Assembly (NCBI GenBank): GCA_963749915.1
Contig: CAVVOP010000005.1
Span: 288,001-352,000, forward strand
Reading direction: 5' to 3'
DNA: 64,000 bases
Source: an uncultured cyanobacterium
GTDB taxonomy: Bacteria > Cyanobacteriota > Cyanobacteriia > Cyanobacteriales > Cyanobacteriaceae
In this document: one piece after another, positions 1 through 64,000 of the stretch
Layout: each line of letters starts with the position of its first letter
Position numbering within the stretch: position 1 is the stretch's first letter
The notes under the pieces: generated by a model
The model's input: the letters and a program-made list of their open reading frames with translations, nothing else
What the model was told of the DNA's origin: nothing
Databases searched by the model: none
Position numbers and translations under genes: made by a program

Positions 1-192
1 GTTCAGGTCAAGGATTTTTCGGCACTTACCCTCAAAGGAGTGAAATTGAGAAACTACCGAAAAAATCAAAACCCCCAGCCAATCAACGATTCGTCGTTAC
101 TTGAGGCTACCTAAAACTGTAATAACAAGTTGTTGTTGATGTTACTGTTTCGGAAAGCTCAATGGTGAAGGTTAAAGTTGTATTTAGTCCTT

Positions 193-396
193 TTAAAGTA
201 AGCCAGTATTCGCTCCGGGGCGTCCAGTAACTAATTTGACTTTAACGATAGATCCACCCATTTTTTGGATTCTTTGTTGTTCTTTAAACCAGTTATCATA
301 AGGAACTAATTTGGTAAAATAGGTGTTTTGCAATTCTCTTTGAGTTCTAATTCTGCTTTGACTTGGTACACAAGCAGTTACTTGAAACATTCTCAT
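193..396 (-). CDS. apcC: Phycobilisome small core linker
   Basis: MRMFQVTACVPSQSRIRTQRELQNTYFTKLVPY; follows apcAB. Confidence 0.98.
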   Translation of the reverse strand: MRMFQVTACVPSQSRIRTQRELQNTYFTKLVPYDNWFKEQQRIQKMGGSIVKVKLVTGRPGANTGLL

Positions 397-533
397 GGGG
401 ATTAGTCTCCTTGATGATTAAATCTCTTTTTCAACTTTTTTCGGAAAATTAGTTTGTTTATATAAAAACAGTTAATTTTTAGTTCTAATTACTCAGATCT
501 AAATTTTAGTTTATGTAAAATTTTAATGATAAC

Positions 534-618
534 GGTTAGGAGTCAAGAGTCAATACTAAACCAATTAAGCCATCTTACAGTCCAATTAAACTAGCACTCA
601 CTCCGGACTTTCCTAACC
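534..618 (-). promoter_or_regulatory. Long stem-loop in the apcB-apcC spacer
   Basis: GGTTAGGA/TCCTAACC outer stem plus inner paired segments. Confidence 0.6.
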
Positions 619-666
619 TTTGCTTAGGTTTTTTAAAAGCGTTAATTACTGAATACCAGTAATCAA

Positions 667-1152
667 TTAGCTTAAACCAGAGCTAATGTAATCGAAGTAA
701 ACACCCATTTCTTTTCCAGCATCAGCACCCACTAAACTAGCAGTAACTTCCTTCATTGCTTGGATTGCCTGAATGGTAGAGCTTATAGGTACACCTAAAG
801 AGTTGTAGGTTTCTTTTAAACCGTTGAGTACACGCTCATCGAGAATAGAAGCATCACCAGCTAACATAGCATAGGTAGAATAGCGGAGATAGTAGTCTAA
901 GTCACGAATACAAGCGGCGTAACGACGAGTGGTGTACATATTACCACCGGGGCGAGTTACGTCAGAGTATAATAGGGATTTAGCCACAGCTTCTTTAACG
1001 ATGGTAGCAGCGTTGGCACTGATTACGCTAGCGGCACGAACACGGAGTTGTCCAGTTTGGAAGTAGCTTTTTAATTTACCTAAAGCGTTGGCGTCGAGGT
1101 ACTTACCTTGTACATCGGAGGAGTTGATTACAGCAGTAATTGCGTCTTGCAT
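667..1152 (-). CDS. apcB: Allophycocyanin beta subunit
   Basis: [10 protein letters not shown]...[16 protein letters not shown]. Confidence 0.99.
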
Positions 1153-1252
1153 TGTTGTTTTCCTTTCTTGTTAATTAACTTTTGCTTAGTATTTTGCAGG
1201 ACTAAAATTATTTAGCACGGATGATAGGGTTTAGGGATTATTAATCTAAAAC

Positions 1253-1738
1253 CTATTGCATTGCTCCGATAACATAATCGAAGTAGGCAGCCGCTTCACC
1301 AGCGTCATCAGAAGACATCATGCCAGTTGCAACTTCTTTCATTTCACGTACACTTTGAGATACCGCACCTACGTCAGTACCTAAAGATTTGTACATTTCC
1401 TTTACGCCGACTAAACCGATTTCCTCGATGGGAGTAACGTCACCAGCTACCACTCCATAAGTGATGAGACGTAGATAGTAGTCCATGTCACGTAAACAGG
1501 TAGCTGTCATTTCTTCGCCGTAAGAATTTCCACCGGGGGAAACAATATCAGGGCGTTTTTGGAATAAACGATCACCCGCTTCTTTAACGATACGCTCACG
1601 AGCACCACTCAAGGTTTCAGCGATGCGTAAACGAGCTTCACCGGAAGTAACGAATGCTTTGATTCTGTCTAACTCACCGGGGCTTAAATAACGTGCTTCT
1701 GCGTCAGCATTCACGATAGATTTCGTGACGATACTCAT
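1253..1738 (-). CDS. apcA: Allophycocyanin alpha subunit
   Basis: [27 protein letters not shown]. Confidence 0.99.
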
Positions 1739-2162
1739 TGATGGATTCCTCCAAACAAAATATTAAATAGTATTTATTAGTTAAACCAGAATATTAGTTA
1801 AACTGGTATTGAAATTTTGAGAATCCCTACCGATTGACTTGGTAGCTATTTCTCCTCAGTAAGTATAACCTGAGAGGGTTACAAATTCTGATTTATTTTT
1901 TGAAGATGTTTAATTTGTCTTCGCAAATCATTGTGCGGTATTAAGTCCACTTTTGCTTAATTTTCTTAATACTTTTTAACAATTGATTTTATCCATCGAC
2001 AAAAATAACACCTTTGCTTGCTTAGTAATTAGTCATTTTTTTTGGCTTTCACTTTCTAGCATCCACTCTAGATATTGACAGAGTTTCACTTTTCGCCGAG
2101 GATATTTATGGTTGCCGGTGTTGCGTTTCATTTTTCAACTAAACCTACATAGAAGTTTATAT

Positions 2163-3215
2163 ATGAATCTCGATGGACAATTATCCAGTTATGATTATTA
2201 TTTACCACCAGAGTTAATCGCTCAAAATCCCGCCACTCCAAGGGATAGCTCTCGTTTATTGGTTGTTAGGCCAGATGGGGAAGTTTATCATACAGTTTTT
2301 TCTAATTTACCTGATTTTTTGTTACCTGGAGATTTATTGGTTTTAAATGATACCCGTGTAATTCCTGCTCGGTTATATGGTAAAAAGTCAACGGGTGCGG
2401 CAGTTGAGGTGTTGTTAGTAGAGGAAACGGAACATAATTGTTGGTTGGCATTGGTAAAGCCGGGGAAACGTTTTTCTGTGGGCAGTGAAATTTTCTTCGG
2501 TGATTCCCCTTTCTTAAAAGCTACCGTTGTCGGTAAGGATGAGGCCACTGGAGGGCGCTTTTTACAGTTTCAGGTTAACGAGCCTCAATCTTTCTGGTCA
2601 ATATTAGAAGATATTGGCAATATCCCTTTTCCCCCTTATGTTAATGAGTCTCAGGCTCAACCTGAACAGTATCAGACTATTTACGCTGAAAAACAAGGGG
2701 CGATCGCCGCTCCTACGGCTGGATTACACTTTACTGAAAAATTATTGGCAAAATTAAAAGAAAGACAAGTTAATATCACAACGGTGACTCTCCATATAGG
2801 AATTGGTACTTTCCGACCAGTGGAAGCAGAGGATATTGTAACCCATGAAATGCACCAAGAATGGATAGAAATGAATAAAAATACCATTGATGCCATCAAA
2901 AAAACAAAACAACTGGGTAGAAAAGTCATCGCCGTGGGTACAACGGTAGTTAGAACTTTAGAAGGTGCGTATAAACATCAACAAAAATTAGCACCTTTTG
3001 CGGGAAAAACCGACTTATTTATTTATCCGAGCTATACTTTTCGGGTAATAGATGGTTTAATTACTAACTTTCATTTACCTAAATCTAGTTTATTAATGTT
3101 AGTAAGTGCCTTAATTGGTCGAGAAAGATTAATGAATATTTATCAAGAGGCCATTAGGGAAAAATATCGTTTTTATTCTTTTGGTGATGGGATGTTGGTT
3201 CTACCAAATAAGTAG
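2163..3215 (+). CDS. queA: SAM:tRNA ribosyltransferase-isomerase
   Basis: [31 protein letters not shown] 2163 preferred. Confidence 0.97.
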
Positions 3216-3454
3216 AATTAGAATAATAAATAAACAATGAAATCTAAAAAATATAATAGAAATACAATTCTTCTAAAGCCGTTCAAGAGTTGCGTTTACC
3301 AAACCCTTTATTCCCCGTTTTAACAAATCAAGAATTACTAGGGACTAGAGAATCGTGATCCCCCCCTATGATACAATTAATGGTTTAAGATCAATTCTCA
3401 GAAACAACGTGAAATAAATTAGGAAAATATTTTACATATACGGAGCATAATTTT

Positions 3455-4147
3455 ATGAAGAAAATAAATGCTATTATTATCAGTTTTGTCATTTTTTCCG
3501 TGCTACTGCTTAATCTTGTTGTTAATTCGGCTTCTGCTACGGGAGTATATGATTTGCCTGTGATTAACAGTGGGGAAGATGTTTGGATTCTGGATGCTCC
3601 TGGGGCTATTAGTAAGACCACAGAGGCTAAGTTAACCAGTGAATTGAGAGATTTAGCACAAAATACTGGTAATGAAACCCGTATAGTCGTTATCAACCGT
3701 CTTGATTATGGAGAAACTATTGATTCCCTGACTAATGAGCTTTTTTCTACATGGTATCCTACCCCAGAAGAACAAAATAATCAAACATTATTTGTTTTAG
3801 ACACTTTAACTAATCGTACTGCCCTTCGCACTGGGGAGGGAGTAACTCCTCTTTTAACTCCGAATATTCGCGATAGTGTTGTCAAGGAAACCGTAGTTGT
3901 TCCTCTTAAAAATTTACAATACAATCAGGCTTTGATTGATGCTAGCGATCGCATTGTGGCTGTTCTCTCAGGACAAGAAGATCCCGGTGCTCCCGAAATT
4001 AAGGAGTTAGCTATAGATGGAACTTTTGCCACCGCAGAAGAAACCGACGATCGTAGTGCCACTATTTGGATGATTGTCCTATTAGGATTAGCGACTTTAA
4101 TACCTATGATTACATATTTTTGGTATGTAGGCTTTCCGGGTAATTAG
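3455..4147 (+). CDS. psb32: TPM-domain PSII repair protein
   Basis: Signal peptide, ATGVYDLP, TPM fold, C-terminal TM helix. Confidence 0.88.
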   Translation: MKKINAIIISFVIFSVLLLNLVVNSASATGVYDLPVINSGEDVWILDAPGAISKTTEAKLTSELRDLAQNTGNETRIVVINRLDYGETIDSLTNELFSTWYPTPEEQNNQTLFVLDTLTNRTALRTGEGVTPLLTPNIRDSVVKETVVVPLKNLQYNQALIDASDRIVAVLSGQEDPGAPEIKELAIDGTFATAEETDDRSATIWMIVLLGLATLIPMITYFWYVGFPGN

Positions 4148-4220
4148 GGTAAAATAAAGATATGAAAGCATTGTATTTCATAACCGTCAATTTTAATATA
4201 AACAGGTAATAAGGAAAATT

Positions 4221-4475
4221 ATGCTCACAGACCCCGTTGTTATTAGATATTATCAAAAACTGACCGATGGAATGGTGGATTTATGGCATAGAGGTAGTCG
4301 CTATGAAGAATTGAGAATATATATGCAAGGATATCTAACTTGTCTCCGTCTCACCAACGTCATAGAAGGCTACCAAATCCATCGTTTAGAAGAAGAGGCT
4401 TTTCGTTTTCTCAGAGATCCTTCTAATTTTGAACTAGCCATGCCCCAAATGCAACCAGAACACGGTTACTATTAA
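4221..4475 (+). CDS. Conserved cyanobacterial small protein
   Basis: IRYYQKLTDGMVDLW...FLRDPSNF; AAGGAA RBS. Confidence 0.8.
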   Translation: MLTDPVVIRYYQKLTDGMVDLWHRGSRYEELRIYMQGYLTCLRLTNVIEGYQIHRLEEEAFRFLRDPSNFELAMPQMQPEHGYY

Positions 4476-4681
4476 ACATTAGGCATTCGCAATTATAGCA
4501 ATTAGCCATTAATTTATATATAAACTATCAACGTCCAACGTCTATCTAGTTGGACCAAATATTTGGGCGTTTATTTGTTGTCTGTTCTAAAAAATCCCGT
4601 AGACACTTTCTATTGGCAATAAGTCCCCATTCGCATTAATATAATCCCCTATTAATTAATATCACCCTCAATAGTAAGTTT

Positions 4682-4870
4682 ATGACCAATTCTACTCCTT
4701 CTGAATCCACTACTAACCCCACCGAACCTAGTGTCAAACCTCAAGACAGTTACGTTAAATTGGCAATGCGTAATATGGTGAAAAAAAAGGGTATATCTTT
4801 AAAGCACTTTTTCTTAACAACTTTTGCCTTATTAGGGTTTCTCGTGGGAATTTCTTATTTAACCAGATAA
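4682..4870 (+). CDS. DUF3285-like small membrane protein
   Basis: SYVKLAMRNMVKK...HFFLT plus TM helix. Confidence 0.8.
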   Translation: MTNSTPSESTTNPTEPSVKPQDSYVKLAMRNMVKKKGISLKHFFLTTFALLGFLVGISYLTR

Positions 4871-4990
4871 AAAAGTTAAAAATTAACAATTAATAGTGAA
4901 TATAGCAATCAGGAATCATTCGTGAGAATCAAATAATTGTTTTAAAAGGATTCAGAATCCAGAATCCAGTATTCAGTTATTGGATTATTG

Positions 4991-5497
4991 TCAATTGTTG
5001 TTATAACTCCAACGCAATAAAGTAACGCCCAAGCCGTATTTTAAAACCTCCAAAACCCAATAAGCTTCGTGCCATGAAATCATCGCCGATGGCATTGTTG
5101 TGACCGTGTTAAACTGATTTAAACATAAACCCCATGCACTTAAATGGGGAATAAATAGATAAGTGTAAGCCACAGCTATTAGGAATAGTAAAGTAGAAAA
5201 GGCGACAAATAAGGACTGTTTTTTACGAGAAAAATTATGGTTAAAAGAGAATACAAATGCACAAGTTAAAACTAGAGAAGCACAAATCAACTCAATGCGA
5301 TTAAACACCCCAAAAATTAAAAATCCGGCACTGGCAAAACTACCCTCAGTCATCATGCCGCTAACAGAAAGGGCAGGAATTAAAACGAAATCTAGCAGCA
5401 AGCTGCCACTAAGCCAAAATCCTAATGCAAATAAAATAATAGCAGACCAATTTATTTCTTTATGTTCTTTATGATTTGAGTGAGAAATAGCATTCAT
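4991..5497 (-). CDS. DUF4149-like membrane protein
   Basis: Four hydrophobic helices, FNRIELIC. Confidence 0.75.
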   Translation of the reverse strand: MNAISHSNHKEHKEINWSAIILFALGFWLSGSLLLDFVLIPALSVSGMMTEGSFASAGFLIFGVFNRIELICASLVLTCAFVFSFNHNFSRKKQSLFVAFSTLLFLIAVAYTYLFIPHLSAWGLCLNQFNTVTTMPSAMISWHEAYWVLEVLKYGLGVTLLRWSYNNN

Positions 5498-5651
5498 AAT
5501 AATAGTACCTTTTAATATCTCTACTATTTAGAATAACGCACTATTTCATCTTTTTCTATTAAGTATTTTTAAGGTTTTTTATGAAGTTTAATTAAGTTTA
5601 ATTAATGATTAAACTTAAGGATATATACTTATAAAGTATATAAAAAACGGA

Positions 5652-5711
5652 TCTTCTGCTTTGAGTATGATAATTTGTTAGCTAAAAAAGGTTTTAGTTA
5701 TTAGTTATTAG
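5652..5711 (+). repeat. 60-bp dispersed repeat, copy 1
   Basis: Nearly identical to 42101-42160. Confidence 0.85.
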
Positions 5712-5756
5712 CTGTTTTTAAAAATAGCTAAAAAATCCCTAGCCTAACACCCAACC

Positions 5757-6096
5757 CAATACTGCGAGGGATTTGAATAATTATCTGTTGTGACAAGGAC
5801 AGGGAAGAGGGGGAAGCTTTCGGGTGTAGGTTTTTAATATTTGGGCGAAGGTGAGACTTGGAAGAGGGGGAAGATGGGGAAGATTCCTCAAGGAAAAATG
5901 GTCTTTTCACTCCCTTGTCCACTTTCCTTCCTTGTCCTCCTTGTCTCTCCCTCACCAGAACTTATTGTAAAAAACCTACCCTTGTCAGGGGGGAAGAGGG
6001 GGGGAGAAAAATGCCAAAACCAACGGTGCTTCCCACACTCCCAACACTCCCCACTTCTCATTTGATCAAGTTTTTCAGCTCAACCGAGTGGTATTG
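5757..6096. mobile_element. MITE with CAATAC...GTATTG ends and 10-bp target duplication
   Basis: Left end CAATACTGCGAGGG also at 40360; flanks ACACCCAACC/ACACCTAACC. Confidence 0.8.
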
Positions 6097-6145
6097 ACAC
6101 CTAACCCCTAGCGCCTTTAATGAAGTATTTATGTACTGGTTTTAA

Positions 6146-6262
6146 TTATTCCAGGCCGATTTCGCTACTGCGTTTATATTGACGATAGGCGGCAAAAAAT
6201 AAACCGATGAGGGTGACAGGAATTAACCCTAAAACAATACCGAGTAACAAAGGTTCAATCAT
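6146..6262 (-). CDS. petG: Cytochrome b6f subunit V
   Basis: Hand translation [38 protein letters not shown]; not in ORF track. Confidence 0.97.
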
Positions 6263-6449
6263 TAATATTCTCCAGTGTTTAAATTTATTAATTTATCCTA
6301 AAATTTTCCACTTTCCATGCTATCAAAAAAGGTCGAGGGAATCAACAATGAACAGTAAACAATTTTCACCTAAATGAATACTCTTATCGTCTGTATTCTA
6401 ATTTCTAGACTAAAATAAGAGGAAGTTTAGTTTAATAGGTAAGTGGTTT

Positions 6450-6776
6450 ATGACGGATTCAGAAAATTTGTTACAGAAAGCGTTTTATTTAGGTGTCGGC
6501 ATTGCTAGTTATGCAGTGGAAAAAGCCAATGATAAATTTCAGGAATTAAAACAACAAGCTGGAAAAATTGTCCTGACCCCTGATTTTCCTCAACAATTGC
6601 AAAAAATCGCGGATGATATGGTGAATAAGGGAAAAATGAGTGCCGAAGAAGCCCGTCACTTTGTTGATGAAATATTAAAACAGTCACAAACTCAGAGGGT
6701 AGGAAATGACGATCCTAATGCACCACACGAACCGCGTACCATTGAAATAGTAACTGATGATGAGAACGAACAATGA
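6450..6776 (+). CDS. Phasin-like protein
   Basis: LLQKAFYLGVGIAS, DDMVNKGKMSAEEARHFVDE. Confidence 0.75.
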   Translation: MTDSENLLQKAFYLGVGIASYAVEKANDKFQELKQQAGKIVLTPDFPQQLQKIADDMVNKGKMSAEEARHFVDEILKQSQTQRVGNDDPNAPHEPRTIEIVTDDENEQ

Positions 6777-6861
6777 AAAATAGATAATTATAATTAATTA
6801 TACGAGCTAAGGATGAATAATTGAGTTACATTAGAGTCGAGATCTTTTTTATTCTTTGGGA

Positions 6862-7314
6862 ATGATGGATAATTGGGAAAATAATTTGATTAACTGGTTA
6901 GATACTACTCAAAAAGAATTGGAGTCATTTTATACACAAATGAACCAACATTGGCAGAAAAACACTGAGGAATGGCAAAACATATTTAATCAGTTAACAG
7001 AGGAAGTTGAGGACACGCTGACAACAGAATTAAATGAGTTTCTGACAGAGGTCGATGGTTTTGTCATAGAAGTGGCAAAATTGTTCCTTGATGAGGACTA
7101 TCTTAATGATGTTGATGATTACAATTATTTTACTGATGAAGACGAGTTTTATTCATGGTTACAAGACACAAAAACCGGGCCTAACCCAGAAATAAATCCC
7201 GCTTGTCTGGGTTGTAGTAACTATCATGGTCAGACTTATAATGGTAACTTACTTGTCTGTGGTATGCACCCCTATGGTTGGGATGGTGAGACCTGCCCCG
7301 ATTGGCAGGAATAA
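6862..7314 (+). CDS. Acidic helical protein with C-terminal Cys/His motif
   Basis: CLGCSNYHG...VCGMHPYGW...CPDW. Confidence 0.8.
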   Translation: MMDNWENNLINWLDTTQKELESFYTQMNQHWQKNTEEWQNIFNQLTEEVEDTLTTELNEFLTEVDGFVIEVAKLFLDEDYLNDVDDYNYFTDEDEFYSWLQDTKTGPNPEINPACLGCSNYHGQTYNGNLLVCGMHPYGWDGETCPDWQE

Positions 7315-7422
7315 AAGACAGGGGACGACGAGACAGGAGGTTTGAGAAGGAGGTGGGCAAATAAACCCCTACATAAAACTGACTTTTCGGTGATAACAAT
7401 CTGCCGAATGGCTGAAATTTAT

Positions 7423-8601
7423 TTATAAATCAAGGGAATTTTCGATGGCAGATACTAAAACATCCGTCAAAATTTTAATGCGATAACGACAGGCTTGGGT
7501 TTCCATTGAGGCAAATGTGCCGTTTTCCCAATATTTGTTACTACCTGCACCACCGCCGCAAATACCGAAATAACTACAGTTATTTGCACATAATTCTACC
7601 CCTTTATTAATATCATTATAAATAGCCTTAAATTTGTCAGTTTTACAAATAGATTCAAGAGTATTTGTTAATACATTACCAAAAATAAAATCACCATATT
7701 TTTCAGTTTTTATGGATAATAACTCTGGATCAAAAGTAGAAAAATTCCCCTGATAATCATAGTTAACAATGACAAAAGGCTTATTCATATCAGTATTGGT
7801 TAATCTCTTTCCGCTATAAATTAAGCTAATTAAAATCTCAAATTCTCTGATAACAAAAGGTAATTTACTTTCGGTTACTAACTGCCAAAAACGCTCAATA
7901 AATTTACGATATTTATGCTCTATTTTTTTCCCATTTAAAGAGGTTAATTCATTAACTCCCTCCGTTTCTTCCATATTAAAAGCTATGTCATAAATCTCAT
8001 TTTCTGCAAAAAAATTAAACATTTCATCGGCATAATTTAAGGATTCTTCAGTAATAACAGAAATGGTGTTATAGGGGATACTATTTTTTTGTAAATAGCG
8101 GATTCCGCCCATGGTTAAATCGTGAGAATTTCCACCTTTACGGTTTTTTCGGTGGGCATCATGTAAAAAGGCAGGTCCATCAATACTTACGCCGACATGA
8201 ACGGGATATTCTTGCCAAAGATCGCACCATCCTTGATTAATTAATGTACCGTTAGTTTGATAGGAATGATAAAAATAAAAGTCAGTTTTATTATATTTTT
8301 CGTTAGCTTCATTTATGAGTTGAAAGGCAGATTTATAAAAGGAAATTGGCATGGTTAATGGTTCGCCTGCGTGCCAACAAACACTAAAATCACTTTGAAA
8401 AAAAGGACTGGTAAAAATACTTTTGAAAATGGGATCTATTAAGTCCAAAGATAGTTTATTTTGTAGGTGTCGATCTGGTAAATAACAATAATCACAATTT
8501 AAGTTACAAAAAGAATTAGGCTGAATAATAACTAAAGAAATTGGTCCAAATTTAGAGGTATCTTTTAATATTTCTGATTTTTGATTTTCTGCCATCGCCA
8601 T
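7423..8601 (-). CDS. grrM: GrrM/OscB-family cyclophane-forming radical SAM/SPASM maturase
   Basis: QPNSFCNLNCDYCY, WHAGEP, SPASM CANNCSYFGICGGG...C; next to Gly-rich precursors. Confidence 0.92.
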   Translation of the reverse strand: MAMAENQKSEILKDTSKFGPISLVIIQPNSFCNLNCDYCYLPDRHLQNKLSLDLIDPIFKSIFTSPFFQSDFSVCWHAGEPLTMPISFYKSAFQLINEANEKYNKTDFYFYHSYQTNGTLINQGWCDLWQEYPVHVGVSIDGPAFLHDAHRKNRKGGNSHDLTMGGIRYLQKNSIPYNTISVITEESLNYADEMFNFFAENEIYDIAFNMEETEGVNELTSLNGKKIEHKYRKFIERFWQLVTESKLPFVIREFEILISLIYSGKRLTNTDMNKPFVIVNYDYQGNFSTFDPELLSIKTEKYGDFIFGNVLTNTLESICKTDKFKAIYNDINKGVELCANNCSYFGICGGGAGSNKYWENGTFASMETQACRYRIKILTDVLVSAIENSLDL

Positions 8602-8689
8602 TTTTTTAGTAATAAGTAATGAGTATTCCGCCCCCAAGTTTGGGAGAATTAAAATAAGATAAAAGTCCCCAGAATTGGCGATTTAGGGG

Positions 8690-9055
8690 CTAATAGCGAC
8701 GATTTAAGAAGCCTCCACCACCGTCTCCCCAGCCACGATTGTTAAGGAAACCACCACCACCACGATTGTTCAGGAAACCACCACCACCACGATTTCGCCA
8801 GCCTCCACCACCATTAATAAAGCCCCCTACTAATATTTCATTTTCGAGTAAATTTTTTAAATTTGATTCTTCAGGTAAGTCTTTTTCTCTAGCTTTAAGG
8901 GCTTCAGATATGCGACTTAAACGAGTTTCTATATTTTCAGAAATGTCAGCAGAATTGCTGATATTATTAGCATTAATAGCAAGGGTTTTAGGAGCGATCG
9001 CAAGACTTGATAAAGTCATGAAAAAGCCCAACCATGTTAAATTTGTTATTTTCAT
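8690..9055 (-). CDS. grrA: GrrA/OscA1-family RiPP precursor (copy 2)
   Basis: Signal peptide, IETRLSRI leader, repeated F-x-N/W-x-N/W-x-D core. Confidence 0.9.
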   Translation of the reverse strand: MKITNLTWLGFFMTLSSLAIAPKTLAINANNISNSADISENIETRLSRISEALKAREKDLPEESNLKNLLENEILVGGFINGGGGWRNRGGGGFLNNRGGGGFLNNRGWGDGGGGFLNRRY

Positions 9056-9127
9056 AAATTTGTTGATAGTAAAGAAAACAGTTAATTATTAATTGCTAAT
9101 TTTTGATTGCTGATGATTAATTATCAA

Positions 9128-9535
9128 TTACCAACGACGATTTAAGAAACCACCACCATCTCTCCAACCTCGATTGAGGAAGCCACCACCGCCTCGATTA
9201 TTTAAAAAACCTCCGGGACCTCCTCTACGGTTAAGAAAACTTCCCCGGCCAAGGTCTCCCCAACCACCACGACGAAAGTTTACCCAACCACCGCCACCAT
9301 TGAGAAATCTACCTAACAAGATTTGATTATCAGGATAGTTTTGACCATTCTCAGATAAGTCTTTTTCTCTGGCTTTGAGTGCTTGGGAAATACGGCTTAA
9401 ACGAGTTTCTATATTTTCGGAAATGTCAGCGGAATTGATGATATTATTAGCATTAATAGCAAGGGTTTTAGGAGCGATCGCAAGACTTGATAAAGTCATG
9501 AAAAAGCCTAACCATGTCAAATTCGATATTTTCAT
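9128..9535 (-). CDS. grrA: GrrA/OscA1-family RiPP precursor (copy 1)
   Basis: Near-identical leader to copy 2; longer Gly/Arg core. Confidence 0.9.
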   Translation of the reverse strand: MKISNLTWLGFFMTLSSLAIAPKTLAINANNIINSADISENIETRLSRISQALKAREKDLSENGQNYPDNQILLGRFLNGGGGWVNFRRGGWGDLGRGSFLNRRGGPGGFLNNRGGGGFLNRGWRDGGGFLNRRW

Positions 9536-9574
9536 AGGATGTAAATAAATAATTGATCAAGGAAAATGATGGTT

Positions 9575-10510
9575 TTATTTTTTGGGGAAGGGAATTTGTT
9601 CGTGATTGATGATCGTAGTTTTAAAGAACTCCTCGATCGCCTCATCACTAACCACATCAACTACACCATTTGGACCTATCCATTTATTGAGTAATTGACT
9701 CATTTGAGGATCTTTGTTTAAATAACCTTCCATCATTTTAGCAATACTATAGTTAGCAATATTCAAGAAAGTAGAGTTATTTTGCGGGACAATACAACCT
9801 ACTCCATATCGTGCTAAAGGGGGTTCACTAAAGGGCGGAAACTGCTCAAATCCATCTCTATCAACCTGTTGACGTAAACCATCTAAGAGAATACTATCTC
9901 CAGCTAAAGCGTCTATTTTGCCGTCTTTTAACACTGTCACCCCTTCTTCCAAACTAGGCACTTCTACTAATACCGCATTAGGATAGGCTAACTTAATGGC
10001 GTCTCTGACAAAAGTTTGAGGAGGAATCCCCATTTTTTTGTTGGCGAAAGAAGTATCACTGGGAATTTTGCCTTTGGGAAGTAAGACCCGAATGCCTGAA
10101 ATTGTGTATCTTAGGGTAAAGTCAACATACTTATCTCTTTCCCATGTGAAAACTACGTTACAAGCGATGTCAATTTCTCCAGATATCATTTTAGAGATAG
10201 TGTCTTGAGGGGAATTAAGTTCCACAAAATTTAGTTCAATCTTACGCCCTAATTCCTGTTCTAATTGTTGATGAATTAATTTAACTATATCGATGGAAAA
10301 ACCATTCAACTCATTTTCAGGATTATAGTAAGCATAAGGGACAATATTAAAAGGAGTTCCCACAGTGAAAACACCTGATTGAGCGACATTTTCCACTACC
10401 GTACCAGCCATAGTGGGTTTTACCCCCATTGAGAATAACAATCCCATTAAAGAACTAAGAAAAATTTTCTTCCACATGATTTTACCAAAACGCTTTTGCC
10501 ACATTATCAC
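9575..10510 (-). CDS. grrP: Orphan extracellular substrate-binding protein GrrP
   Basis: SBP family-3 features, signal peptide, no permease/ATPase nearby, grr context. Confidence 0.85.
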   Translation of the reverse strand: MIMWQKRFGKIMWKKIFLSSLMGLLFSMGVKPTMAGTVVENVAQSGVFTVGTPFNIVPYAYYNPENELNGFSIDIVKLIHQQLEQELGRKIELNFVELNSPQDTISKMISGEIDIACNVVFTWERDKYVDFTLRYTISGIRVLLPKGKIPSDTSFANKKMGIPPQTFVRDAIKLAYPNAVLVEVPSLEEGVTVLKDGKIDALAGDSILLDGLRQQVDRDGFEQFPPFSEPPLARYGVGCIVPQNNSTFLNIANYSIAKMMEGYLNKDPQMSQLLNKWIGPNGVVDVVSDEAIEEFFKTTIINHEQIPFPKK

Positions 10511-10586
10511 ATAAATGATGGAGATAAAATGTAAATAAATTTTAAAACAAACAACATAAACTTAATTCATCAATAGAATATAGATC

Positions 10587-11240
10587 ATGGATAAAAAAAA
10601 AGCCATTGTTTTATTCTCAGGAGGTTTAGATTCTGCTACCAGTGCGGCCATCGCCATTCAAGCAGGATACGATACCATCGCTTTATCATTTCGCTATGGA
10701 CAAAAACACGCCAAAGAATTGGAAGCCGCTCAAAAATTAGCTCCAAAATTAGGCATAAAAGAGCACTATATTATCGATGTTAATCTCTCATTATGGGGGG
10801 GATCATCCTTAACGGATCAAAATCTGAACATCCCCGAAGATGGTGTTAAACCTGATCAAATTCCCTCTACTTATGTCCCCGGTAGAAATACAGTTTTTAT
10901 TGCCATCGCCCTTTCTTTGGCGGAAGCCAAGGAAGCCGAGGCTATTTATTTAGGCATCAATGCGGTGGATTATTCCGGCTATCCTGATTGTAGACCCGAA
11001 TATTTAAAAACCTTTCAAGAATTAGCTAATCTATCATCAAAAGTCGGTATTGAAGGAAAACCCCCTCAATTAATCGCCCCTTTAATCGAATTATCTAAAG
11101 AAGACATCGTTAGAAAAGCTATTAGTTTAAATGTACCCATAGAAGAAACATGGTCATGTTATCGGGGAGGAGAAAAACCCTGCGGAGTTTGTGATTCCTG
11201 CCGTATCCGTAACGAGGCGTTAATAAAAACCGGTTATTGA
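10587..11240 (+). CDS. queC: 7-cyano-7-deazaguanine synthase
   Basis: [26 protein letters not shown]. Confidence 0.97.
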
Positions 11241-11326
11241 TTATTTTCTGAATAAAATTCAATGTGGAATTAGAATCGATCGAGTCCATAGGTAAAAATA
11301 AGAATTATAATTTATTTAAGTAGTTT

Positions 11327-12592
11327 TTATACTGAAACTCTGATAATATTCGTTACGATTTCGCCTATTTTGATACTGGCACCAGATAAGCCTCTTACTT
11401 GACTCAAATTCTTTTTTATTTGCTCTAATTTGTCTCGATTTCGTAATAATTCTAAGGTGAAATTACCTACGTCTTCTACTGTTAAATAACCGATTAATTC
11501 GGGTACTATTTCCTGTTTTCCCCAAATATTAGGCCAGGCATATAATTTCTTATTTTTAACGGAGTACTGCACCACTATCCAATTAATTAATTTAGCGAAA
11601 CCATCTCCTATTATGGGTAAATTAGCCAGTACTCCGAGTAAGCCATCCCATGACTTCATCGCCTCTAATTGATAGATAGGAAGTAAAACAATCATCGGTA
11701 TTGCTAACGCACCTAATTGAGCAGTATTTGCTCCTACAGTTGTCAAACAAAGATCACATTTTATTAATTCTTCATAACAAGGAAATTCGGTGATTAATTT
11801 AATGTTTGTTCCTCCTGATGTCTCTAAATAAAATTGATTTTTTTTGGTGATTAATTCTCCTGTGACTCCCCCTAAATCGCTAATTAAAGGGTTATTTTTT
11901 TTATTACCATAACTGGCTAAATTTTCAGGAGAGATTGTAGGGGCAACAGGTATAATAAATTCTATATTAGGCTGTTTTTGAACAATATATTCTGCGATCG
12001 CCATCAAAAAAGGGACACCTTGAGTTAATTTACTTTCTTTTGATCCAGGTAATAATCCAACGTTTAAAGTAGTTTTATTATCGCTATTCTGTGCTTGATT
12101 TAAGACATTTATGTCTGCCATTAAATCTCCAACAACAGTACATTTGTTTTGAAATTTAGTAGGTATTTTATCAATAGCAGATTGAGTCATAACGACAAAA
12201 TAATCAATATATCGATACCAACGAGCTTCCCATTCTGCATAAATTAAACTCTGATAACCTAATCTTTTCGCAATCACCAAAGTAAAAAATTGATCACCAC
12301 CTAAAAATATTACTAACCCTTGAGAATACCAATTCCAATTATCTTTTGTTTTACCTGATAATAAAAAAGCTGAAAAATCTTCCGCCGATTGAATACGATT
12401 AATTTCCTGCCATTGACTAGCAATTTTAACTTCATTGCCTGTAGCGTGAGGACAAGGGGATAAAATCAATGAAATACGAACTTTATCTTGAGGGATGGTT
12501 AAATTTGCTCGAATTTGTTTAACAACAGGTAAAACCCATGTGGTAATTTCTCCTGGCCCATTAGATAATATTACGATGTCAAAATTGTTCAT
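11327..12592 (-). CDS. LpxB-like glycosyltransferase
   Basis: SNGPGE, GLLPGSK, TTVGANTAQL. Confidence 0.75.
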   Translation of the reverse strand: MNNFDIVILSNGPGEITTWVLPVVKQIRANLTIPQDKVRISLILSPCPHATGNEVKIASQWQEINRIQSAEDFSAFLLSGKTKDNWNWYSQGLVIFLGGDQFFTLVIAKRLGYQSLIYAEWEARWYRYIDYFVVMTQSAIDKIPTKFQNKCTVVGDLMADINVLNQAQNSDNKTTLNVGLLPGSKESKLTQGVPFLMAIAEYIVQKQPNIEFIIPVAPTISPENLASYGNKKNNPLISDLGGVTGELITKKNQFYLETSGGTNIKLITEFPCYEELIKCDLCLTTVGANTAQLGALAIPMIVLLPIYQLEAMKSWDGLLGVLANLPIIGDGFAKLINWIVVQYSVKNKKLYAWPNIWGKQEIVPELIGYLTVEDVGNFTLELLRNRDKLEQIKKNLSQVRGLSGASIKIGEIVTNIIRVSV

Positions 12593-12770
12593 TGTTTTTC
12601 AAATGGAAATAATGGGAATATTTCAACTCAGGCGATCGCAATGTTAACTTAGATTAAACAAAAAAACAAAGTAATGAGGGATAGCAGGATTCTCCCAAAT
12701 CCAAAATTATCCTCACAACTCCCTCAGAACTATCTTGACAGACCACTACTTTCCCCTCTTGTATTGCCTG

Positions 12771-14927
12771 CTAAATTTGGGATTCTTGACGGGCGATTTC
12801 TGCTTGTTCAGGATGGATGCCTAAACGGGTCAAATTTAAACGTCCTTTTTGGTCAAAGCCACGAATTTTTACCACAATTTCATCACCGATGGTAACTTCA
12901 TCTTCTACTTTACCGACACGGTGTTCAGCTAATTGAGAAATGTGAATCATGCCTTCTTTTCCTGGTAACACCTCCACAAATGCTCCAATATCGATGATAC
13001 GGGTAACACGACCTAAATATACATCCCCCTCGTTAAGTTTACGAGTCATGGTTTGAATAATGCGTTTAGCCTCTTGTGCCCGTTCTGCCTGTACTGCACA
13101 AATAGTTACAGTGCCATCATCGCTAATATCGATTTTTGAGCCTGTTTGTTCGGTGATACCTTTGATGGTTTTACCTCCGGGTCCGATGACTAAACCAATC
13201 ATATCAGGATCAATTTTCATGGTCATCAAACGAGGTGCATAGGGTGATAATTCTTTACGAGGGGCGTTGATAGTTTTCATCATTTCCCCTAAGATATATA
13301 GACGGGCTTCTCTGGCTTGTTTTACCGCATCAGCGATGGTTCCCATTTTTAAACCTGTAATTTTCATATCCATTTGTAAAGCCGTAATACCGTTGTCAGT
13401 ACCAGCTACCTTGAAATCCATATCCCCTAAGAAGTCTTCAATGCCCTGAATATCCGTTAAGATACGCACCTCCTCTCCTTCTTTAATTAAACCCATAGCC
13501 GCACCACTCACAGGCTTGGTAATGGGTACTCCTGCATCCATTAAGGCCAAGGTTGAACCACAGACCGAACCCATAGAGGTTGAACCGTTGGAAGATAGTA
13601 CTTCAGAAACAACTCTAATTACATAAGGAAAATCTTCTTGAGGAGGTAAGACAGGGGTAATAGCCCTTTCTGCCAAAGCCCCATGACCGATTTCCCGTCT
13701 TCCAGGGGGGCGTAGAGGTTTGGTTTCACCTACAGAATAAGGGGGGAAATTATAGTGGTGTAGATAACGTTTTTCAAAGTCAGGGTGTAAATCGTCTGCT
13801 AAATCTTGGGCATCTCCCGATGTGCCCAAAGTCGCGATGGAAAGTACTTGAGTTAAACCCCGTTGGAATAAACCGCTACCGTGTACCCTCGCAGGTAATA
13901 AACCCACACGGGATTGAATAGGGCGCACTTGATCTAATTTGCGTCCATCTACTCGCACACCATCTTCTATAATTTGACGACGCATGAGTTTTTTGGTCAA
14001 CTGTTTAAATAAATTAGGGACAAGTTTGACATTTTCGGCAACGGCGATTTTAATTTCATCCTCATCGGGTAAAGCGTTAATAGCTTCTAGCACAAAAGTA
14101 GCTTGAATATTATCTAACGCCTCATCTCTGGCACTTTTATCAAAATCAAACTGAGAAAGAACTTTTTTAATTTCCTCTGTGGCTTTTTCGCCAATAAAAT
14201 TAACCACCGCGGGATTATCTTCCTCTTTATTTTCGACTTTGATTTCAATACCCAATTCTTGGATAAGATCTTTTTGAGCTTGGATTAACTCTAATATGGC
14301 CTCATAACCAAATTCGATCGCCTCAATAATATCTTGTTCTGGTAACTGATTCGCCCCAGCTTCTACCATGACAATGCCATCAGGAGTACCCGCTACCACT
14401 AAATCAAGATCGCCGTTTTCGATTTCTCGGAAAGTAGGGTTAATTATAAACTCGTCATTAACTAATCCAACCCTTACCGCCGCCATGGGGCCACAAAAAG
14501 GGATTTGAGCCACTAAAGTAGCGATGGATGCACCGGTAACTGCTAACACGTCAGGGGGTACTTCTTCATCCATCGATAAAGTAGTAGCCACAACCTGTAA
14601 ATCATCTCTTAACCATGAGGGAAAAAGAGGACGTAAAGGACGATCGATCAAACGACTGGTAAGAGTCGCCCTTTCCGGAGGTCTCCCTTCTCGGCGTAAA
14701 AATCCCCCCGGAATACGTCCTGCGGCATACAATCTTTCTTCATAATCAACAGTTAGAGGTAAAAAATCGATCCCTTCTCTGCCTTTTGTGCGGGTTGCAG
14801 TTACGAAAACTGCGGTTTCACCTGCTTGAATTAACACCGATCCTCCGGCTTGAGGTGCTAATAATCCCACTTTAATTTTTATATCTCTTCCTTCAAAAAA
14901 AGAAATTGACTTATTATATTCTTCCAT
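12771..14927 (-). CDS. pnp: Polyribonucleotide nucleotidyltransferase
   Basis: Two RNase PH domains, RREIGHG, KH, S1. Confidence 0.99.
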
Positions 14928-15039
14928 TCAACTTTTTTCCTTATTCTTCGCTTTTCTCTATGCACTCTGTAATCGTAACATTTTTCAGTAATTAGCAATT
15001 AGCAATTGATCATGAAAAAAGGGAATAGGGAATATTTTA

Positions 15040-15321
15040 TTAAGCATCAGAAAGTAGTTTTTGACAAATATCTTTAACTCTTATCCTTTCAATATAAGGC
15101 CAGCCGCCTACTTCCTCTATGTGTTTTAATAACAAATAAAGTCGGTGACGAGTATCGGGTAAATTCGGTTCAAACATTTCTTGTCGGATATTCCGGTGAA
15201 GCAATTCTAATTCCCTGAGAATCAAAAGCACATCGAAAATATTATCTTGGGATTTTTCTGCTAGATTCCCAATTTCATTGACTAACTTTTTGAGTTCACT
15301 TTCAATGGCACTGCTATTCAT
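15040..15321 (-). CDS. Conserved hypothetical protein
   Basis: GGWPYIERIR; clean ORF. Confidence 0.75.
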   Translation of the reverse strand: MNSSAIESELKKLVNEIGNLAEKSQDNIFDVLLILRELELLHRNIRQEMFEPNLPDTRHRLYLLLKHIEEVGGWPYIERIRVKDICQKLLSDA

Positions 15322-15413
15322 GAATCTTAAAATTACCTATCCAGAAATTAATGATAGTTGATTATTATTATTTTTGCTACAACCACCAAGTTATTTATTA
15401 TTAGTGAAATATA

Positions 15414-16259
15414 TTAAATAAACTCTTGTAAGCCTAAAAATAAACAAGTCAATAATAAAACTCCCAAACCAGCAATACTACCCAAAGGCTGATCTTTTTT
15501 CCCGATCAACCAACCTTTTCCAGCGGGATTATAGCTATAGATGTTGAATGTATCGACACAAGCCAAAACAAACACCCAACCACCATGTAATCCGATGGCT
15601 AATCCTAAACTACCATTATCCATGATACGGGCGTAAAAAAGAACTATGCCCATGAAAAATAATCCGGGTAACTGAGGGAATGTGTTTTTTTGTTCCCAAA
15701 TTAAATGTAATAAAGCAAAAATGAAACTCGAAATAATCGCTGTCAGCCAAATATTAAAATCTTCTTGTAAAAAGTTAACGAATATGCCTCGAAAAATTAA
15801 CTCCTCAATGGAAGCAACAAAAAAACTTACCCATAGGAGTAAAGGTAAATTAGGCCAGATATTCGGGGTAGAGTCATCTTGATTATTTAACTCTAACCAA
15901 CCCATCACCAATTCTAGAGCATCAATGAGAAAGGTGCTTATAATGCCCAAACCATAGCCAAATAGGATAGACTTAAAAAGACTAGCTTGAAAAATCAATC
16001 CTATTTTTTCTAATGAGGTTTGCCCTACTGTTATCATCGCCCAAGTTAAAACAGGGGCTAAGGAATAGAGGGAAATAATAAAAGTTAGTTTTTGAGTGTT
16101 GGAAATTGGTGCGGCTATTTGCCATTTAACTAACCTTGCGAGGGGAATTGCCATGGGAACCCAGATAACCGCCCATATTATCAAAAATAAAATAATTTTT
16201 ATAATTGAATTAAATTGATTAAATAGGATAATTACCGAGTCACCTTCGAAATTTAGCAT
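15414..16259 (-). CDS. CPBP intramembrane metalloprotease
   Basis: EELIFRG, FALLH, AIGLHGGW. Confidence 0.9.
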   Translation of the reverse strand: MLNFEGDSVIILFNQFNSIIKIILFLIIWAVIWVPMAIPLARLVKWQIAAPISNTQKLTFIISLYSLAPVLTWAMITVGQTSLEKIGLIFQASLFKSILFGYGLGIISTFLIDALELVMGWLELNNQDDSTPNIWPNLPLLLWVSFFVASIEELIFRGIFVNFLQEDFNIWLTAIISSFIFALLHLIWEQKNTFPQLPGLFFMGIVLFYARIMDNGSLGLAIGLHGGWVFVLACVDTFNIYSYNPAGKGWLIGKKDQPLGSIAGLGVLLLTCLFLGLQEFI

Positions 16260-16363
16260 TTTTATCTACAAGGTTAATTATTTTGAGAAACAGTCGTTTT
16301 CTGAAATAGTTGTACAGAATAAAGTTTTTGATTCTCCATATTGATCAATCTCAATATTAATAA

Positions 16364-16756
16364 TTAATCTTCATCAAATTCAATGCCATCTGCGTCAACT
16401 TGTTTTAGATGAATATGTTTATAGCCTAATTTAATTTCAAATTCGTCACCGGGTTGTAATCCCATTTTTTGAGTATAACTAGAACCAATGACAATTTGAC
16501 CATTTTTGTGAACACTAACTCGGAAAGTTGCTTCTCGACCACGGCCATCTTTTGCTCTTTCAGGATCAAGAGGAACACCTTTTGCCGCCAAGACTGCATC
16601 ATAAAAAGCTGTCAAATTTACTCGCTCTTTATCGTTTTTTCCTAAAGTATAATAACCACAGGCTTTAGCTCGTTGACGACGAGGAATGTCCGACAACTCT
16701 TTAACTTTTTGTAATAAGGCTTTTCCGGATAAAGGAGTAGGTACTGATTCATTCAT
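16364..16756 (-). CDS. Cyanobacterial AbrB-like regulator
   Basis: AKACGYY, RVSVHKNGQIVIG, PGDEFEIKLGYKHIHL. Confidence 0.93.
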   Translation of the reverse strand: MNESVPTPLSGKALLQKVKELSDIPRRQRAKACGYYTLGKNDKERVNLTAFYDAVLAAKGVPLDPERAKDGRGREATFRVSVHKNGQIVIGSSYTQKMGLQPGDEFEIKLGYKHIHLKQVDADGIEFDED

Positions 16757-17078
16757 ATCAATTTGTTTCCCGTTTCGTACTTTATTTCTTACAATAATTT
16801 ATGATAACAAAAAATGATCATTAAATCATCATTTAAAAACTTTTTTTTTGAAAATTATTATTAATTTACTCCCCCAAGAGAGGGGTTTTATCTACATAGC
16901 TCAGAAAAAAAATAGTTGAGCATTATTATTTTTAAGCTCTGATAGTTAAGTAATGGTATAAATATAAAATAAGTAAGTAATTTAGCCAATTTTACAAAAC
17001 TTAAGGAAAACGCCCTTGTCAGTTATAAATTAACACAAGACAATAGAAATAACTTGATAAATAATTTACAGAATTGAG

Positions 17079-18059
17079 ATGAAAGTTACTTTTAAAATTC
17101 TCCGTCAAAAGCCGAATTTTACTCCAAAATTCCAAAACTACACTTTAGATGTTAGTTCCACTAATACTATTTTAGAATGTTTAAATCAGATAAAATGGGA
17201 GTTGGACGGAAGTTTAACCTTCCGTAAAAATTGCCGCAATACCATCTGTGGAAGTTGTGCCATGAGAATTAATGGTCGTTCGGCTTTAGCTTGTAAAGAA
17301 AATATTGCTGGAGAATTGAAAAATATTGATCCCTCCCTAGAGGAAGATAGTCCGGAAATTATTATTTCTCCTCTTCGTAATTTGCCTGTTATTAAAGATT
17401 TAGTAGTAGATATGACTAATTTTTGGCAAGATTTAGAAACTATTGAACCCTATATCAGTACTAGCAGTAGAAATATCCCCGAAAAAGAGTTTTTACAAAC
17501 CCCTGAACAACGGAAATTATTGGAACAAACTGGCAATTGCATCATGTGTGGTGCTTGTTATTCTGAATGTAACGCTAAGGAGGTAAATTCCGATTTTGTA
17601 GGACCTCATGCTTTAGCAAAAAGTTATCGTTTGCTGACAGATTCCCGTGATAGTGACGCCGAAAATCGACTAGAAAAATATGACAATCAAAATAGCGGTG
17701 TTTGGGGTTGTACTCGTTGTTATTTATGCAATGAAGTTTGTCCCATGGACGTTGCACCACTAGATCAAATTAGTAAAATTAAAGGGGAAATTTTAGCTAA
17801 AAAAGATCTCAATTCTAGTCGCCCAATTCGTCATCGGAAAGTCTTGATTGATTTAGTTAAAAATGAAGGGTGGATTGATGAGCGTAAATTTGGGGTGATG
17901 GTGGTGGGTAATTATTTTCGGGATGTGCAAGGTTTATTAAGTATTGCACCTTTGGGATTCCGTTTGTTATGTTCTGGTAAATTCCCTTTTAATTTTGAGC
18001 CCTCGGAGGGAGTAAAGGAAGTGCGATCGCTAATTTCTGCGGTGCAAAACAATCATTAG
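17079..18059 (+). CDS. sdhB: Succinate dehydrogenase/fumarate reductase Fe-S subunit
   Basis: CRNTICGSC, CIMCGACYSEC, CTRCYLCNEVCP. Confidence 0.95.
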   Translation: MKVTFKILRQKPNFTPKFQNYTLDVSSTNTILECLNQIKWELDGSLTFRKNCRNTICGSCAMRINGRSALACKENIAGELKNIDPSLEEDSPEIIISPLRNLPVIKDLVVDMTNFWQDLETIEPYISTSSRNIPEKEFLQTPEQRKLLEQTGNCIMCGACYSECNAKEVNSDFVGPHALAKSYRLLTDSRDSDAENRLEKYDNQNSGVWGCTRCYLCNEVCPMDVAPLDQISKIKGEILAKKDLNSSRPIRHRKVLIDLVKNEGWIDERKFGVMVVGNYFRDVQGLLSIAPLGFRLLCSGKFPFNFEPSEGVKEVRSLISAVQNNH

Positions 18060-18446
18060 TTAATGATTAATTTCTAATTGAAATAGATTTTCTATTTTTT
18101 GTAAATAAGGATCTCCCGCTAGATAACCAATACCACGATGGAGATGTAACCGGAATTGATTATTTAAAGTTTCAGGATCGGTACCAAATCCGTCTTGATG
18201 ACATCTATATTTTAATGCTAAGAGCAAAATATCACCCATGTCACCGCCGAAAACTTGCCAAGTCATTTCCACATTACTATCCGCCGGAATAGGATATGGT
18301 GCAGGGGGATTCTTTTCCGCTAGGGAACGACAAAATGCCCAACGACATAAAACATTCCAGTGTTCTATTTTTGTAATTCTTTTTAGTTTTATGAGTTGAT
18401 CTTTGGCTTTTTTGGAAAGTTTAATTCTTTCTATGGGCGATCGCAT
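18060..18446 (-). CDS. dndE: DNA sulfur modification protein DndE
   Basis: WNVLCRWAFCRSLAE, EMTWQVFGG, FRLHLHRGIGYL. Confidence 0.9.
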   Translation of the reverse strand: MRSPIERIKLSKKAKDQLIKLKRITKIEHWNVLCRWAFCRSLAEKNPPAPYPIPADSNVEMTWQVFGGDMGDILLLALKYRCHQDGFGTDPETLNNQFRLHLHRGIGYLAGDPYLQKIENLFQLEINH

Positions 18447-18450
18447 ATTA

Positions 18451-18915
18451 TTACTCATTACTAATTGAGAATTGTCGTAAAGATTCAAATAAAACTACCG
18501 AGACACTCACGGATAAATTTAAACTGCGTACATGGGGACTAACCATCTTAATAAAACAAGTTAAATCGCACTGTTGCAAAACTTCCAGAGGCAAACCATC
18601 AGTTTCACTACCAAATAAAAGCCAGTCATCAGGTTTGAATTCACATTGGAGATAATTTTTCGCCCCCCTGACACTCAGGCCAATTAATCTTCCACCTTTT
18701 TCTCTGGCGGACTTAATAAAATCTTCTGGACATTGATGATAGGTTAATTGAACATGAGGCCAATAGTCTAAACCAGCCCTTTTTAAATAACGATCACTAA
18801 TTTCAAACCCCAAAGGGGCAACTAAATGTAATTCTGTTTCCGTCGCGGCACAAGTTCTAGCAATATTGCCAGTATTGGGAGGAATTTGAGGATGAACTAA
18901 TACAATTTTTGGCAT
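18451..18915 (-). CDS. trmL: tRNA (cytidine(34)-2'-O)-methyltransferase
   Basis: PQIPPNTGNIARTC, RAGLDYW, RSLNLS. Confidence 0.95.
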   Translation of the reverse strand: MPKIVLVHPQIPPNTGNIARTCAATETELHLVAPLGFEISDRYLKRAGLDYWPHVQLTYHQCPEDFIKSAREKGGRLIGLSVRGAKNYLQCEFKPDDWLLFGSETDGLPLEVLQQCDLTCFIKMVSPHVRSLNLSVSVSVVLFESLRQFSISNE

Positions 18916-18953
18916 GGTTAATAATTAACAATAATTTTCTCACCACCTGATTT

Positions 18954-19964
18954 TCAAAAGTATGTCTTTTCTTCATTATTAATGTTTTTTTCCCATTTAC
19001 GGGGTTGACTAGTGCGGCGAATATTACGCCAAATTTGAGTAGCGGCTAAAGTACCGTCGGCCACAGCGACCGATACTTGATTTAAACCTTTTTTCAAGTC
19101 TCCTAAAGCAAAGATGCGATGGTGACTAGTTTGTGCCATCTCGTTAGTAACAAGATTTTCGCCATCCCACTCTAAACCGTCAATACCTTTTAGGTAGTGG
19201 TTATAGTAAATTGAACCCATGTTAATTAAACCAGTAGTAGCTTCTACAAAAGTACCATCAACTAATTCCACTCCTTGCATTTTATGATCTTCTCCCAGAA
19301 AACGTGCGATGGCACTTTCATGTAAAGGATAACCGTGATCAGCCAATTTTTGCTTCATTTCATCGCCAACGGTACATAAACCATGAGTTAAAACGGTGAT
19401 GTAGGGAGTAAACCAGTTTAAAACGAAGGCGGCATTAATTTGAGACTCCTTACCAACAATTAACACCGCTTTTTGATCCCACATATCAAAACCATCGCAA
19501 ATCATGCACACATGGAGAGTATAACCAGCATAATCATAGACATTTTGCATGTCATTCAACTCCGGCAAAACATCCATGATACCCGAAGCGGCGATTAAAT
19601 ATTTAGTACGAAAAACGGGGTAAACACTGTCTTTTTTACCCACCTTCACCTTCACGGCAAAAGTTTCCCCCTCGTCGGTGACATCTTCTACATAACCCCG
19701 TAAATAATCTGCACCCCAGTCAATGGCTTGTTTTGTACCATGATTTAATATATCTCTTCCCGGTGCATTGGGATCAATACCTAAATAGTTACGAAGATCT
19801 TGCATCCATAGCGATCGCCCTTTACCTTTTTCAATTACCAAGCATTTTAAACCATAACGAGCTAGATAAATCGCTGCTGACAATCCCCCCATACCGCCAC
19901 CAACTACAATGGCATCATAAACGGTATCGAGACGGGTATCAATATTTTTGCTAGATAATTTCAT
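18954..19964 (-). CDS. Thioredoxin-reductase-like flavoprotein
   Basis: GGGMGG FAD motif, CMICDG, FALGD. Confidence 0.88.
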   Translation of the reverse strand: MKLSSKNIDTRLDTVYDAIVVGGGMGGLSAAIYLARYGLKCLVIEKGKGRSLWMQDLRNYLGIDPNAPGRDILNHGTKQAIDWGADYLRGYVEDVTDEGETFAVKVKVGKKDSVYPVFRTKYLIAASGIMDVLPELNDMQNVYDYAGYTLHVCMICDGFDMWDQKAVLIVGKESQINAAFVLNWFTPYITVLTHGLCTVGDEMKQKLADHGYPLHESAIARFLGEDHKMQGVELVDGTFVEATTGLINMGSIYYNHYLKGIDGLEWDGENLVTNEMAQTSHHRIFALGDLKKGLNQVSVAVADGTLAATQIWRNIRRTSQPRKWEKNINNEEKTYF

Positions 19965-20035
19965 GGATTTTCCCTCAATCAAGTTTTTTTGATCCCTAGA
20001 GTTTCTTTATTTTGAAAAGTAAAATTAAGTCAACC

Positions 20036-20059
20036 AAAAAGGGTGAAGGAATATCACCC
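20036..20059 (-). terminator. Intrinsic terminator after the peroxiredoxin gene
   Basis: GGGTGA-tattcct-TCACCC-TTTTT on minus strand. Confidence 0.6.
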
Positions 20060-20087
20060 TAAAACCGAAGATTTTTACCGATTAATA

Positions 20088-20657
20088 TTAACCCACAAAC
20101 TCTTTACGAGGTTTACAAACACCGGCAGGAGTTTCACCCTTTAGGTAAGCCAACATGGTGTCAGCATCAGATACTTCAAAAGGATCGGTAGGACAGTTGT
20201 CGGCAAAACCCGGTTCCACGAAGATTTTTTCGATCTTCATATCATTTACCAACATAGAATAGCGCCAAGATCTCGGGCCAAATCCGAGGTTACTTTTTTC
20301 GACCAACATCCCCATTTTACGCGTAAACTCGCCATTACCATCAGGTAATAAAAATACATTTTTAGCCCCGATTTCTTTACCCCATTTGAACATAACAAAA
20401 GCATCATTGACAGATACACAGATGATTTCATCAACACCGAGTGCTTTAAATTCTTCGTAAAGTTCCTCATAACGGGGAAGGTGATTAGAAGAACAAGTAG
20501 GGGTGAAGGCGCCTGGTAAAGAGAATACAACTGCTTTTTTCCCGCCAAAAATTTGCTCAGTGGTTTTGTCTTCCCAGCGGTAGGGATTAGGTTGTATGGA
20601 TTCATCACGGACACGGGTTTTGAATACTACGCTAGGGACTTTTTCGATAACAGCCAT
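20088..20657 (-). CDS. Type II peroxiredoxin
   Basis: [25 protein letters not shown]. Confidence 0.95.
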
Positions 20658-20853
20658 ATTTACCTCTACAATAATGATTAATAAAACTTTACACTTCGTT
20701 TAGGAAATCTTGAAGTATTTTTTTAGTTATATATCAGAATAACTCTTATTTAAGAATTTGTCAATAACAATAATTACTCGTTTTTGTTAACTTATAATTA
20801 GGGTTTTGATAGATTCAAACCCCATTGCACTGAAGATCAATTTCTATTTTGCC

Positions 20854-21267
20854 ATGCCAAAACAAGTCGATAAAATCATTCACACTCTCAAATCAAAAGG
20901 ATTAAGAATCACCCCTCAGCGTTTTGCGGTATATTCTAATTTACTAAATCGTAGCGATCATCCCACTGCCGAGCAGATTCTAAGGGATCTCAATCAAAAT
21001 GCACCAACTTTATCTCAGGCGACTATTTATCTTTCTCTGCAAACTCTCAGAGATGTAGATTTAATTCACGAAGTTTTACTAGAAGAGGGGGTTTGTCGTT
21101 ATGATGCGAACACGGACCCTCATCATCATTTCCTTTGTCAGTATTGTGGTCAAATTGAAGATATTCCTTGGGAGTCTTTTTCTAATCTTCCTTTAGATAA
21201 ATTGCGATCGGGCTTAAAAGTTGATAAATATGAAGTAATTGTACAGGGTAAATGCGATCAATGTTAA
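20854..21267 (+). CDS. perR: Fur-family peroxide regulator
   Basis: RITPQR, HPTAE, HHHFLCQYC, CDQC; divergent from Prx. Confidence 0.85.
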   Translation: MPKQVDKIIHTLKSKGLRITPQRFAVYSNLLNRSDHPTAEQILRDLNQNAPTLSQATIYLSLQTLRDVDLIHEVLLEEGVCRYDANTDPHHHFLCQYCGQIEDIPWESFSNLPLDKLRSGLKVDKYEVIVQGKCDQC

Positions 21268-21344
21268 ATTTAGTTCAGAGTTCGGATTTATTTCAGATCC
21301 CCCACTCATGGGGCTAAATCCTGAGTGCCATTCTCGAAAAAACA

Positions 21345-21727
21345 GAGAGTAAGGAGTAAGCCGGGTTCTGTTCCTCAAAATTCAGAGAATTAGAAGGGTA
21401 GTTATCTATCTAGGATGAATATTACTAATCACCTCAAGCGGTACACCAAAGACGGAATCGGGAAAAGATCAACCGTAATTCCTCCGACCTTGCTCCCCAC
21501 CGGGGTTTACCGAGCCAGTACCTCTCGATACTGCTGGTGTGCTCTTACCAACACCTTTGCACCCTTACCCTAAAACAAATAAATAGGGCGGTATTTTTCT
21601 GTGGCACTATCCTCACGCTCACGCGCACTGGGCGTTACCCAGCAAGTTTGATCTTTCGGGAGTCCGGACTTTCCTCAAACTAAACCTCATAGAAAAGATT
21701 TAGTTTGCAACTACCGCTCTTACTCTC
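21345..21727 (-). ncRNA. rnpB: RNase P RNA
   Basis: GAGGAAAGTCCGGACT and AACAGAACCCGGCTTA on minus strand; GAGAGTAA terminal helix. Confidence 0.97.
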
Positions 21728-21741
21728 TTTTCTTTAATATA

Positions 21742-22146
21742 TCATTTAATCTTATTATTAATCATTCCCTTAACCGTATCTATAAAACCTTGATGATCAA
21801 CTACAGGTTTAGAAATATAACCATCAGCACCACTTTCTGCCAAAAAACTATCTTTATCCCCTCGCATAGCGTGAGCAGTGACAAGAATAACGGGAATATT
21901 TTTAGTTTCCTCATCCCCTTTTAAAAGTTGGGTGATTTTAATACCATCTACCGCTTCTCCTTGATAAAAACTATTGGCCAGGGAAACATCCATTAAAATT
22001 ACTGTAGCATTTCCTGACTTCGCGATCGCCATGACCTCATCAACATTTTCTGTGCCTTTCACCTCAAACCCTCCCCTTTTAGTAAGAATTTTGGCAAAAA
22101 CCTTCATATTAATAGGATCATCTTCTACAATTAAAACCGTGTTCAT
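21742..22146 (-). CDS. Single-domain response regulator
   Basis: VEDD, ILMD, VTAH, SKP. Confidence 0.92.
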   Translation of the reverse strand: MNTVLIVEDDPINMKVFAKILTKRGGFEVKGTENVDEVMAIAKSGNATVILMDVSLANSFYQGEAVDGIKITQLLKGDEETKNIPVILVTAHAMRGDKDSFLAESGADGYISKPVVDHQGFIDTVKGMINNKIK

Positions 22147-22352
22147 GAACTATGACTCAGATATATTTTCTGATTATGTTTAATAGATTGAAAAAAATCT
22201 AATAATTAGGATGAGGATAATTTTTTACCCCCAATAATATTTTAAGCTGTTTTTGTTCTTGGGGTGATAATTCCCAAGGATCATCAATTTTCTCTCCTAT
22301 TATTGAGATTCGTTTTGTATCGGTTAGAAAGACTTTTTTATCAAGGCGAGTC

Positions 22353-23366
22353 CTAAAAATTGTCAATCACAATGACATTATTTTGTTTTTGAGACAAGGC
22401 AGTGTCAAGGGCACTTTCTGCCACTTCAATTAGAATACTGGGCGGTAAACCCTGACTAGGAATGCCTGTTGCAATGCCAAAACTACAACTAATATACTCA
22501 CTGAACTCAGAGTAATTATGGGGGATTTGTAAACTCTCTAAGTTCTTGTTAGCCATTTGTGCCACTGTTTCGGCACCATCTTGATCAGTATTGGGTAATA
22601 AAATTACAAATAAACCTTGAGAAAAAGTAGCAACTAAATCCCCTGGTCTTTTTACCGTTGACTGTAAAGTTTTACCAACAATATTCAGACAATTTTCAAT
22701 TAAATCCGCTTCATGATTATTTTGATAGTTGGTAAAGTCGTTAATTTGAGCCGCAATTAAAGAAATATTTGTCCCCACTAAATCTCCGAAAGATGATCTT
22801 TGACGAGCACCTCTTAACCATTCTTTTTCTAAAATATTTTCAAAGGTTTCACGTTGTGCTAATAAACTAGATTGATTTTTTTGGGCAATATTTGCTAATT
22901 CTAATTTAGATTTTTCAAGGGCTAATTTTAATTTTTGATAATGTGGAATTAACTTGTGTAATTGATTAGTTTTTTCTTCTAATGCTTCTTGCAAAGTTTT
23001 TAATTGTATTTGTACGGATATTCGGTGTAAAATTTCAGCGGAACTAAAGGGATAACTAATATAATCGGCTCCACCGGAGTTAAACATAGTTTCAGCATCA
23101 AAATAATTTTGATCTCTATTAATGAAAATAACCGGTATATTTTCGCCGATTTCTAATAATTTAATTTTTTTGCAAACTAAATAAATATCTTTATCTGTTA
23201 AAGTGGCACTCAGTAAAATAATATCAGGGCTTTCGCTATAGATTAAATCTAGTAATTGAGATTCATCATCTGTAATAATTACTCCATAATTGGCTTCATG
23301 AAGTAGCCGTAAAAAGAACTGACTTTGTTCTTCCGAATCATCTAAAATAATAATTTTTTTATTCAT
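22353..23366 (-). CDS. Degenerate REC-coiled coil-GGDEF protein
   Basis: REC fold; KRPGDLVATFSQGLFVILLP at the GGDEF position. Confidence 0.8.
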   Translation of the reverse strand: MNKKIIILDDSEEQSQFFLRLLHEANYGVIITDDESQLLDLIYSESPDIILLSATLTDKDIYLVCKKIKLLEIGENIPVIFINRDQNYFDAETMFNSGGADYISYPFSSAEILHRISVQIQLKTLQEALEEKTNQLHKLIPHYQKLKLALEKSKLELANIAQKNQSSLLAQRETFENILEKEWLRGARQRSSFGDLVGTNISLIAAQINDFTNYQNNHEADLIENCLNIVGKTLQSTVKRPGDLVATFSQGLFVILLPNTDQDGAETVAQMANKNLESLQIPHNYSEFSEYISCSFGIATGIPSQGLPPSILIEVAESALDTALSQKQNNVIVIDNF

Positions 23367-23605
23367 AGCAAATACTAGATATATTTTGGAGATAAATAAC
23401 AGGTAAACATATGTCTTAAACGAGATATAAAATAAACTAATGATAAAAAAATATGGCTCTTCGAGAGTAGTTATGACAAAATAAATTAAAATATTAGGGA
23501 ATGGGAAATGATTAGCTAACTAAGAGATTAAAAACCCTCTTTTATTAAAAAAAATTTATCATACTCAAACTGGAAGAACCAAAAATATTAACTGTCAACT
23601 GTTAA

Positions 23606-24094
23606 TTATTGATGTAAATGTGCTTCTAAGAACCATAGACGTTTATCAATGGTGCGAGAAATTTCAGTATATAAATCAGAAGTATCTGCGTCTCCTAAAT
23701 CTCCAGTTTTAGCGATCGCATCCCGTAAATGATTGCCATAGGTAGCAAATCGATCAGCTAAGGCAGTAAGATGATCTATACCAGCAACAGCATCAAGGGG
23801 ATATTCAGGGATAAGGGAATTTTGAGAGGCAATGCGGGCAGTACCCAAAGGCACGCTGGCTAAGGCTGTTATTCTTTCAGCCACTAAATCTACATAGTCT
23901 TCTAATTCTCCAGCTAATTCATCAAATAACTCATGAAGCTGTAAAAAATTACTTCCTTTGACATTCCAATGAGCTTGTTTTGTTTGCGTTTTTAAATCTA
24001 ACGTCGTGGCTAAAGTCTGATTTAAAAGATTCGCAACCGACTCACGAATTTCGACACTTAAATCAAGGCGTGTATTATACAATTTCGTACCCAT
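23606..24094 (-). CDS. dps: Dps protein
   Basis: KQAHWNVKG, LHELFDE, DLVAERI. Confidence 0.96.
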   Translation of the reverse strand: MGTKLYNTRLDLSVEIRESVANLLNQTLATTLDLKTQTKQAHWNVKGSNFLQLHELFDELAGELEDYVDLVAERITALASVPLGTARIASQNSLIPEYPLDAVAGIDHLTALADRFATYGNHLRDAIAKTGDLGDADTSDLYTEISRTIDKRLWFLEAHLHQ

Positions 24095-24415
24095 GAATAT
24101 TATTCTCCGTTAATAATTTTCTGAAAGTGATCATGTTGATCCTTTTCTATTTTACAAAGATTAATAACATTTAACGTTATAAACTTCGGCTTTTGGAAGA
24201 TTTGTAGTCTATCTAGTTATTGAACTCTTTTCCTATAAATTGCGATCGCCCGTCACAAATTTGGTAAATATTAACAATACCTCCGTCAAAAAAAGAGCAT
24301 AAAAAGTACCATTTCTCAAGATCCTCCGCACTGTCCCAATATTGAAACAATCGCTTTTTAATGAGAAATTAAAGTTTCAGGGTTATTCCAGGCAATATTT
24401 ATAGTTTTAAGCATA

Positions 24416-25171
24416 CTACCAAGGGACATTAGTGCCATCCCAACTGAAAAATTTACCATTATCATTCATAGTAACATTCTTAATTACCGATAATAATTGT
24501 TGAGTACAACGGTCAACAGAAAAAAGTTTTTCAGGAAGGACATTTTTTTGAAAAGGTGCGGATAATTGAGTATTTGTTGTACCCGGATGTAATGCTATGA
24601 CAATAGTCTTTTTACTAACTCGGCTATATTCGATAGCAATATTTTTGATGAGCATATTCAAAGCTGCTTTCGAGGCTCGATAACCATACCAACCTCCAAG
24701 TTGATTATCCTCAATACTACCCACTTTAGCAGAAATAGTGGCGAAAACACTCGATTCTTTGTGTTTAAAGAGGGGTTGCAAATGTTTACCCCATAAGGCT
24801 GTAGGGATAGTATTAACTTGAAAATAACGTAATAAATTATCGGCGTTGAGATGCTTTAAACTTTTTTCTGGCTGCAAATTATTTTCATGTAAAATCCCCA
24901 CACAGTTAATCACAAGGTGTAATTTATCCACCTGAGATTTAATGATAGTAACCCCTTGTTGAATCTCGTCTTCTAGGGTGACATCAACTTTGATGGTAAT
25001 TAATTCATGGGGATATAAAGCCTTTAAAGAGAATAAATTTTGGGCGGATTCTTCTGTGCGATAGGTAGCGAAAATACGGCCGATATTACCTTGGGAGAGC
25101 AATTCTTGCACAAAACCGTTACCAATGCCTTGACTTGCACCGATAATCAAAATATTTTTTTGAGAAAACAT
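24416..25171 (-). CDS. CsgA-like short-chain dehydrogenase
   Basis: GASQGIG, YRASK, ALHPGT. Confidence 0.9.
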   Translation of the reverse strand: MFSQKNILIIGASQGIGNGFVQELLSQGNIGRIFATYRTEESAQNLFSLKALYPHELITIKVDVTLEDEIQQGVTIIKSQVDKLHLVINCVGILHENNLQPEKSLKHLNADNLLRYFQVNTIPTALWGKHLQPLFKHKESSVFATISAKVGSIEDNQLGGWYGYRASKAALNMLIKNIAIEYSRVSKKTIVIALHPGTTNTQLSAPFQKNVLPEKLFSVDRCTQQLLSVIKNVTMNDNGKFFSWDGTNVPW

Positions 25172-25273
25172 AGAATTTGAGTTCAGAGTTCGGAGATACA
25201 AGGTGGATGGGTGGTTGAATGCAGAATTAAGAATGCAGAATTAAGAATTCAGTGAGAGTATAATTGTTGATTG

Positions 25274-26572
25274 TTAATTGTTCAGCCTTCTATATTTAAT
25301 GGAATTGCCGTGAGATGGTAAACCTTCGGCGACGGTTAAGTCAATAATCGCTTGGGATACTTTTTGCAAAGCTACAGGAGTGTATTCAATTATACTTGAA
25401 TATTTCATAAAGGTTTCAACCCCTAAGGCCGAGGCATAACGGGCAGCACCTGATGTAGGTAAGGTATGATTAGGTCCGGCTAAATAGTCCCCCACGGCCT
25501 CGGGGGTAGAGTTTCCTAAAAATATAGCTCCCGCATGACGGATATGTTCTACTAATTCCCAAGGGGATTCCACTTCTAATTCTAAGTGTTCAGGTGCAAA
25601 TAAATTAGACAACTCGGCGGCTTGGGTTAAATTTCTGGTAAGAATAATTACACCATAATGGGCGATCGCCTTTTCTGTTAGAGTACGGCGGGGATGATCT
25701 TCTAGTTGTCTAACCACTTCTAACTGAACTTTTTCCGCTAAGTCACGGTTATCGGTCACTAAAATCGCCGCCGCCATGGGATCATGTTCCGCCTGTGCCA
25801 ATAAATCAACGGCTACATGAATGGAATTTGCGTGTTTATCGGCGATAATTAATACTTCACTAGGTCCCGCTAAGGAATCTATGCCTACGGTGCCATATAC
25901 TTCTTTTTTCGCTAAGGTGACATAAATATTTCCCGGACCCGTAATCACATCAACTTTCGGGATGGTATTTGTACCATAGGCTAAGGCTGCTATGGCTTGA
26001 GCACCACCAACACGGTAAATTTCTGTGACTCCGGCCTCACTTGCCGCTACCAACACCGCCGGATTAATTTTTCCGTCTTGACTGGGGGGTGTAACCATAA
26101 CAATTCTGGGTACTTGAGCGACCTTTGCTGGGATGGCGTTCATGAGTACTGTACTAGGATAAGATGCCCTCCCGCCGGGGACATATAAACCAGCCCGATC
26201 AACAGGGGTATAACGTCTTCCTAAAATTACATTATCTTCGGCAAACTGCACCCATGATTTTGGTACTCTTTGTCGGTGGAAAGCCTCAATGTTTTTCGCT
26301 GCTAGTTTGATAGCTTTTAATAAATCCCTGGAAATTTGTTGATAAGCCGCATCAATTTCTGACCCACTCACCTTCAGATTTTCTAGGGCAATCTTTTGTC
26401 CATCAAATTTATGAGTATATTCTAACAAAGCCTGATCCCCATGTTTTCTAACCGTGTCGATGATTTCTTTAACCATGGCAGATTGTGTCTCTATCTGTTC
26501 ATTGTGGGTGCGATCGCTAATGCGTTGCAATTCTTGTTTTGCTTCGAGTTGATCTGTTATTATTCGCAGCAT
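25274..26572 (-). CDS. hisD: Histidinol dehydrogenase
   Basis: YVPGG, AGPSE, QAEHD, APEHL, GPNHTLPT. Confidence 0.98.
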   Translation of the reverse strand: MLRIITDQLEAKQELQRISDRTHNEQIETQSAMVKEIIDTVRKHGDQALLEYTHKFDGQKIALENLKVSGSEIDAAYQQISRDLLKAIKLAAKNIEAFHRQRVPKSWVQFAEDNVILGRRYTPVDRAGLYVPGGRASYPSTVLMNAIPAKVAQVPRIVMVTPPSQDGKINPAVLVAASEAGVTEIYRVGGAQAIAALAYGTNTIPKVDVITGPGNIYVTLAKKEVYGTVGIDSLAGPSEVLIIADKHANSIHVAVDLLAQAEHDPMAAAILVTDNRDLAEKVQLEVVRQLEDHPRRTLTEKAIAHYGVIILTRNLTQAAELSNLFAPEHLELEVESPWELVEHIRHAGAIFLGNSTPEAVGDYLAGPNHTLPTSGAARYASALGVETFMKYSSIIEYTPVALQKVSQAIIDLTVAEGLPSHGNSIKYRRLNN

Positions 26573-26708
26573 TTAGATTCTATCAAACTAAATAAACCTT
26601 AACTATTCTGTTTATCATAGCAGTTTTATTAAAAGTATTGGGAAATACCTGTTTGCTTATGTTTCCCCCTTGTTGCAATGAAACCGTTTTTTTACCCCTT
26701 CACCCATT

Positions 26709-27596
26709 TTACCCACTGTGGTGGGCATTTAAACAACACCATTCCCCCCTTTTCCCTAAAGAGGTTATGGTCCAACCGTTTTTTTCTAAAATAGTGCTTA
26801 TGTCCATGGATTGATCTAATAAAATACCGCTTAAAATCACCCAACCGCCAGGTTTAATAATTTCTGTCATGGGGGGGATCATGGTTTTAATCACTTCTGC
26901 CAAAATATTGCAGACAATACCATCAAATTTTAAGTCCGGCATTAGCTTTAATTGGTCAATACTGCCTTGAAAGATTTGTATATCATTAACGTGGTTTAAT
27001 TCGCTGTTTTCTTTAGTGGCTTTGGTGGCTAAAGGATCAATATCTGTGGCAAAGACTTGTTTTGCACCTAAGAATTTCGCACCTATGGATAAAATACCAG
27101 ATCCACAGCCAATATCAGCGATGGTTGATTCCTTGTTAGGCTGATCTAATTTGATCTCTAAAGACTCCAAACAAAGTTGAGTTGTGGCGTGAACACCCGT
27201 ACCAAAAGCAGATCCTGGATCAAGACGAAGAATGATTCGCTCAGATTCTGTGGGAGGTTCAATCCATGCAGGATAGATACAAAAGCGATCGCCTATTTCC
27301 ATCGGTTGCCAGTGATCTTTCCAACTACTAGACCAATCCTCATCGTCGAGCAGTTGCCATATAATATCAGGAATATCATAACCTTCTAAGGTAAAATCCT
27401 GTTTTAACCACAGAGAAAGAGCGGCTAAATCTACCGTTGTTTTAGTAATAGCGGGAATATAGGCTTTGATAAACCATGATGCTTTTTCTTTGGCTAATGC
27501 TGTACCTTGACAGCCAAATTCTTGTAAACGCCAAAATATAGTGTCTTCTAATTCTGGAATATGATTGATTTTTATTTCCCACCAACGAGTAGTCAT
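26709..27596 (-). CDS. prmA: Ribosomal protein L11 methyltransferase
   Basis: DPGSAFGTGVHATT, DIGCGSGIL, NILA. Confidence 0.95.
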   Translation of the reverse strand: MTTRWWEIKINHIPELEDTIFWRLQEFGCQGTALAKEKASWFIKAYIPAITKTTVDLAALSLWLKQDFTLEGYDIPDIIWQLLDDEDWSSSWKDHWQPMEIGDRFCIYPAWIEPPTESERIILRLDPGSAFGTGVHATTQLCLESLEIKLDQPNKESTIADIGCGSGILSIGAKFLGAKQVFATDIDPLATKATKENSELNHVNDIQIFQGSIDQLKLMPDLKFDGIVCNILAEVIKTMIPPMTEIIKPGGWVILSGILLDQSMDISTILEKNGWTITSLGKRGEWCCLNAHHSG

Positions 27597-27660
27597 ATTA
27601 TCAGGATTTAGAGTATAGGGACTTTTGAGTTCGGAGTGAGGAGTGAGGACTATACTCATG

Positions 27661-29241
27661 TTAAAGGCTTACGGTATAAGCATCAGTAACTCCGGGTACC
27701 TTAATAATTTCTTCTATAATACCTTCTGGTAAGGGATCATCAATGGTTAATACCATCACAGCATCACCCCGGACGATTTTACGCCCTACTTGCATACTAG
27801 CAATATTTACATTAAAGCTACCTAACAAAGAGCCTATTTTACCGATAATGCCGGGCATATCTCTATGTAGGGTAAATAACATATAATTGTTAGGAAGCAC
27901 GTTAACGGGAAAGTCATTGATGTTTGTAATGCGAATTTCACCATCGTTAAGAAGCGCACCTCTAATAGAATGAGTGCCTTTTGTTCCTGTAGCTTCTAAA
28001 TATATGGAGTTGCTATAGTCTTTGATGCTGCAATCTCTGGAATCTATTACATGAATACCTCTTTCCTTGGCTTCGATGGCGGCATTTACATAGTTAACTC
28101 TTTCTCGTAACGCTTTCGATAGTAAACCTTTGATGGCGGCCACTACTAAGGGTTGACTGTTACTATCCGCTAAATCTCCTTGTAATTTGACATTAAAACT
28201 TTCAATACGATCCCCCGCTAATTGTCCCACTAAAGTCCCTAAAGTTTCGGCTAAGCGCATATAGGGGCGGAGTTTTTCCATCACATCAGGACTTAATCCG
28301 GGAATATTTACCGCACTACGGGCTGGCAATCCTAAGAGAACATCTCTAATTTGTTCCGCAACGTCGATCGCCACATTAACTTGGGCTTCGGCGGTGGAGG
28401 CACCTAAATGGGGGGTTAAAATAATATTACTACCCAACTCTCTTAATGGGGATTCTCCCAAAGGTTCGGAAGAAAATACATCTAAAGCCGCCCCGGCAAT
28501 TTGTCCACTGGCTAAGGCTTCATAAAGTGCATCTTCATCGATAATACCGCCACGAGAACAGTTAATGATTCTGGTGGTGGGTTTCATTTTGGCTAAAGAT
28601 TCAGCATTGATGAGGTTGGCGGTTTCTTTGGTTTTTGGTACATGAAGGGTAATATAGTCAGATTCAGAAAAAATCATCTCTAAATCCACTAATGTACAAC
28701 CTAATTGATTGGCCCTTTCTTGGGAGATAAAAGGATCATAGGCCAGAATTTTCATACCCATTGCTTTAGCAGCGGTGGCAACGTGAGAACCAATTTTTCC
28801 TAAACCCACAACCCCTAATGTTTTCTTATAAACTTCTGTACCCATAAATTTTTTGCGCTCCCATTTTTTCGCCTTCACAGATTCATTGGCATCGGGAATG
28901 TGACGAGAAAGGGATAACATCATAGCTAAAGCGTGTTCGGCGGCGGCGATCGTGTTTCCTTCGGGAGAGTTAACGACGACAATGCCTTTACGGGTAGCAC
29001 TAGGTACATCTACATTATCAACTCCAACTCCTGCACGACCAATAATTTTTAACTGAGTTGCCGCGGAGATCACTTCTTCGGTAACTTGAGTCCCAGAACG
29101 AATCATTAACGCATCGTAATCACTGATAATACCTGCTAATTCAGAAGGAGATAATCCTGTTTTTACATCTACTTGGGCGACTTGAGAAAGAATTTTTATC
29201 CCTGCCTCATCCACGGAGTCAGATACGAGAACTTTTGCCAT
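27661..29241 (-). CDS. serA: D-3-phosphoglycerate dehydrogenase
   Basis: [20 protein letters not shown] domain. Confidence 0.98.
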
Positions 29242-29545
29242 TTTAAAATTAACTATATGTTTTACTTTATCTTTACTTTTGCGATAATATTTGTTTAAGG
29301 GTAATACATCGCAATAGTTATCTTACCATTATTCTTGCCGTGTTTGTAAAATTGATTTTAACTGACGTGACCCAAAGGAGATTTGATATTGGAAAGGACC
29401 TTGATTCCCTTGTCCCATTAACCATGTTTTGAGAGTAGACAGGGGAATATTCAGATACCCTGAAGCATCTGTGATAGTAACTCCCATTTATGATGATGAG
29501 TTTCCCTTTTTGAGATAATTTTGAATTGTTTGGATTAACTTAAAA

Positions 29546-30184
29546 TTATCCTAAAACCACATTAGAAAAATGATATTCGGTGATCATCGGTTTTCCATTT
29601 TCTTCGGTGGTAATGCGACGGTTGGTAAGGATATAATAACCGCCGATTCTCTCGAAGGTATCATGAAAAACCGTTCTATTGCCTTTGGGTTGTTTGGTTT
29701 CAATGTCTAAGTAAGTGGCGTCATAACCTTGAGACAGATAACCTTCATCGGTATTGAGAATATCAAAGGTATTAATGGCAACCATCGAGTTACCGATTTT
29801 ACGATAGACAAAAGATACAGCATTATCTCGTACTTTATATTTATTACCTTGTCCGGCCCCACCGACAAGAATTTCCATCGCCCCATCTTCATCTTCCGTA
29901 CCAAAGGTAAAAGTATTATCCCCATGATTTTTCTCGAAGCTATGATCAACTCGGTGAATGGTTATCTCCCATAATTGGTTATTAATGGCTTTTTTGGCAG
30001 GACCGTCTTCCATACCTAACACTTGAAATTCCAAATTAGCTTTAATTTCTCCTTTGCCACTATAAGTGCCTTCATGGTTTGTTAAGGTTATGTCACAGGT
30101 GTAGCCGGGAAAATTTTGATCCCAAGTATAGCGATTTTCGTAAGCGGATCGGAAAAGTTCTTCTGCGGTAAGTGTTAGTGTCAT
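29546..30184 (-). CDS. DUF3386-like protein
   Basis: LFRSAYENRYTWDQNFPGY. Confidence 0.85.
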   Translation of the reverse strand: MTLTLTAEELFRSAYENRYTWDQNFPGYTCDITLTNHEGTYSGKGEIKANLEFQVLGMEDGPAKKAINNQLWEITIHRVDHSFEKNHGDNTFTFGTEDEDGAMEILVGGAGQGNKYKVRDNAVSFVYRKIGNSMVAINTFDILNTDEGYLSQGYDATYLDIETKQPKGNRTVFHDTFERIGGYYILTNRRITTEENGKPMITEYHFSNVVLG

Positions 30185-30280
30185 TTTTTGTCCTCTTATA
30201 TTTATTATTTATCAATCATTCTATACCATAATTTATGTTATAAGAAATGTATTAATAATATTCTGATTCAAGAAAGAATA

Positions 30281-31675
30281 ATGACTTCTTTATCTTCTCA
30301 ACAAGAGATTTTTCATTTATGTAACCGACTTACTTTTGGGATGAGTATGGAAGATATTGACAAAATTAATAAGATTGGTGTTAATTCTCACATCAAGGAA
30401 CAATTGAATCCTCAAAGTATTGATATAACAAATTTTTTAACTTCTGATATTAATAAATACAAAAGTTTAAAGATGAATGTTTCACAAATATTTAACAATT
30501 ATCAGGATGCATATCTTCCCAAAAATGGAAAAAAACAAAAAAACCAACTAAACAAAGAAAGAGGAAAATTTTTAAAAGATACACTAGAGTTTAAAATTTA
30601 TAAATCAATCAATAATCCCCGTCAGTTAGAAGAAATAATGACAGATTTTTGGTTTAATCATTTTAATGTTTTCATAAATAAAATGGGTGGTATTCAAATA
30701 TTTTTGATCACTAATTATGAACAAAAAGCGATACAACCTCACGCATTGGGAAAATTTAGAGATTTATTAGAAGCAACGGCTCAACATCCATCGATGTTAT
30801 ATTATCTGGATAACTGGAAAAATGTAGCGGCCAAAAAGCAAGGCAAAAAATCATCCAGAGGTTTAAATGAGAATTATGCTAGGGAATTAATGGAACTTCA
30901 TACCTTAGGAGTGAATGGTGGTTATACTCAAGATGATGTCATTAATCTGGCACGTATTTTGACAGGATGGGGCATAATGAATCCTAAGACTCCTCAAAGT
31001 GAAAATGGATTTTATTTCAATGAAAAATTACATGATTATGGAGATAAAAATTTTTTAGGTCATAAAATTAAAGGTTCAGGCATAGAGGAAGTGAATCAAG
31101 CATTGGATATTTTAGCTTATCATCCCTCTACGGCAAATCATATTAGTTATAAACTAGTGCAGTTTTTTCTTGCAGATGACCCTCCCGATAATCTTATTAA
31201 AAAATTGGCGAAGACTTTTCTCGACACTAAAGGAAATATTAAGACAGTATTAGCCAAATTATTTGACAGTGAAGAATTTTGGGATGCTAAATACTATGGC
31301 AATAAATTTAAGACACCCTATCAATATGTAATCTCAATTTTAAGAATGGCAAATATTCAAAAACCTCCCTTTAATCCCCCTATCATGACAGCATTGAGGG
31401 ATTTGCAAATGCGTCCCTACTATTGTCTCACCCCTGATGGTTATAAGAATACCCAGGACGCTTGGTTAAGTGCAGATGGGATGATGAAAAGAGTGAATTT
31501 TGCCCTTAGGGTAGGGGAAGGAAAATTAAATAATAAATCTGAAATTAATTCTAGTGAATTAGTTAAAACTTTGTCTAATTTTTTATCTGAAAAAACAATA
31601 AAAGCAATAAAAGATAGCGATAAAAAATGGCAATCTGCGTTAATTTTAGGTAGTCCAGAAATGATGTATAAATAA
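30281..31675 (+). CDS. DUF1800 family protein
   Basis: FWFNHFNV, MLYYLDN, NENYARELMELHTLG, ARILTGW. Confidence 0.92.
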   Translation: MTSLSSQQEIFHLCNRLTFGMSMEDIDKINKIGVNSHIKEQLNPQSIDITNFLTSDINKYKSLKMNVSQIFNNYQDAYLPKNGKKQKNQLNKERGKFLKDTLEFKIYKSINNPRQLEEIMTDFWFNHFNVFINKMGGIQIFLITNYEQKAIQPHALGKFRDLLEATAQHPSMLYYLDNWKNVAAKKQGKKSSRGLNENYARELMELHTLGVNGGYTQDDVINLARILTGWGIMNPKTPQSENGFYFNEKLHDYGDKNFLGHKIKGSGIEEVNQALDILAYHPSTANHISYKLVQFFLADDPPDNLIKKLAKTFLDTKGNIKTVLAKLFDSEEFWDAKYYGNKFKTPYQYVISILRMANIQKPPFNPPIMTALRDLQMRPYYCLTPDGYKNTQDAWLSADGMMKRVNFALRVGEGKLNNKSEINSSELVKTLSNFLSEKTIKAIKDSDKKWQSALILGSPEMMYK

Positions 31676-31751
31676 TTATATTCCAGTATTATCACTAAAT
31701 ATATCTCTTAAAATCCATATTTTTTTTTAAGTTAATAACAAAGATATAAAA

Positions 31752-32969
31752 ATGAAAAGAAGAACAATTTTAAAATACATAGCTTTGTTGACCGGCGGAT
31801 TAATTATCCCCATTGGGAGTAATAGTTGGGTCAGTAAAACTGTAGGAAAAACCCGATCACAAAAAAAATTAATTGTGGTTTTTTTACGGGGTGGAATTGA
31901 TGGTTTAAATGTAGTTGTTCCCTATCAAGAAAAAGAATACTATGATAATCGCCCAACCATCGCACTTCCACAACCTGATGAAGTTAACGGAGTATTAGAT
32001 TTAGATGGTTATTTTGGATTAAATCCAGCGTTAAAAGATTTAATGCCATTATGGAAGAAAAAAGAACTTACTTTTATTCATGGTTGTGGATTACAAAACA
32101 ATACTCGTTCTCATTTTCAAGCACAATATTACATGGAGAATGGGACTCCCTTAAATGATAAAAATAATCAAGGTTGGATGAATCGCCTATTGGCAGTCTT
32201 ATCGGTGGAAAATCCCACTCAAGCAGTTAATCTTGGTTCTGTAACACCTCAAATTTTGCTCGGTTCAATGCCAGTGGCTAATTTGCCCAGGGGAAAAGAT
32301 AACATAAAAAAACTATCGATGGGTAATTTAGTTGTCAACGAACTTTTTGATCAACTTTATAGTGGCAATGACCCTTTAAGTTTAGCTTATCAAGAAGGGA
32401 AACAGACTAGAAAAATATTCATGAAAGAGTTAGAAAATGAAATGGTAGAGTCATCAAAAAACGCCCCTTCTAGTTATAATTTTGTCAAAGAAGCCAAACA
32501 AATGGCTAAATTAATGGCTGGTGAAGCGCATACCCAATTAGGTTTTATTGATTTAGGACAATGGGATACTCATGTTAATCAATCCGCAAGATTTAATCAA
32601 CTATTAATTCCTTTAGGAGAAGGATTAGCCACTTTAGTTAGAGAATTGGGTGATGTTTATGCTGACACGACTATTATCGTAATGTCCGAATTTGGACGTA
32701 GGGTAGAAGAAAATGGGAATAGAGGGACGGATCATGGTCGTGGTAATGTTATGTGGATTTTAGGAAAAAATATTAAGGGAGGACAATTTTATGGAGAATG
32801 GCCTACTTTGAAAAAAGAGGGGTTATTTGAAGGTAGGGATGTCAATGTTTCTACAGATTTTCGTGAACCCATTAGTCATATTTTGTCAAAAAATTTTAAT
32901 TTTTCACCACAATTAGTTAGTCAAATTTTTCCTGATTTTAATGCTAAAAATAATTTAAACTTTTTATAA
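31752..32969 (+). CDS. DUF1501 family protein
   Basis: MKRRTIL Tat-like signal, FLRGGIDGL, RSHF, WDTH, SEFGR, GTDHG. Confidence 0.92.
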   Translation: MKRRTILKYIALLTGGLIIPIGSNSWVSKTVGKTRSQKKLIVVFLRGGIDGLNVVVPYQEKEYYDNRPTIALPQPDEVNGVLDLDGYFGLNPALKDLMPLWKKKELTFIHGCGLQNNTRSHFQAQYYMENGTPLNDKNNQGWMNRLLAVLSVENPTQAVNLGSVTPQILLGSMPVANLPRGKDNIKKLSMGNLVVNELFDQLYSGNDPLSLAYQEGKQTRKIFMKELENEMVESSKNAPSSYNFVKEAKQMAKLMAGEAHTQLGFIDLGQWDTHVNQSARFNQLLIPLGEGLATLVRELGDVYADTTIIVMSEFGRRVEENGNRGTDHGRGNVMWILGKNIKGGQFYGEWPTLKKEGLFEGRDVNVSTDFREPISHILSKNFNFSPQLVSQIFPDFNAKNNLNFL

Positions 32970-33123
32970 GTTTATTAAATAATGTATGAAAAATATTTCA
33001 ACTGACTATCGCTTTTGGAGGTTAATTTTTTTATGATTGTAAGATAGTTAAATCAATGGTAAGATTGTATAAATTTAAAGACTGAAACTGGTGTCCTTCA
33101 ATACAATCATTCCCCAATTAACT

Positions 33124-34119
33124 ATGGCGATCACTAATCAAGCGGAAAAAATAAACATCAAGTATCTGGAAAATCTTTCTCTTACTGTCGATGATGGTAC
33201 AGATATTATTCAAGGACTGACCAGCATACCGAAGAGTTTACCACCAAAATATTTTTATGATCGCCTTGGTTCAGAATTATTTGAAAGAATTTGTGATACA
33301 CCTGAATATTACCCTACCCGCACCGAAACCACTATTTTAACCACAGCCAGTAAAGAAATCGCCGACATAACAGGAATTTGTGAATTGGTGGAATTGGGTA
33401 GCGGTAGCTCAACGAAAACCCGTCTGTTATTATCAGCTTACGATAGTTTGGGCAAACCCTGGCAATATGTACCGATTGATGTTAGTAGTGAAATTCTCAA
33501 AAATAGTGCCTTACAGTTACACAGAGAATATGACAATCTCTTCATTTTAGGCCTAGTGGGAACTTATGAACAGGCTTTATTACAACTTCCCCCGTCTTCT
33601 TTACCTCGACGAATGATCATTTTTTTAGGCAGTACATTAGGTAATTTTACTCATGAACAAAGCGATGGACTATTCAAGGAAGTAAGGGATATATTGCAAG
33701 TGGGAGATTATTTTTTATTGGGCATAGATTTACAAAAACCCATAGACATTTTAGAGGCGGCTTATAATGATCGTCAAGGCATAACGGCAGCATTTAATCT
33801 TAATATCTTATCTCATCTTAACTGGCGTTTTGGGGGAAATTTTGACATCAATTTATTTAAGCATCAAGCAATTTATAACCAAGAAAAACAACAAATTGAG
33901 ATGTATTTATATGCTAATCAAGTTCATCGGGTCAGATTAAATAAATTAGATTTAGATATAACATTCAAAAAAAATGAGCATGTTCTAACGGAAATTTCTC
34001 GTAAGTTTAGCTTAGATCAAATGCAAGATTTTTTAGCTATTCATCAATTAAATACTGTTAAATGTTGGACTGATAAAAATAACTATTTCGGTTTAATTTT
34101 AACTCAACTTTGTACCTAA
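33124..34119 (+). CDS. egtD: L-histidine N-alpha-methyltransferase
   Basis: PKYFYD, EYYPTRTE, ELGSGSSTKT, TEISRKF. Confidence 0.95.
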   Translation: MAITNQAEKINIKYLENLSLTVDDGTDIIQGLTSIPKSLPPKYFYDRLGSELFERICDTPEYYPTRTETTILTTASKEIADITGICELVELGSGSSTKTRLLLSAYDSLGKPWQYVPIDVSSEILKNSALQLHREYDNLFILGLVGTYEQALLQLPPSSLPRRMIIFLGSTLGNFTHEQSDGLFKEVRDILQVGDYFLLGIDLQKPIDILEAAYNDRQGITAAFNLNILSHLNWRFGGNFDINLFKHQAIYNQEKQQIEMYLYANQVHRVRLNKLDLDITFKKNEHVLTEISRKFSLDQMQDFLAIHQLNTVKCWTDKNNYFGLILTQLCT

Positions 34120-34224
34120 AAATGGTTCGGGTTCCTAGTTAAACATTAGGGGTTAATAACGAACTATGAGAATGAAGCTAAAGCCTTTACTACAAACTTA
34201 ATTTTTAGGAAATCTTCTGATTTT

Positions 34225-35565
34225 ATGCTATTAACTAACAAGCATCAAACTTTGTTATTGAATCAATGCAGTAAAAGTGAAATTATTAATTATTTAACGT
34301 CAGCTTGGGAAACAGAAGACTTATTATGGAAAAGTATTATGAATCCTGAAACTTTTTATCGAAATCCTGACCCTTTACGCAATCCTCTTATTTTTTATTT
34401 AGGACATTCTGCGGTATTTTATATCAATAAGTTAGTCACCGTTGGTTTATTAAAAGATAGTGACAGAATTAACCCTCACTATGAAACATTATATGAGATG
34501 GGGGTAGATCCTGAAACACCAACAGAATTACAAAATGCGATCGCATTGATAAAATGGGCTAAAGTAGAAAAATTATGGCAATATCGTCACCAAGCCTATG
34601 AGACTATTATTAATGTCATCGAAAAAACCCCTTTAACCTTACCCATAACTCCCCATAGTGTTTGGTGGGGAATAGTCATGAGTATCGAACATCAACGGAT
34701 ACACATAGAAACTTCTTCCATGTTAATTCGACAGTTGCCAGTAGAATTAGTTGAAAAACCTGATTCATGGCATTATTATGCAACGTCCAGAGGAAAACCC
34801 CCTCAAAATGAGATGATAACCGTCGAAGGAGGAATCGTGACATTAGGGAAGAAAAAAAACGACCATCTTTACGGTTGGGATGTTGATTTTGGCGAAAGAG
34901 AAGTAGCTGTTAACCCCTTTCAAATCAGTAAATATATGATTAGCAACGGCGAATTTTTAGAATTTATTAAGGAAGAGGGTTATAACAATAAAAATTATTG
35001 GGACGAAATAGCTTGGCAATGGAAAGAAAAAAATAAGGTTAATCTTCCTAAATTTTGGCGAAAATCAGCAGAAAGTTATTGTTATCGACTGATGTTTGAT
35101 GAAATCGAGTTACCCTTGGACTTCCCCGTAGAAGTAAATCACCATGAAGCCATGGCCTATTGTCATTATCTGGGAGAAAAATTGGGGCAAAAATATCATT
35201 TAATGAGTGAAGCACAATGGCATCTTGCCAAAGAAAAAAGTCATGAAGATATCAACAATTATAACCTGAACTGGAAATTGATTTCTCCTCATCCTGTGGG
35301 CGGTTTAGACTCCGCCAAAAGTGATCAAGGCATTTACGACTTAAGGGGCAATGTGTGGGAATGGTTGGGGGATATTTTTACCCCATTATCGGGTTTTAAA
35401 ACCCATTCTCTCTATGAAGATTATTCTGCACCTTTTTTCGATAATCGTCATTATATGCTTATCGGTGGATCGTGGGCAACCAACGGTTATGAGGCAACAC
35501 TCTATTATCGTAATTGGTTTCGTCCTTATTTTTATCAACACGCAGGATTCAGAATTACCCTGTAG
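34225..35565 (+). CDS. OvoA-type sulfoxide synthase lacking the C-terminal methyltransferase
   Basis: LRNPLIFYLGH, HQRIHIETSSMLIRQLP, GNVWEW, FYQHAGFR. Confidence 0.88.
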   Translation: MLLTNKHQTLLLNQCSKSEIINYLTSAWETEDLLWKSIMNPETFYRNPDPLRNPLIFYLGHSAVFYINKLVTVGLLKDSDRINPHYETLYEMGVDPETPTELQNAIALIKWAKVEKLWQYRHQAYETIINVIEKTPLTLPITPHSVWWGIVMSIEHQRIHIETSSMLIRQLPVELVEKPDSWHYYATSRGKPPQNEMITVEGGIVTLGKKKNDHLYGWDVDFGEREVAVNPFQISKYMISNGEFLEFIKEEGYNNKNYWDEIAWQWKEKNKVNLPKFWRKSAESYCYRLMFDEIELPLDFPVEVNHHEAMAYCHYLGEKLGQKYHLMSEAQWHLAKEKSHEDINNYNLNWKLISPHPVGGLDSAKSDQGIYDLRGNVWEWLGDIFTPLSGFKTHSLYEDYSAPFFDNRHYMLIGGSWATNGYEATLYYRNWFRPYFYQHAGFRITL

Positions 35566-35585
35566 GCACGAGGTAATAAATTAAA

Positions 35586-36065
35586 TTAATTGATCTGTTT
35601 CATAAGGGTAGCCATTTCTAAGGCATTCATCGCATAACCCCAACCATGATTACTTTTTATTCCGGCTCTTTCTAAGGCTTGTTGCATGGTATCAGTAGTT
35701 AAAATACCAAAAATAATCGGTATCCCGGTTTGCAGACCTACCGTGGCAATACCTTTCGCCGCTTCGTTACTTACGTAGTCAAAATGAGGGGTATCGCCTC
35801 TAATTACTGCACCTAAACAAATAACGGCATCATAACGCCCTGTCAACGCCAATTTACGAGCAACTAAGGGCACTTCAAAACTTCCTGGTACCCAGGCATA
35901 ATCGACTTGATTACCTTCGGGATTAATATCAACACCGTGTCTTTTTAAACAATCTTGACAACCTGCTAATAATTTATTGGTGATTAAATCATTAAAACGC
36001 CCGATGACTAAGGCAAAACGTAGACTAGAGGTATCTTGATGAAAATTTCCTTCAAAAACTGTCAT
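35586..36065 (-). CDS. ribH: Lumazine synthase
   Basis: [19 protein letters not shown]. Confidence 0.98.
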
Positions 36066-36189
36066 TTATTCCAGTACATAATTTATGTCTAATAATTTGG
36101 TGAGCAAAAATACTTATAATTTTTATTAACTTTTGCCCACCAGATAAATCTCAAAATTGAGTTTTTATATTTCTTAACAAAAAGTTTTT

Positions 36190-36378
36190 TTAAACTACGA
36201 AAAAGTTTAATATTGCTACTGCCACTACTAAAACAATCCATAACCCAGAACCCAAATAGAGTATGGATTTAGACTGTTCCCAATTTTGAGGAGAAGCATA
36301 AGCAACGGGTACATATACGATCATCACAAAAGAGAAAAACACTAAGGCTGTTAAAAGTAATTGGAACAATACTGACAT
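36190..36378 (-). CDS. psbZ: Photosystem II protein Z
   Basis: [15 protein letters not shown], two TM helices. Confidence 0.96.
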
Positions 36379-36576
36379 TTTTTTATCTCCTGAAAAATAT
36401 ATTGTTTTACTAACTGAACTTTCTGAGATTATTTTATGCTAATTTGTGTCTTTATGAGCAATCAATTCTCTGTTTCAGTTACTGATTGGCGTTAAAAGTG
36501 ATATCTTATCTTAATACTTACTTTTTATCTGTGGTCTTTTTCCCCTATTAATTTAATCATAATCACTGGACGATTG

Positions 36577-37185
36577 CTAATCACTTTGAAGATAAATACT
36601 GATAATATCAGTAGGCAAATAATTGAGTAATCGAGAATGAGCTTGAATATAATAGGCTTTGATTTCCGCTAAAGTAATATTATCTTTTTGTTGTCGTAAA
36701 TATTGTAGAATTTTGTTATCTTCCCACCCAAATTTATCTTTGGTTACCAAAATTATTCTTTCCATTGGGGATAATTTTTCTAAGGATTTTTGAAGGTAAT
36801 ATTTTAAGGGAAAATATCTTAATTGAAAGTCATAATCACTACTATAAACTTGACTGATAATGACTTTTTCATCGTTAAAAAATTGCTGACTTAACTCCAA
36901 AATTGTGTCGGGAAAGTTAGTTTGTTCTGAAATTTTATACCTGAGCAATTCATCGATCATAAAAAACCATAAACGCTCAAAATAATCTTTTTTGATTTCT
37001 ATTTTATTCAAGCCATCGCCAATAGATTTTGTTAAGTTAAGATAGCGATAAAATAAAATAATTAAATATCTAGCATGGGAAGGATTTTTTTGCCATAATT
37101 TCCATAGTTGAATATCATCAATGGCCTGTAATGGTTTAATTAATTCATGATTTAATTCAGGAAAAACATCATTATCAACGTTCAT
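36577..37185 (-). CDS. Hypothetical protein with sigma-70 region-4-like C-terminus
   Basis: LEKLSPMERIIL...; degenerate. Confidence 0.6.
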   Translation of the reverse strand: MNVDNDVFPELNHELIKPLQAIDDIQLWKLWQKNPSHARYLIILFYRYLNLTKSIGDGLNKIEIKKDYFERLWFFMIDELLRYKISEQTNFPDTILELSQQFFNDEKVIISQVYSSDYDFQLRYFPLKYYLQKSLEKLSPMERIILVTKDKFGWEDNKILQYLRQQKDNITLAEIKAYYIQAHSRLLNYLPTDIISIYLQSD

Positions 37186-37273
37186 AATCAGTAATAATAT
37201 TAAATTAGATTTATTGCTCAAAGGGCGATGGATATTTCATAATAGACAAAAAGGTTTAATATTTTAGACTGAT

Positions 37274-37849
37274 ATGATTATAAATGGCAATTTAACTATC
37301 GTTAATTTTTATTTGAACGTGTTTTTTCCTGAAGTAACGGATACCTTGTTCTCTACTCAAGGGATCATGGTAATGTTATTGATCGCCTATGGTGGTGCAA
37401 TGTGGATGTTTTTAACCAGCGCCCCCAAGGTTTATACTGTGATGGTATCGGATTTGAATATTGCCCAAGAATTTTATCGAGAAATACTCGGTTTGCCCAT
37501 GGCTGATATTCCTCTACACTATTACTATAACTATGAACAAAGTTTAGGAGCTAGTAGTTTTGATCCGATTTACATGGGTTCAACGGTTAATGATAGGATG
37601 GTAAAGCCCCATGATGGTCTCTGGTATCAATTAAAGAAAAATACCCAATTACACATTATTGGCGGTGCAAGTTTAGGTTATAAGCATTGTCAGCGTCATG
37701 TTTGTTTTGATCATGAATGCTTAGAAGCCTTATTATTAAGAGTACAGTCTCGACGTTTAAGATATAAAATTCGCAAAGAAAATCCTCTTAATTTTTTGGT
37801 TAAAGACTATGACAATCGTGTGATTGAAATGGCAGAAGTAAATAATTGA
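37274..37849 (+). CDS. Glyoxalase/VOC-like protein
   Basis: VSDLNIAQEFYREILGL, HVCFD, KDYDNRVIEM. Confidence 0.85.
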   Translation: MIINGNLTIVNFYLNVFFPEVTDTLFSTQGIMVMLLIAYGGAMWMFLTSAPKVYTVMVSDLNIAQEFYREILGLPMADIPLHYYYNYEQSLGASSFDPIYMGSTVNDRMVKPHDGLWYQLKKNTQLHIIGGASLGYKHCQRHVCFDHECLEALLLRVQSRRLRYKIRKENPLNFLVKDYDNRVIEMAEVNN

Positions 37850-38055
37850 TCCTTGACCTATCATGACACTTTTCGAGAAGGTAAATTAAGATCTGTTTAA
37901 AATATCTAATATCTTTAATTACTTAGTTTGAGAGTTAAGTCCTTAAGTAATGAGCGTTATAAGAGTATAATAATCATAAATTGTCAAAAACAAAATTATC
38001 AGTTTCGTTAGATTGATATTATCTAAAGGCTTATATCATTTTAGGAGAATAAATC

Positions 38056-38394
38056 GTGAGCGAAAATTGGGAAAACCAACAACAAAATGAGCAGACTAAA
38101 CAAACTGAGGGGACATCTGCCCTCAAATTGGCAAATAAATATCCATTATCATTCGGAAATCGTCCCATAGAACCCAGTCATTTACAAATCGTCAATACTT
38201 ATACTACTGTCGGTAGTTTACGACCTGTTACCAAAAGTGGGCTAGACATTAAGGAAATGATGACTCTTTCGGGTTCACGTCCTATTACTGCAAGTCATCT
38301 TAATATTAGTCAAGAATTTAAGGTTATGGGTAATCGTCCTGTAGCCTCTAATCAAATTGATGATGTTCTCCTTTTAATGGGTTATCTCGACTAA
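38056..38394 (+). CDS. Hypothetical protein with RP(I/V) repeats
   Basis: AGGAG RBS plus GTG; four RP(I/V) units. Confidence 0.8.
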   Translation: MSENWENQQQNEQTKQTEGTSALKLANKYPLSFGNRPIEPSHLQIVNTYTTVGSLRPVTKSGLDIKEMMTLSGSRPITASHLNISQEFKVMGNRPVASNQIDDVLLLMGYLD

Positions 38395-38553
38395 GAGATT
38401 TTTACCATTAGCGATTAACAATTAACAATGTGCTTATCAAAAACACAATCTACTTTAAGAAGCCACAGTAAGTTCAGGGGAGAATCGCGTTCACCCGAAT
38501 TAATGTCAGAAATTTAATCATTGTTCATTGTCAATTGTCCATGGTTAAATTGC

Positions 38554-39258
38554 TTAAAATTCTCTTACCGAAGGCTTACCGTCAATAATTTCCCCTACGA
38601 GAATAACGTCAGCTACCCCCACAAATAAACCGTTTTCTAAAACTCCCGGAAGGTTGTTAATTTTTGTTTCTAATTCCCTAGGGTTATCGATACCATCGAA
38701 TTTAACATCGATAACAAGATTACCTTGATCAGTCACTACTGGACCCGCTTTTTTGATACCCATTCTTAACTCTGGTTCACCGCCTAAGGCCTCTAATTGG
38801 CGGATTACTGGGGTTATTGCCATGGGGATTACTTCAACGGGTAAAAGGAAAGTTGAACCTAATTTATCGACTAATTTACCGCCATCAACCACGACGATAA
38901 ATTCATTGGCTAAACTATCAACTACTTTTTCACGGGTATGCGCCGCGCCACCACCTTTGATGAGGTTTTTTTGAGGATCAACTTCGTCCGCACCATCAAT
39001 GGCCACGTCAATATGATCGATCGCATCTAAGGTTGTTAAGGGAATACCGTATTTTTTCGCCAAAACTTCCGCTTGAAACGAAGTAGGTACACCGACAATA
39101 TTAGTTAACTCCCCCGAAGCTAATCTTTCGCCGATATATTGGATCGCATAGGCAGTAGTTGACCCTGTACCCAAACCAACGATAGAATTGGATTTTACTC
39201 GGTCAGCAGCGGCTTTTCCCACTTCCTGTTTCATCACAATTACTGGATCTGTAGTCAT
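38554..39258 (-). CDS. rpiA: Ribose-5-phosphate isomerase A
   Basis: [25 protein letters not shown]. Confidence 0.98.
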
Positions 39259-39351
39259 ATTTATATTTTTTTTCAATAATAATCAATCATTATCCGTGAT
39301 CCCAGATCATTAATCAATGTAAAATGTAATCTGAATTTTCAAGATTAAATC

Positions 39352-40260
39352 TTATTTTTTGTCAGACTTTTTAAAAGGGAAGAAAACCACAGGAAACCAA
39401 CTATGGTGTAATACTTGTTGGGTGAAACTTTTCACGGTCCAATCTAATAAATTATCGTGATCATCAGCAATGGCGATGGCATTAATATCATAAGTAAAAG
39501 CGGCATTAAGAGTTTCTTTCAGAGGATTACCCTTAGTAACCATAACTTCTATTTCTAAACCGAGGGATTCTAAATCTTCTTTTATCGTTGCCAATTTTTC
39601 TTTCGCATCTTGGACAGAGTTTTCCACAATAAGATCTGATCGAGAAACATCGTCAATCACTGCAAGGAAGAGGTATTTGTGTTTAGTTCGACTCGGTTTT
39701 TTGGTGGCATATAATTTAATTTGTTCGACGAGATAACGGGCATTTTCCACGTCATAACAAGGAATCAACCAATAATTATTGAGATGACGACAACGAAGTT
39801 TAAGTTCTTCTGTTGTATAAACTGAGATCAGTTGGGGGCGCAAAATCATGATCGGGATCCTCACTTTTTTGCCTAAATCCATCGTTGTTGAACCGAAAAT
39901 GCGCTCTTGCAATGAACTACGCAAGGGAGTTCCCGTAATAATCACATCTGGATTATGTTTCTTAATGATCTTCAAAATATTATCTGTTATTCCCCCTGAG
40001 GTAACTTCTATGTTAACTTTAACGGGATCCCGAGGTGGTGCTGTGCGATCGCCATCATAAGCCAAGGCAGAAGATAATTTTTCCTTTGCCAGTGCGATTT
40101 CCTCCTTATTAATTCGCGGTACTTGTCCCTGTTCCCATAAAGGGACATTATGTAAAAAAGTAATTTCTGTTAAGCCGCTATCTGCCAAAGATTCGACATA
40201 AGACACTAATCTTTGCAAACCGTCGGTTAAATCCGTACAAATTAAACAACGCTGAAACAT
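39352..40260 (-). CDS. Tandem universal stress protein
   Basis: ICTDL, IFGSTT, two USP domains. Confidence 0.88.
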   Translation of the reverse strand: MFQRCLICTDLTDGLQRLVSYVESLADSGLTEITFLHNVPLWEQGQVPRINKEEIALAKEKLSSALAYDGDRTAPPRDPVKVNIEVTSGGITDNILKIIKKHNPDVIITGTPLRSSLQERIFGSTTMDLGKKVRIPIMILRPQLISVYTTEELKLRCRHLNNYWLIPCYDVENARYLVEQIKLYATKKPSRTKHKYLFLAVIDDVSRSDLIVENSVQDAKEKLATIKEDLESLGLEIEVMVTKGNPLKETLNAAFTYDINAIAIADDHDNLLDWTVKSFTQQVLHHSWFPVVFFPFKKSDKK

Positions 40261-40359
40261 AATCCGTTTTGTCTCCAGTTATTTTTAAAATAGATCAATC
40301 TTATTTCAGATTAACATTTTAATATCAATCAACCATCAACTATGAACCCCATTATTCAC

Positions 40360-40554
40360 CAATACTGCGAGGGTTTTGGAAAATATAATTGTCGGCGGTG
40401 GTAAGGCAGGAGGCAGGAGGCAGTGCCCGCGTCGGCGAAAGACGCACTTGGTAGCGCACCAAGAGAGAGGGCAGAAGGTAGTAAATTCCTGTCACTTATT
40501 ACTTATTACTTCGTCCCAACGACAACGTTTTCGGCACGCTTCCGAACAGTATTG
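40360..40554. mobile_element. MITE with CAATACTG...CAGTATTG ends and perfect 10-bp target duplication
   Basis: CATTATTCAC at 40350-40359 and 40555-40564. Confidence 0.9.
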
Positions 40555-40556
40555 CA

Positions 40557-41153
40557 TTATTCACTGATTTTCTCACCACTTAAAATAAAAACGGGTGCGA
40601 TCGCCGCAAATACCTGACTTAATCCCCTTGTTTCTAAACGATTTATTGAAGATTGAACAACCTCTACATTTCTTGCTTGTAACTCTGCTAATCCTTCAGA
40701 AATGTGGTAAAGATTCTCTAAATTACTAGCCATGGCCACCACCCTGCCCTGCAAAGGTAAATAGTCCCACACCTGCTTTAAAATGTCCTTAACAGACTTG
40801 CCACCCCCAATACAAACGCGATCGGGTTTTGGGGTTATACTGTCAAAACAATCAGGTGCATTGCCTTCTATTACTTTAATGTTGCTAATCCCAAAACGCT
40901 GACAATTTTTTCTAATCAAACTAGAGACATCCGGATCTCTTTCAATGGCGATGACAGTGGTTTTAGGACAAAGTAAGGCAATTTCGATGGAAATAGTGCC
41001 TGTACCGGCACCAATGTCCCAAATAACAGAATTTTCTTCTAATCTTAACCCCGATAATATTAACAATCTAACTTCTTTTTTCGTTAAAGGAATGCCGGGT
41101 AAACGTTCAAAAAGTTCGTCAGGAATACCGGGGGTTTTATATTGCCAAGTCAT
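40557..41153 (-). CDS. cbiT: Precorrin-6Y C15-methyltransferase (decarboxylating)
   Basis: PLTKKEVR, WDIGAGTG. Confidence 0.92.
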   Translation of the reverse strand: MTWQYKTPGIPDELFERLPGIPLTKKEVRLLILSGLRLEENSVIWDIGAGTGTISIEIALLCPKTTVIAIERDPDVSSLIRKNCQRFGISNIKVIEGNAPDCFDSITPKPDRVCIGGGKSVKDILKQVWDYLPLQGRVVAMASNLENLYHISEGLAELQARNVEVVQSSINRLETRGLSQVFAAIAPVFILSGEKISE

Positions 41154-41169
41154 AGTTATAATTAATGAT

Positions 41170-41499
41170 TTAGTTGCGTTTGCTCAAATTTTGACTCCAA
41201 AGGCGAGAAATGAGGATTAAACAAATTAAAAAATAAGTGGTTGTGATAATTCCGTTAAAATACAGTAACCTGATAGAAAGTAAGTCAGAAGTAATATTCC
41301 CCCCCACCCATAAAGTACTATAAGCAATTAACCAGGCCATACCCAATTTTAAAGAAAGACGGCTAGTTTTTTTTCGTTGTGAATCAAGATTATGGGGAAA
41401 ATACGTCAGATTAATTAAAGCCCAAACAGGGCCAAATAGAGGCATCAGATACAACGATAATTGAAATTTATCCAGATTTTGTTGTCTATTTTCACCCAT
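41170..41499 (-). CDS. Hypothetical membrane protein
   Basis: Three hydrophobic segments, co-oriented with smpB and cbiT. Confidence 0.7.
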   Translation of the reverse strand: MGENRQQNLDKFQLSLYLMPLFGPVWALINLTYFPHNLDSQRKKTSRLSLKLGMAWLIAYSTLWVGGNITSDLLSIRLLYFNGIITTTYFLICLILISRLWSQNLSKRN

Positions 41500-41523
41500 A
41501 TAAGTTCAGAATTGATAATTGAA

Positions 41524-41988
41524 TTAAAATCGTTTCATTGCCCTAGCCATTTCTCTTTGATCTTCTCTACGTTTAACTGTCTCTCGTTTATCGTGAAGTT
41601 TTTTACCCTTCCCAAGTCCTAAACTTATTTTAATCCAATGACCTTTAAGATACATTTTCAGGGGAATTAAAGTTAACCCTTTTTGTTCTAGTAAACCAAC
41701 TAATTTATTAATTTCTTTTTTATGTAACAATAATTTACGATTACGGCGAGGTTCGTGATTGAAATACCTACCACTAATTTCATAGGGAGAAATATGCACG
41801 TTACTCAACCATGCTTCCCCGTTGCGAATCAAAGCATAACCATCCCGTAAGTTAACCTTACCCATGCGAATAGATTTAACTTCCGTACCTGTCAACTCAA
41901 TTCCAGCCTCATAGGTTTCTAAAATTTCGTATAAATATCTCGCTTGACGATTATCGCTGACAATTTTTACGGGTAGTTTTTCAATCAT
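41524..41988 (-). CDS. smpB: SsrA-binding protein
   Basis: [25 protein letters not shown]. Confidence 0.98.
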
Positions 41989-42100
41989 GGAAAGGTAAAT
42001 CTCAACAGGCAGTACTTATATGATAACCCACCGTTCGCCCATTTTAGCTCACGGTCGATATGTTATTGAATTGTAATTAGCCATGGGCAAAAGATCTGGC

Positions 42101-42160
42101 TCTTCTGCTTTGAGTATAATAATTTGTTAGCTAAAAAAGGTTTTAGGTATTAGGTGTTAG
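42101..42160 (+). repeat. 60-bp dispersed repeat, copy 2
   Basis: Matches 5652-5711; abuts the IS630 end. Confidence 0.85.
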
Positions 42161-42161
42161 G

Positions 42162-43020
42162 TAGTAGACCATCAATTTTGTTTTGAGGGACAAAAAAAGA
42201 GCTAATCTGGAAGAAGTTATCAAACTTCAGACCACAAAATGCCCAAGAAAAAATATATCGTAGATCTAACAAAGTCCGAAAGAGCTGAACTTGAACAGTT
42301 AACTAAGAAAGGAAAAATAGCAGCTTACAAAATGAACCATGCCAGAATACTATTGTTAGCAGATGTCAATCAACCAGAAGGCGGTTGGACAAATCTAAAA
42401 ATCAGTGAAGCCTTAAATGTTAGTCAAGCAACAATTGAGAGAGTGCGGCAAAGATTTGTCGAATCAGGGATTGAATCAGCTTTAACTAGAAGAGAGCAAA
42501 AGAATCGTCGAAGCAAAATTATCGATGGTGAAAAAGAAGCTTATCTAGTTGCAATTGCTTGTAGTGAAACCTCAATGGGACAAGCAAAATGGACACTTCA
42601 AATGCTGGCAGATAAAATGGTCGAACTTCAATATGTGGAAAAAGTATCGAGAGAAACTATTGGAAAAACATTAAAAAAAACGAATTGAAACCATGGCTGA
42701 ATGAATCATGGGTGATTCCGCCAAAGTCTAATGCTGAATTTGTCTGTTCCATGGAAGATGTCTTGGATATTTATCACAGAGAGTATGATTCTCAAAATCC
42801 ATGGGTTTGTTTTGATGAGAGTTGTAAACAGTTAGTCAAAGAGGTCAAGAAAAAAATCGAAGCAGAGCCAGGAAAAAAAGAACGTTATGACTATCAATAT
42901 AAACGTAATGGTGTTGCCAATCTGTTTATGTTTTTTGAGCCATTACAAGGTTGGCGACATGTAGAAGTGACACAACAAAGAACAGCAATCGATTATGCAC
43001 GCTCTTATGAAGTATTTGGT
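42162..43020 (+). mobile_element. Truncated IS630-family element (orfA 42239-42688, orfB in -1 frame)
   Basis: HARILLLAD HTH; A8 run 42673-42680 joins LKK-NELKPW; VCFDES, RYDYQYKRNG; C-terminal catalytic half missing. Confidence 0.9.
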
Positions 43021-43045
43021 TCTTCTACAGTAGCTATGATACATC

Positions 43046-43929
43046 CCACATTCCGCACGTCACTTTGTAAGATGATAAAAGTATTAAAACCAAGCAACTT
43101 ATTTTGGACAAAATATAAGTAATAATACTCAATATCTTCTTTATTTATGGTATTATAATTGAGAATATTTAGACTCTTAAATCCAATAAGTTATCAAGTT
43201 ATCCAGATAAAATATAATAATTATGACAAGAAATTAAGAAAAAACTTAAAATTAGTTTTCGTTCATTTGTTAGATTTACTATCTGTTCTTTTCCTCTATT
43301 TATTACTAAATGAATTCCTTGAAAACTTTGAAATATCCATCTTAACGTCGGACGTTCCGTTAGTTTTCCTAATTGATTTTTTATTCCGATTTTTTTCTCT
43401 TTTAAATTTACTTTTATCCAATCTGTTTGTTGCCAACACAAATCTTCCTGCTCTTTTTTCTAATTCATTTATTTTGATTAAATCTGATTCTATCACCGCC
43501 ATAATTTTGTGAATTTTTCCTGATTTTTCTCCTTTCTTTTTCGATTTTTTCTGGTGATTATTTAATTCACTTTCCGATTAAATGTTCTGTGGCTTTGTCT
43601 TTAAAAAACTGTGGAAATAGATAAAGAGGTCGAGAAATAAATCCTAATCCGTTCAGAATAATTGCTTTGACTATTTGACCTGCTGTCACGATTTCCCTCT
43701 CGTCAATACCGAGGGCATCGTTAATAATTTCTTCAATCCCAATTTCATCTATAACTCCAGCAATTAATCCTAAATGATTAATGGAACGTTGCTCATTTTT
43801 CTACTAATTTATCTGAGTTCTCTTTATAAGCTAGAGAACTAATCACTGAGTATTTCTTGTCGTAGTCAATCACTGTTCAACCCCTAACCTCGTAATCTGA
43901 ATTTATACAGTTTGACGTGCGGAATGTGG
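43046..43929 (-). mobile_element. Internally deleted IS1634-family element
   Basis: 17-bp TIR CCACATTCCGCACGTCA; fragments HLGLIAGVIDEIG...VKAIILNGLGF, AGRFVLATN, PTLRWIFQSFQGIH. Confidence 0.88.
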
Positions 43930-43995
43930 CTTGTTTATTGAGTTACTTGGTCTGCTGGGCTAAGGGAGCACCGAAAGACCGCAACCCGTCTGAGA

Positions 43996-44430
43996 TTACA
44001 TACCGCCTACCGCCTGGGCGAGTCCGAGGAAGAGCGGTATACACACGCCGATCGCAATCGGCGTACCGATGGCGGTGGACGCGCCAATATAGGCGGACGG
44101 ATTAGCCGATGGGATACCAGCTCGTAAGGTGGGAGGACCTGAGATGTCTGAACTGGAGGCGGCGATGACAGCCAGAACTACGACCCCGCCCATACTGAAT
44201 CCCGTAGCATAGTGGGCAATCATGCCAAGACCAAAGGCGATGAACCCATGCACCAGCGGTGCCACCACGCTATAGACGACGTACCACTGAGCCACTTTGC
44301 GCAGTTCGCCAAGCCTTGACCAAGCTTCCATACCCATGACTAGCATCAAGATCGAAAGCAAGCCGCGAAAGCCAGGTTCGTAGAAGCTTTCAAAGACACT
44401 TTCTGGCTTGGCGAACAGTCCAATAGCTAG
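43996..44430 (-). pseudogene. sbtA: 3' fragment of Na+/bicarbonate symporter
   Basis: SSSDISGPPTLRAGIPSANPSAYIG; 5' part absent; visibly GC-rich. Confidence 0.9.
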
Positions 44431-44640
44431 GGTTGGAAGATGGGGAAGATTCCTCAAGACCACTCTAGAAATAATTGCCTAAATTTATGGGTAATTATTG
44501 CCATGAAAATCGATGTTAATAAATAAAATTTTAAACTTTACAGTATTTATATCATGTCTAATCATATTCACTATCTGATTGAACCGCAAAAAGCAGAAGA
44601 CATCCCCAATATTTTTGTCTAAATGTCCCCGCTGGTTCAA

Positions 44641-45522
44641 TTATTCTGAACTCAAAGGCTGAGTTGGTAATACTGGATAAAGTATGCCGTCTTGGGCAAA
44701 AGCTTGTTTAGCTCGTTTAGTTAAATCGCTTTTATAAATAAATTCGTCCCTTGCGTCGAAGGGATAGCACTTTAGTTTAAAATGAGTTCCCCAAGGTTTT
44801 TCTTCCGTGACTACTAAAATAGGAAGTTTGAGTTGCGTATATTTACTGGTATGAGCCACCTGATATAAAATGTGCATCACTCGCTCGACATCTACTGTGT
44901 GAACTAGGTAAAAGTCCGCAACTGTTTGTGCTTCTATGCTACCTTTATTGGCATTAGAAATGGCTTCGGTCCAGATCTTGTTGTGGGGAATCGTCACCAG
45001 ATTATCATTAGGAGTTTTAATAATAATTCCTCTCAAGCCATAGCTCATAATTTCTCCGTAGTAATCGCCAATTTTCACGCGATCGCCCACTTGATAGGGA
45101 GACTCAAATAGAGCTACTATTCCAGCAATCAAAGAACTGGCGTAATCTTTAAAGGCAAAACCGAGGGCAACCGCAACTGTCCCTGTAACTGCGATTAAAT
45201 TATTGGGGGATAAATTCAAAAATAAATTAAGCAGTATTACTCCAGCCAAACCGATCACAAAGGCACGAAAAAAAGGTAAAGATTGCTTGATACTTAGGCG
45301 GAACTTCAGAGATACTTTTTCCGATAACCAGTGAATGAGCTTGTCAATTGCCCACAATCCTCCATAGGCGATCGCAATAATGACTAATCCTTGGATAATC
45401 TTAGGGAAGGTTATTTCAGAGAGAATCCTTGAAGCATTCTCCATCTCACTATTGATTTGAGCTAATGGGTAAACAGAAGGAATAAATACCCAAGTAAGGC
45501 AATCTAGGGGAAAATTAAACAT
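44641..45522 (-). CDS. MscS-family mechanosensitive channel
   Basis: VALGFAFKD, PYQVGDRVKIG, VTIPHNK. Confidence 0.92.
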   Translation of the reverse strand: MFNFPLDCLTWVFIPSVYPLAQINSEMENASRILSEITFPKIIQGLVIIAIAYGGLWAIDKLIHWLSEKVSLKFRLSIKQSLPFFRAFVIGLAGVILLNLFLNLSPNNLIAVTGTVAVALGFAFKDYASSLIAGIVALFESPYQVGDRVKIGDYYGEIMSYGLRGIIIKTPNDNLVTIPHNKIWTEAISNANKGSIEAQTVADFYLVHTVDVERVMHILYQVAHTSKYTQLKLPILVVTEEKPWGTHFKLKCYPFDARDEFIYKSDLTKRAKQAFAQDGILYPVLPTQPLSSE

Positions 45523-46754
45523 TATCTATGTCCTTTAATTAGAAAATTATTGCGAGTTAAATCTTTTTTAAGTTGAGGGTAATAGGCAGGATTAATTGTT
45601 AGTAGCTTATTTCTATGTTCAACCACACCCGAATTGCAGAGAATCTGAACTTGGTTTTGTACCTTAATCTGCTGGTCTCCCAAGCTTACCGCTAACTCGG
45701 ATAAAGTCATTTGCCCATGAAGACAAAGAGAAAATAGTAAATAACGATCATCTTTTGTCAACTCGGGTAAATTTGGTAAGACGATCTTTTGTAAGACGAT
45801 ATTGGGAGAAGAGTCATTTTCATCCTTATCTTCTCGAACTTCTTCGTTAGATTTTTCTTCCTCCTTTTCTATACCCAGAGACAATAACCATAACCTTGAG
45901 GCTACATGACTCAAACCTAGGGAAATTAAAGCTAGATGTTCAAAATAGCTTTGTTGTGATGATGATTCCCAGCCCTCTTCATTCTCGTCATTGAATTGGC
46001 GGTCATCATTTTGCTTTTCTTGATCGTGGCTAAACTCAAATTCAATTGTTTCCGAAACAGGAGTTAACCATTCTTTAAGTTCTATGTCTTTAAGTTCTGG
46101 TAAATAAACAGTCTGTTGGAAATAACTACTAAAATTACCGATAACATCTAAATATTCCCAAGTCAAAGTATTACAACCAATTAGCCAAAATTGAGAACGA
46201 TCTTTAAATAACAAATCTTGAAGATATTCAATGGTATCCAAACCATCAATACAGCGCAAAAAACACCAGTTTAAATCGGGAATTATAAACACAACTTGAT
46301 CAGGATTATCTAGGCTTACATCCTCGAATGAATCAATTTCTTGTGAAAGTTGAAATTTAATCTTGGGATAATCAGGAGGACGATTCGACCAAGATAGAGA
46401 TTTTAGTTGTAAAATGTCTCTTTGTTCCCAATCTGCTAGGACTTCGTTAAATATCTGAGCAAAAGACTCCACCGGACTACCTAAGATTACTAAACTATTA
46501 GGAGCATTTTCTTCTTCTTGCCACAGAGCGATCGCTTCTGATAATTTAGACTTGACGGTTTTCAGATAAGGAGAAGGAGTCGATAAACTATCAATTTTTT
46601 TGCCCAGGGCAATTATCTGAGAAGAAGGAAGTGGATCAAGATTTTTTTGTCTGAGTTGAGCTTCTAACTCAGAGGACTTGGCTTTAAATTCCGCGTGGAC
46701 ATTGGGAAACCAATTCCTAATTTTTTTCTTGATAAACCTGATGTTAAAACCCAT
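45522..46754 (-). CDS. Hypothetical protein with degenerate P-loop-like core and C-terminal winged helix
   Basis: SLVILGSPVES, VFIIPDL, HGQMTLSELAVSLG; TAATG overlap with mscS. Confidence 0.7.
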   Translation of the reverse strand: MGFNIRFIKKKIRNWFPNVHAEFKAKSSELEAQLRQKNLDPLPSSQIIALGKKIDSLSTPSPYLKTVKSKLSEAIALWQEEENAPNSLVILGSPVESFAQIFNEVLADWEQRDILQLKSLSWSNRPPDYPKIKFQLSQEIDSFEDVSLDNPDQVVFIIPDLNWCFLRCIDGLDTIEYLQDLLFKDRSQFWLIGCNTLTWEYLDVIGNFSSYFQQTVYLPELKDIELKEWLTPVSETIEFEFSHDQEKQNDDRQFNDENEEGWESSSQQSYFEHLALISLGLSHVASRLWLLSLGIEKEEEKSNEEVREDKDENDSSPNIVLQKIVLPNLPELTKDDRYLLFSLCLHGQMTLSELAVSLGDQQIKVQNQVQILCNSGVVEHRNKLLTINPAYYPQLKKDLTRNNFLIKGHR

Positions 46755-47059
46755 ATTCTATTTTTATTTCTGATTAAAGTTTGCGGAAAAAGTCATAATC
46801 TAATAGTGGTATAGCAATACAGGATTACATTGGAAAGTTTTTAAATCTTCTAAATTATATAAGTTGAAAACGACATCTAGAAAGAGAAGCTATATCCCAC
46901 AATATTTGGGCATTAATCTCTTAAGTTGACACCAGTGATCTTTATGTCCATGGATACAGTGTTTCCATCCATTATTGGAATGCCTGAAATTGAAACAGAA
47001 AGTGAATCATTTTCCTCTAGGTATAACCATTATTCACCGGAAAGAAAATGGCGTGGTTT

Positions 47060-48082
47060 CTAAGATTTTAGTAAGTTTTTAGCAATTAATAATTCTGCAA
47101 TTTGCACCGCATTTAAAGCCGCACCTTTACGAATTTGATCACCACATAACCACAATTCGATTGCATTTTTGTTAGAAATATCTTGTCTAATTCTACCCAC
47201 TAAAACATCATCTTTCCCTGTTGCATCTATGGGCATAGGAAAATAATTTTTATCCCAGTCTTCCAATAATTTTACTCCTTCAGCTTGAGCAATAATTTCT
47301 CTTGCTTTTGCTACGGAAAAAGGTTGAGCAAATTCAATATTAATCGCTTCTGAATGGGCTCTTAATACGGGTACTCTAACACAGGTGGCACTGATGCGCA
47401 AGGAGTCGTCACTAAAAATCTTGCAAGTTTCGTTCACCATTTTCATTTCCTCCTCACAATAGCTGTTATCCATGAGGGGCGAATTATGGGGAAAGAGGTT
47501 GAAAGCTAGGGGATAGGGTAACACTTCTGGCACAGGATTTTCGCCGTTTAAAATAGCTCGAGCTTGGGTTTTCACTTCTTCCATTGCCCTTGCACCAGCA
47601 CCACTGGCGGATTGATAGGTAGAAACGATGATTCGTTGAATGGGTTGAATTCGATGCAAAGGGTAGATAGCAACCCCCATTAAAATAGTCGTGCAATTGG
47701 GATTAGCAATTATTCCTCGGTGGTTTATTACCGCTTCAGGGTTGATTTCGGGTACAATTAAGGGAACGTCAGGATTCATGCGAAAGGCACTGGAATTGTC
47801 GATCATCACTGCCCCAGAAGATACAATGGTATTTGCCCATGTTTTAGAAGTTGAACCTCCAGCTGATGCCAAGACTATATCAACATCTTTGAAAGAATTT
47901 TCGTCCACAGCCTGAACTTCGATTAACTCGTCTTTAAAAGCTATTTTTTGTCCTGCTGAACGAGGAGATGATAATAATTTCAATTCTTTTACGGGAAAAT
48001 TGCGCTCGATCAGAAGGTTAATAATTTCTGTCCCTACCGCACCCGTCGCCCCTAAAATCCCTATCCGAACTTGATTAGACAA
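47060..48082 (-). CDS. asd: Aspartate-semialdehyde dehydrogenase
   Basis: GATGAVG, IANPNCTT, RKGAALN. Confidence 0.98.
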   Translation of the reverse strand: MSNQVRIGILGATGAVGTEIINLLIERNFPVKELKLLSSPRSAGQKIAFKDELIEVQAVDENSFKDVDIVLASAGGSTSKTWANTIVSSGAVMIDNSSAFRMNPDVPLIVPEINPEAVINHRGIIANPNCTTILMGVAIYPLHRIQPIQRIIVSTYQSASGAGARAMEEVKTQARAILNGENPVPEVLPYPLAFNLFPHNSPLMDNSYCEEEMKMVNETCKIFSDDSLRISATCVRVPVLRAHSEAINIEFAQPFSVAKAREIIAQAEGVKLLEDWDKNYFPMPIDATGKDDVLVGRIRQDISNKNAIELWLCGDQIRKGAALNAVQIAELLIAKNLLKS

Positions 48083-48187
48083 ATAACTTTCCTCCTAATA
48101 ATTAAGCAATAAATTTAATAATAAAAATAAAACTACCGTAAGCAGAACTGTAGATTAAAATTAAGTAATTGTTAATTGTTAATTGAT

Positions 48188-48595
48188 TTAGTATCCTTTT
48201 TTCACGGCAAATTCCACTTGCTTAAACTCTTGAGAGAGACGGGTTTTCAACTTCTCAGGTAAAGGACGATTGCCGTAGGAAGTGTAATAGCCGGCTAAAG
48301 AATTAAGAGCGGTTTGCATGGTGGTAAAGGATTTCAAGCCACCGTAATTGCTGTCCTTACGATAACGAGAAATATACTCATTAATTTGTTTCCTGGCTTC
48401 GTTTTGAGCGGCTTTTTTTGTCTGGACGTCTGACTCTGCCGGCAATTCTATGGCTGTAATCAAGGTTTGTAATACTGATAAGGTATCATTGGTATAATTT
48501 CCTGTTAAACCAGTGGGACTGGCACCACAACCAAATAAACTAATGGTCACAACTAAGACTAGAGCTAAGAGTTTTGATAAATAAGGTTTAATCAT
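48188..48595 (-). CDS. psb27: PSII lipoprotein Psb27
   Basis: LFGC lipobox, SFTTMQTALNSLAGYY. Confidence 0.95.
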   Translation of the reverse strand: MIKPYLSKLLALVLVVTISLFGCGASPTGLTGNYTNDTLSVLQTLITAIELPAESDVQTKKAAQNEARKQINEYISRYRKDSNYGGLKSFTTMQTALNSLAGYYTSYGNRPLPEKLKTRLSQEFKQVEFAVKKGY

Positions 48596-48772
48596 GAGTA
48601 TTTATACGCCATATTTTTACTAGTTTTTTCTGATTTTATCAGTTAAGGGATCAACAATGAGTTCTGAGTTCGGAGTGATAATATTTTGCAGGGAAAAAAC
48701 GGGAATTAGCTTTTGTGAATTTCAACATAAATACTTTAAAAATTTAATCTGATTTCTACTATTAGAAAGGTT

Positions 48773-49330
48773 TGAGTACTGCCATCGCCAATATAACAAT
48801 CTTCAGGGAATCTCCACCTTCTTCCAACTTGTTCAATAATAAGGGTATATCCGCCGGTTGTTTATATCAGCAATCCAGAGGGCATTAAACAAGTTTTAAC
48901 TGCTGAACCGGAACAGTTTATCGTGGGCAAAGGCAATCGCATTTTAAGATTTTTACTCGGAGATAAATCCCGAAGATATTCTCTGTCTGTTGTTATTAGC
49001 AAAGGGCGAAGATGGACAACAAATGAGCAATGAAGAGTTACATGATAATTTAATTAGTTTATTGACTGCTGGTCACGAAACCACTGCTTCTGCTCTGGTA
49101 TGGGCATTATATTGGATTGACTATATCCCCGAAGTGCGAGATAAATTACGGGCAGAAATTGCTGACTTGGGAGAAAATCCAGACCCGATGGAAATAGCTC
49201 GTCTCCCTTATCTGAGTAATGAAATTGGTAATTGCCAGTATAGTTTCCCATTTTGACCTAAAATTGGTTAATTATCGCCCTGTGCGACCTGTACGTCGAG
49301 GTTTGACTTTCGCCCCACCAAATATTAAGG
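48773..49330 (+). pseudogene. Cytochrome P450 (CYP110-like) remnant
   Basis: Fragments PVVYISNPEGIKQV, LLTAGHETTA, RPVRRGLTFAP in different frames; no heme-Cys motif. Confidence 0.85.
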
Positions 49331-49373
49331 CGATCGCTATTTTAAATTATTTTGTATTTACTTTAATTACATT

Positions 49374-50003
49374 ATGTCCACTTTTGTTTTTTTATGGACT
49401 CTTAGTTCATCTCTATTTTTTTTGATTCCAGCAATTATTTTCAGACTAGGTTCTCTGAATGTTGTATTTCAATCTGTTGCGTTGGTACTAACTGCCGATT
49501 GGATTCTATTAGGTTTAGCACAATGGCGACTCTTAAATCCATATCTTGCTAACGCCTATACTTGGGGTGTCGTAACTATAGTTGGTGGAACAATTATCTC
49601 TGGTTTATGGATAATCACTATAGGATTGGGATTGTTTATTTTTGGAGTAACAGCTTTTAGCGATAAGAATTTTTTTGCTGTTAGACTTCTGTTGTTTTTA
49701 GTGAATCTTCTTGTCTTCTTCGGCTTGGGATATTTATTTGGCTGGTTGCAAATACAAGTACTTAAACAGTCAATAGTTTTAGATGGAACCGATTATTTAC
49801 CGTTAAAAATGGGTTTTTATTGGCTATGGAACATTCCCATATCATTAATAGCTTCCATTGCCATAACGACTTCTGTAGGACCATTTGATAAATACATACT
49901 GTTCTACGTGTTTACAACCTTAATAACCATAATTTTTATAATTGTCAGCAATTTGATATATGGTTTCAAGCTAGAGCAAATATTAACAACTTCGTCAATA
50001 TAA
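49374..50003 (+). CDS. Hypothetical multi-pass membrane protein
   Basis: About six hydrophobic segments, GLAQW motif. Confidence 0.6.
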   Translation: MSTFVFLWTLSSSLFFLIPAIIFRLGSLNVVFQSVALVLTADWILLGLAQWRLLNPYLANAYTWGVVTIVGGTIISGLWIITIGLGLFIFGVTAFSDKNFFAVRLLLFLVNLLVFFGLGYLFGWLQIQVLKQSIVLDGTDYLPLKMGFYWLWNIPISLIASIAITTSVGPFDKYILFYVFTTLITIIFIIVSNLIYGFKLEQILTTSSI

Positions 50004-50244
50004 TCAACACCTTCGTCAAAATGAAACAGGATTTGAACACAAAAACTATAAAAATGTTCAAATATGACGTGATGATTCTATCAAAATAGTACTTAAATCC
50101 TACTTTATAAGCCTCTAGGGGGGATTGAAAAAATTTAAGGTTTATTCGACGATGAAATAGTATTGCACAATTGAAGTCTTTTAAAAATCGCCGTTGCTAA
50201 CTAAACCAAGTATATATAAGGATTAAAAATCGGGATGGAAGTCG

Positions 50245-50772
50245 ATGTTAAATAAATTATCAAGGATTGGTTTCGGGTTTATCGTTGTTTTTGGGGTGAC
50301 CACTTCTAAGGTGCTAGCTCATGGTAGTGTTATTACTTACAAGCCTAAGGAAGTTATAGAAATCGATGCTAAATACGATAACGGAAAGCCGATGGAAAAT
50401 GCCCAAGTAGTGATTTATTCTCCTAGCAATCCAACACAACTTTGGTTGACGGGGATGACGGATGAGAAGGGAAAATTTATTTTTACCCCCGATTTTTCTC
50501 AAGGGGGAGATTGGACTGTTAAAGTTAGATCCGCTGGACATGGTGGTATTGTTTATATACCCGTCGAGTCATTATCGACCCAAGAAACCAATGAGGTAAA
50601 TTCTTCTCAACCCTCAGAATCTCGAGCAAATAACCAGATAGTAAAATCTCCATCCCCAGAATTGGAAGAAAGGACTTCATCTCCTACTATGTTGCAAAAA
50701 TTGATGATGGCGGCAACGGGAGTGTGGGGTTTTGTAGGTACAGCTTTATTTTTTTCACGCAAAAAGTTTTAA
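50245..50772 (+). CDS. Ni/Co transporter accessory exported protein
   Basis: Signal ending LAH, GHG motif, C-terminal TM; precedes cbiM. Confidence 0.8.
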   Translation: MLNKLSRIGFGFIVVFGVTTSKVLAHGSVITYKPKEVIEIDAKYDNGKPMENAQVVIYSPSNPTQLWLTGMTDEKGKFIFTPDFSQGGDWTVKVRSAGHGGIVYIPVESLSTQETNEVNSSQPSESRANNQIVKSPSPELEERTSSPTMLQKLMMAATGVWGFVGTALFFSRKKF

Positions 50773-50783
50773 TTAGATCAAAT

Positions 50784-51422
50784 ATGCACATCCCTGATGG
50801 ATTATTACCCCCTTCCGTTTGTATTGCTAGTTATGCCATTACCGGGGGTCTTACTTGGTTTTCGTTGCGTCAAATTAGCCGACAAGAAGACTATCAACAA
50901 CAAATTCCCACAGCTTCTTTATTAACAGCGGCTTTTTTTGCGTCTTCCCTCATCCATATTCCCATCCCCCCTTTTAGTATTCATCTGGTTTTAAACGGTG
51001 TCATGGGGTTAATTTTGGGCTACTATGCTTTTCCTAGTATTTTAATCGGCTTATTTTTTCAAGCCGTCTTTTTTCAACATGGCGGTTTATCAACTTTAGG
51101 TATCAATGCCATTATTATGGGGTTACCTTCTTTGCTGGCTTATCATCTTTGGTTGTTAAGAAAATTACCCCTTTTTAATAATTCTTTAGGCAATAATATT
51201 TTGGCTTTTTTTGTAGGGGGAATTGGTGTTTTTCTTTCGGCTTTACTTTTTGTTTTTATAACTGTCAATAATATTTCTCCTGATTTGAATATTAATGCTG
51301 AAAAAACCGCTATTTTAACCTCTTTAATTGGCTACGGTCTTCAGGCTATAATTGAAGGAACTTTAACGGTGATGTTAGTTAATTTTTTCCATAAAGTTAA
51401 ACCCGAAATACTAAATAATTAG
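50784..51422 (+). CDS. cbiM: Co/Ni ECF substrate component
   Basis: MHIPDG N-terminus, HGGLSTLGIN. Confidence 0.93.
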   Translation: MHIPDGLLPPSVCIASYAITGGLTWFSLRQISRQEDYQQQIPTASLLTAAFFASSLIHIPIPPFSIHLVLNGVMGLILGYYAFPSILIGLFFQAVFFQHGGLSTLGINAIIMGLPSLLAYHLWLLRKLPLFNNSLGNNILAFFVGGIGVFLSALLFVFITVNNISPDLNINAEKTAILTSLIGYGLQAIIEGTLTVMLVNFFHKVKPEILNN

Positions 51423-51427
51423 TAAAA

Positions 51428-52198
51428 ATGAAGTTATTATTAGATCAATACGCCCATTTAGATTCCTATATTCATCGTTGGCAACAGCAACCGAAATTTA
51501 TTGCTTTAATGAGCTTAATTTTTGCCTTTGCTTTTATAAAAAACTTGGTATTTTTACCTTTCATTATTGTTATCACTTTAGTCTTGTATTTATCTTCCAA
51601 TTTACCTTTAAATTTTTTATTATCTCGTCTTCGCTATCCGGGTATTTTCATCGTTGCTGTTGTTATTCTATTGCCTTTTTTAGTTGGTAAAACTGTCATT
51701 TTTTCCTTTTTTATTCTTCAGATTAAACTAGAAGGTTGTCTTTTAGTTCTCTTAGTTGTGACTCGCTTTGTTTGCATATTAACTACGAGTTTAGTCTTGT
51801 TTGGCACTTCTCCTTTTCTCACGATTCTAAAAACTCTGAAGTCTTTGGGTTTGTCTCCCATTATTAGTGATATGATGTTATTAACTTATCGTTACTTAGA
51901 AGAATTCGGCGATCGCTTAACTACCATGGAAAGGGGATTAAGGTTAAAAGGTTTTTATCCTCATAGGTTAAATCGTCGAAATTTGAGGATAATCGCCAAT
52001 TTAATGGGAAGTTTGCTAGTTAGAAGCTATGATCAGTCAAAATTAGTCTATCAAGCTATGATTTTAAGAGGTTATGGTTATCATTGTCAATTATCAAAAA
52101 AAGTTTCCCCGTCGGCAATTAATGTTAAACACTGGTTAGCCTGTTGTATAGTTGTAGGAATAAGTATAAGTATCGTTATTATTCAATTTTGGATTTAA
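51428..52198 (+). CDS. cbiQ: Co/Ni ECF transmembrane component
   Basis: DSYIHRW, TYRYL, AMILRGY. Confidence 0.92.
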   Translation: MKLLLDQYAHLDSYIHRWQQQPKFIALMSLIFAFAFIKNLVFLPFIIVITLVLYLSSNLPLNFLLSRLRYPGIFIVAVVILLPFLVGKTVIFSFFILQIKLEGCLLVLLVVTRFVCILTTSLVLFGTSPFLTILKTLKSLGLSPIISDMMLLTYRYLEEFGDRLTTMERGLRLKGFYPHRLNRRNLRIIANLMGSLLVRSYDQSKLVYQAMILRGYGYHCQLSKKVSPSAINVKHWLACCIVVGISISIVIIQFWI

Positions 52199-52863
52199 TT
52201 TTTTAATAAATTCTCTGTCAAAATCGCTAATTTTTCCAACTCTTTTTCTAGTGATTTCGCCTTTTTTTCGTGTTCTCGTTTCCGTTTTATCGCCTCCCTT
52301 GCCAAATCATCTCGATTATTTTGTATCGCCTTAATAGCTACTTTTTCCCATATATTAATTTCATCTAAATTTTGGCGATATTGAGGTTGAATTTGATCCC
52401 AAACCGTTCTAATTTGATCTAAAGCTGTATTAACCATATTTTGATTATTAACATGATCAAATCCTTGAAAAGCCCGTTTAAGAGGATCTAACAACTTAAA
52501 AGTATCCAATTTATTAATAGCAGGAATAAAATCTTTTATCTGTTGACTCTCATTAATGCCCGTTTTACACCATGTCGCAAAATGTTCACAATTATTAAAC
52601 AACAAATTATACTTATTTTCCCCTAAACGACTAAAAGCACGTTTTACGGCTACTTCGGGAATAAAAGAAAAACCAGCCGGATATTGACGTGAATAAACTC
52701 GATTACCTTTACTAAAAATGTCAAAAGAAGTTTGCTCAATAATTTCACTTGGTTTACGATAATGAATAACACTACCATCACCAATGTCAATGCCGTGATG
52801 TTGATAAATACCATCTAAATTAGCCAACTCACGCCACACATAAATTTGATCTCCGAATGCCAT
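52195..52863 (-). CDS. LRAT/NC-domain protein with PspA-like C-terminal coiled coil
   Basis: HHGID...VIHY, NNCEHFATWC; RDDLAREAIKRK. Confidence 0.88.
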   Translation of the reverse strand: MAFGDQIYVWRELANLDGIYQHHGIDIGDGSVIHYRKPSEIIEQTSFDIFSKGNRVYSRQYPAGFSFIPEVAVKRAFSRLGENKYNLLFNNCEHFATWCKTGINESQQIKDFIPAINKLDTFKLLDPLKRAFQGFDHVNNQNMVNTALDQIRTVWDQIQPQYRQNLDEINIWEKVAIKAIQNNRDDLAREAIKRKREHEKKAKSLEKELEKLAILTENLLKN

Positions 52864-52945
52864 ACACTTAATTGATAATGAAGGGAACAGGGAATAGGGA
52901 AAAGGCAACAGTATAAACTTGTCGTTAATTGTTAATTGTTAATTG

Positions 52946-53662
52946 TTAATTATTAATTGCCATAATAGAATTATAAGCCTGTTGGGCTGCGGCCTGTTGA
53001 GAGGCTTTTTTCGTAGCACCCTTTCCTGTACCTAATAATTTGTCCTGCAACCAGACTTCAGCAGTAAAACGCTCATTTTCATCATCTAAAATCTCGTTTT
53101 GTTTTACATTATAAGTAGGTAACAATTTATATTGACTTTGACTCCATTCTTGTAAAGCATCTTTATAATTTTCCCTAGCAGGATCGGCGTGTACTTGAGC
53201 AGCTTTTTCTTGTAAGATGGGATCAAGCCAAGGGCGTACTAATGTCATGTTTTTTGTACTTTCATATAATGCCCCTAATACTGCCTCAAAAGCATCCGCT
53301 AGACGGGACATTTTGCCCAGTTTATCATTTCTTACCCCCGGTGTCATCAAAAGGTATAATTCAAAACTGTATTCTTCCGCAACTTCTGCTAAAAAACGAT
53401 CGCTGACGATGATAGATCTAATAGCCGCAAATTCCCCCACGGGTAGATGAGGATAAGTTTCTAAAAGTAATTCCGCAGAAGCAAGACGAATAACGGCATC
53501 TCCCACAAATTCCAAATGTTCGTAGTTATGGGTTTGAGAGATACTAGGATGGGTTAAAGCTAAGTCTAATAATGACCAATTGACTGCGGATATGTCTTTT
53601 AAACCCAGTTTCTCTAGTAATTTTAGCAGTTCTCGTTTTCGTCTTTGATCTTGAATGGGCAT
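52946..53662 (-). CDS. rnc: Ribonuclease III
   Basis: EHLEFVGDA, ADAFEAVLGA, dsRBD. Confidence 0.95.
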   Translation of the reverse strand: MPIQDQRRKRELLKLLEKLGLKDISAVNWSLLDLALTHPSISQTHNYEHLEFVGDAVIRLASAELLLETYPHLPVGEFAAIRSIIVSDRFLAEVAEEYSFELYLLMTPGVRNDKLGKMSRLADAFEAVLGALYESTKNMTLVRPWLDPILQEKAAQVHADPARENYKDALQEWSQSQYKLLPTYNVKQNEILDDENERFTAEVWLQDKLLGTGKGATKKASQQAAAQQAYNSIMAINN

Positions 53663-53716
53663 ATCAAGTATTAAGTAATAAATAATACGGAAAGGGTGAT
53701 AGGGAATAATTGTTCA

Positions 53717-54700
53717 TTATTCATTGTTCATTGTTTTTAATGCTTGACGCACAATATCTGAACCACCATTAAAAGTGTTGCCATTTTCGGACAGGTATCG
53801 TTTCCACAGTTTTGTCCCGGGTTGTTTAGCAAAAATTTGCAACAGGTGACGCATTATAGTGTTTAATTTTAGTTTCTCAGTAGTCCAAAAGTCAATATAA
53901 GGATAAAGAGATTCTATAATTTCTTTTCTGGTTAGGACGGGATAATCTTCTCCGTAAATTTCTTGGTCAATAAAGGCAAAAAGATAGGGATTATCATAGG
54001 CCGCCCGACCAATCATGACGCCATCCACAAAATTAAGGTGCTGTTTTATTTCTTCTGTGGTGTTGATACCGCCATTAATTTCGATGGTGAGATGGGGAAA
54101 GTCTTGCTTGAGTTGATAGACCTCTTGATAACGCAGGGGTGGAATTTCACGGTTTTCTTTTGGGCTTAAACCTTGTAACCATGCCTTTCTTGCGTGGATA
54201 ATAAATCTTTGACAACCACTATCAGCGATAGTCTTAACAAAGTTTTTCATGTCTTCATAACTGTCTTGGTTATCAATGCCGATGCGGTGTTTAATGGTAA
54301 CGGGTATTTCCACGGCTTTTTGCATTGCCTCCACGCACTGTGCCACAATTTCTGGTCTTGCCATTAAACAAGCCCCAAAGTTGGCATTTTGTACTCTTGA
54401 ACTGGGGCAGCCGACGTTAAGATTAATTTCATCATAGCCCCAATCTTCGCCGATTCTGGAACATTTCGCCAATTCTTGGGGATTATCTCCCCCTAATTGC
54501 AAGGATACGGGTTTTTCTTTCTCCGAAAAATCTAATAGTTTGTGGCGATCGCCGTGTATGATAGCTTGAGTCGTAATCATCTCCGTATAAAGTAGAGTTT
54601 TTTTTGTCATTTGACGGATAACATAGCGAAAGTGTCTATCTGTGTAATCCATCATTGGAGCAACGCTAATAATGGGAGGTTGAATCGCATTAATAGTCAT
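53717..54700 (-). CDS. dusA: tRNA-dihydrouridine synthase A
   Basis: VAPMMDYTDRHFR, NLNVGCPS, HARKAWLQGLSPKENR. Confidence 0.97.
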   Translation of the reverse strand: MTINAIQPPIISVAPMMDYTDRHFRYVIRQMTKKTLLYTEMITTQAIIHGDRHKLLDFSEKEKPVSLQLGGDNPQELAKCSRIGEDWGYDEINLNVGCPSSRVQNANFGACLMARPEIVAQCVEAMQKAVEIPVTIKHRIGIDNQDSYEDMKNFVKTIADSGCQRFIIHARKAWLQGLSPKENREIPPLRYQEVYQLKQDFPHLTIEINGGINTTEEIKQHLNFVDGVMIGRAAYDNPYLFAFIDQEIYGEDYPVLTRKEIIESLYPYIDFWTTEKLKLNTIMRHLLQIFAKQPGTKLWKRYLSENGNTFNGGSDIVRQALKTMNNE

Positions 54701-54778
54701 AAAATTGGGCTGGTAAAATAATTTAATTCAGAGCAACTTAAGAGTTAAAATTGACATTGTGCAAATACAGGAAAAAAG

Positions 54779-55159
54779 ATGTCTAGTATTGAGAAACTAA
54801 AACCTGCCACTAAAGCCGATACTCTCATGTATCAACCTTACTATGGAAAAGAAGAACAGGAAATATTACCCTATGCTTTAAGTCTATATCAACAGGGATA
54901 CCTTGAAGGGGAAAGAATTATTGAAGGGGAAGAAGCGAATATTCCCTTTGTTGCCACTTGGTATGTATCTCGTTTGCCCGCGGAAATAACTCGTTGTCGT
55001 ATTCAATTTGACGGTAGTGCAGATTTGAGTTATGAGATGAACATGTCTAATTCTGAATTTGTACAATTTATTATTTCACTCATCAAAGACTTTAAAGAAT
55101 CCCACCAAACGGATTTTTCTCAAAAATTCTATCGTAAACTTTTACGCCTCGACGACTAA
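54779..55159 (+). CDS. ebsA: EbsA family protein
   Basis: YQPYY...LPYALSLYQQG.LEGER.IEG, FYRKLL. Confidence 0.82.
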   Translation: MSSIEKLKPATKADTLMYQPYYGKEEQEILPYALSLYQQGYLEGERIIEGEEANIPFVATWYVSRLPAEITRCRIQFDGSADLSYEMNMSNSEFVQFIISLIKDFKESHQTDFSQKFYRKLLRLDD

Positions 55160-55277
55160 AGCAATGAGTAATGATTATCAGCAATTATTTTCTGTTGCTT
55201 AATCCTCAAATCTTCAAAGTGGTCAGATTTCTATTAATCATTTAAACTAAGTAAAGTTACAAAACTTAATTAATGTT

Positions 55278-55349
55278 GAGGCTGTAGTTCAATGGATAGA
55301 ACAAGAACCTCCTAAGTTCTAAATAACGGTTCAACTCCGTTCAGTCTCG
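55278..55349 (+). tRNA. trnR: tRNA-Arg(CCT)
   Basis: Cloverleaf: GAGGCTG/CAGTCTC, GTTC/GAAC, AGAAC-CTCCTAA-GTTCT, AACGG-TTCAACT-CCGTT. Confidence 0.9.
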
Positions 55350-55647
55350 CTTTGAGGCAACAGACTAGTCAATACTGTTCGGTTAGTGCGATTCCATTAG
55401 TGAGAAGTTAAATAAATGAGTAAAAAGTCAAGATTAAAGTAATAAAAGCTGTGGGGGCGACAATACTCTTCAATATAAGATATAACAAGGGATTAAAGAC
55501 GTTACCCTCAAAAAAGATCATCTTATTCAGACTATTGTAATACTAGTATTGATTGTTATGTTTATATTGCCTCATTTGTATCAAGAAAATTTGAAAAAAC
55601 AATAAAATCTAATTCGGTTCGACTATCCCCAGCAGTTTGATTTCTCC

Positions 55648-55751
55648 TAGTGGTCTGTCAAGATAGTTTTGAGGGACTGGGAACGGATAATTTTGGATTT
55701 TGGATTTTGGAGAATTGTTTTATCCCTCATTTCAAAATTGGCAGACCACTA
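55648..55751. mobile_element. About 104-bp IS630-type MITE
   Basis: TAGTGGTCTGTCAA...TTGGCAGACCACTA ends, TA-bounded; resembles the IS630 end at 42162. Confidence 0.8.
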
Positions 55752-55764
55752 GCTTGAAGTAACA

Positions 55765-56502
55765 TTAATTATTGCCCTTATTGTGTTTTTCGGGAAAGAG
55801 GGTAAATAATAATTTATTAATATAAACTTGCCCCACTACGGTGTTAACTTGGGGAGTGTTTTCTTCCCAAACATCCTTGTCCAGGATTTGCGTGTCAGTT
55901 TCTCGATTTTCTTTGACCCCTGGAGTGGGGGGTTTTTGCTCATTTTCTTGTATATTATCTTCTGTAAAATCGGCAATTTCTTGATTTTCTGTATCGGATA
56001 AATGGTGATTATTTTCTGCTGTTACCGGAGGATTCTCGGGGTCTGTTTTCTGGGAAAAGCCATTTTTAATGCCGTCAATAATCGTTTGAGTATGAGAGTG
56101 TGCAGTCTCCGATGTGGAATTTATGACTTCTTCTTCCCTCAAATTAACTTGTCGGGAGCGATCGCCAATAATTGAGCCGGCGGGAATAACGCTCATGGGC
56201 TCAATATTAGCATGATAAACCGTAACGGAGGCCCCCAGAGAAACCTGAGAGCCAACAATACAATTACCTAAAACTAAAGTACCCGATCCCAAAATAGCAT
56301 TTTCCTTAATTTCGACATTTCCATCATAGGCGGTAATAATAGTACCCATTCCCAAACAAACCCCAGCCCGAATAATGATTTTATATCCTTGAGTGGCATT
56401 CAAAATTACCCCAGAGGCGATCATAGCACTTCCATCAATGGTCACATCCCCCCGTATTTGGGTTGTATCTATAGAACTGGTTCGAAGAATGGGTAAGGGC
56501 AT
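55765..56502 (-). CDS. ccmN: Carboxysome protein CcmN
   Basis: Hexapeptide repeats; C-terminal VVGQVYINKLLFTLFP; likely start 56502. Confidence 0.93.
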   Translation of the reverse strand: MPLPILRTSSIDTTQIRGDVTIDGSAMIASGVILNATQGYKIIIRAGVCLGMGTIITAYDGNVEIKENAILGSGTLVLGNCIVGSQVSLGASVTVYHANIEPMSVIPAGSIIGDRSRQVNLREEEVINSTSETAHSHTQTIIDGIKNGFSQKTDPENPPVTAENNHHLSDTENQEIADFTEDNIQENEQKPPTPGVKENRETDTQILDKDVWEENTPQVNTVVGQVYINKLLFTLFPEKHNKGNN

Positions 56503-56539
56503 GAGTTCGGAGTTTGCAATAGGGGAGGACAGGGGGAAG

Positions 56540-56588
56540 TAATAGGTAATAGGTAATAGGTAATAGGTAATAGGTAATAGGTAATAGG
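56540..56588 (+). repeat. Heptamer tandem repeat (TAATAGG)x7
   Basis: Seven perfect copies between ccmM and ccmN. Confidence 0.95.
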
Positions 56589-56663
56589 TCATTCTGGAAC
56601 TGGCATCTTATCTGTCACTCCTAATTCTTAATTTCCCATTACTAATTCCTAATTCCTAATTAA

Positions 56664-58703
56664 TTACGGTCTTTGAATAATGGCTTCTAAAACCCTTCTT
56701 TTTGCTTGGGTGTCAATGCCAATTAAACGGACATATTCACCGCTATGATCTTTTAAACAGCCTTCTAAAGCCGAAATTACTTGACCTTCATTGTTACTCT
56801 CGATAGGAGAACAACTCTGCCAAGATTTAGTTTTGAAATGCCGTAAATCTGCGTGTTCTGTGCCGATACGATAGCCCTGAGATAGTAAAGAACGCACTTG
56901 ATCTAAAGTATTAGCATCGAGGGAACTACTACCGTTTTGAGTATGGGTATAAGCTGTTGCAGTGTTACTCGGCCATCCTCCCGACTCAAGAGACAACGCC
57001 TTCAAGTTGCTATGACTAGTAGAATTAGCATTGCTTGTTGCAGTAGTGGTAGAAGATTGTTTAGCTTGTCCCGGGCGCTGAATAATCATCTCCAACACTC
57101 GACGTTTTGCTTTGGTATCGATACCGATTAAACGGACATATTCACCGCTATGATCTTGAACACAAGCCTCTAAGGCGGAAATTATTTGACCTTCACTCGT
57201 ACCTTTTATTGGTGAGCAACTTTGCCAAGATTTAGTTTTGAAATGACGCACATCTGCGTGTTCAGTGCCTATTTGATAGCCTTGTGATAATAAACTACGA
57301 ACTTGGGCCATCGCTTCACCACTCAAACTACTGTTAACTACAGTTGCACCATTGCCCTGATTTCTGGGGGCTTGATAGCTAGAACCACCGTTACCACTAC
57401 TGCTGATCGTGGCAGTTTCTCCCGGACGTTGAATAATCACTTGAGATACACGACGTTTCGCTTGAGGATCAACTCCCACAAGTTGCACATATTGACCGCT
57501 AAAATCCGCTAAGTAACCTTGAATGGTATTGATAGCCTCATTGACGGATTTAGTCTTCACACTAGGTGCCGTTAACCAAGACTTGGTTTTAAAACGACGG
57601 GCATCGGCATATTCCACACCAATACTATAACCACCTTGAATTAAAGAACGAATTTCGTTAGCTAAATCACCGTTATCGTTACTAACAGGAGGGTGACCAT
57701 GACCATTACCATTTACTTTAGCAGTGTTACCATTACTAGCTTGTACGGGTGCAGGGGCATCCCCCGGACGTTGAATAATGGTTTCGGCTACTCGACGTTT
57801 AGCTTGAGGATCAACCCCAATTAAGCGGACATATTCGCCGTTATATTCATTTAATATATTGCCTAATTCTGTTAAGATTCCGCCTTCACTGGTAGCCTTT
57901 AAAGAAGCAGTTAACCAAGATTTGCTTTTAAAACGACGAGTGTTAGCGTGTTCGATACCAATGGTAAAACCTTGTCTTAACAGGGATTTAACTTGATTGA
58001 TTATATCTGTATTTAAACTCATATTAGTTACTGATTGATAACCATTAGTTTGATTATGGGTTGGGGTTTGCACGGGAGTATTTTCTTGTCTGATGGCATT
58101 AATGCAAGCATTATTTTGCGCACAGTGATAACCCGCCGCTAATGCCTCATTAATATGGACTACATGGGCTGCAAATTCTCGATCTTCAGGTTGAACATTC
58201 GGAAGGCGATCGGCTTGTTGTTGATTAGTAATCACCGAACCTGATGGCACATATTTCCCCGCCGGAATTTCCACATCCTGAATCAGAGCGTGCATCATGA
58301 CAATACAACCATCTCCCACTCTGGCATTAAAAACCGTCGATCGAAAACCAATAAAACACTTCTTACCCACATAGGCAGGACCATGAATTAAGACTAAATG
58401 GGTGATACAAGTATCCTCACCGATCCAAACGGAATAGTCTTGACCATCATCACCTTTTACTCTACCTTGCTCCAGTCCATGAATAACCACCCCATCCTGA
58501 ATGTTACTGCCATCACCAATGTGAAAAGGTGTACCTTCGTCAGCACGAATGGAAGTACCCGGGGCGATTAAAACATTTGCTCCGACTTTCACATCTCCAA
58601 TTAAATTAGAGAAGGAATGAACATAAGCACTATCATCCACTCTCGGTTCAGCCAAATTTTTAGACCAAGGAGTGGGTGGAGCCGCCGTTATAGGGACGCT
58701 CAC
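56664..58703 (-). CDS. ccmM: Carboxysome protein CcmM (gamma-CA plus four SSU-like repeats)
   Basis: AAPPTPWS; four EHA/EYA...RF/HF-K(S/T)KSW repeats; GGAGG before GTG. Confidence 0.98.
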
Positions 58704-58862
58704 TATAAACCTCCACAATAATTATCTTACTGAATCTTTCAAGGACACTGATTAGGATGTTAAGAATATCTTTAGTAAGTAATGCTTTTGTCCTAATTTG
58801 TCCTCATGGATTGATTTTGTTTTAGTTGTTACAGATTAAAATTAAAATACCAAATAGAGTAT

Positions 58863-59171
58863 TTAATACATTCTTTCTGCATCTTTCTTGCTGTAAAGCA
58901 GATCTGATGTGGTTGTAACTGTATCTATAATGCCCACTACCATAGCATCCACTGGACGTTCTTCATGACCGGTTTCTTTTCGGGCGGCACTGCCACGGGT
59001 GACCAGAACCCATTCATTGATGCCAGCCCCTACAGTGTCCCCTGCTACTTCATAATTCAGTAGCTCATTACCATTAGCATCTAAAAATTGTACTAGCAAT
59101 AATTTGACTCCGGTTAAAGTCCGTGATTTATGGGTACTAACAACTGTACCACATACTTTGGCGATTTGCAT
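58863..59171 (-). CDS. ccmL: Carboxysome pentamer
   Basis: MQIAKVCGTVVST, GSAAR. Confidence 0.97.
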   Translation of the reverse strand: MQIAKVCGTVVSTHKSRTLTGVKLLLVQFLDANGNELLNYEVAGDTVGAGINEWVLVTRGSAARKETGHEERPVDAMVVGIIDTVTTTSDLLYSKKDAERMY

Positions 59172-59186
59172 TAATTTAATTCCTGA

Positions 59187-59525
59187 TTAAGATCTGCCCA
59201 AAGGACGAGGATTGATACTTTCTCTGAATTGTTCTACTTCTTCGGTGTAACGAATAGGTAATACGTATTCAAGATTTTCATGGGGACGAGCGATAATATG
59301 ATGGGACAAAACTTGACCACCTTTTACTCGTTTAACATTTTCAATACCGGCACTAACAGATGCTTGAACTTCAGAAACATCACCACGAACGATGACAGTT
59401 ACACGACCACTACCGATTTTTTCATAACCCACAAGAGTCACACGGGCGGCTTTAACCATAGCATCGGCCGCTTCAACTACGGCGGGAAACCCTAGAGTTT
59501 CAACCATTCCTACTGCAATTGACAT
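59187..59525 (-). CDS. ccmK1: Carboxysome hexamer with C-terminal extension
   Basis: BMC domain, KIGS pore, extension. Confidence 0.93.
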
Positions 59526-59631
59526 ATTTTTTTTTGGATATTTTATATTGGAAATTTATAGATCAATAATTGAGAGTTTGATCTCTCTAACTTTGACGAT
59601 GAATTTTAGTCAACTATAAGGGGATGACTAA

Positions 59632-59943
59632 TTAATAACTACGGAATTGTTCTACCTCTTCAGTATAACGAATAGGTAATACATACTCGAGGTTTTCGTG
59701 AGGACGGGCAATGATATGAGTAGAAAGAACTTCTCCTCCCATTACTCTGTTCGCTGACTCAATCCCTGCGGATATTGAGGCCTGAACTTCAGATACATCA
59801 CCACGAATAATAACGGTAACACGACCGCTACCGATTTTTTCATAACCCACAAGAGTTACACGAGCCGCTTTAACCATAGCATCTGCGGCTTCTACTACTG
59901 CTGGAAACCCCAAGGTTTCAATCATTCCTACTGCAATTGACAT
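59632..59943 (-). CDS. ccmK2: Carboxysome hexamer
   Basis: [21 protein letters not shown]. Confidence 0.93.
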
Positions 59944-60375
59944 TTTATTTTTCCTTTGATACACTAAACTTACTAAAAATTGAACCCAGAGCCGCGACCA
60001 AAAAAGTTTTTATTTACTCACAATATTTACAGGACTAATAGACCCAGAAAAATTAGTTACTCGTAAAAAAAAATAATAAGTATTTTTACTTTGTTGGTTC
60101 GCCAATTAACTTTGTTTGATTCAAGATATTTTTTAATCTATCTAAAATAAGCATAGACAAGCATGGTAAGTTTGACAAGATAAATGATCATGATATTTAT
60201 TAATCTATTCCTTAATGATTCTTAATAAGTGGCTTTTAGAGTACTAATAAGAAAAGTAAATAGATAATAATAAATAGTTTTTAAATTAACAATACATAAT
60301 TATGAATTGTTAATTACACCCCATAATTTTGTATAATTAGCAAGTTTTATTTACAAAAGTTAAAAATATTTTACT

Positions 60376-61356
60376 ATGGCTATTTTAGTAACAGGTGGTG
60401 CTGGTTATATCGGTTCTCATACAGTTAAACTTCTAAAAAGTAAGGGCTATGATCTCCTAATATTCGATAATTTGGTTTATGGTCATCAGGATATTATCGA
60501 TAAATTAGAGGTCAATTTTATTCATGGTGATTTGAGCGATCGCCCATTGTTAGATAAAATTTTTCAAAAGTACAATATCGAAGCCGTTATCCATTTTGCT
60601 GCCTACGCTTATGTCGGTGAATCCATGGAAAACCCGGCTAAATACTATCGCAATAATATGGTTTCCACCCTTAACTTATTAGAAGCGATGGAGTCAGCCG
60701 GAGTGAAAAATATCGTCTTTTCTTCTACCTGTGCAACTTATGGAATTCCCAACGAAATTCCTATCACTGAAACTCACCCGCAAAATCCTATCAATACTTA
60801 CGGTTATACTAAGCTAGTAGTAGAAAAGATGTTGGCAGATTTTCAAAGGGCTTATGGTTGGGAATATGTAGCTTTTCGTTATTTTAATGCCGCTGGTGCT
60901 TCCGTTGATGGTTTAATCGGAGAGGATCATGATCCTGAACCTCATTTGATTCCTTTAGTTTTATATACTGCATTGGGAAAACGGGATTCCGTCTCTATTT
61001 TAGGGGATGATTACCCCACCCCAGACGGCACTTGTATTCGTGATTATATCCATGTGGAAGATTTAGCCCAAGCACATTTATTAGGGGTGGAATACCTCTT
61101 AAAAGGCGGTAAGAGTAAGGTTTTCAATCTCGGCAATGGAAATGGTTTTTCTGTTAAAGAAGTCATCGAAGCCGCCAAAAAAGTTACGCAAAAAGATTTT
61201 ACCGTGAAAATTGGCGATCGCCGTCCGGGAGATCCACCGATGTTAGTGGGCAGCGGCGAAAAAGCTCGTAAAATTCTCGGTTGGCAACCTCAATATCCAG
61301 ATATTGAAACAATTATTCGTCATGCTTGGCAGTGGCATCAGTCGAGACACAAATAA
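60376..61356 (+). CDS. galE: UDP-glucose 4-epimerase
   Basis: GGAGYIGSH, RYFNAAGA, DGTCIRDYIHV. Confidence 0.96.
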   Translation: MAILVTGGAGYIGSHTVKLLKSKGYDLLIFDNLVYGHQDIIDKLEVNFIHGDLSDRPLLDKIFQKYNIEAVIHFAAYAYVGESMENPAKYYRNNMVSTLNLLEAMESAGVKNIVFSSTCATYGIPNEIPITETHPQNPINTYGYTKLVVEKMLADFQRAYGWEYVAFRYFNAAGASVDGLIGEDHDPEPHLIPLVLYTALGKRDSVSILGDDYPTPDGTCIRDYIHVEDLAQAHLLGVEYLLKGGKSKVFNLGNGNGFSVKEVIEAAKKVTQKDFTVKIGDRRPGDPPMLVGSGEKARKILGWQPQYPDIETIIRHAWQWHQSRHK

Positions 61357-61389
61357 TTTATTTAAAGTGGATTGTGAATTGCTATATAT

Positions 61390-62064
61390 CTAATTTTCTC
61401 CAATATTCATTAAATAATTTTGGGCTTCTTCCGCTACTGCCACAGATTTATCTTGGGCCAGAATAGTTAAGACTTCTTTTGCCTGTTTACCTCTAAATTT
61501 ACTTAATGCTTGTGCCAAACGGTGACGAATTTGCCAATCGTCATTATTAACAAAGGGAGTTAACAAATTGACGGCACGAATATCTCCTAATTCCCCCAAT
61601 GCACTAATGGCAACAGTTTGCAATAATCCATTATCAGAATGTAAGGCATCGTTGAGTAAATCAAAACCCTCGGGATGCCCTAATTCTCCTAAGGCCGCCA
61701 CAATGCTAAATTGAATTAACCAGTCTGAGGTTTCATAATATACTTTTTTGAGATCTGGAAATGCTTGGGTGAGTCCTAGTCCAGCAATGGCATCGGCGGC
61801 AGCGGCACGAACATCGGATTCAGGATCGTTATATAATCTTTCTAATAGTATTTCTAGGGATTCTTCAAGATTTACGTCTCCTAAAGTGTCTAGTTGAGAA
61901 ATCGCCGCATAACGCACTCTTATATTATTATCCTGAACAATCGGTTTTACTAATTCGTATGCCGTTTCTTTATCTAGTTGTCTTAGTTCATTTATACCTC
62001 GAATGCGATCACCAAAATTTTGAGAATGTATTAATTCTTTGACAGATTCAGGTGTAATAGTCAT
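61390..62064 (-). CDS. nblB: HEAT-repeat phycobilisome degradation protein
   Basis: MTITPESVKELI, PBS-lyase HEAT repeats. Confidence 0.8.
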   Translation of the reverse strand: MTITPESVKELIHSQNFGDRIRGINELRQLDKETAYELVKPIVQDNNIRVRYAAISQLDTLGDVNLEESLEILLERLYNDPESDVRAAAADAIAGLGLTQAFPDLKKVYYETSDWLIQFSIVAALGELGHPEGFDLLNDALHSDNGLLQTVAISALGELGDIRAVNLLTPFVNNDDWQIRHRLAQALSKFRGKQAKEVLTILAQDKSVAVAEEAQNYLMNIGEN

Positions 62065-62153
62065 CTTTTTTTAGGTGATAATTGATAGTTAATAGTTTTT
62101 ATTGATTATTTGTCATTCAAAATTTTTCTCATAACGGGAATTTTTAAGAATAT

Positions 62154-62612
62154 TTATTCTGATGCCATAGCTCGAATAATGTCACCTTGAGTAATAATAC
62201 CGATTACTACGTCTTGCTCATCTAAAACAGGAAGACGGCGAATTTGTTTATCATGAAGTAGTTGTGCGGCTTTTTTAACGGGTTGATTACCTTTGACGGT
62301 AATAGGTTTCTCACTCATCACATCAGCGACAGTTTGCCCTAACGCTTTATGAATCTCTTTTTCGTAACGTCCGGGATTTTGTAAATAGATGATACTATCT
62401 AAAATCATGATATATGGTGGTGGCTCAACTCCCGTTTCTTGCCACATTAAATCACTCTCAGAAAGTATCCCCACTAATTCTCCTTTCTCATCAATAACGG
62501 GTAATCCACCTATTTTATGTTCAGCTAAAATGGTTATGGCTTCTTTTAAAGGCATCTTTGGTGTAACAGTTATGGGAGTGGGTGTCATTACCTCAGCAAT
62601 GGTTTTATTCAT
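62154..62612 (-). CDS. CBS-domain pair protein
   Basis: IGGLPV...ILSESD, IRRLPV...IITQGD. Confidence 0.92.
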   Translation of the reverse strand: MNKTIAEVMTPTPITVTPKMPLKEAITILAEHKIGGLPVIDEKGELVGILSESDLMWQETGVEPPPYIMILDSIIYLQNPGRYEKEIHKALGQTVADVMSEKPITVKGNQPVKKAAQLLHDKQIRRLPVLDEQDVVIGIITQGDIIRAMASE

Positions 62613-62816
62613 GATTTGATTTATTCCAAATTCTTAACACTAGTAATTGTATCAAAATGTACTGTCTGAATTTTTGATTTGTTTCATTTGTTTACTTGGA
62701 TAAGAAAATATGCTATGCAAATATATTTTTCCTTTGCCATTGTTAATTAATTGTTCATTGTTAGATGTTGAGGTACATTAAATAAAGTGATCAAGTTTAG
62801 ATATTAAGGATTCAGG

Positions 62817-64000
62817 GTGGAAAAAGGAACTTTAGTCGAATTTAAAGTAAATGGCCATCGCCGTTTAGCCGTAGTGGAAAAGCCAGAAGGGAAAAAAGAC
62901 TGGATTGCTATAGATGAAAAGGGAAACACCCACAAAATTCGCCCTCAAAAAGTAGATTATCAAATTGAAGGGCAATCTTTTAAATATGCCGAAATACAGC
63001 AATTCAAGGCAGAAGTTGAGCCTTATTTGGATGAATCTAATTTAGAAATAGCATGGGAATTATTAGCAGAAGAATCAACGGCAGTATCACCTTCAGATTT
63101 AGCCTCCTTAATTTTTTCCGAAGAAACCCCAGTGGTATGTTATGCAGCACATATTCTTCTGTCCGATGATAAAATTTATTTTAAGAAAAAAGGGCATGTT
63201 TATGAACCTCGATCGAAGACTCAAGTTGAAGAAATTAAGCATCAAATCGAAATAGAAGCACAGAAAAAACAAGAAAAAGAAGGTTTTATAGCCAAACTTC
63301 ATCAGGTTTTACAAGGGGAGAATGTCAAATGGGAAGAGAGGGACTCTGTTAAGCTCAACTTTCTAGAAAAATACGCCCTAGAACCCGATAACCCTCCCAA
63401 ACAAGCTCAAGACATTTTAGAATCTCTGGGAAGGGAGAAAAGTGGTGATTCTGCGGTGCAATTGCTGATAGACTTAAAACTATGGGATAAACACGAAAAT
63501 ATCTTTTTACGCCGTAGTTCTTATCCTAATTATTTTCCTCTACAGGTGTCCGCAGTGGCTAATACAATTCTCGCTCAATTTACTAATGGTAACATCCCCG
63601 ATGCCCATCATCGACTTGATTTAACCCACCAAAAAGTATATACCATTGATGATGAAAGTACCGAAGAAATCGACGATGGTTTAAGTGTGGAAACTTTGGA
63701 AGATGGTTCGTTGCGCTTTTGGATACATATAGCAGATCCTAGCCGTTTAATTGATCCTGATGATATTCTAGACCTGGAAGCCCGTAAACGCAGTACCAGT
63801 TTATACCTACCGACGGGAATGATTCCCATGTTTCCCCCGGAATTAGCCACAGGCCCGATGAGTCTGGTGCAAGGTAAAGTTTGCCCTGCATTGAGTTTTG
63901 GGGTTGTTCTTGGGGATCATGGAGAGGCTATAGACTATAAAATTCACTCTACTGTGATCAGGCCAACTTATCGCTTAACCTATCACGATGTTGATGAAAT
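62817..64000 (+). CDS. RNase II/R family exoribonuclease (5' part, runs off window)
   Basis: GTG start VEKGTLVEFK; YTIDDESTEEIDDGL, WIHIADP, SLYLPTGMIPMFP. Confidence 0.93.
   Translation, partial: MEKGTLVEFKVNGHRRLAVVEKPEGKKDWIAIDEKGNTHKIRPQKVDYQIEGQSFKYAEIQQFKAEVEPYLDESNLEIAWELLAEESTAVSPSDLASLIFSEETPVVCYAAHILLSDDKIYFKKKGHVYEPRSKTQVEEIKHQIEIEAQKKQEKEGFIAKLHQVLQGENVKWEERDSVKLNFLEKYALEPDNPPKQAQDILESLGREKSGDSAVQLLIDLKLWDKHENIFLRRSSYPNYFPLQVSAVANTILAQFTNGNIPDAHHRLDLTHQKVYTIDDESTEEIDDGLSVETLEDGSLRFWIHIADPSRLIDPDDILDLEARKRSTSLYLPTGMIPMFPPELATGPMSLVQGKVCPALSFGVVLGDHGEAIDYKIHSTVIRPTYRLTYHDVDE

Follow-up and report, generated by a model that had tools for sequence, protein, structure and literature searches.

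The closest described relative of the locus analysed here is the OscA/OscB system of Oscillatoriales cyanobacterium CG2_30_40_61, a GrrA/GrrM triceptide system (OIP69445.1-OIP69447.1; L044 among our loci). According to a passage of a review (PMC11002830), its radical SAM enzyme OscB (OIP69445.1) links C7 of Trp to the beta-carbon of an Asn or Asp two residues further on, and C4 of Phe to the beta-carbon of an Asn at the same distance. Three-residue cyclophanes are likewise formed by a radical SAM enzyme in the Xye triceptides or xenorceptides. These differ, according to the study describing them (doi 10.1101/2024.12.16.628070), in that a protease, HlyD and a protease-transporter are encoded in their clusters, their leader is of the Gly-Gly type and their products are short inhibitors of BamA. 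A further comparison is offered by the bufferins (doi 10.1101/2024.03.18.585515), MNIO-modified RiPPs whose large precursor bears a Sec signal; they leave the cell via Sec and are processed by signal peptidase, with no dedicated exporter or protease. They arise through another enzyme and contain Cys-derived thiooxazoles that bind copper, and in their case macrocyclisation likely follows export; the cyclophanes would be closed beforehand. The present system resembles bufferins only in its probable export route. None of the papers among the matches listed for GrrM, the family names and the signal-peptide and triceptide literature gave a natural product or function for GrrM-GrrA systems. The published work drawn on comprises PMC11002830, PMC11499958, PMC11851443, PMC10885120, PMC5714215, PMC6584798, PMC12454622, PMC2386806 and PMC12452194.

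Organisation of the locus

The window, by which we mean the whole stretch of 64,000 nucleotides under analysis, contains on its minus strand four intact and co-oriented genes for a binding protein, two precursors and a radical SAM/SPASM enzyme. This arrangement had been proposed in a sequence-only reading of the same DNA and was borne out. Using the curated cut-offs of NCBIfam as the criterion of family membership, all four proteins scored above threshold: GrrP (TIGR04262) with 259 bits compared to a cut-off of 190, GrrM/OscB (TIGR04261) with 595 compared to 310, and the products of grrA1 and grrA2 (TIGR04260) with 47 and 68, respectively, compared to 31. The individual features are as follows.

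7423..8601, minus strand: grrM, 392 aa, radical SAM/SPASM three-residue cyclophane synthase of the GrrM/OscB family (TIGR04261)
8628..8695, no strand: grrA2-grrM intergenic region, dispersed repeat of about 60 bp
8690..9055, minus strand: grrA2, precursor of 121 aa (TIGR04260)
8693-8821, minus strand: grrA2 core with 6 motifs (residues 79-121)
8876-8932, minus strand: likely leader helix of grrA2, from the alignment (residues 42-60)
8978-9055, minus strand: signal-like N-terminus of grrA2 (residues 1-26)
9128..9535, minus strand: grrA1, precursor of 135 aa (TIGR04260)
9131-9307, minus strand: Gly/Arg core of grrA1 with 8 F/W-x-N/D motifs (residues 77-135)
9356-9412, minus strand: likely leader helix of grrA1, conserved in the alignment (residues 42-60)
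9458-9535, minus strand: signal-like N-terminus of grrA1 (residues 1-26)
9575..10480, minus strand: grrP, 301 aa, orphan substrate-binding protein (SBP family 3) with a GltI/DEBP-like fold and a signal peptide (TIGR04262)
10504 and 10510, minus strand: alternative starts of grrP

The cassette is flanked by the divergent queC and by two genes whose proteins match no family above cut-off. In genomes of the same genus queC and the flanking genes are located elsewhere; we therefore rejected them as parts of the system and consider the cassette to consist of just these four genes. Within positions 1-20000 the nearest peptidase-family gene encodes an Rce1-like CAAX protease (15414-16259), 4.9 kb from the cassette and separated from it by queC, an lpxB-like gene and pnp. 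Scans of positions 7200-10700 for promoters and terminators revealed none above shuffled sequences (7 vs 12.9 and 1 vs 2.8, respectively). The repeat at 8628..8695 has many short matches elsewhere in the genomes G000, G284, G307 and G309 and is not specific to the cassette. A longer TTG start, at 8637, falls within this repeat.

By every feature examined, the locus is an intact member of the GRRM/OscAB family, whose protein families are already catalogued and whose chemistry is published. It shares with OscA/OscB the two tandem precursors, a signal-like N-terminus, a leader helix, a Gly-rich W/F-x-N/D core and an adjacent GrrP, and in both cases no dedicated protease or exporter was recognised alongside. 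The differences are that grrP is divergent in the OscA/OscB locus and co-oriented in the window, that the window cores are richer in Phe (F-L-N repeats) and carry 8 and 6 motifs compared to 5 and 7, and that the window peptides are predicted products.

Architecture of the precursors

An alignment of 57 precursors revealed a common plan, in which a signal-like N-terminus is followed by a conserved segment (I-E-x-R-L-x-R-I, with Arg45 invariant), a variable linker with (I/L)-A-x-G at its end and, finally, a Gly/Arg core. The conserved segment is read as a likely helix. Both window precursors follow this plan and begin with Lys at position 2 and an uncharged hydrophobic stretch, ending in ...APKTLA at residue 26. 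The motif aromatics of the core are F77, W84, W92, F100, F110, F119, W124 and F130 in grrA1, where a ninth match, Y67-P-D, sits in the linker, and F79, W86, F94, F103, W109 and F116 in grrA2. The two genes are a tandem duplication, with 91% identity over 186 nt of leader DNA.

Among 85 distinct candidate precursors, a set that was pre-selected for at least two motifs and includes one false positive (L072:9818-10399, a row left out as a false precursor), Asn or Asp occupied the +2 position for 626 of the 795 core aromatics. An F/W-x-N motif lay at most five residues from the C-terminus in 81 of 82 cores. Furthermore, the peptides had been described as cationic. This holds for the cores, with net charges of +8 and +5; removal of the signal peptide alone would leave products of +7 and +1.

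The helix is quite probably the recognition site of the enzyme, as judged from the sequences, because it persists in divergent GrrM cassettes without GrrP. We inspected five divergent GrrM genes, each without an adjacent GrrP, and saw a similar segment in the neighbouring precursors of every one; four of these precursors have a signal-like start and one lacks it.

Probable cyclophane chemistry of GrrM

GrrM of the window and OscB are 63% identical over 379 aa without a gap, and locus L044 encodes exactly OIP69445.1. The CxxxCxxC motif of the window enzyme comprises residues 32-39, with additional Cys at positions 319, 338, 342, 348 and 371, and this Cys pattern is common to both proteins. The primary work on OscB is reportedly that of Nguyen 2020 and Purushothaman 2024. 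By analogy with this close relative, the window enzyme very probably forms cyclophanes with a loss of 2 Da per motif. GrrM, located in the cytoplasm, would grip each precursor by the conserved helix and staple the core before export. Each link would connect a Trp or Phe with the beta-carbon of an Asn or Asp at the +2 position, for up to 8 and 6 rings. The 8 and 6 F/W-x-N/D motifs therefore lead us to expect mass losses of up to -16 and -12 Da. The family assignment and the aromatic-x-Asn/Asp cyclophane chemistry suggested earlier are thus supported by the profile cut-offs, the identity to OscB and the review passage on this enzyme.

It could be argued that the enzyme is instead an anaerobic sulfatase-maturing enzyme with the small genes as bystanders, given a weak match to the corresponding profile (TIGR03942, 141 bits) and the presence of a sulfatase gene close by at 3 of 80 loci. 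This explanation is extremely improbable and was rejected: the match lies far under the TIGR03942 cut-off of 349 while the GrrM profile yields 595 bits, the protein shares 63% of its residues with OscB, and GrrM is encoded in 24 of 24 genomes with GrrA. The XyeB profile scored 69 with the window enzyme, compared to a cut-off of 450.

Distribution and gene linkage

We searched 301 genomes sampled across the phylum, the present one among them. Of these, 30 encode GrrM, 24 gave a GrrA match and 38 a GrrP above cut-off, and GrrM was present in every genome with GrrA. Elsewhere in the genome under study, contig C8 carries another complete cassette, and contig C19 a stand-alone GrrP-like paralogue that scores just under the cut-off.

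grrP adjoins a grrA in 23 of the 24 GrrA genomes, the one further case being undecided, whereas grrM lies within 5 kb of grrA in only 17. In all seven GrrA genomes where grrM is not within this distance, grrP is still together with grrA, although these cases fall into a few related lineages and are not independent of each other, as several stem from single genera; contig breaks are involved in several. They comprise two separations on one replicon, one genome with 14.8 kb of contig free of grrM, three cases from the same genus with grrM on a different contig, and one contig edge. In two complete Microcystis chromosomes grrP and grrA are together, with grrM at a distance of 0.66 Mb or more; a Geminocystis draft shows the same pattern. 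Within cassettes, grrP was upstream in 38 loci, divergent in 14, and downstream and convergent in 3, counts that are slight underestimates, as the precursors of L032, L035 and L074 were missed by the regular expression. The occurrence of grrP in three orientations therefore indicates that the linkage survived rearrangement. In three loci grrP adjoins grrM and not grrA, and one grrA stands alone (L098).

Conversely, of the 38 genomes in which GrrP scored above cut-off, 14 gave no GrrA match, and no precursor-like neighbour of GrrP was detected in the two GrrA-less loci examined. The GrrP proteins of such loci fall within the cassette-linked part of a tree whose root is uncertain owing to a long-branch outgroup. 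These genomes count against a dedicated role of GrrP, as does its retained amino-acid-binding fold.

Probable export and maturation

Sec-like signal peptides ending in ...KTLA had been noted on both window precursors, and both indeed passed our signal heuristic, a hand-made rule that is distinct from SignalP and was tuned after the precursors had been seen. With this rule, all 82 non-window precursors passed if any early start was allowed and 69 of 82 if translation was taken from the first one only, as did 58 of 61 GrrP proteins; the corresponding numbers were 0 of 85 for GrrM-like proteins and 375 of 3096 for the ORFs of the genome (12% background). A strict A-x-A occurred in only 50 of 85 precursors, whereas 84 of 85 have a small-x-Ala site that follows the hydrophobic segment. 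The signal-like N-terminus is thus family-wide, and export of the peptides via Sec is therefore likely, in line with the bufferin precedent and with what had been suggested for this locus. The general Sec pathway would carry the stapled peptides out, signal peptidase would cut after Ala26, and a second cut before the core may follow. The destination would be the periplasm or the thylakoid lumen, either of which fits, and GrrP would be co-exported and meet the peptides outside the cytoplasm.

To characterise the flanks, we clustered 809 ORFs from 81 loci (the best 80 of 98 GrrM loci and the second cassette of this genome). No recurrent peptidase or exporter family was found among them. Beyond GrrM, GrrP and GrrA, no family occurred in more than 12 loci, and two of the others, CNNM and MltA, mostly reflect Microcystis synteny. 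Among the 100 nearest flanking genes (100-900 aa), seven matched peptidases or hydrolases of five kinds, namely PmbA/TldD, PrsW (twice, in one genus), C15, rhomboid and alpha/beta hydrolases (twice), none of which recurred as a peptidase across genera; one had an ABC-2 membrane domain, and C39, HlyD and ABC ATPase were each absent from these 100 genes. The lack of an adjacent peptidase or ABC transporter, which had been reported as a feature of this locus, is accordingly real and is the norm of the family rather than special to the window.

From the sequences, it appears likely that Sec and signal peptidase stand in for a dedicated exporter and protease. The main doubt about the Sec step is that macrocyclic peptides would be poor Sec substrates, as stated in the work on bufferins (doi 10.1101/2024.03.18.585515). 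This doubt also speaks for an improbable alternative, in which the hydrophobic N-terminus remains uncleaved as a membrane anchor or part of the leader, and an unlinked C39 transporter, TldDE or CAAX protease frees the core by cutting at the Gly that precedes its first aromatic residue. The genome does encode one protein with a C39 peptidase, the Rce1-like protease lies 4.9 kb away, Gly-Gly directly precedes the core in one window precursor, and Gly or Ala does so in most relatives. However, the other window precursor has Gly-Arg at this place, and only 21 of 85 rows, a few of them with a mis-set core start, show GG, GA or GS ahead of the core; the leader is therefore not a standard double-glycine leader. 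Together with the absence of C39 and HlyD genes from the 100 flanking genes, unlike in Xye triceptide clusters, this led us to reject a strict double-glycine, C39-exported RiPP. The nearly universal small-x-Ala site behind the hydrophobic stretch likewise argues against an uncleaved N-terminus.

GrrP and its possible role

The AlphaFold model of GrrP (pLDDT 93) gave DEBP and sensors derived from it as the top Foldseek matches (TM about 0.7), and GltI/DEBP (PDB 2VHA, 2IA4) was the best match by both profile and fold. The two proteins share a Cys pair, an Arg and an Asp; they differ in that identity is only about 20%, the pocket loop is altered, GrrP ends in a conserved E-Q-I-P tail, and transporter genes are lacking. 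Among the 120 GrrP homologues in the matches listed, C107, C229, F111, R115 and D195 are invariant. The two Cys are consistent with a disulfide outside the cytoplasm. Arg115 and Asp195 align with an Arg and an Asp of DEBP that we take to be amino-acid-binding residues. Two positions aligned with threonines of DEBP are mostly non-polar, F111 and W113 are new conserved aromatics relative to DEBP, and 46 of 56 sequences have a pocket loop shortened by one residue. The window encodes no ABC permease or ATPase together with GrrP, and none is recurrent in the 81 loci, with partners in trans being possible; we therefore rejected an ABC importer operon for polar amino acids.

GrrP would reach the same compartment as the product and be functionally tied to it in some way. 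Taken together, cyclophane chemistry, Sec export and such a tie form a joint reading that we consider somewhat more plausible than its negation. The weakest step concerns the nature of the tie: GrrP, as a protein of the glutamate/aspartate-binding type with a remodelled pocket, may perhaps bind the conserved C-terminal ring unit as a carrier or chaperone, which we propose only tentatively, as binding of the product is speculative. Co-folding of GrrP (residues 26-301) with the signal-less 121-aa precursor gave a score of 0.02, compared to a mark of 0.32, and was not counted as evidence in either direction. Handling of the peptides by the orphan binding protein, as put forward in the sequence-only reading, receives mixed evidence. 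It is favoured by grrP staying with grrA when grrM moves, and disfavoured by the 14 of 38 GrrP genomes without a GrrA match and by some GrrM cassettes that have signal-bearing, Trp-rich precursors and no GrrP.

The same observations bear on a different explanation, in which chemistry and Sec export hold and GrrP binds a small amino-acid-like ligand, is co-regulated with grrA and never touches the peptide. All listed fold matches are binding proteins for small solutes, mostly amino acids, or sensors made from them, neither R115 nor D195 varies, some genomes have GrrP and no GrrA match as described above, and the stand-alone paralogue of this genome (L014) has a GltI-like CGSTT motif. Nevertheless, we regard this explanation as rather unlikely, since no ABC permease or ATPase lies beside GrrP in the loci examined, the pocket has lost the polar character of the DEBP-threonine positions in most homologues while gaining F111, W113 and a mostly shorter loop, and grrP follows grrA through rearrangements. 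As a long shot, it may be speculated that GrrA peptides are multi-macrocycle products threaded through Sec after stapling, that GrrP is an amino-acid-binding protein turned into a receptor for their conserved C-terminal W/F-x-D/N-GGG-F-x-N-R unit, and that the cationic peptides hit neighbouring cells while GrrP protects the producer; stand-alone GrrP in non-producers would then serve orphan immunity or eavesdropping.

In itself the locus is ordinary, with catalogued families, published chemistry and a maturase that about one in ten sampled genomes encodes. The family nevertheless raises the question of whether cyclophane peptides with 6-8 rings pass through Sec, given the published view on macrocycles, and the linkage of grrP with grrA and not with grrM, together with GrrP proteins lacking a precursor match, sharpens the question of the GrrP ligand. 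Any family member is equally suited to such questions, the window copy having no special advantage.

With respect to regulation, an NtcA-type box (GTA-N8-TAC) is absent upstream of the window grrP, and this box was not enriched in the upstream regions of GrrP clusters (4 of 60, compared to 20 of 524 for other genes). In Synechocystis PCC 6803, we take sll1762 to be a candidate grrP; a search for this link found no Synechocystis name among 120 listed homologues of a related GrrP. In published work, sll1762 is described as an NtcA target whose expression rises 2.5-fold without nitrogen and which accumulates under salt.

A second cassette in the same genome and GrrP outside cassettes

The genome that contains the window holds a second complete grrP-grrA-grrM cassette on another contig (C8), as well as a stand-alone GrrP-like gene (contig C19). 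Above-cut-off GrrP is also encoded in genomes that show no GrrA or GrrM match.

L013:7418-10054, contig C8, second complete grrP-grrA-grrM cassette
L014:7090-7989, contig C19, stand-alone GrrP-like protein
L104:6700-7692, GrrP in a genome without GrrA or GrrM match
L105:6619-7581, GrrP in a genome without GrrA or GrrM match

Horizontal acquisition of the cassette on contig C8 is likely. Its block has a GC content of 0.40-0.48, richer than the window (about 0.35), and is 99% identical to locus L088 across about 11.9 kb. It also contains genes for four other proteins: an Asp-Ala exchanger-type transporter, a PLP decarboxylase, a class II glutamine amidotransferase and an enzyme with an aminotransferase fold. 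Transposase-like ORFs come after these. The precursor is Arg-rich and similar to those at Xenococcaceae and Spirulina loci.

The stand-alone protein on contig C19, which scores 180 bits, under the GrrP cut-off, retains the GltI-like CGSTT motif; no transporter partner was recognised adjoining its gene. Paralogues with similar scores are present in many relatives. The genomes of the L104 and L105 type belong mostly to one family, and their GrrP genes are candidate orphan receptor or immunity genes.

Surroundings of the cassettes

6856-7314, plus strand, acidic 152-aa protein
8628-8695, short dispersed intergenic repeat flanking grrA2
9081-9130, short dispersed intergenic repeat flanking grrA2
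18060-18488, minus strand, DndE-family gene (DNA phosphorothioation)
L027:5001-6365, 380-450-aa protein beside or near the cassette, with relatives at other loci

Both repeats recur elsewhere in the genome or in related genomes. The acidic protein, which matched no family above cut-off, has a Cys-rich C-terminal end with a C-x2-C ... C-x2-H ... C motif and is kept in relatives, where it is not linked with the cassette. No further dnd genes were recognised beside the DndE-family gene (window positions 1-20000). A recurrent neighbour in several genera is the 380-450-aa protein, which has no Pfam match, lies beside or near the cassette at seven loci (L027, L028, L073, L078, L080, L082 and L090) and is often accompanied by a DUF1400 hydrolase or a sulfatase.

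Divergent and rearranged cassettes

L110:6788-7111, precursor, (W-E-N)n repeat with about 12 motifs
L111:6982-7188, precursor without signal peptide
L074:5461-5973, 170-aa ORF with 19 motifs
L059:5021-7168, Planktothrix cassette with split or truncated ORFs

Six loci (L107-L111 and L074) carry divergent GrrM cassettes whose precursors TIGR04260 fails to detect; no GrrP adjoins them. In the Planktothrix cassette, grrM is present as two ORFs, grrP is split and the precursor is truncated, which reflects either decay or an assembly error. In Microcystis (L045, L049, L051, L054-L058, L060, L061 and L091), the lytic transglycosylase gene mltA lies immediately upstream of grrM, with grrP-grrA far away.
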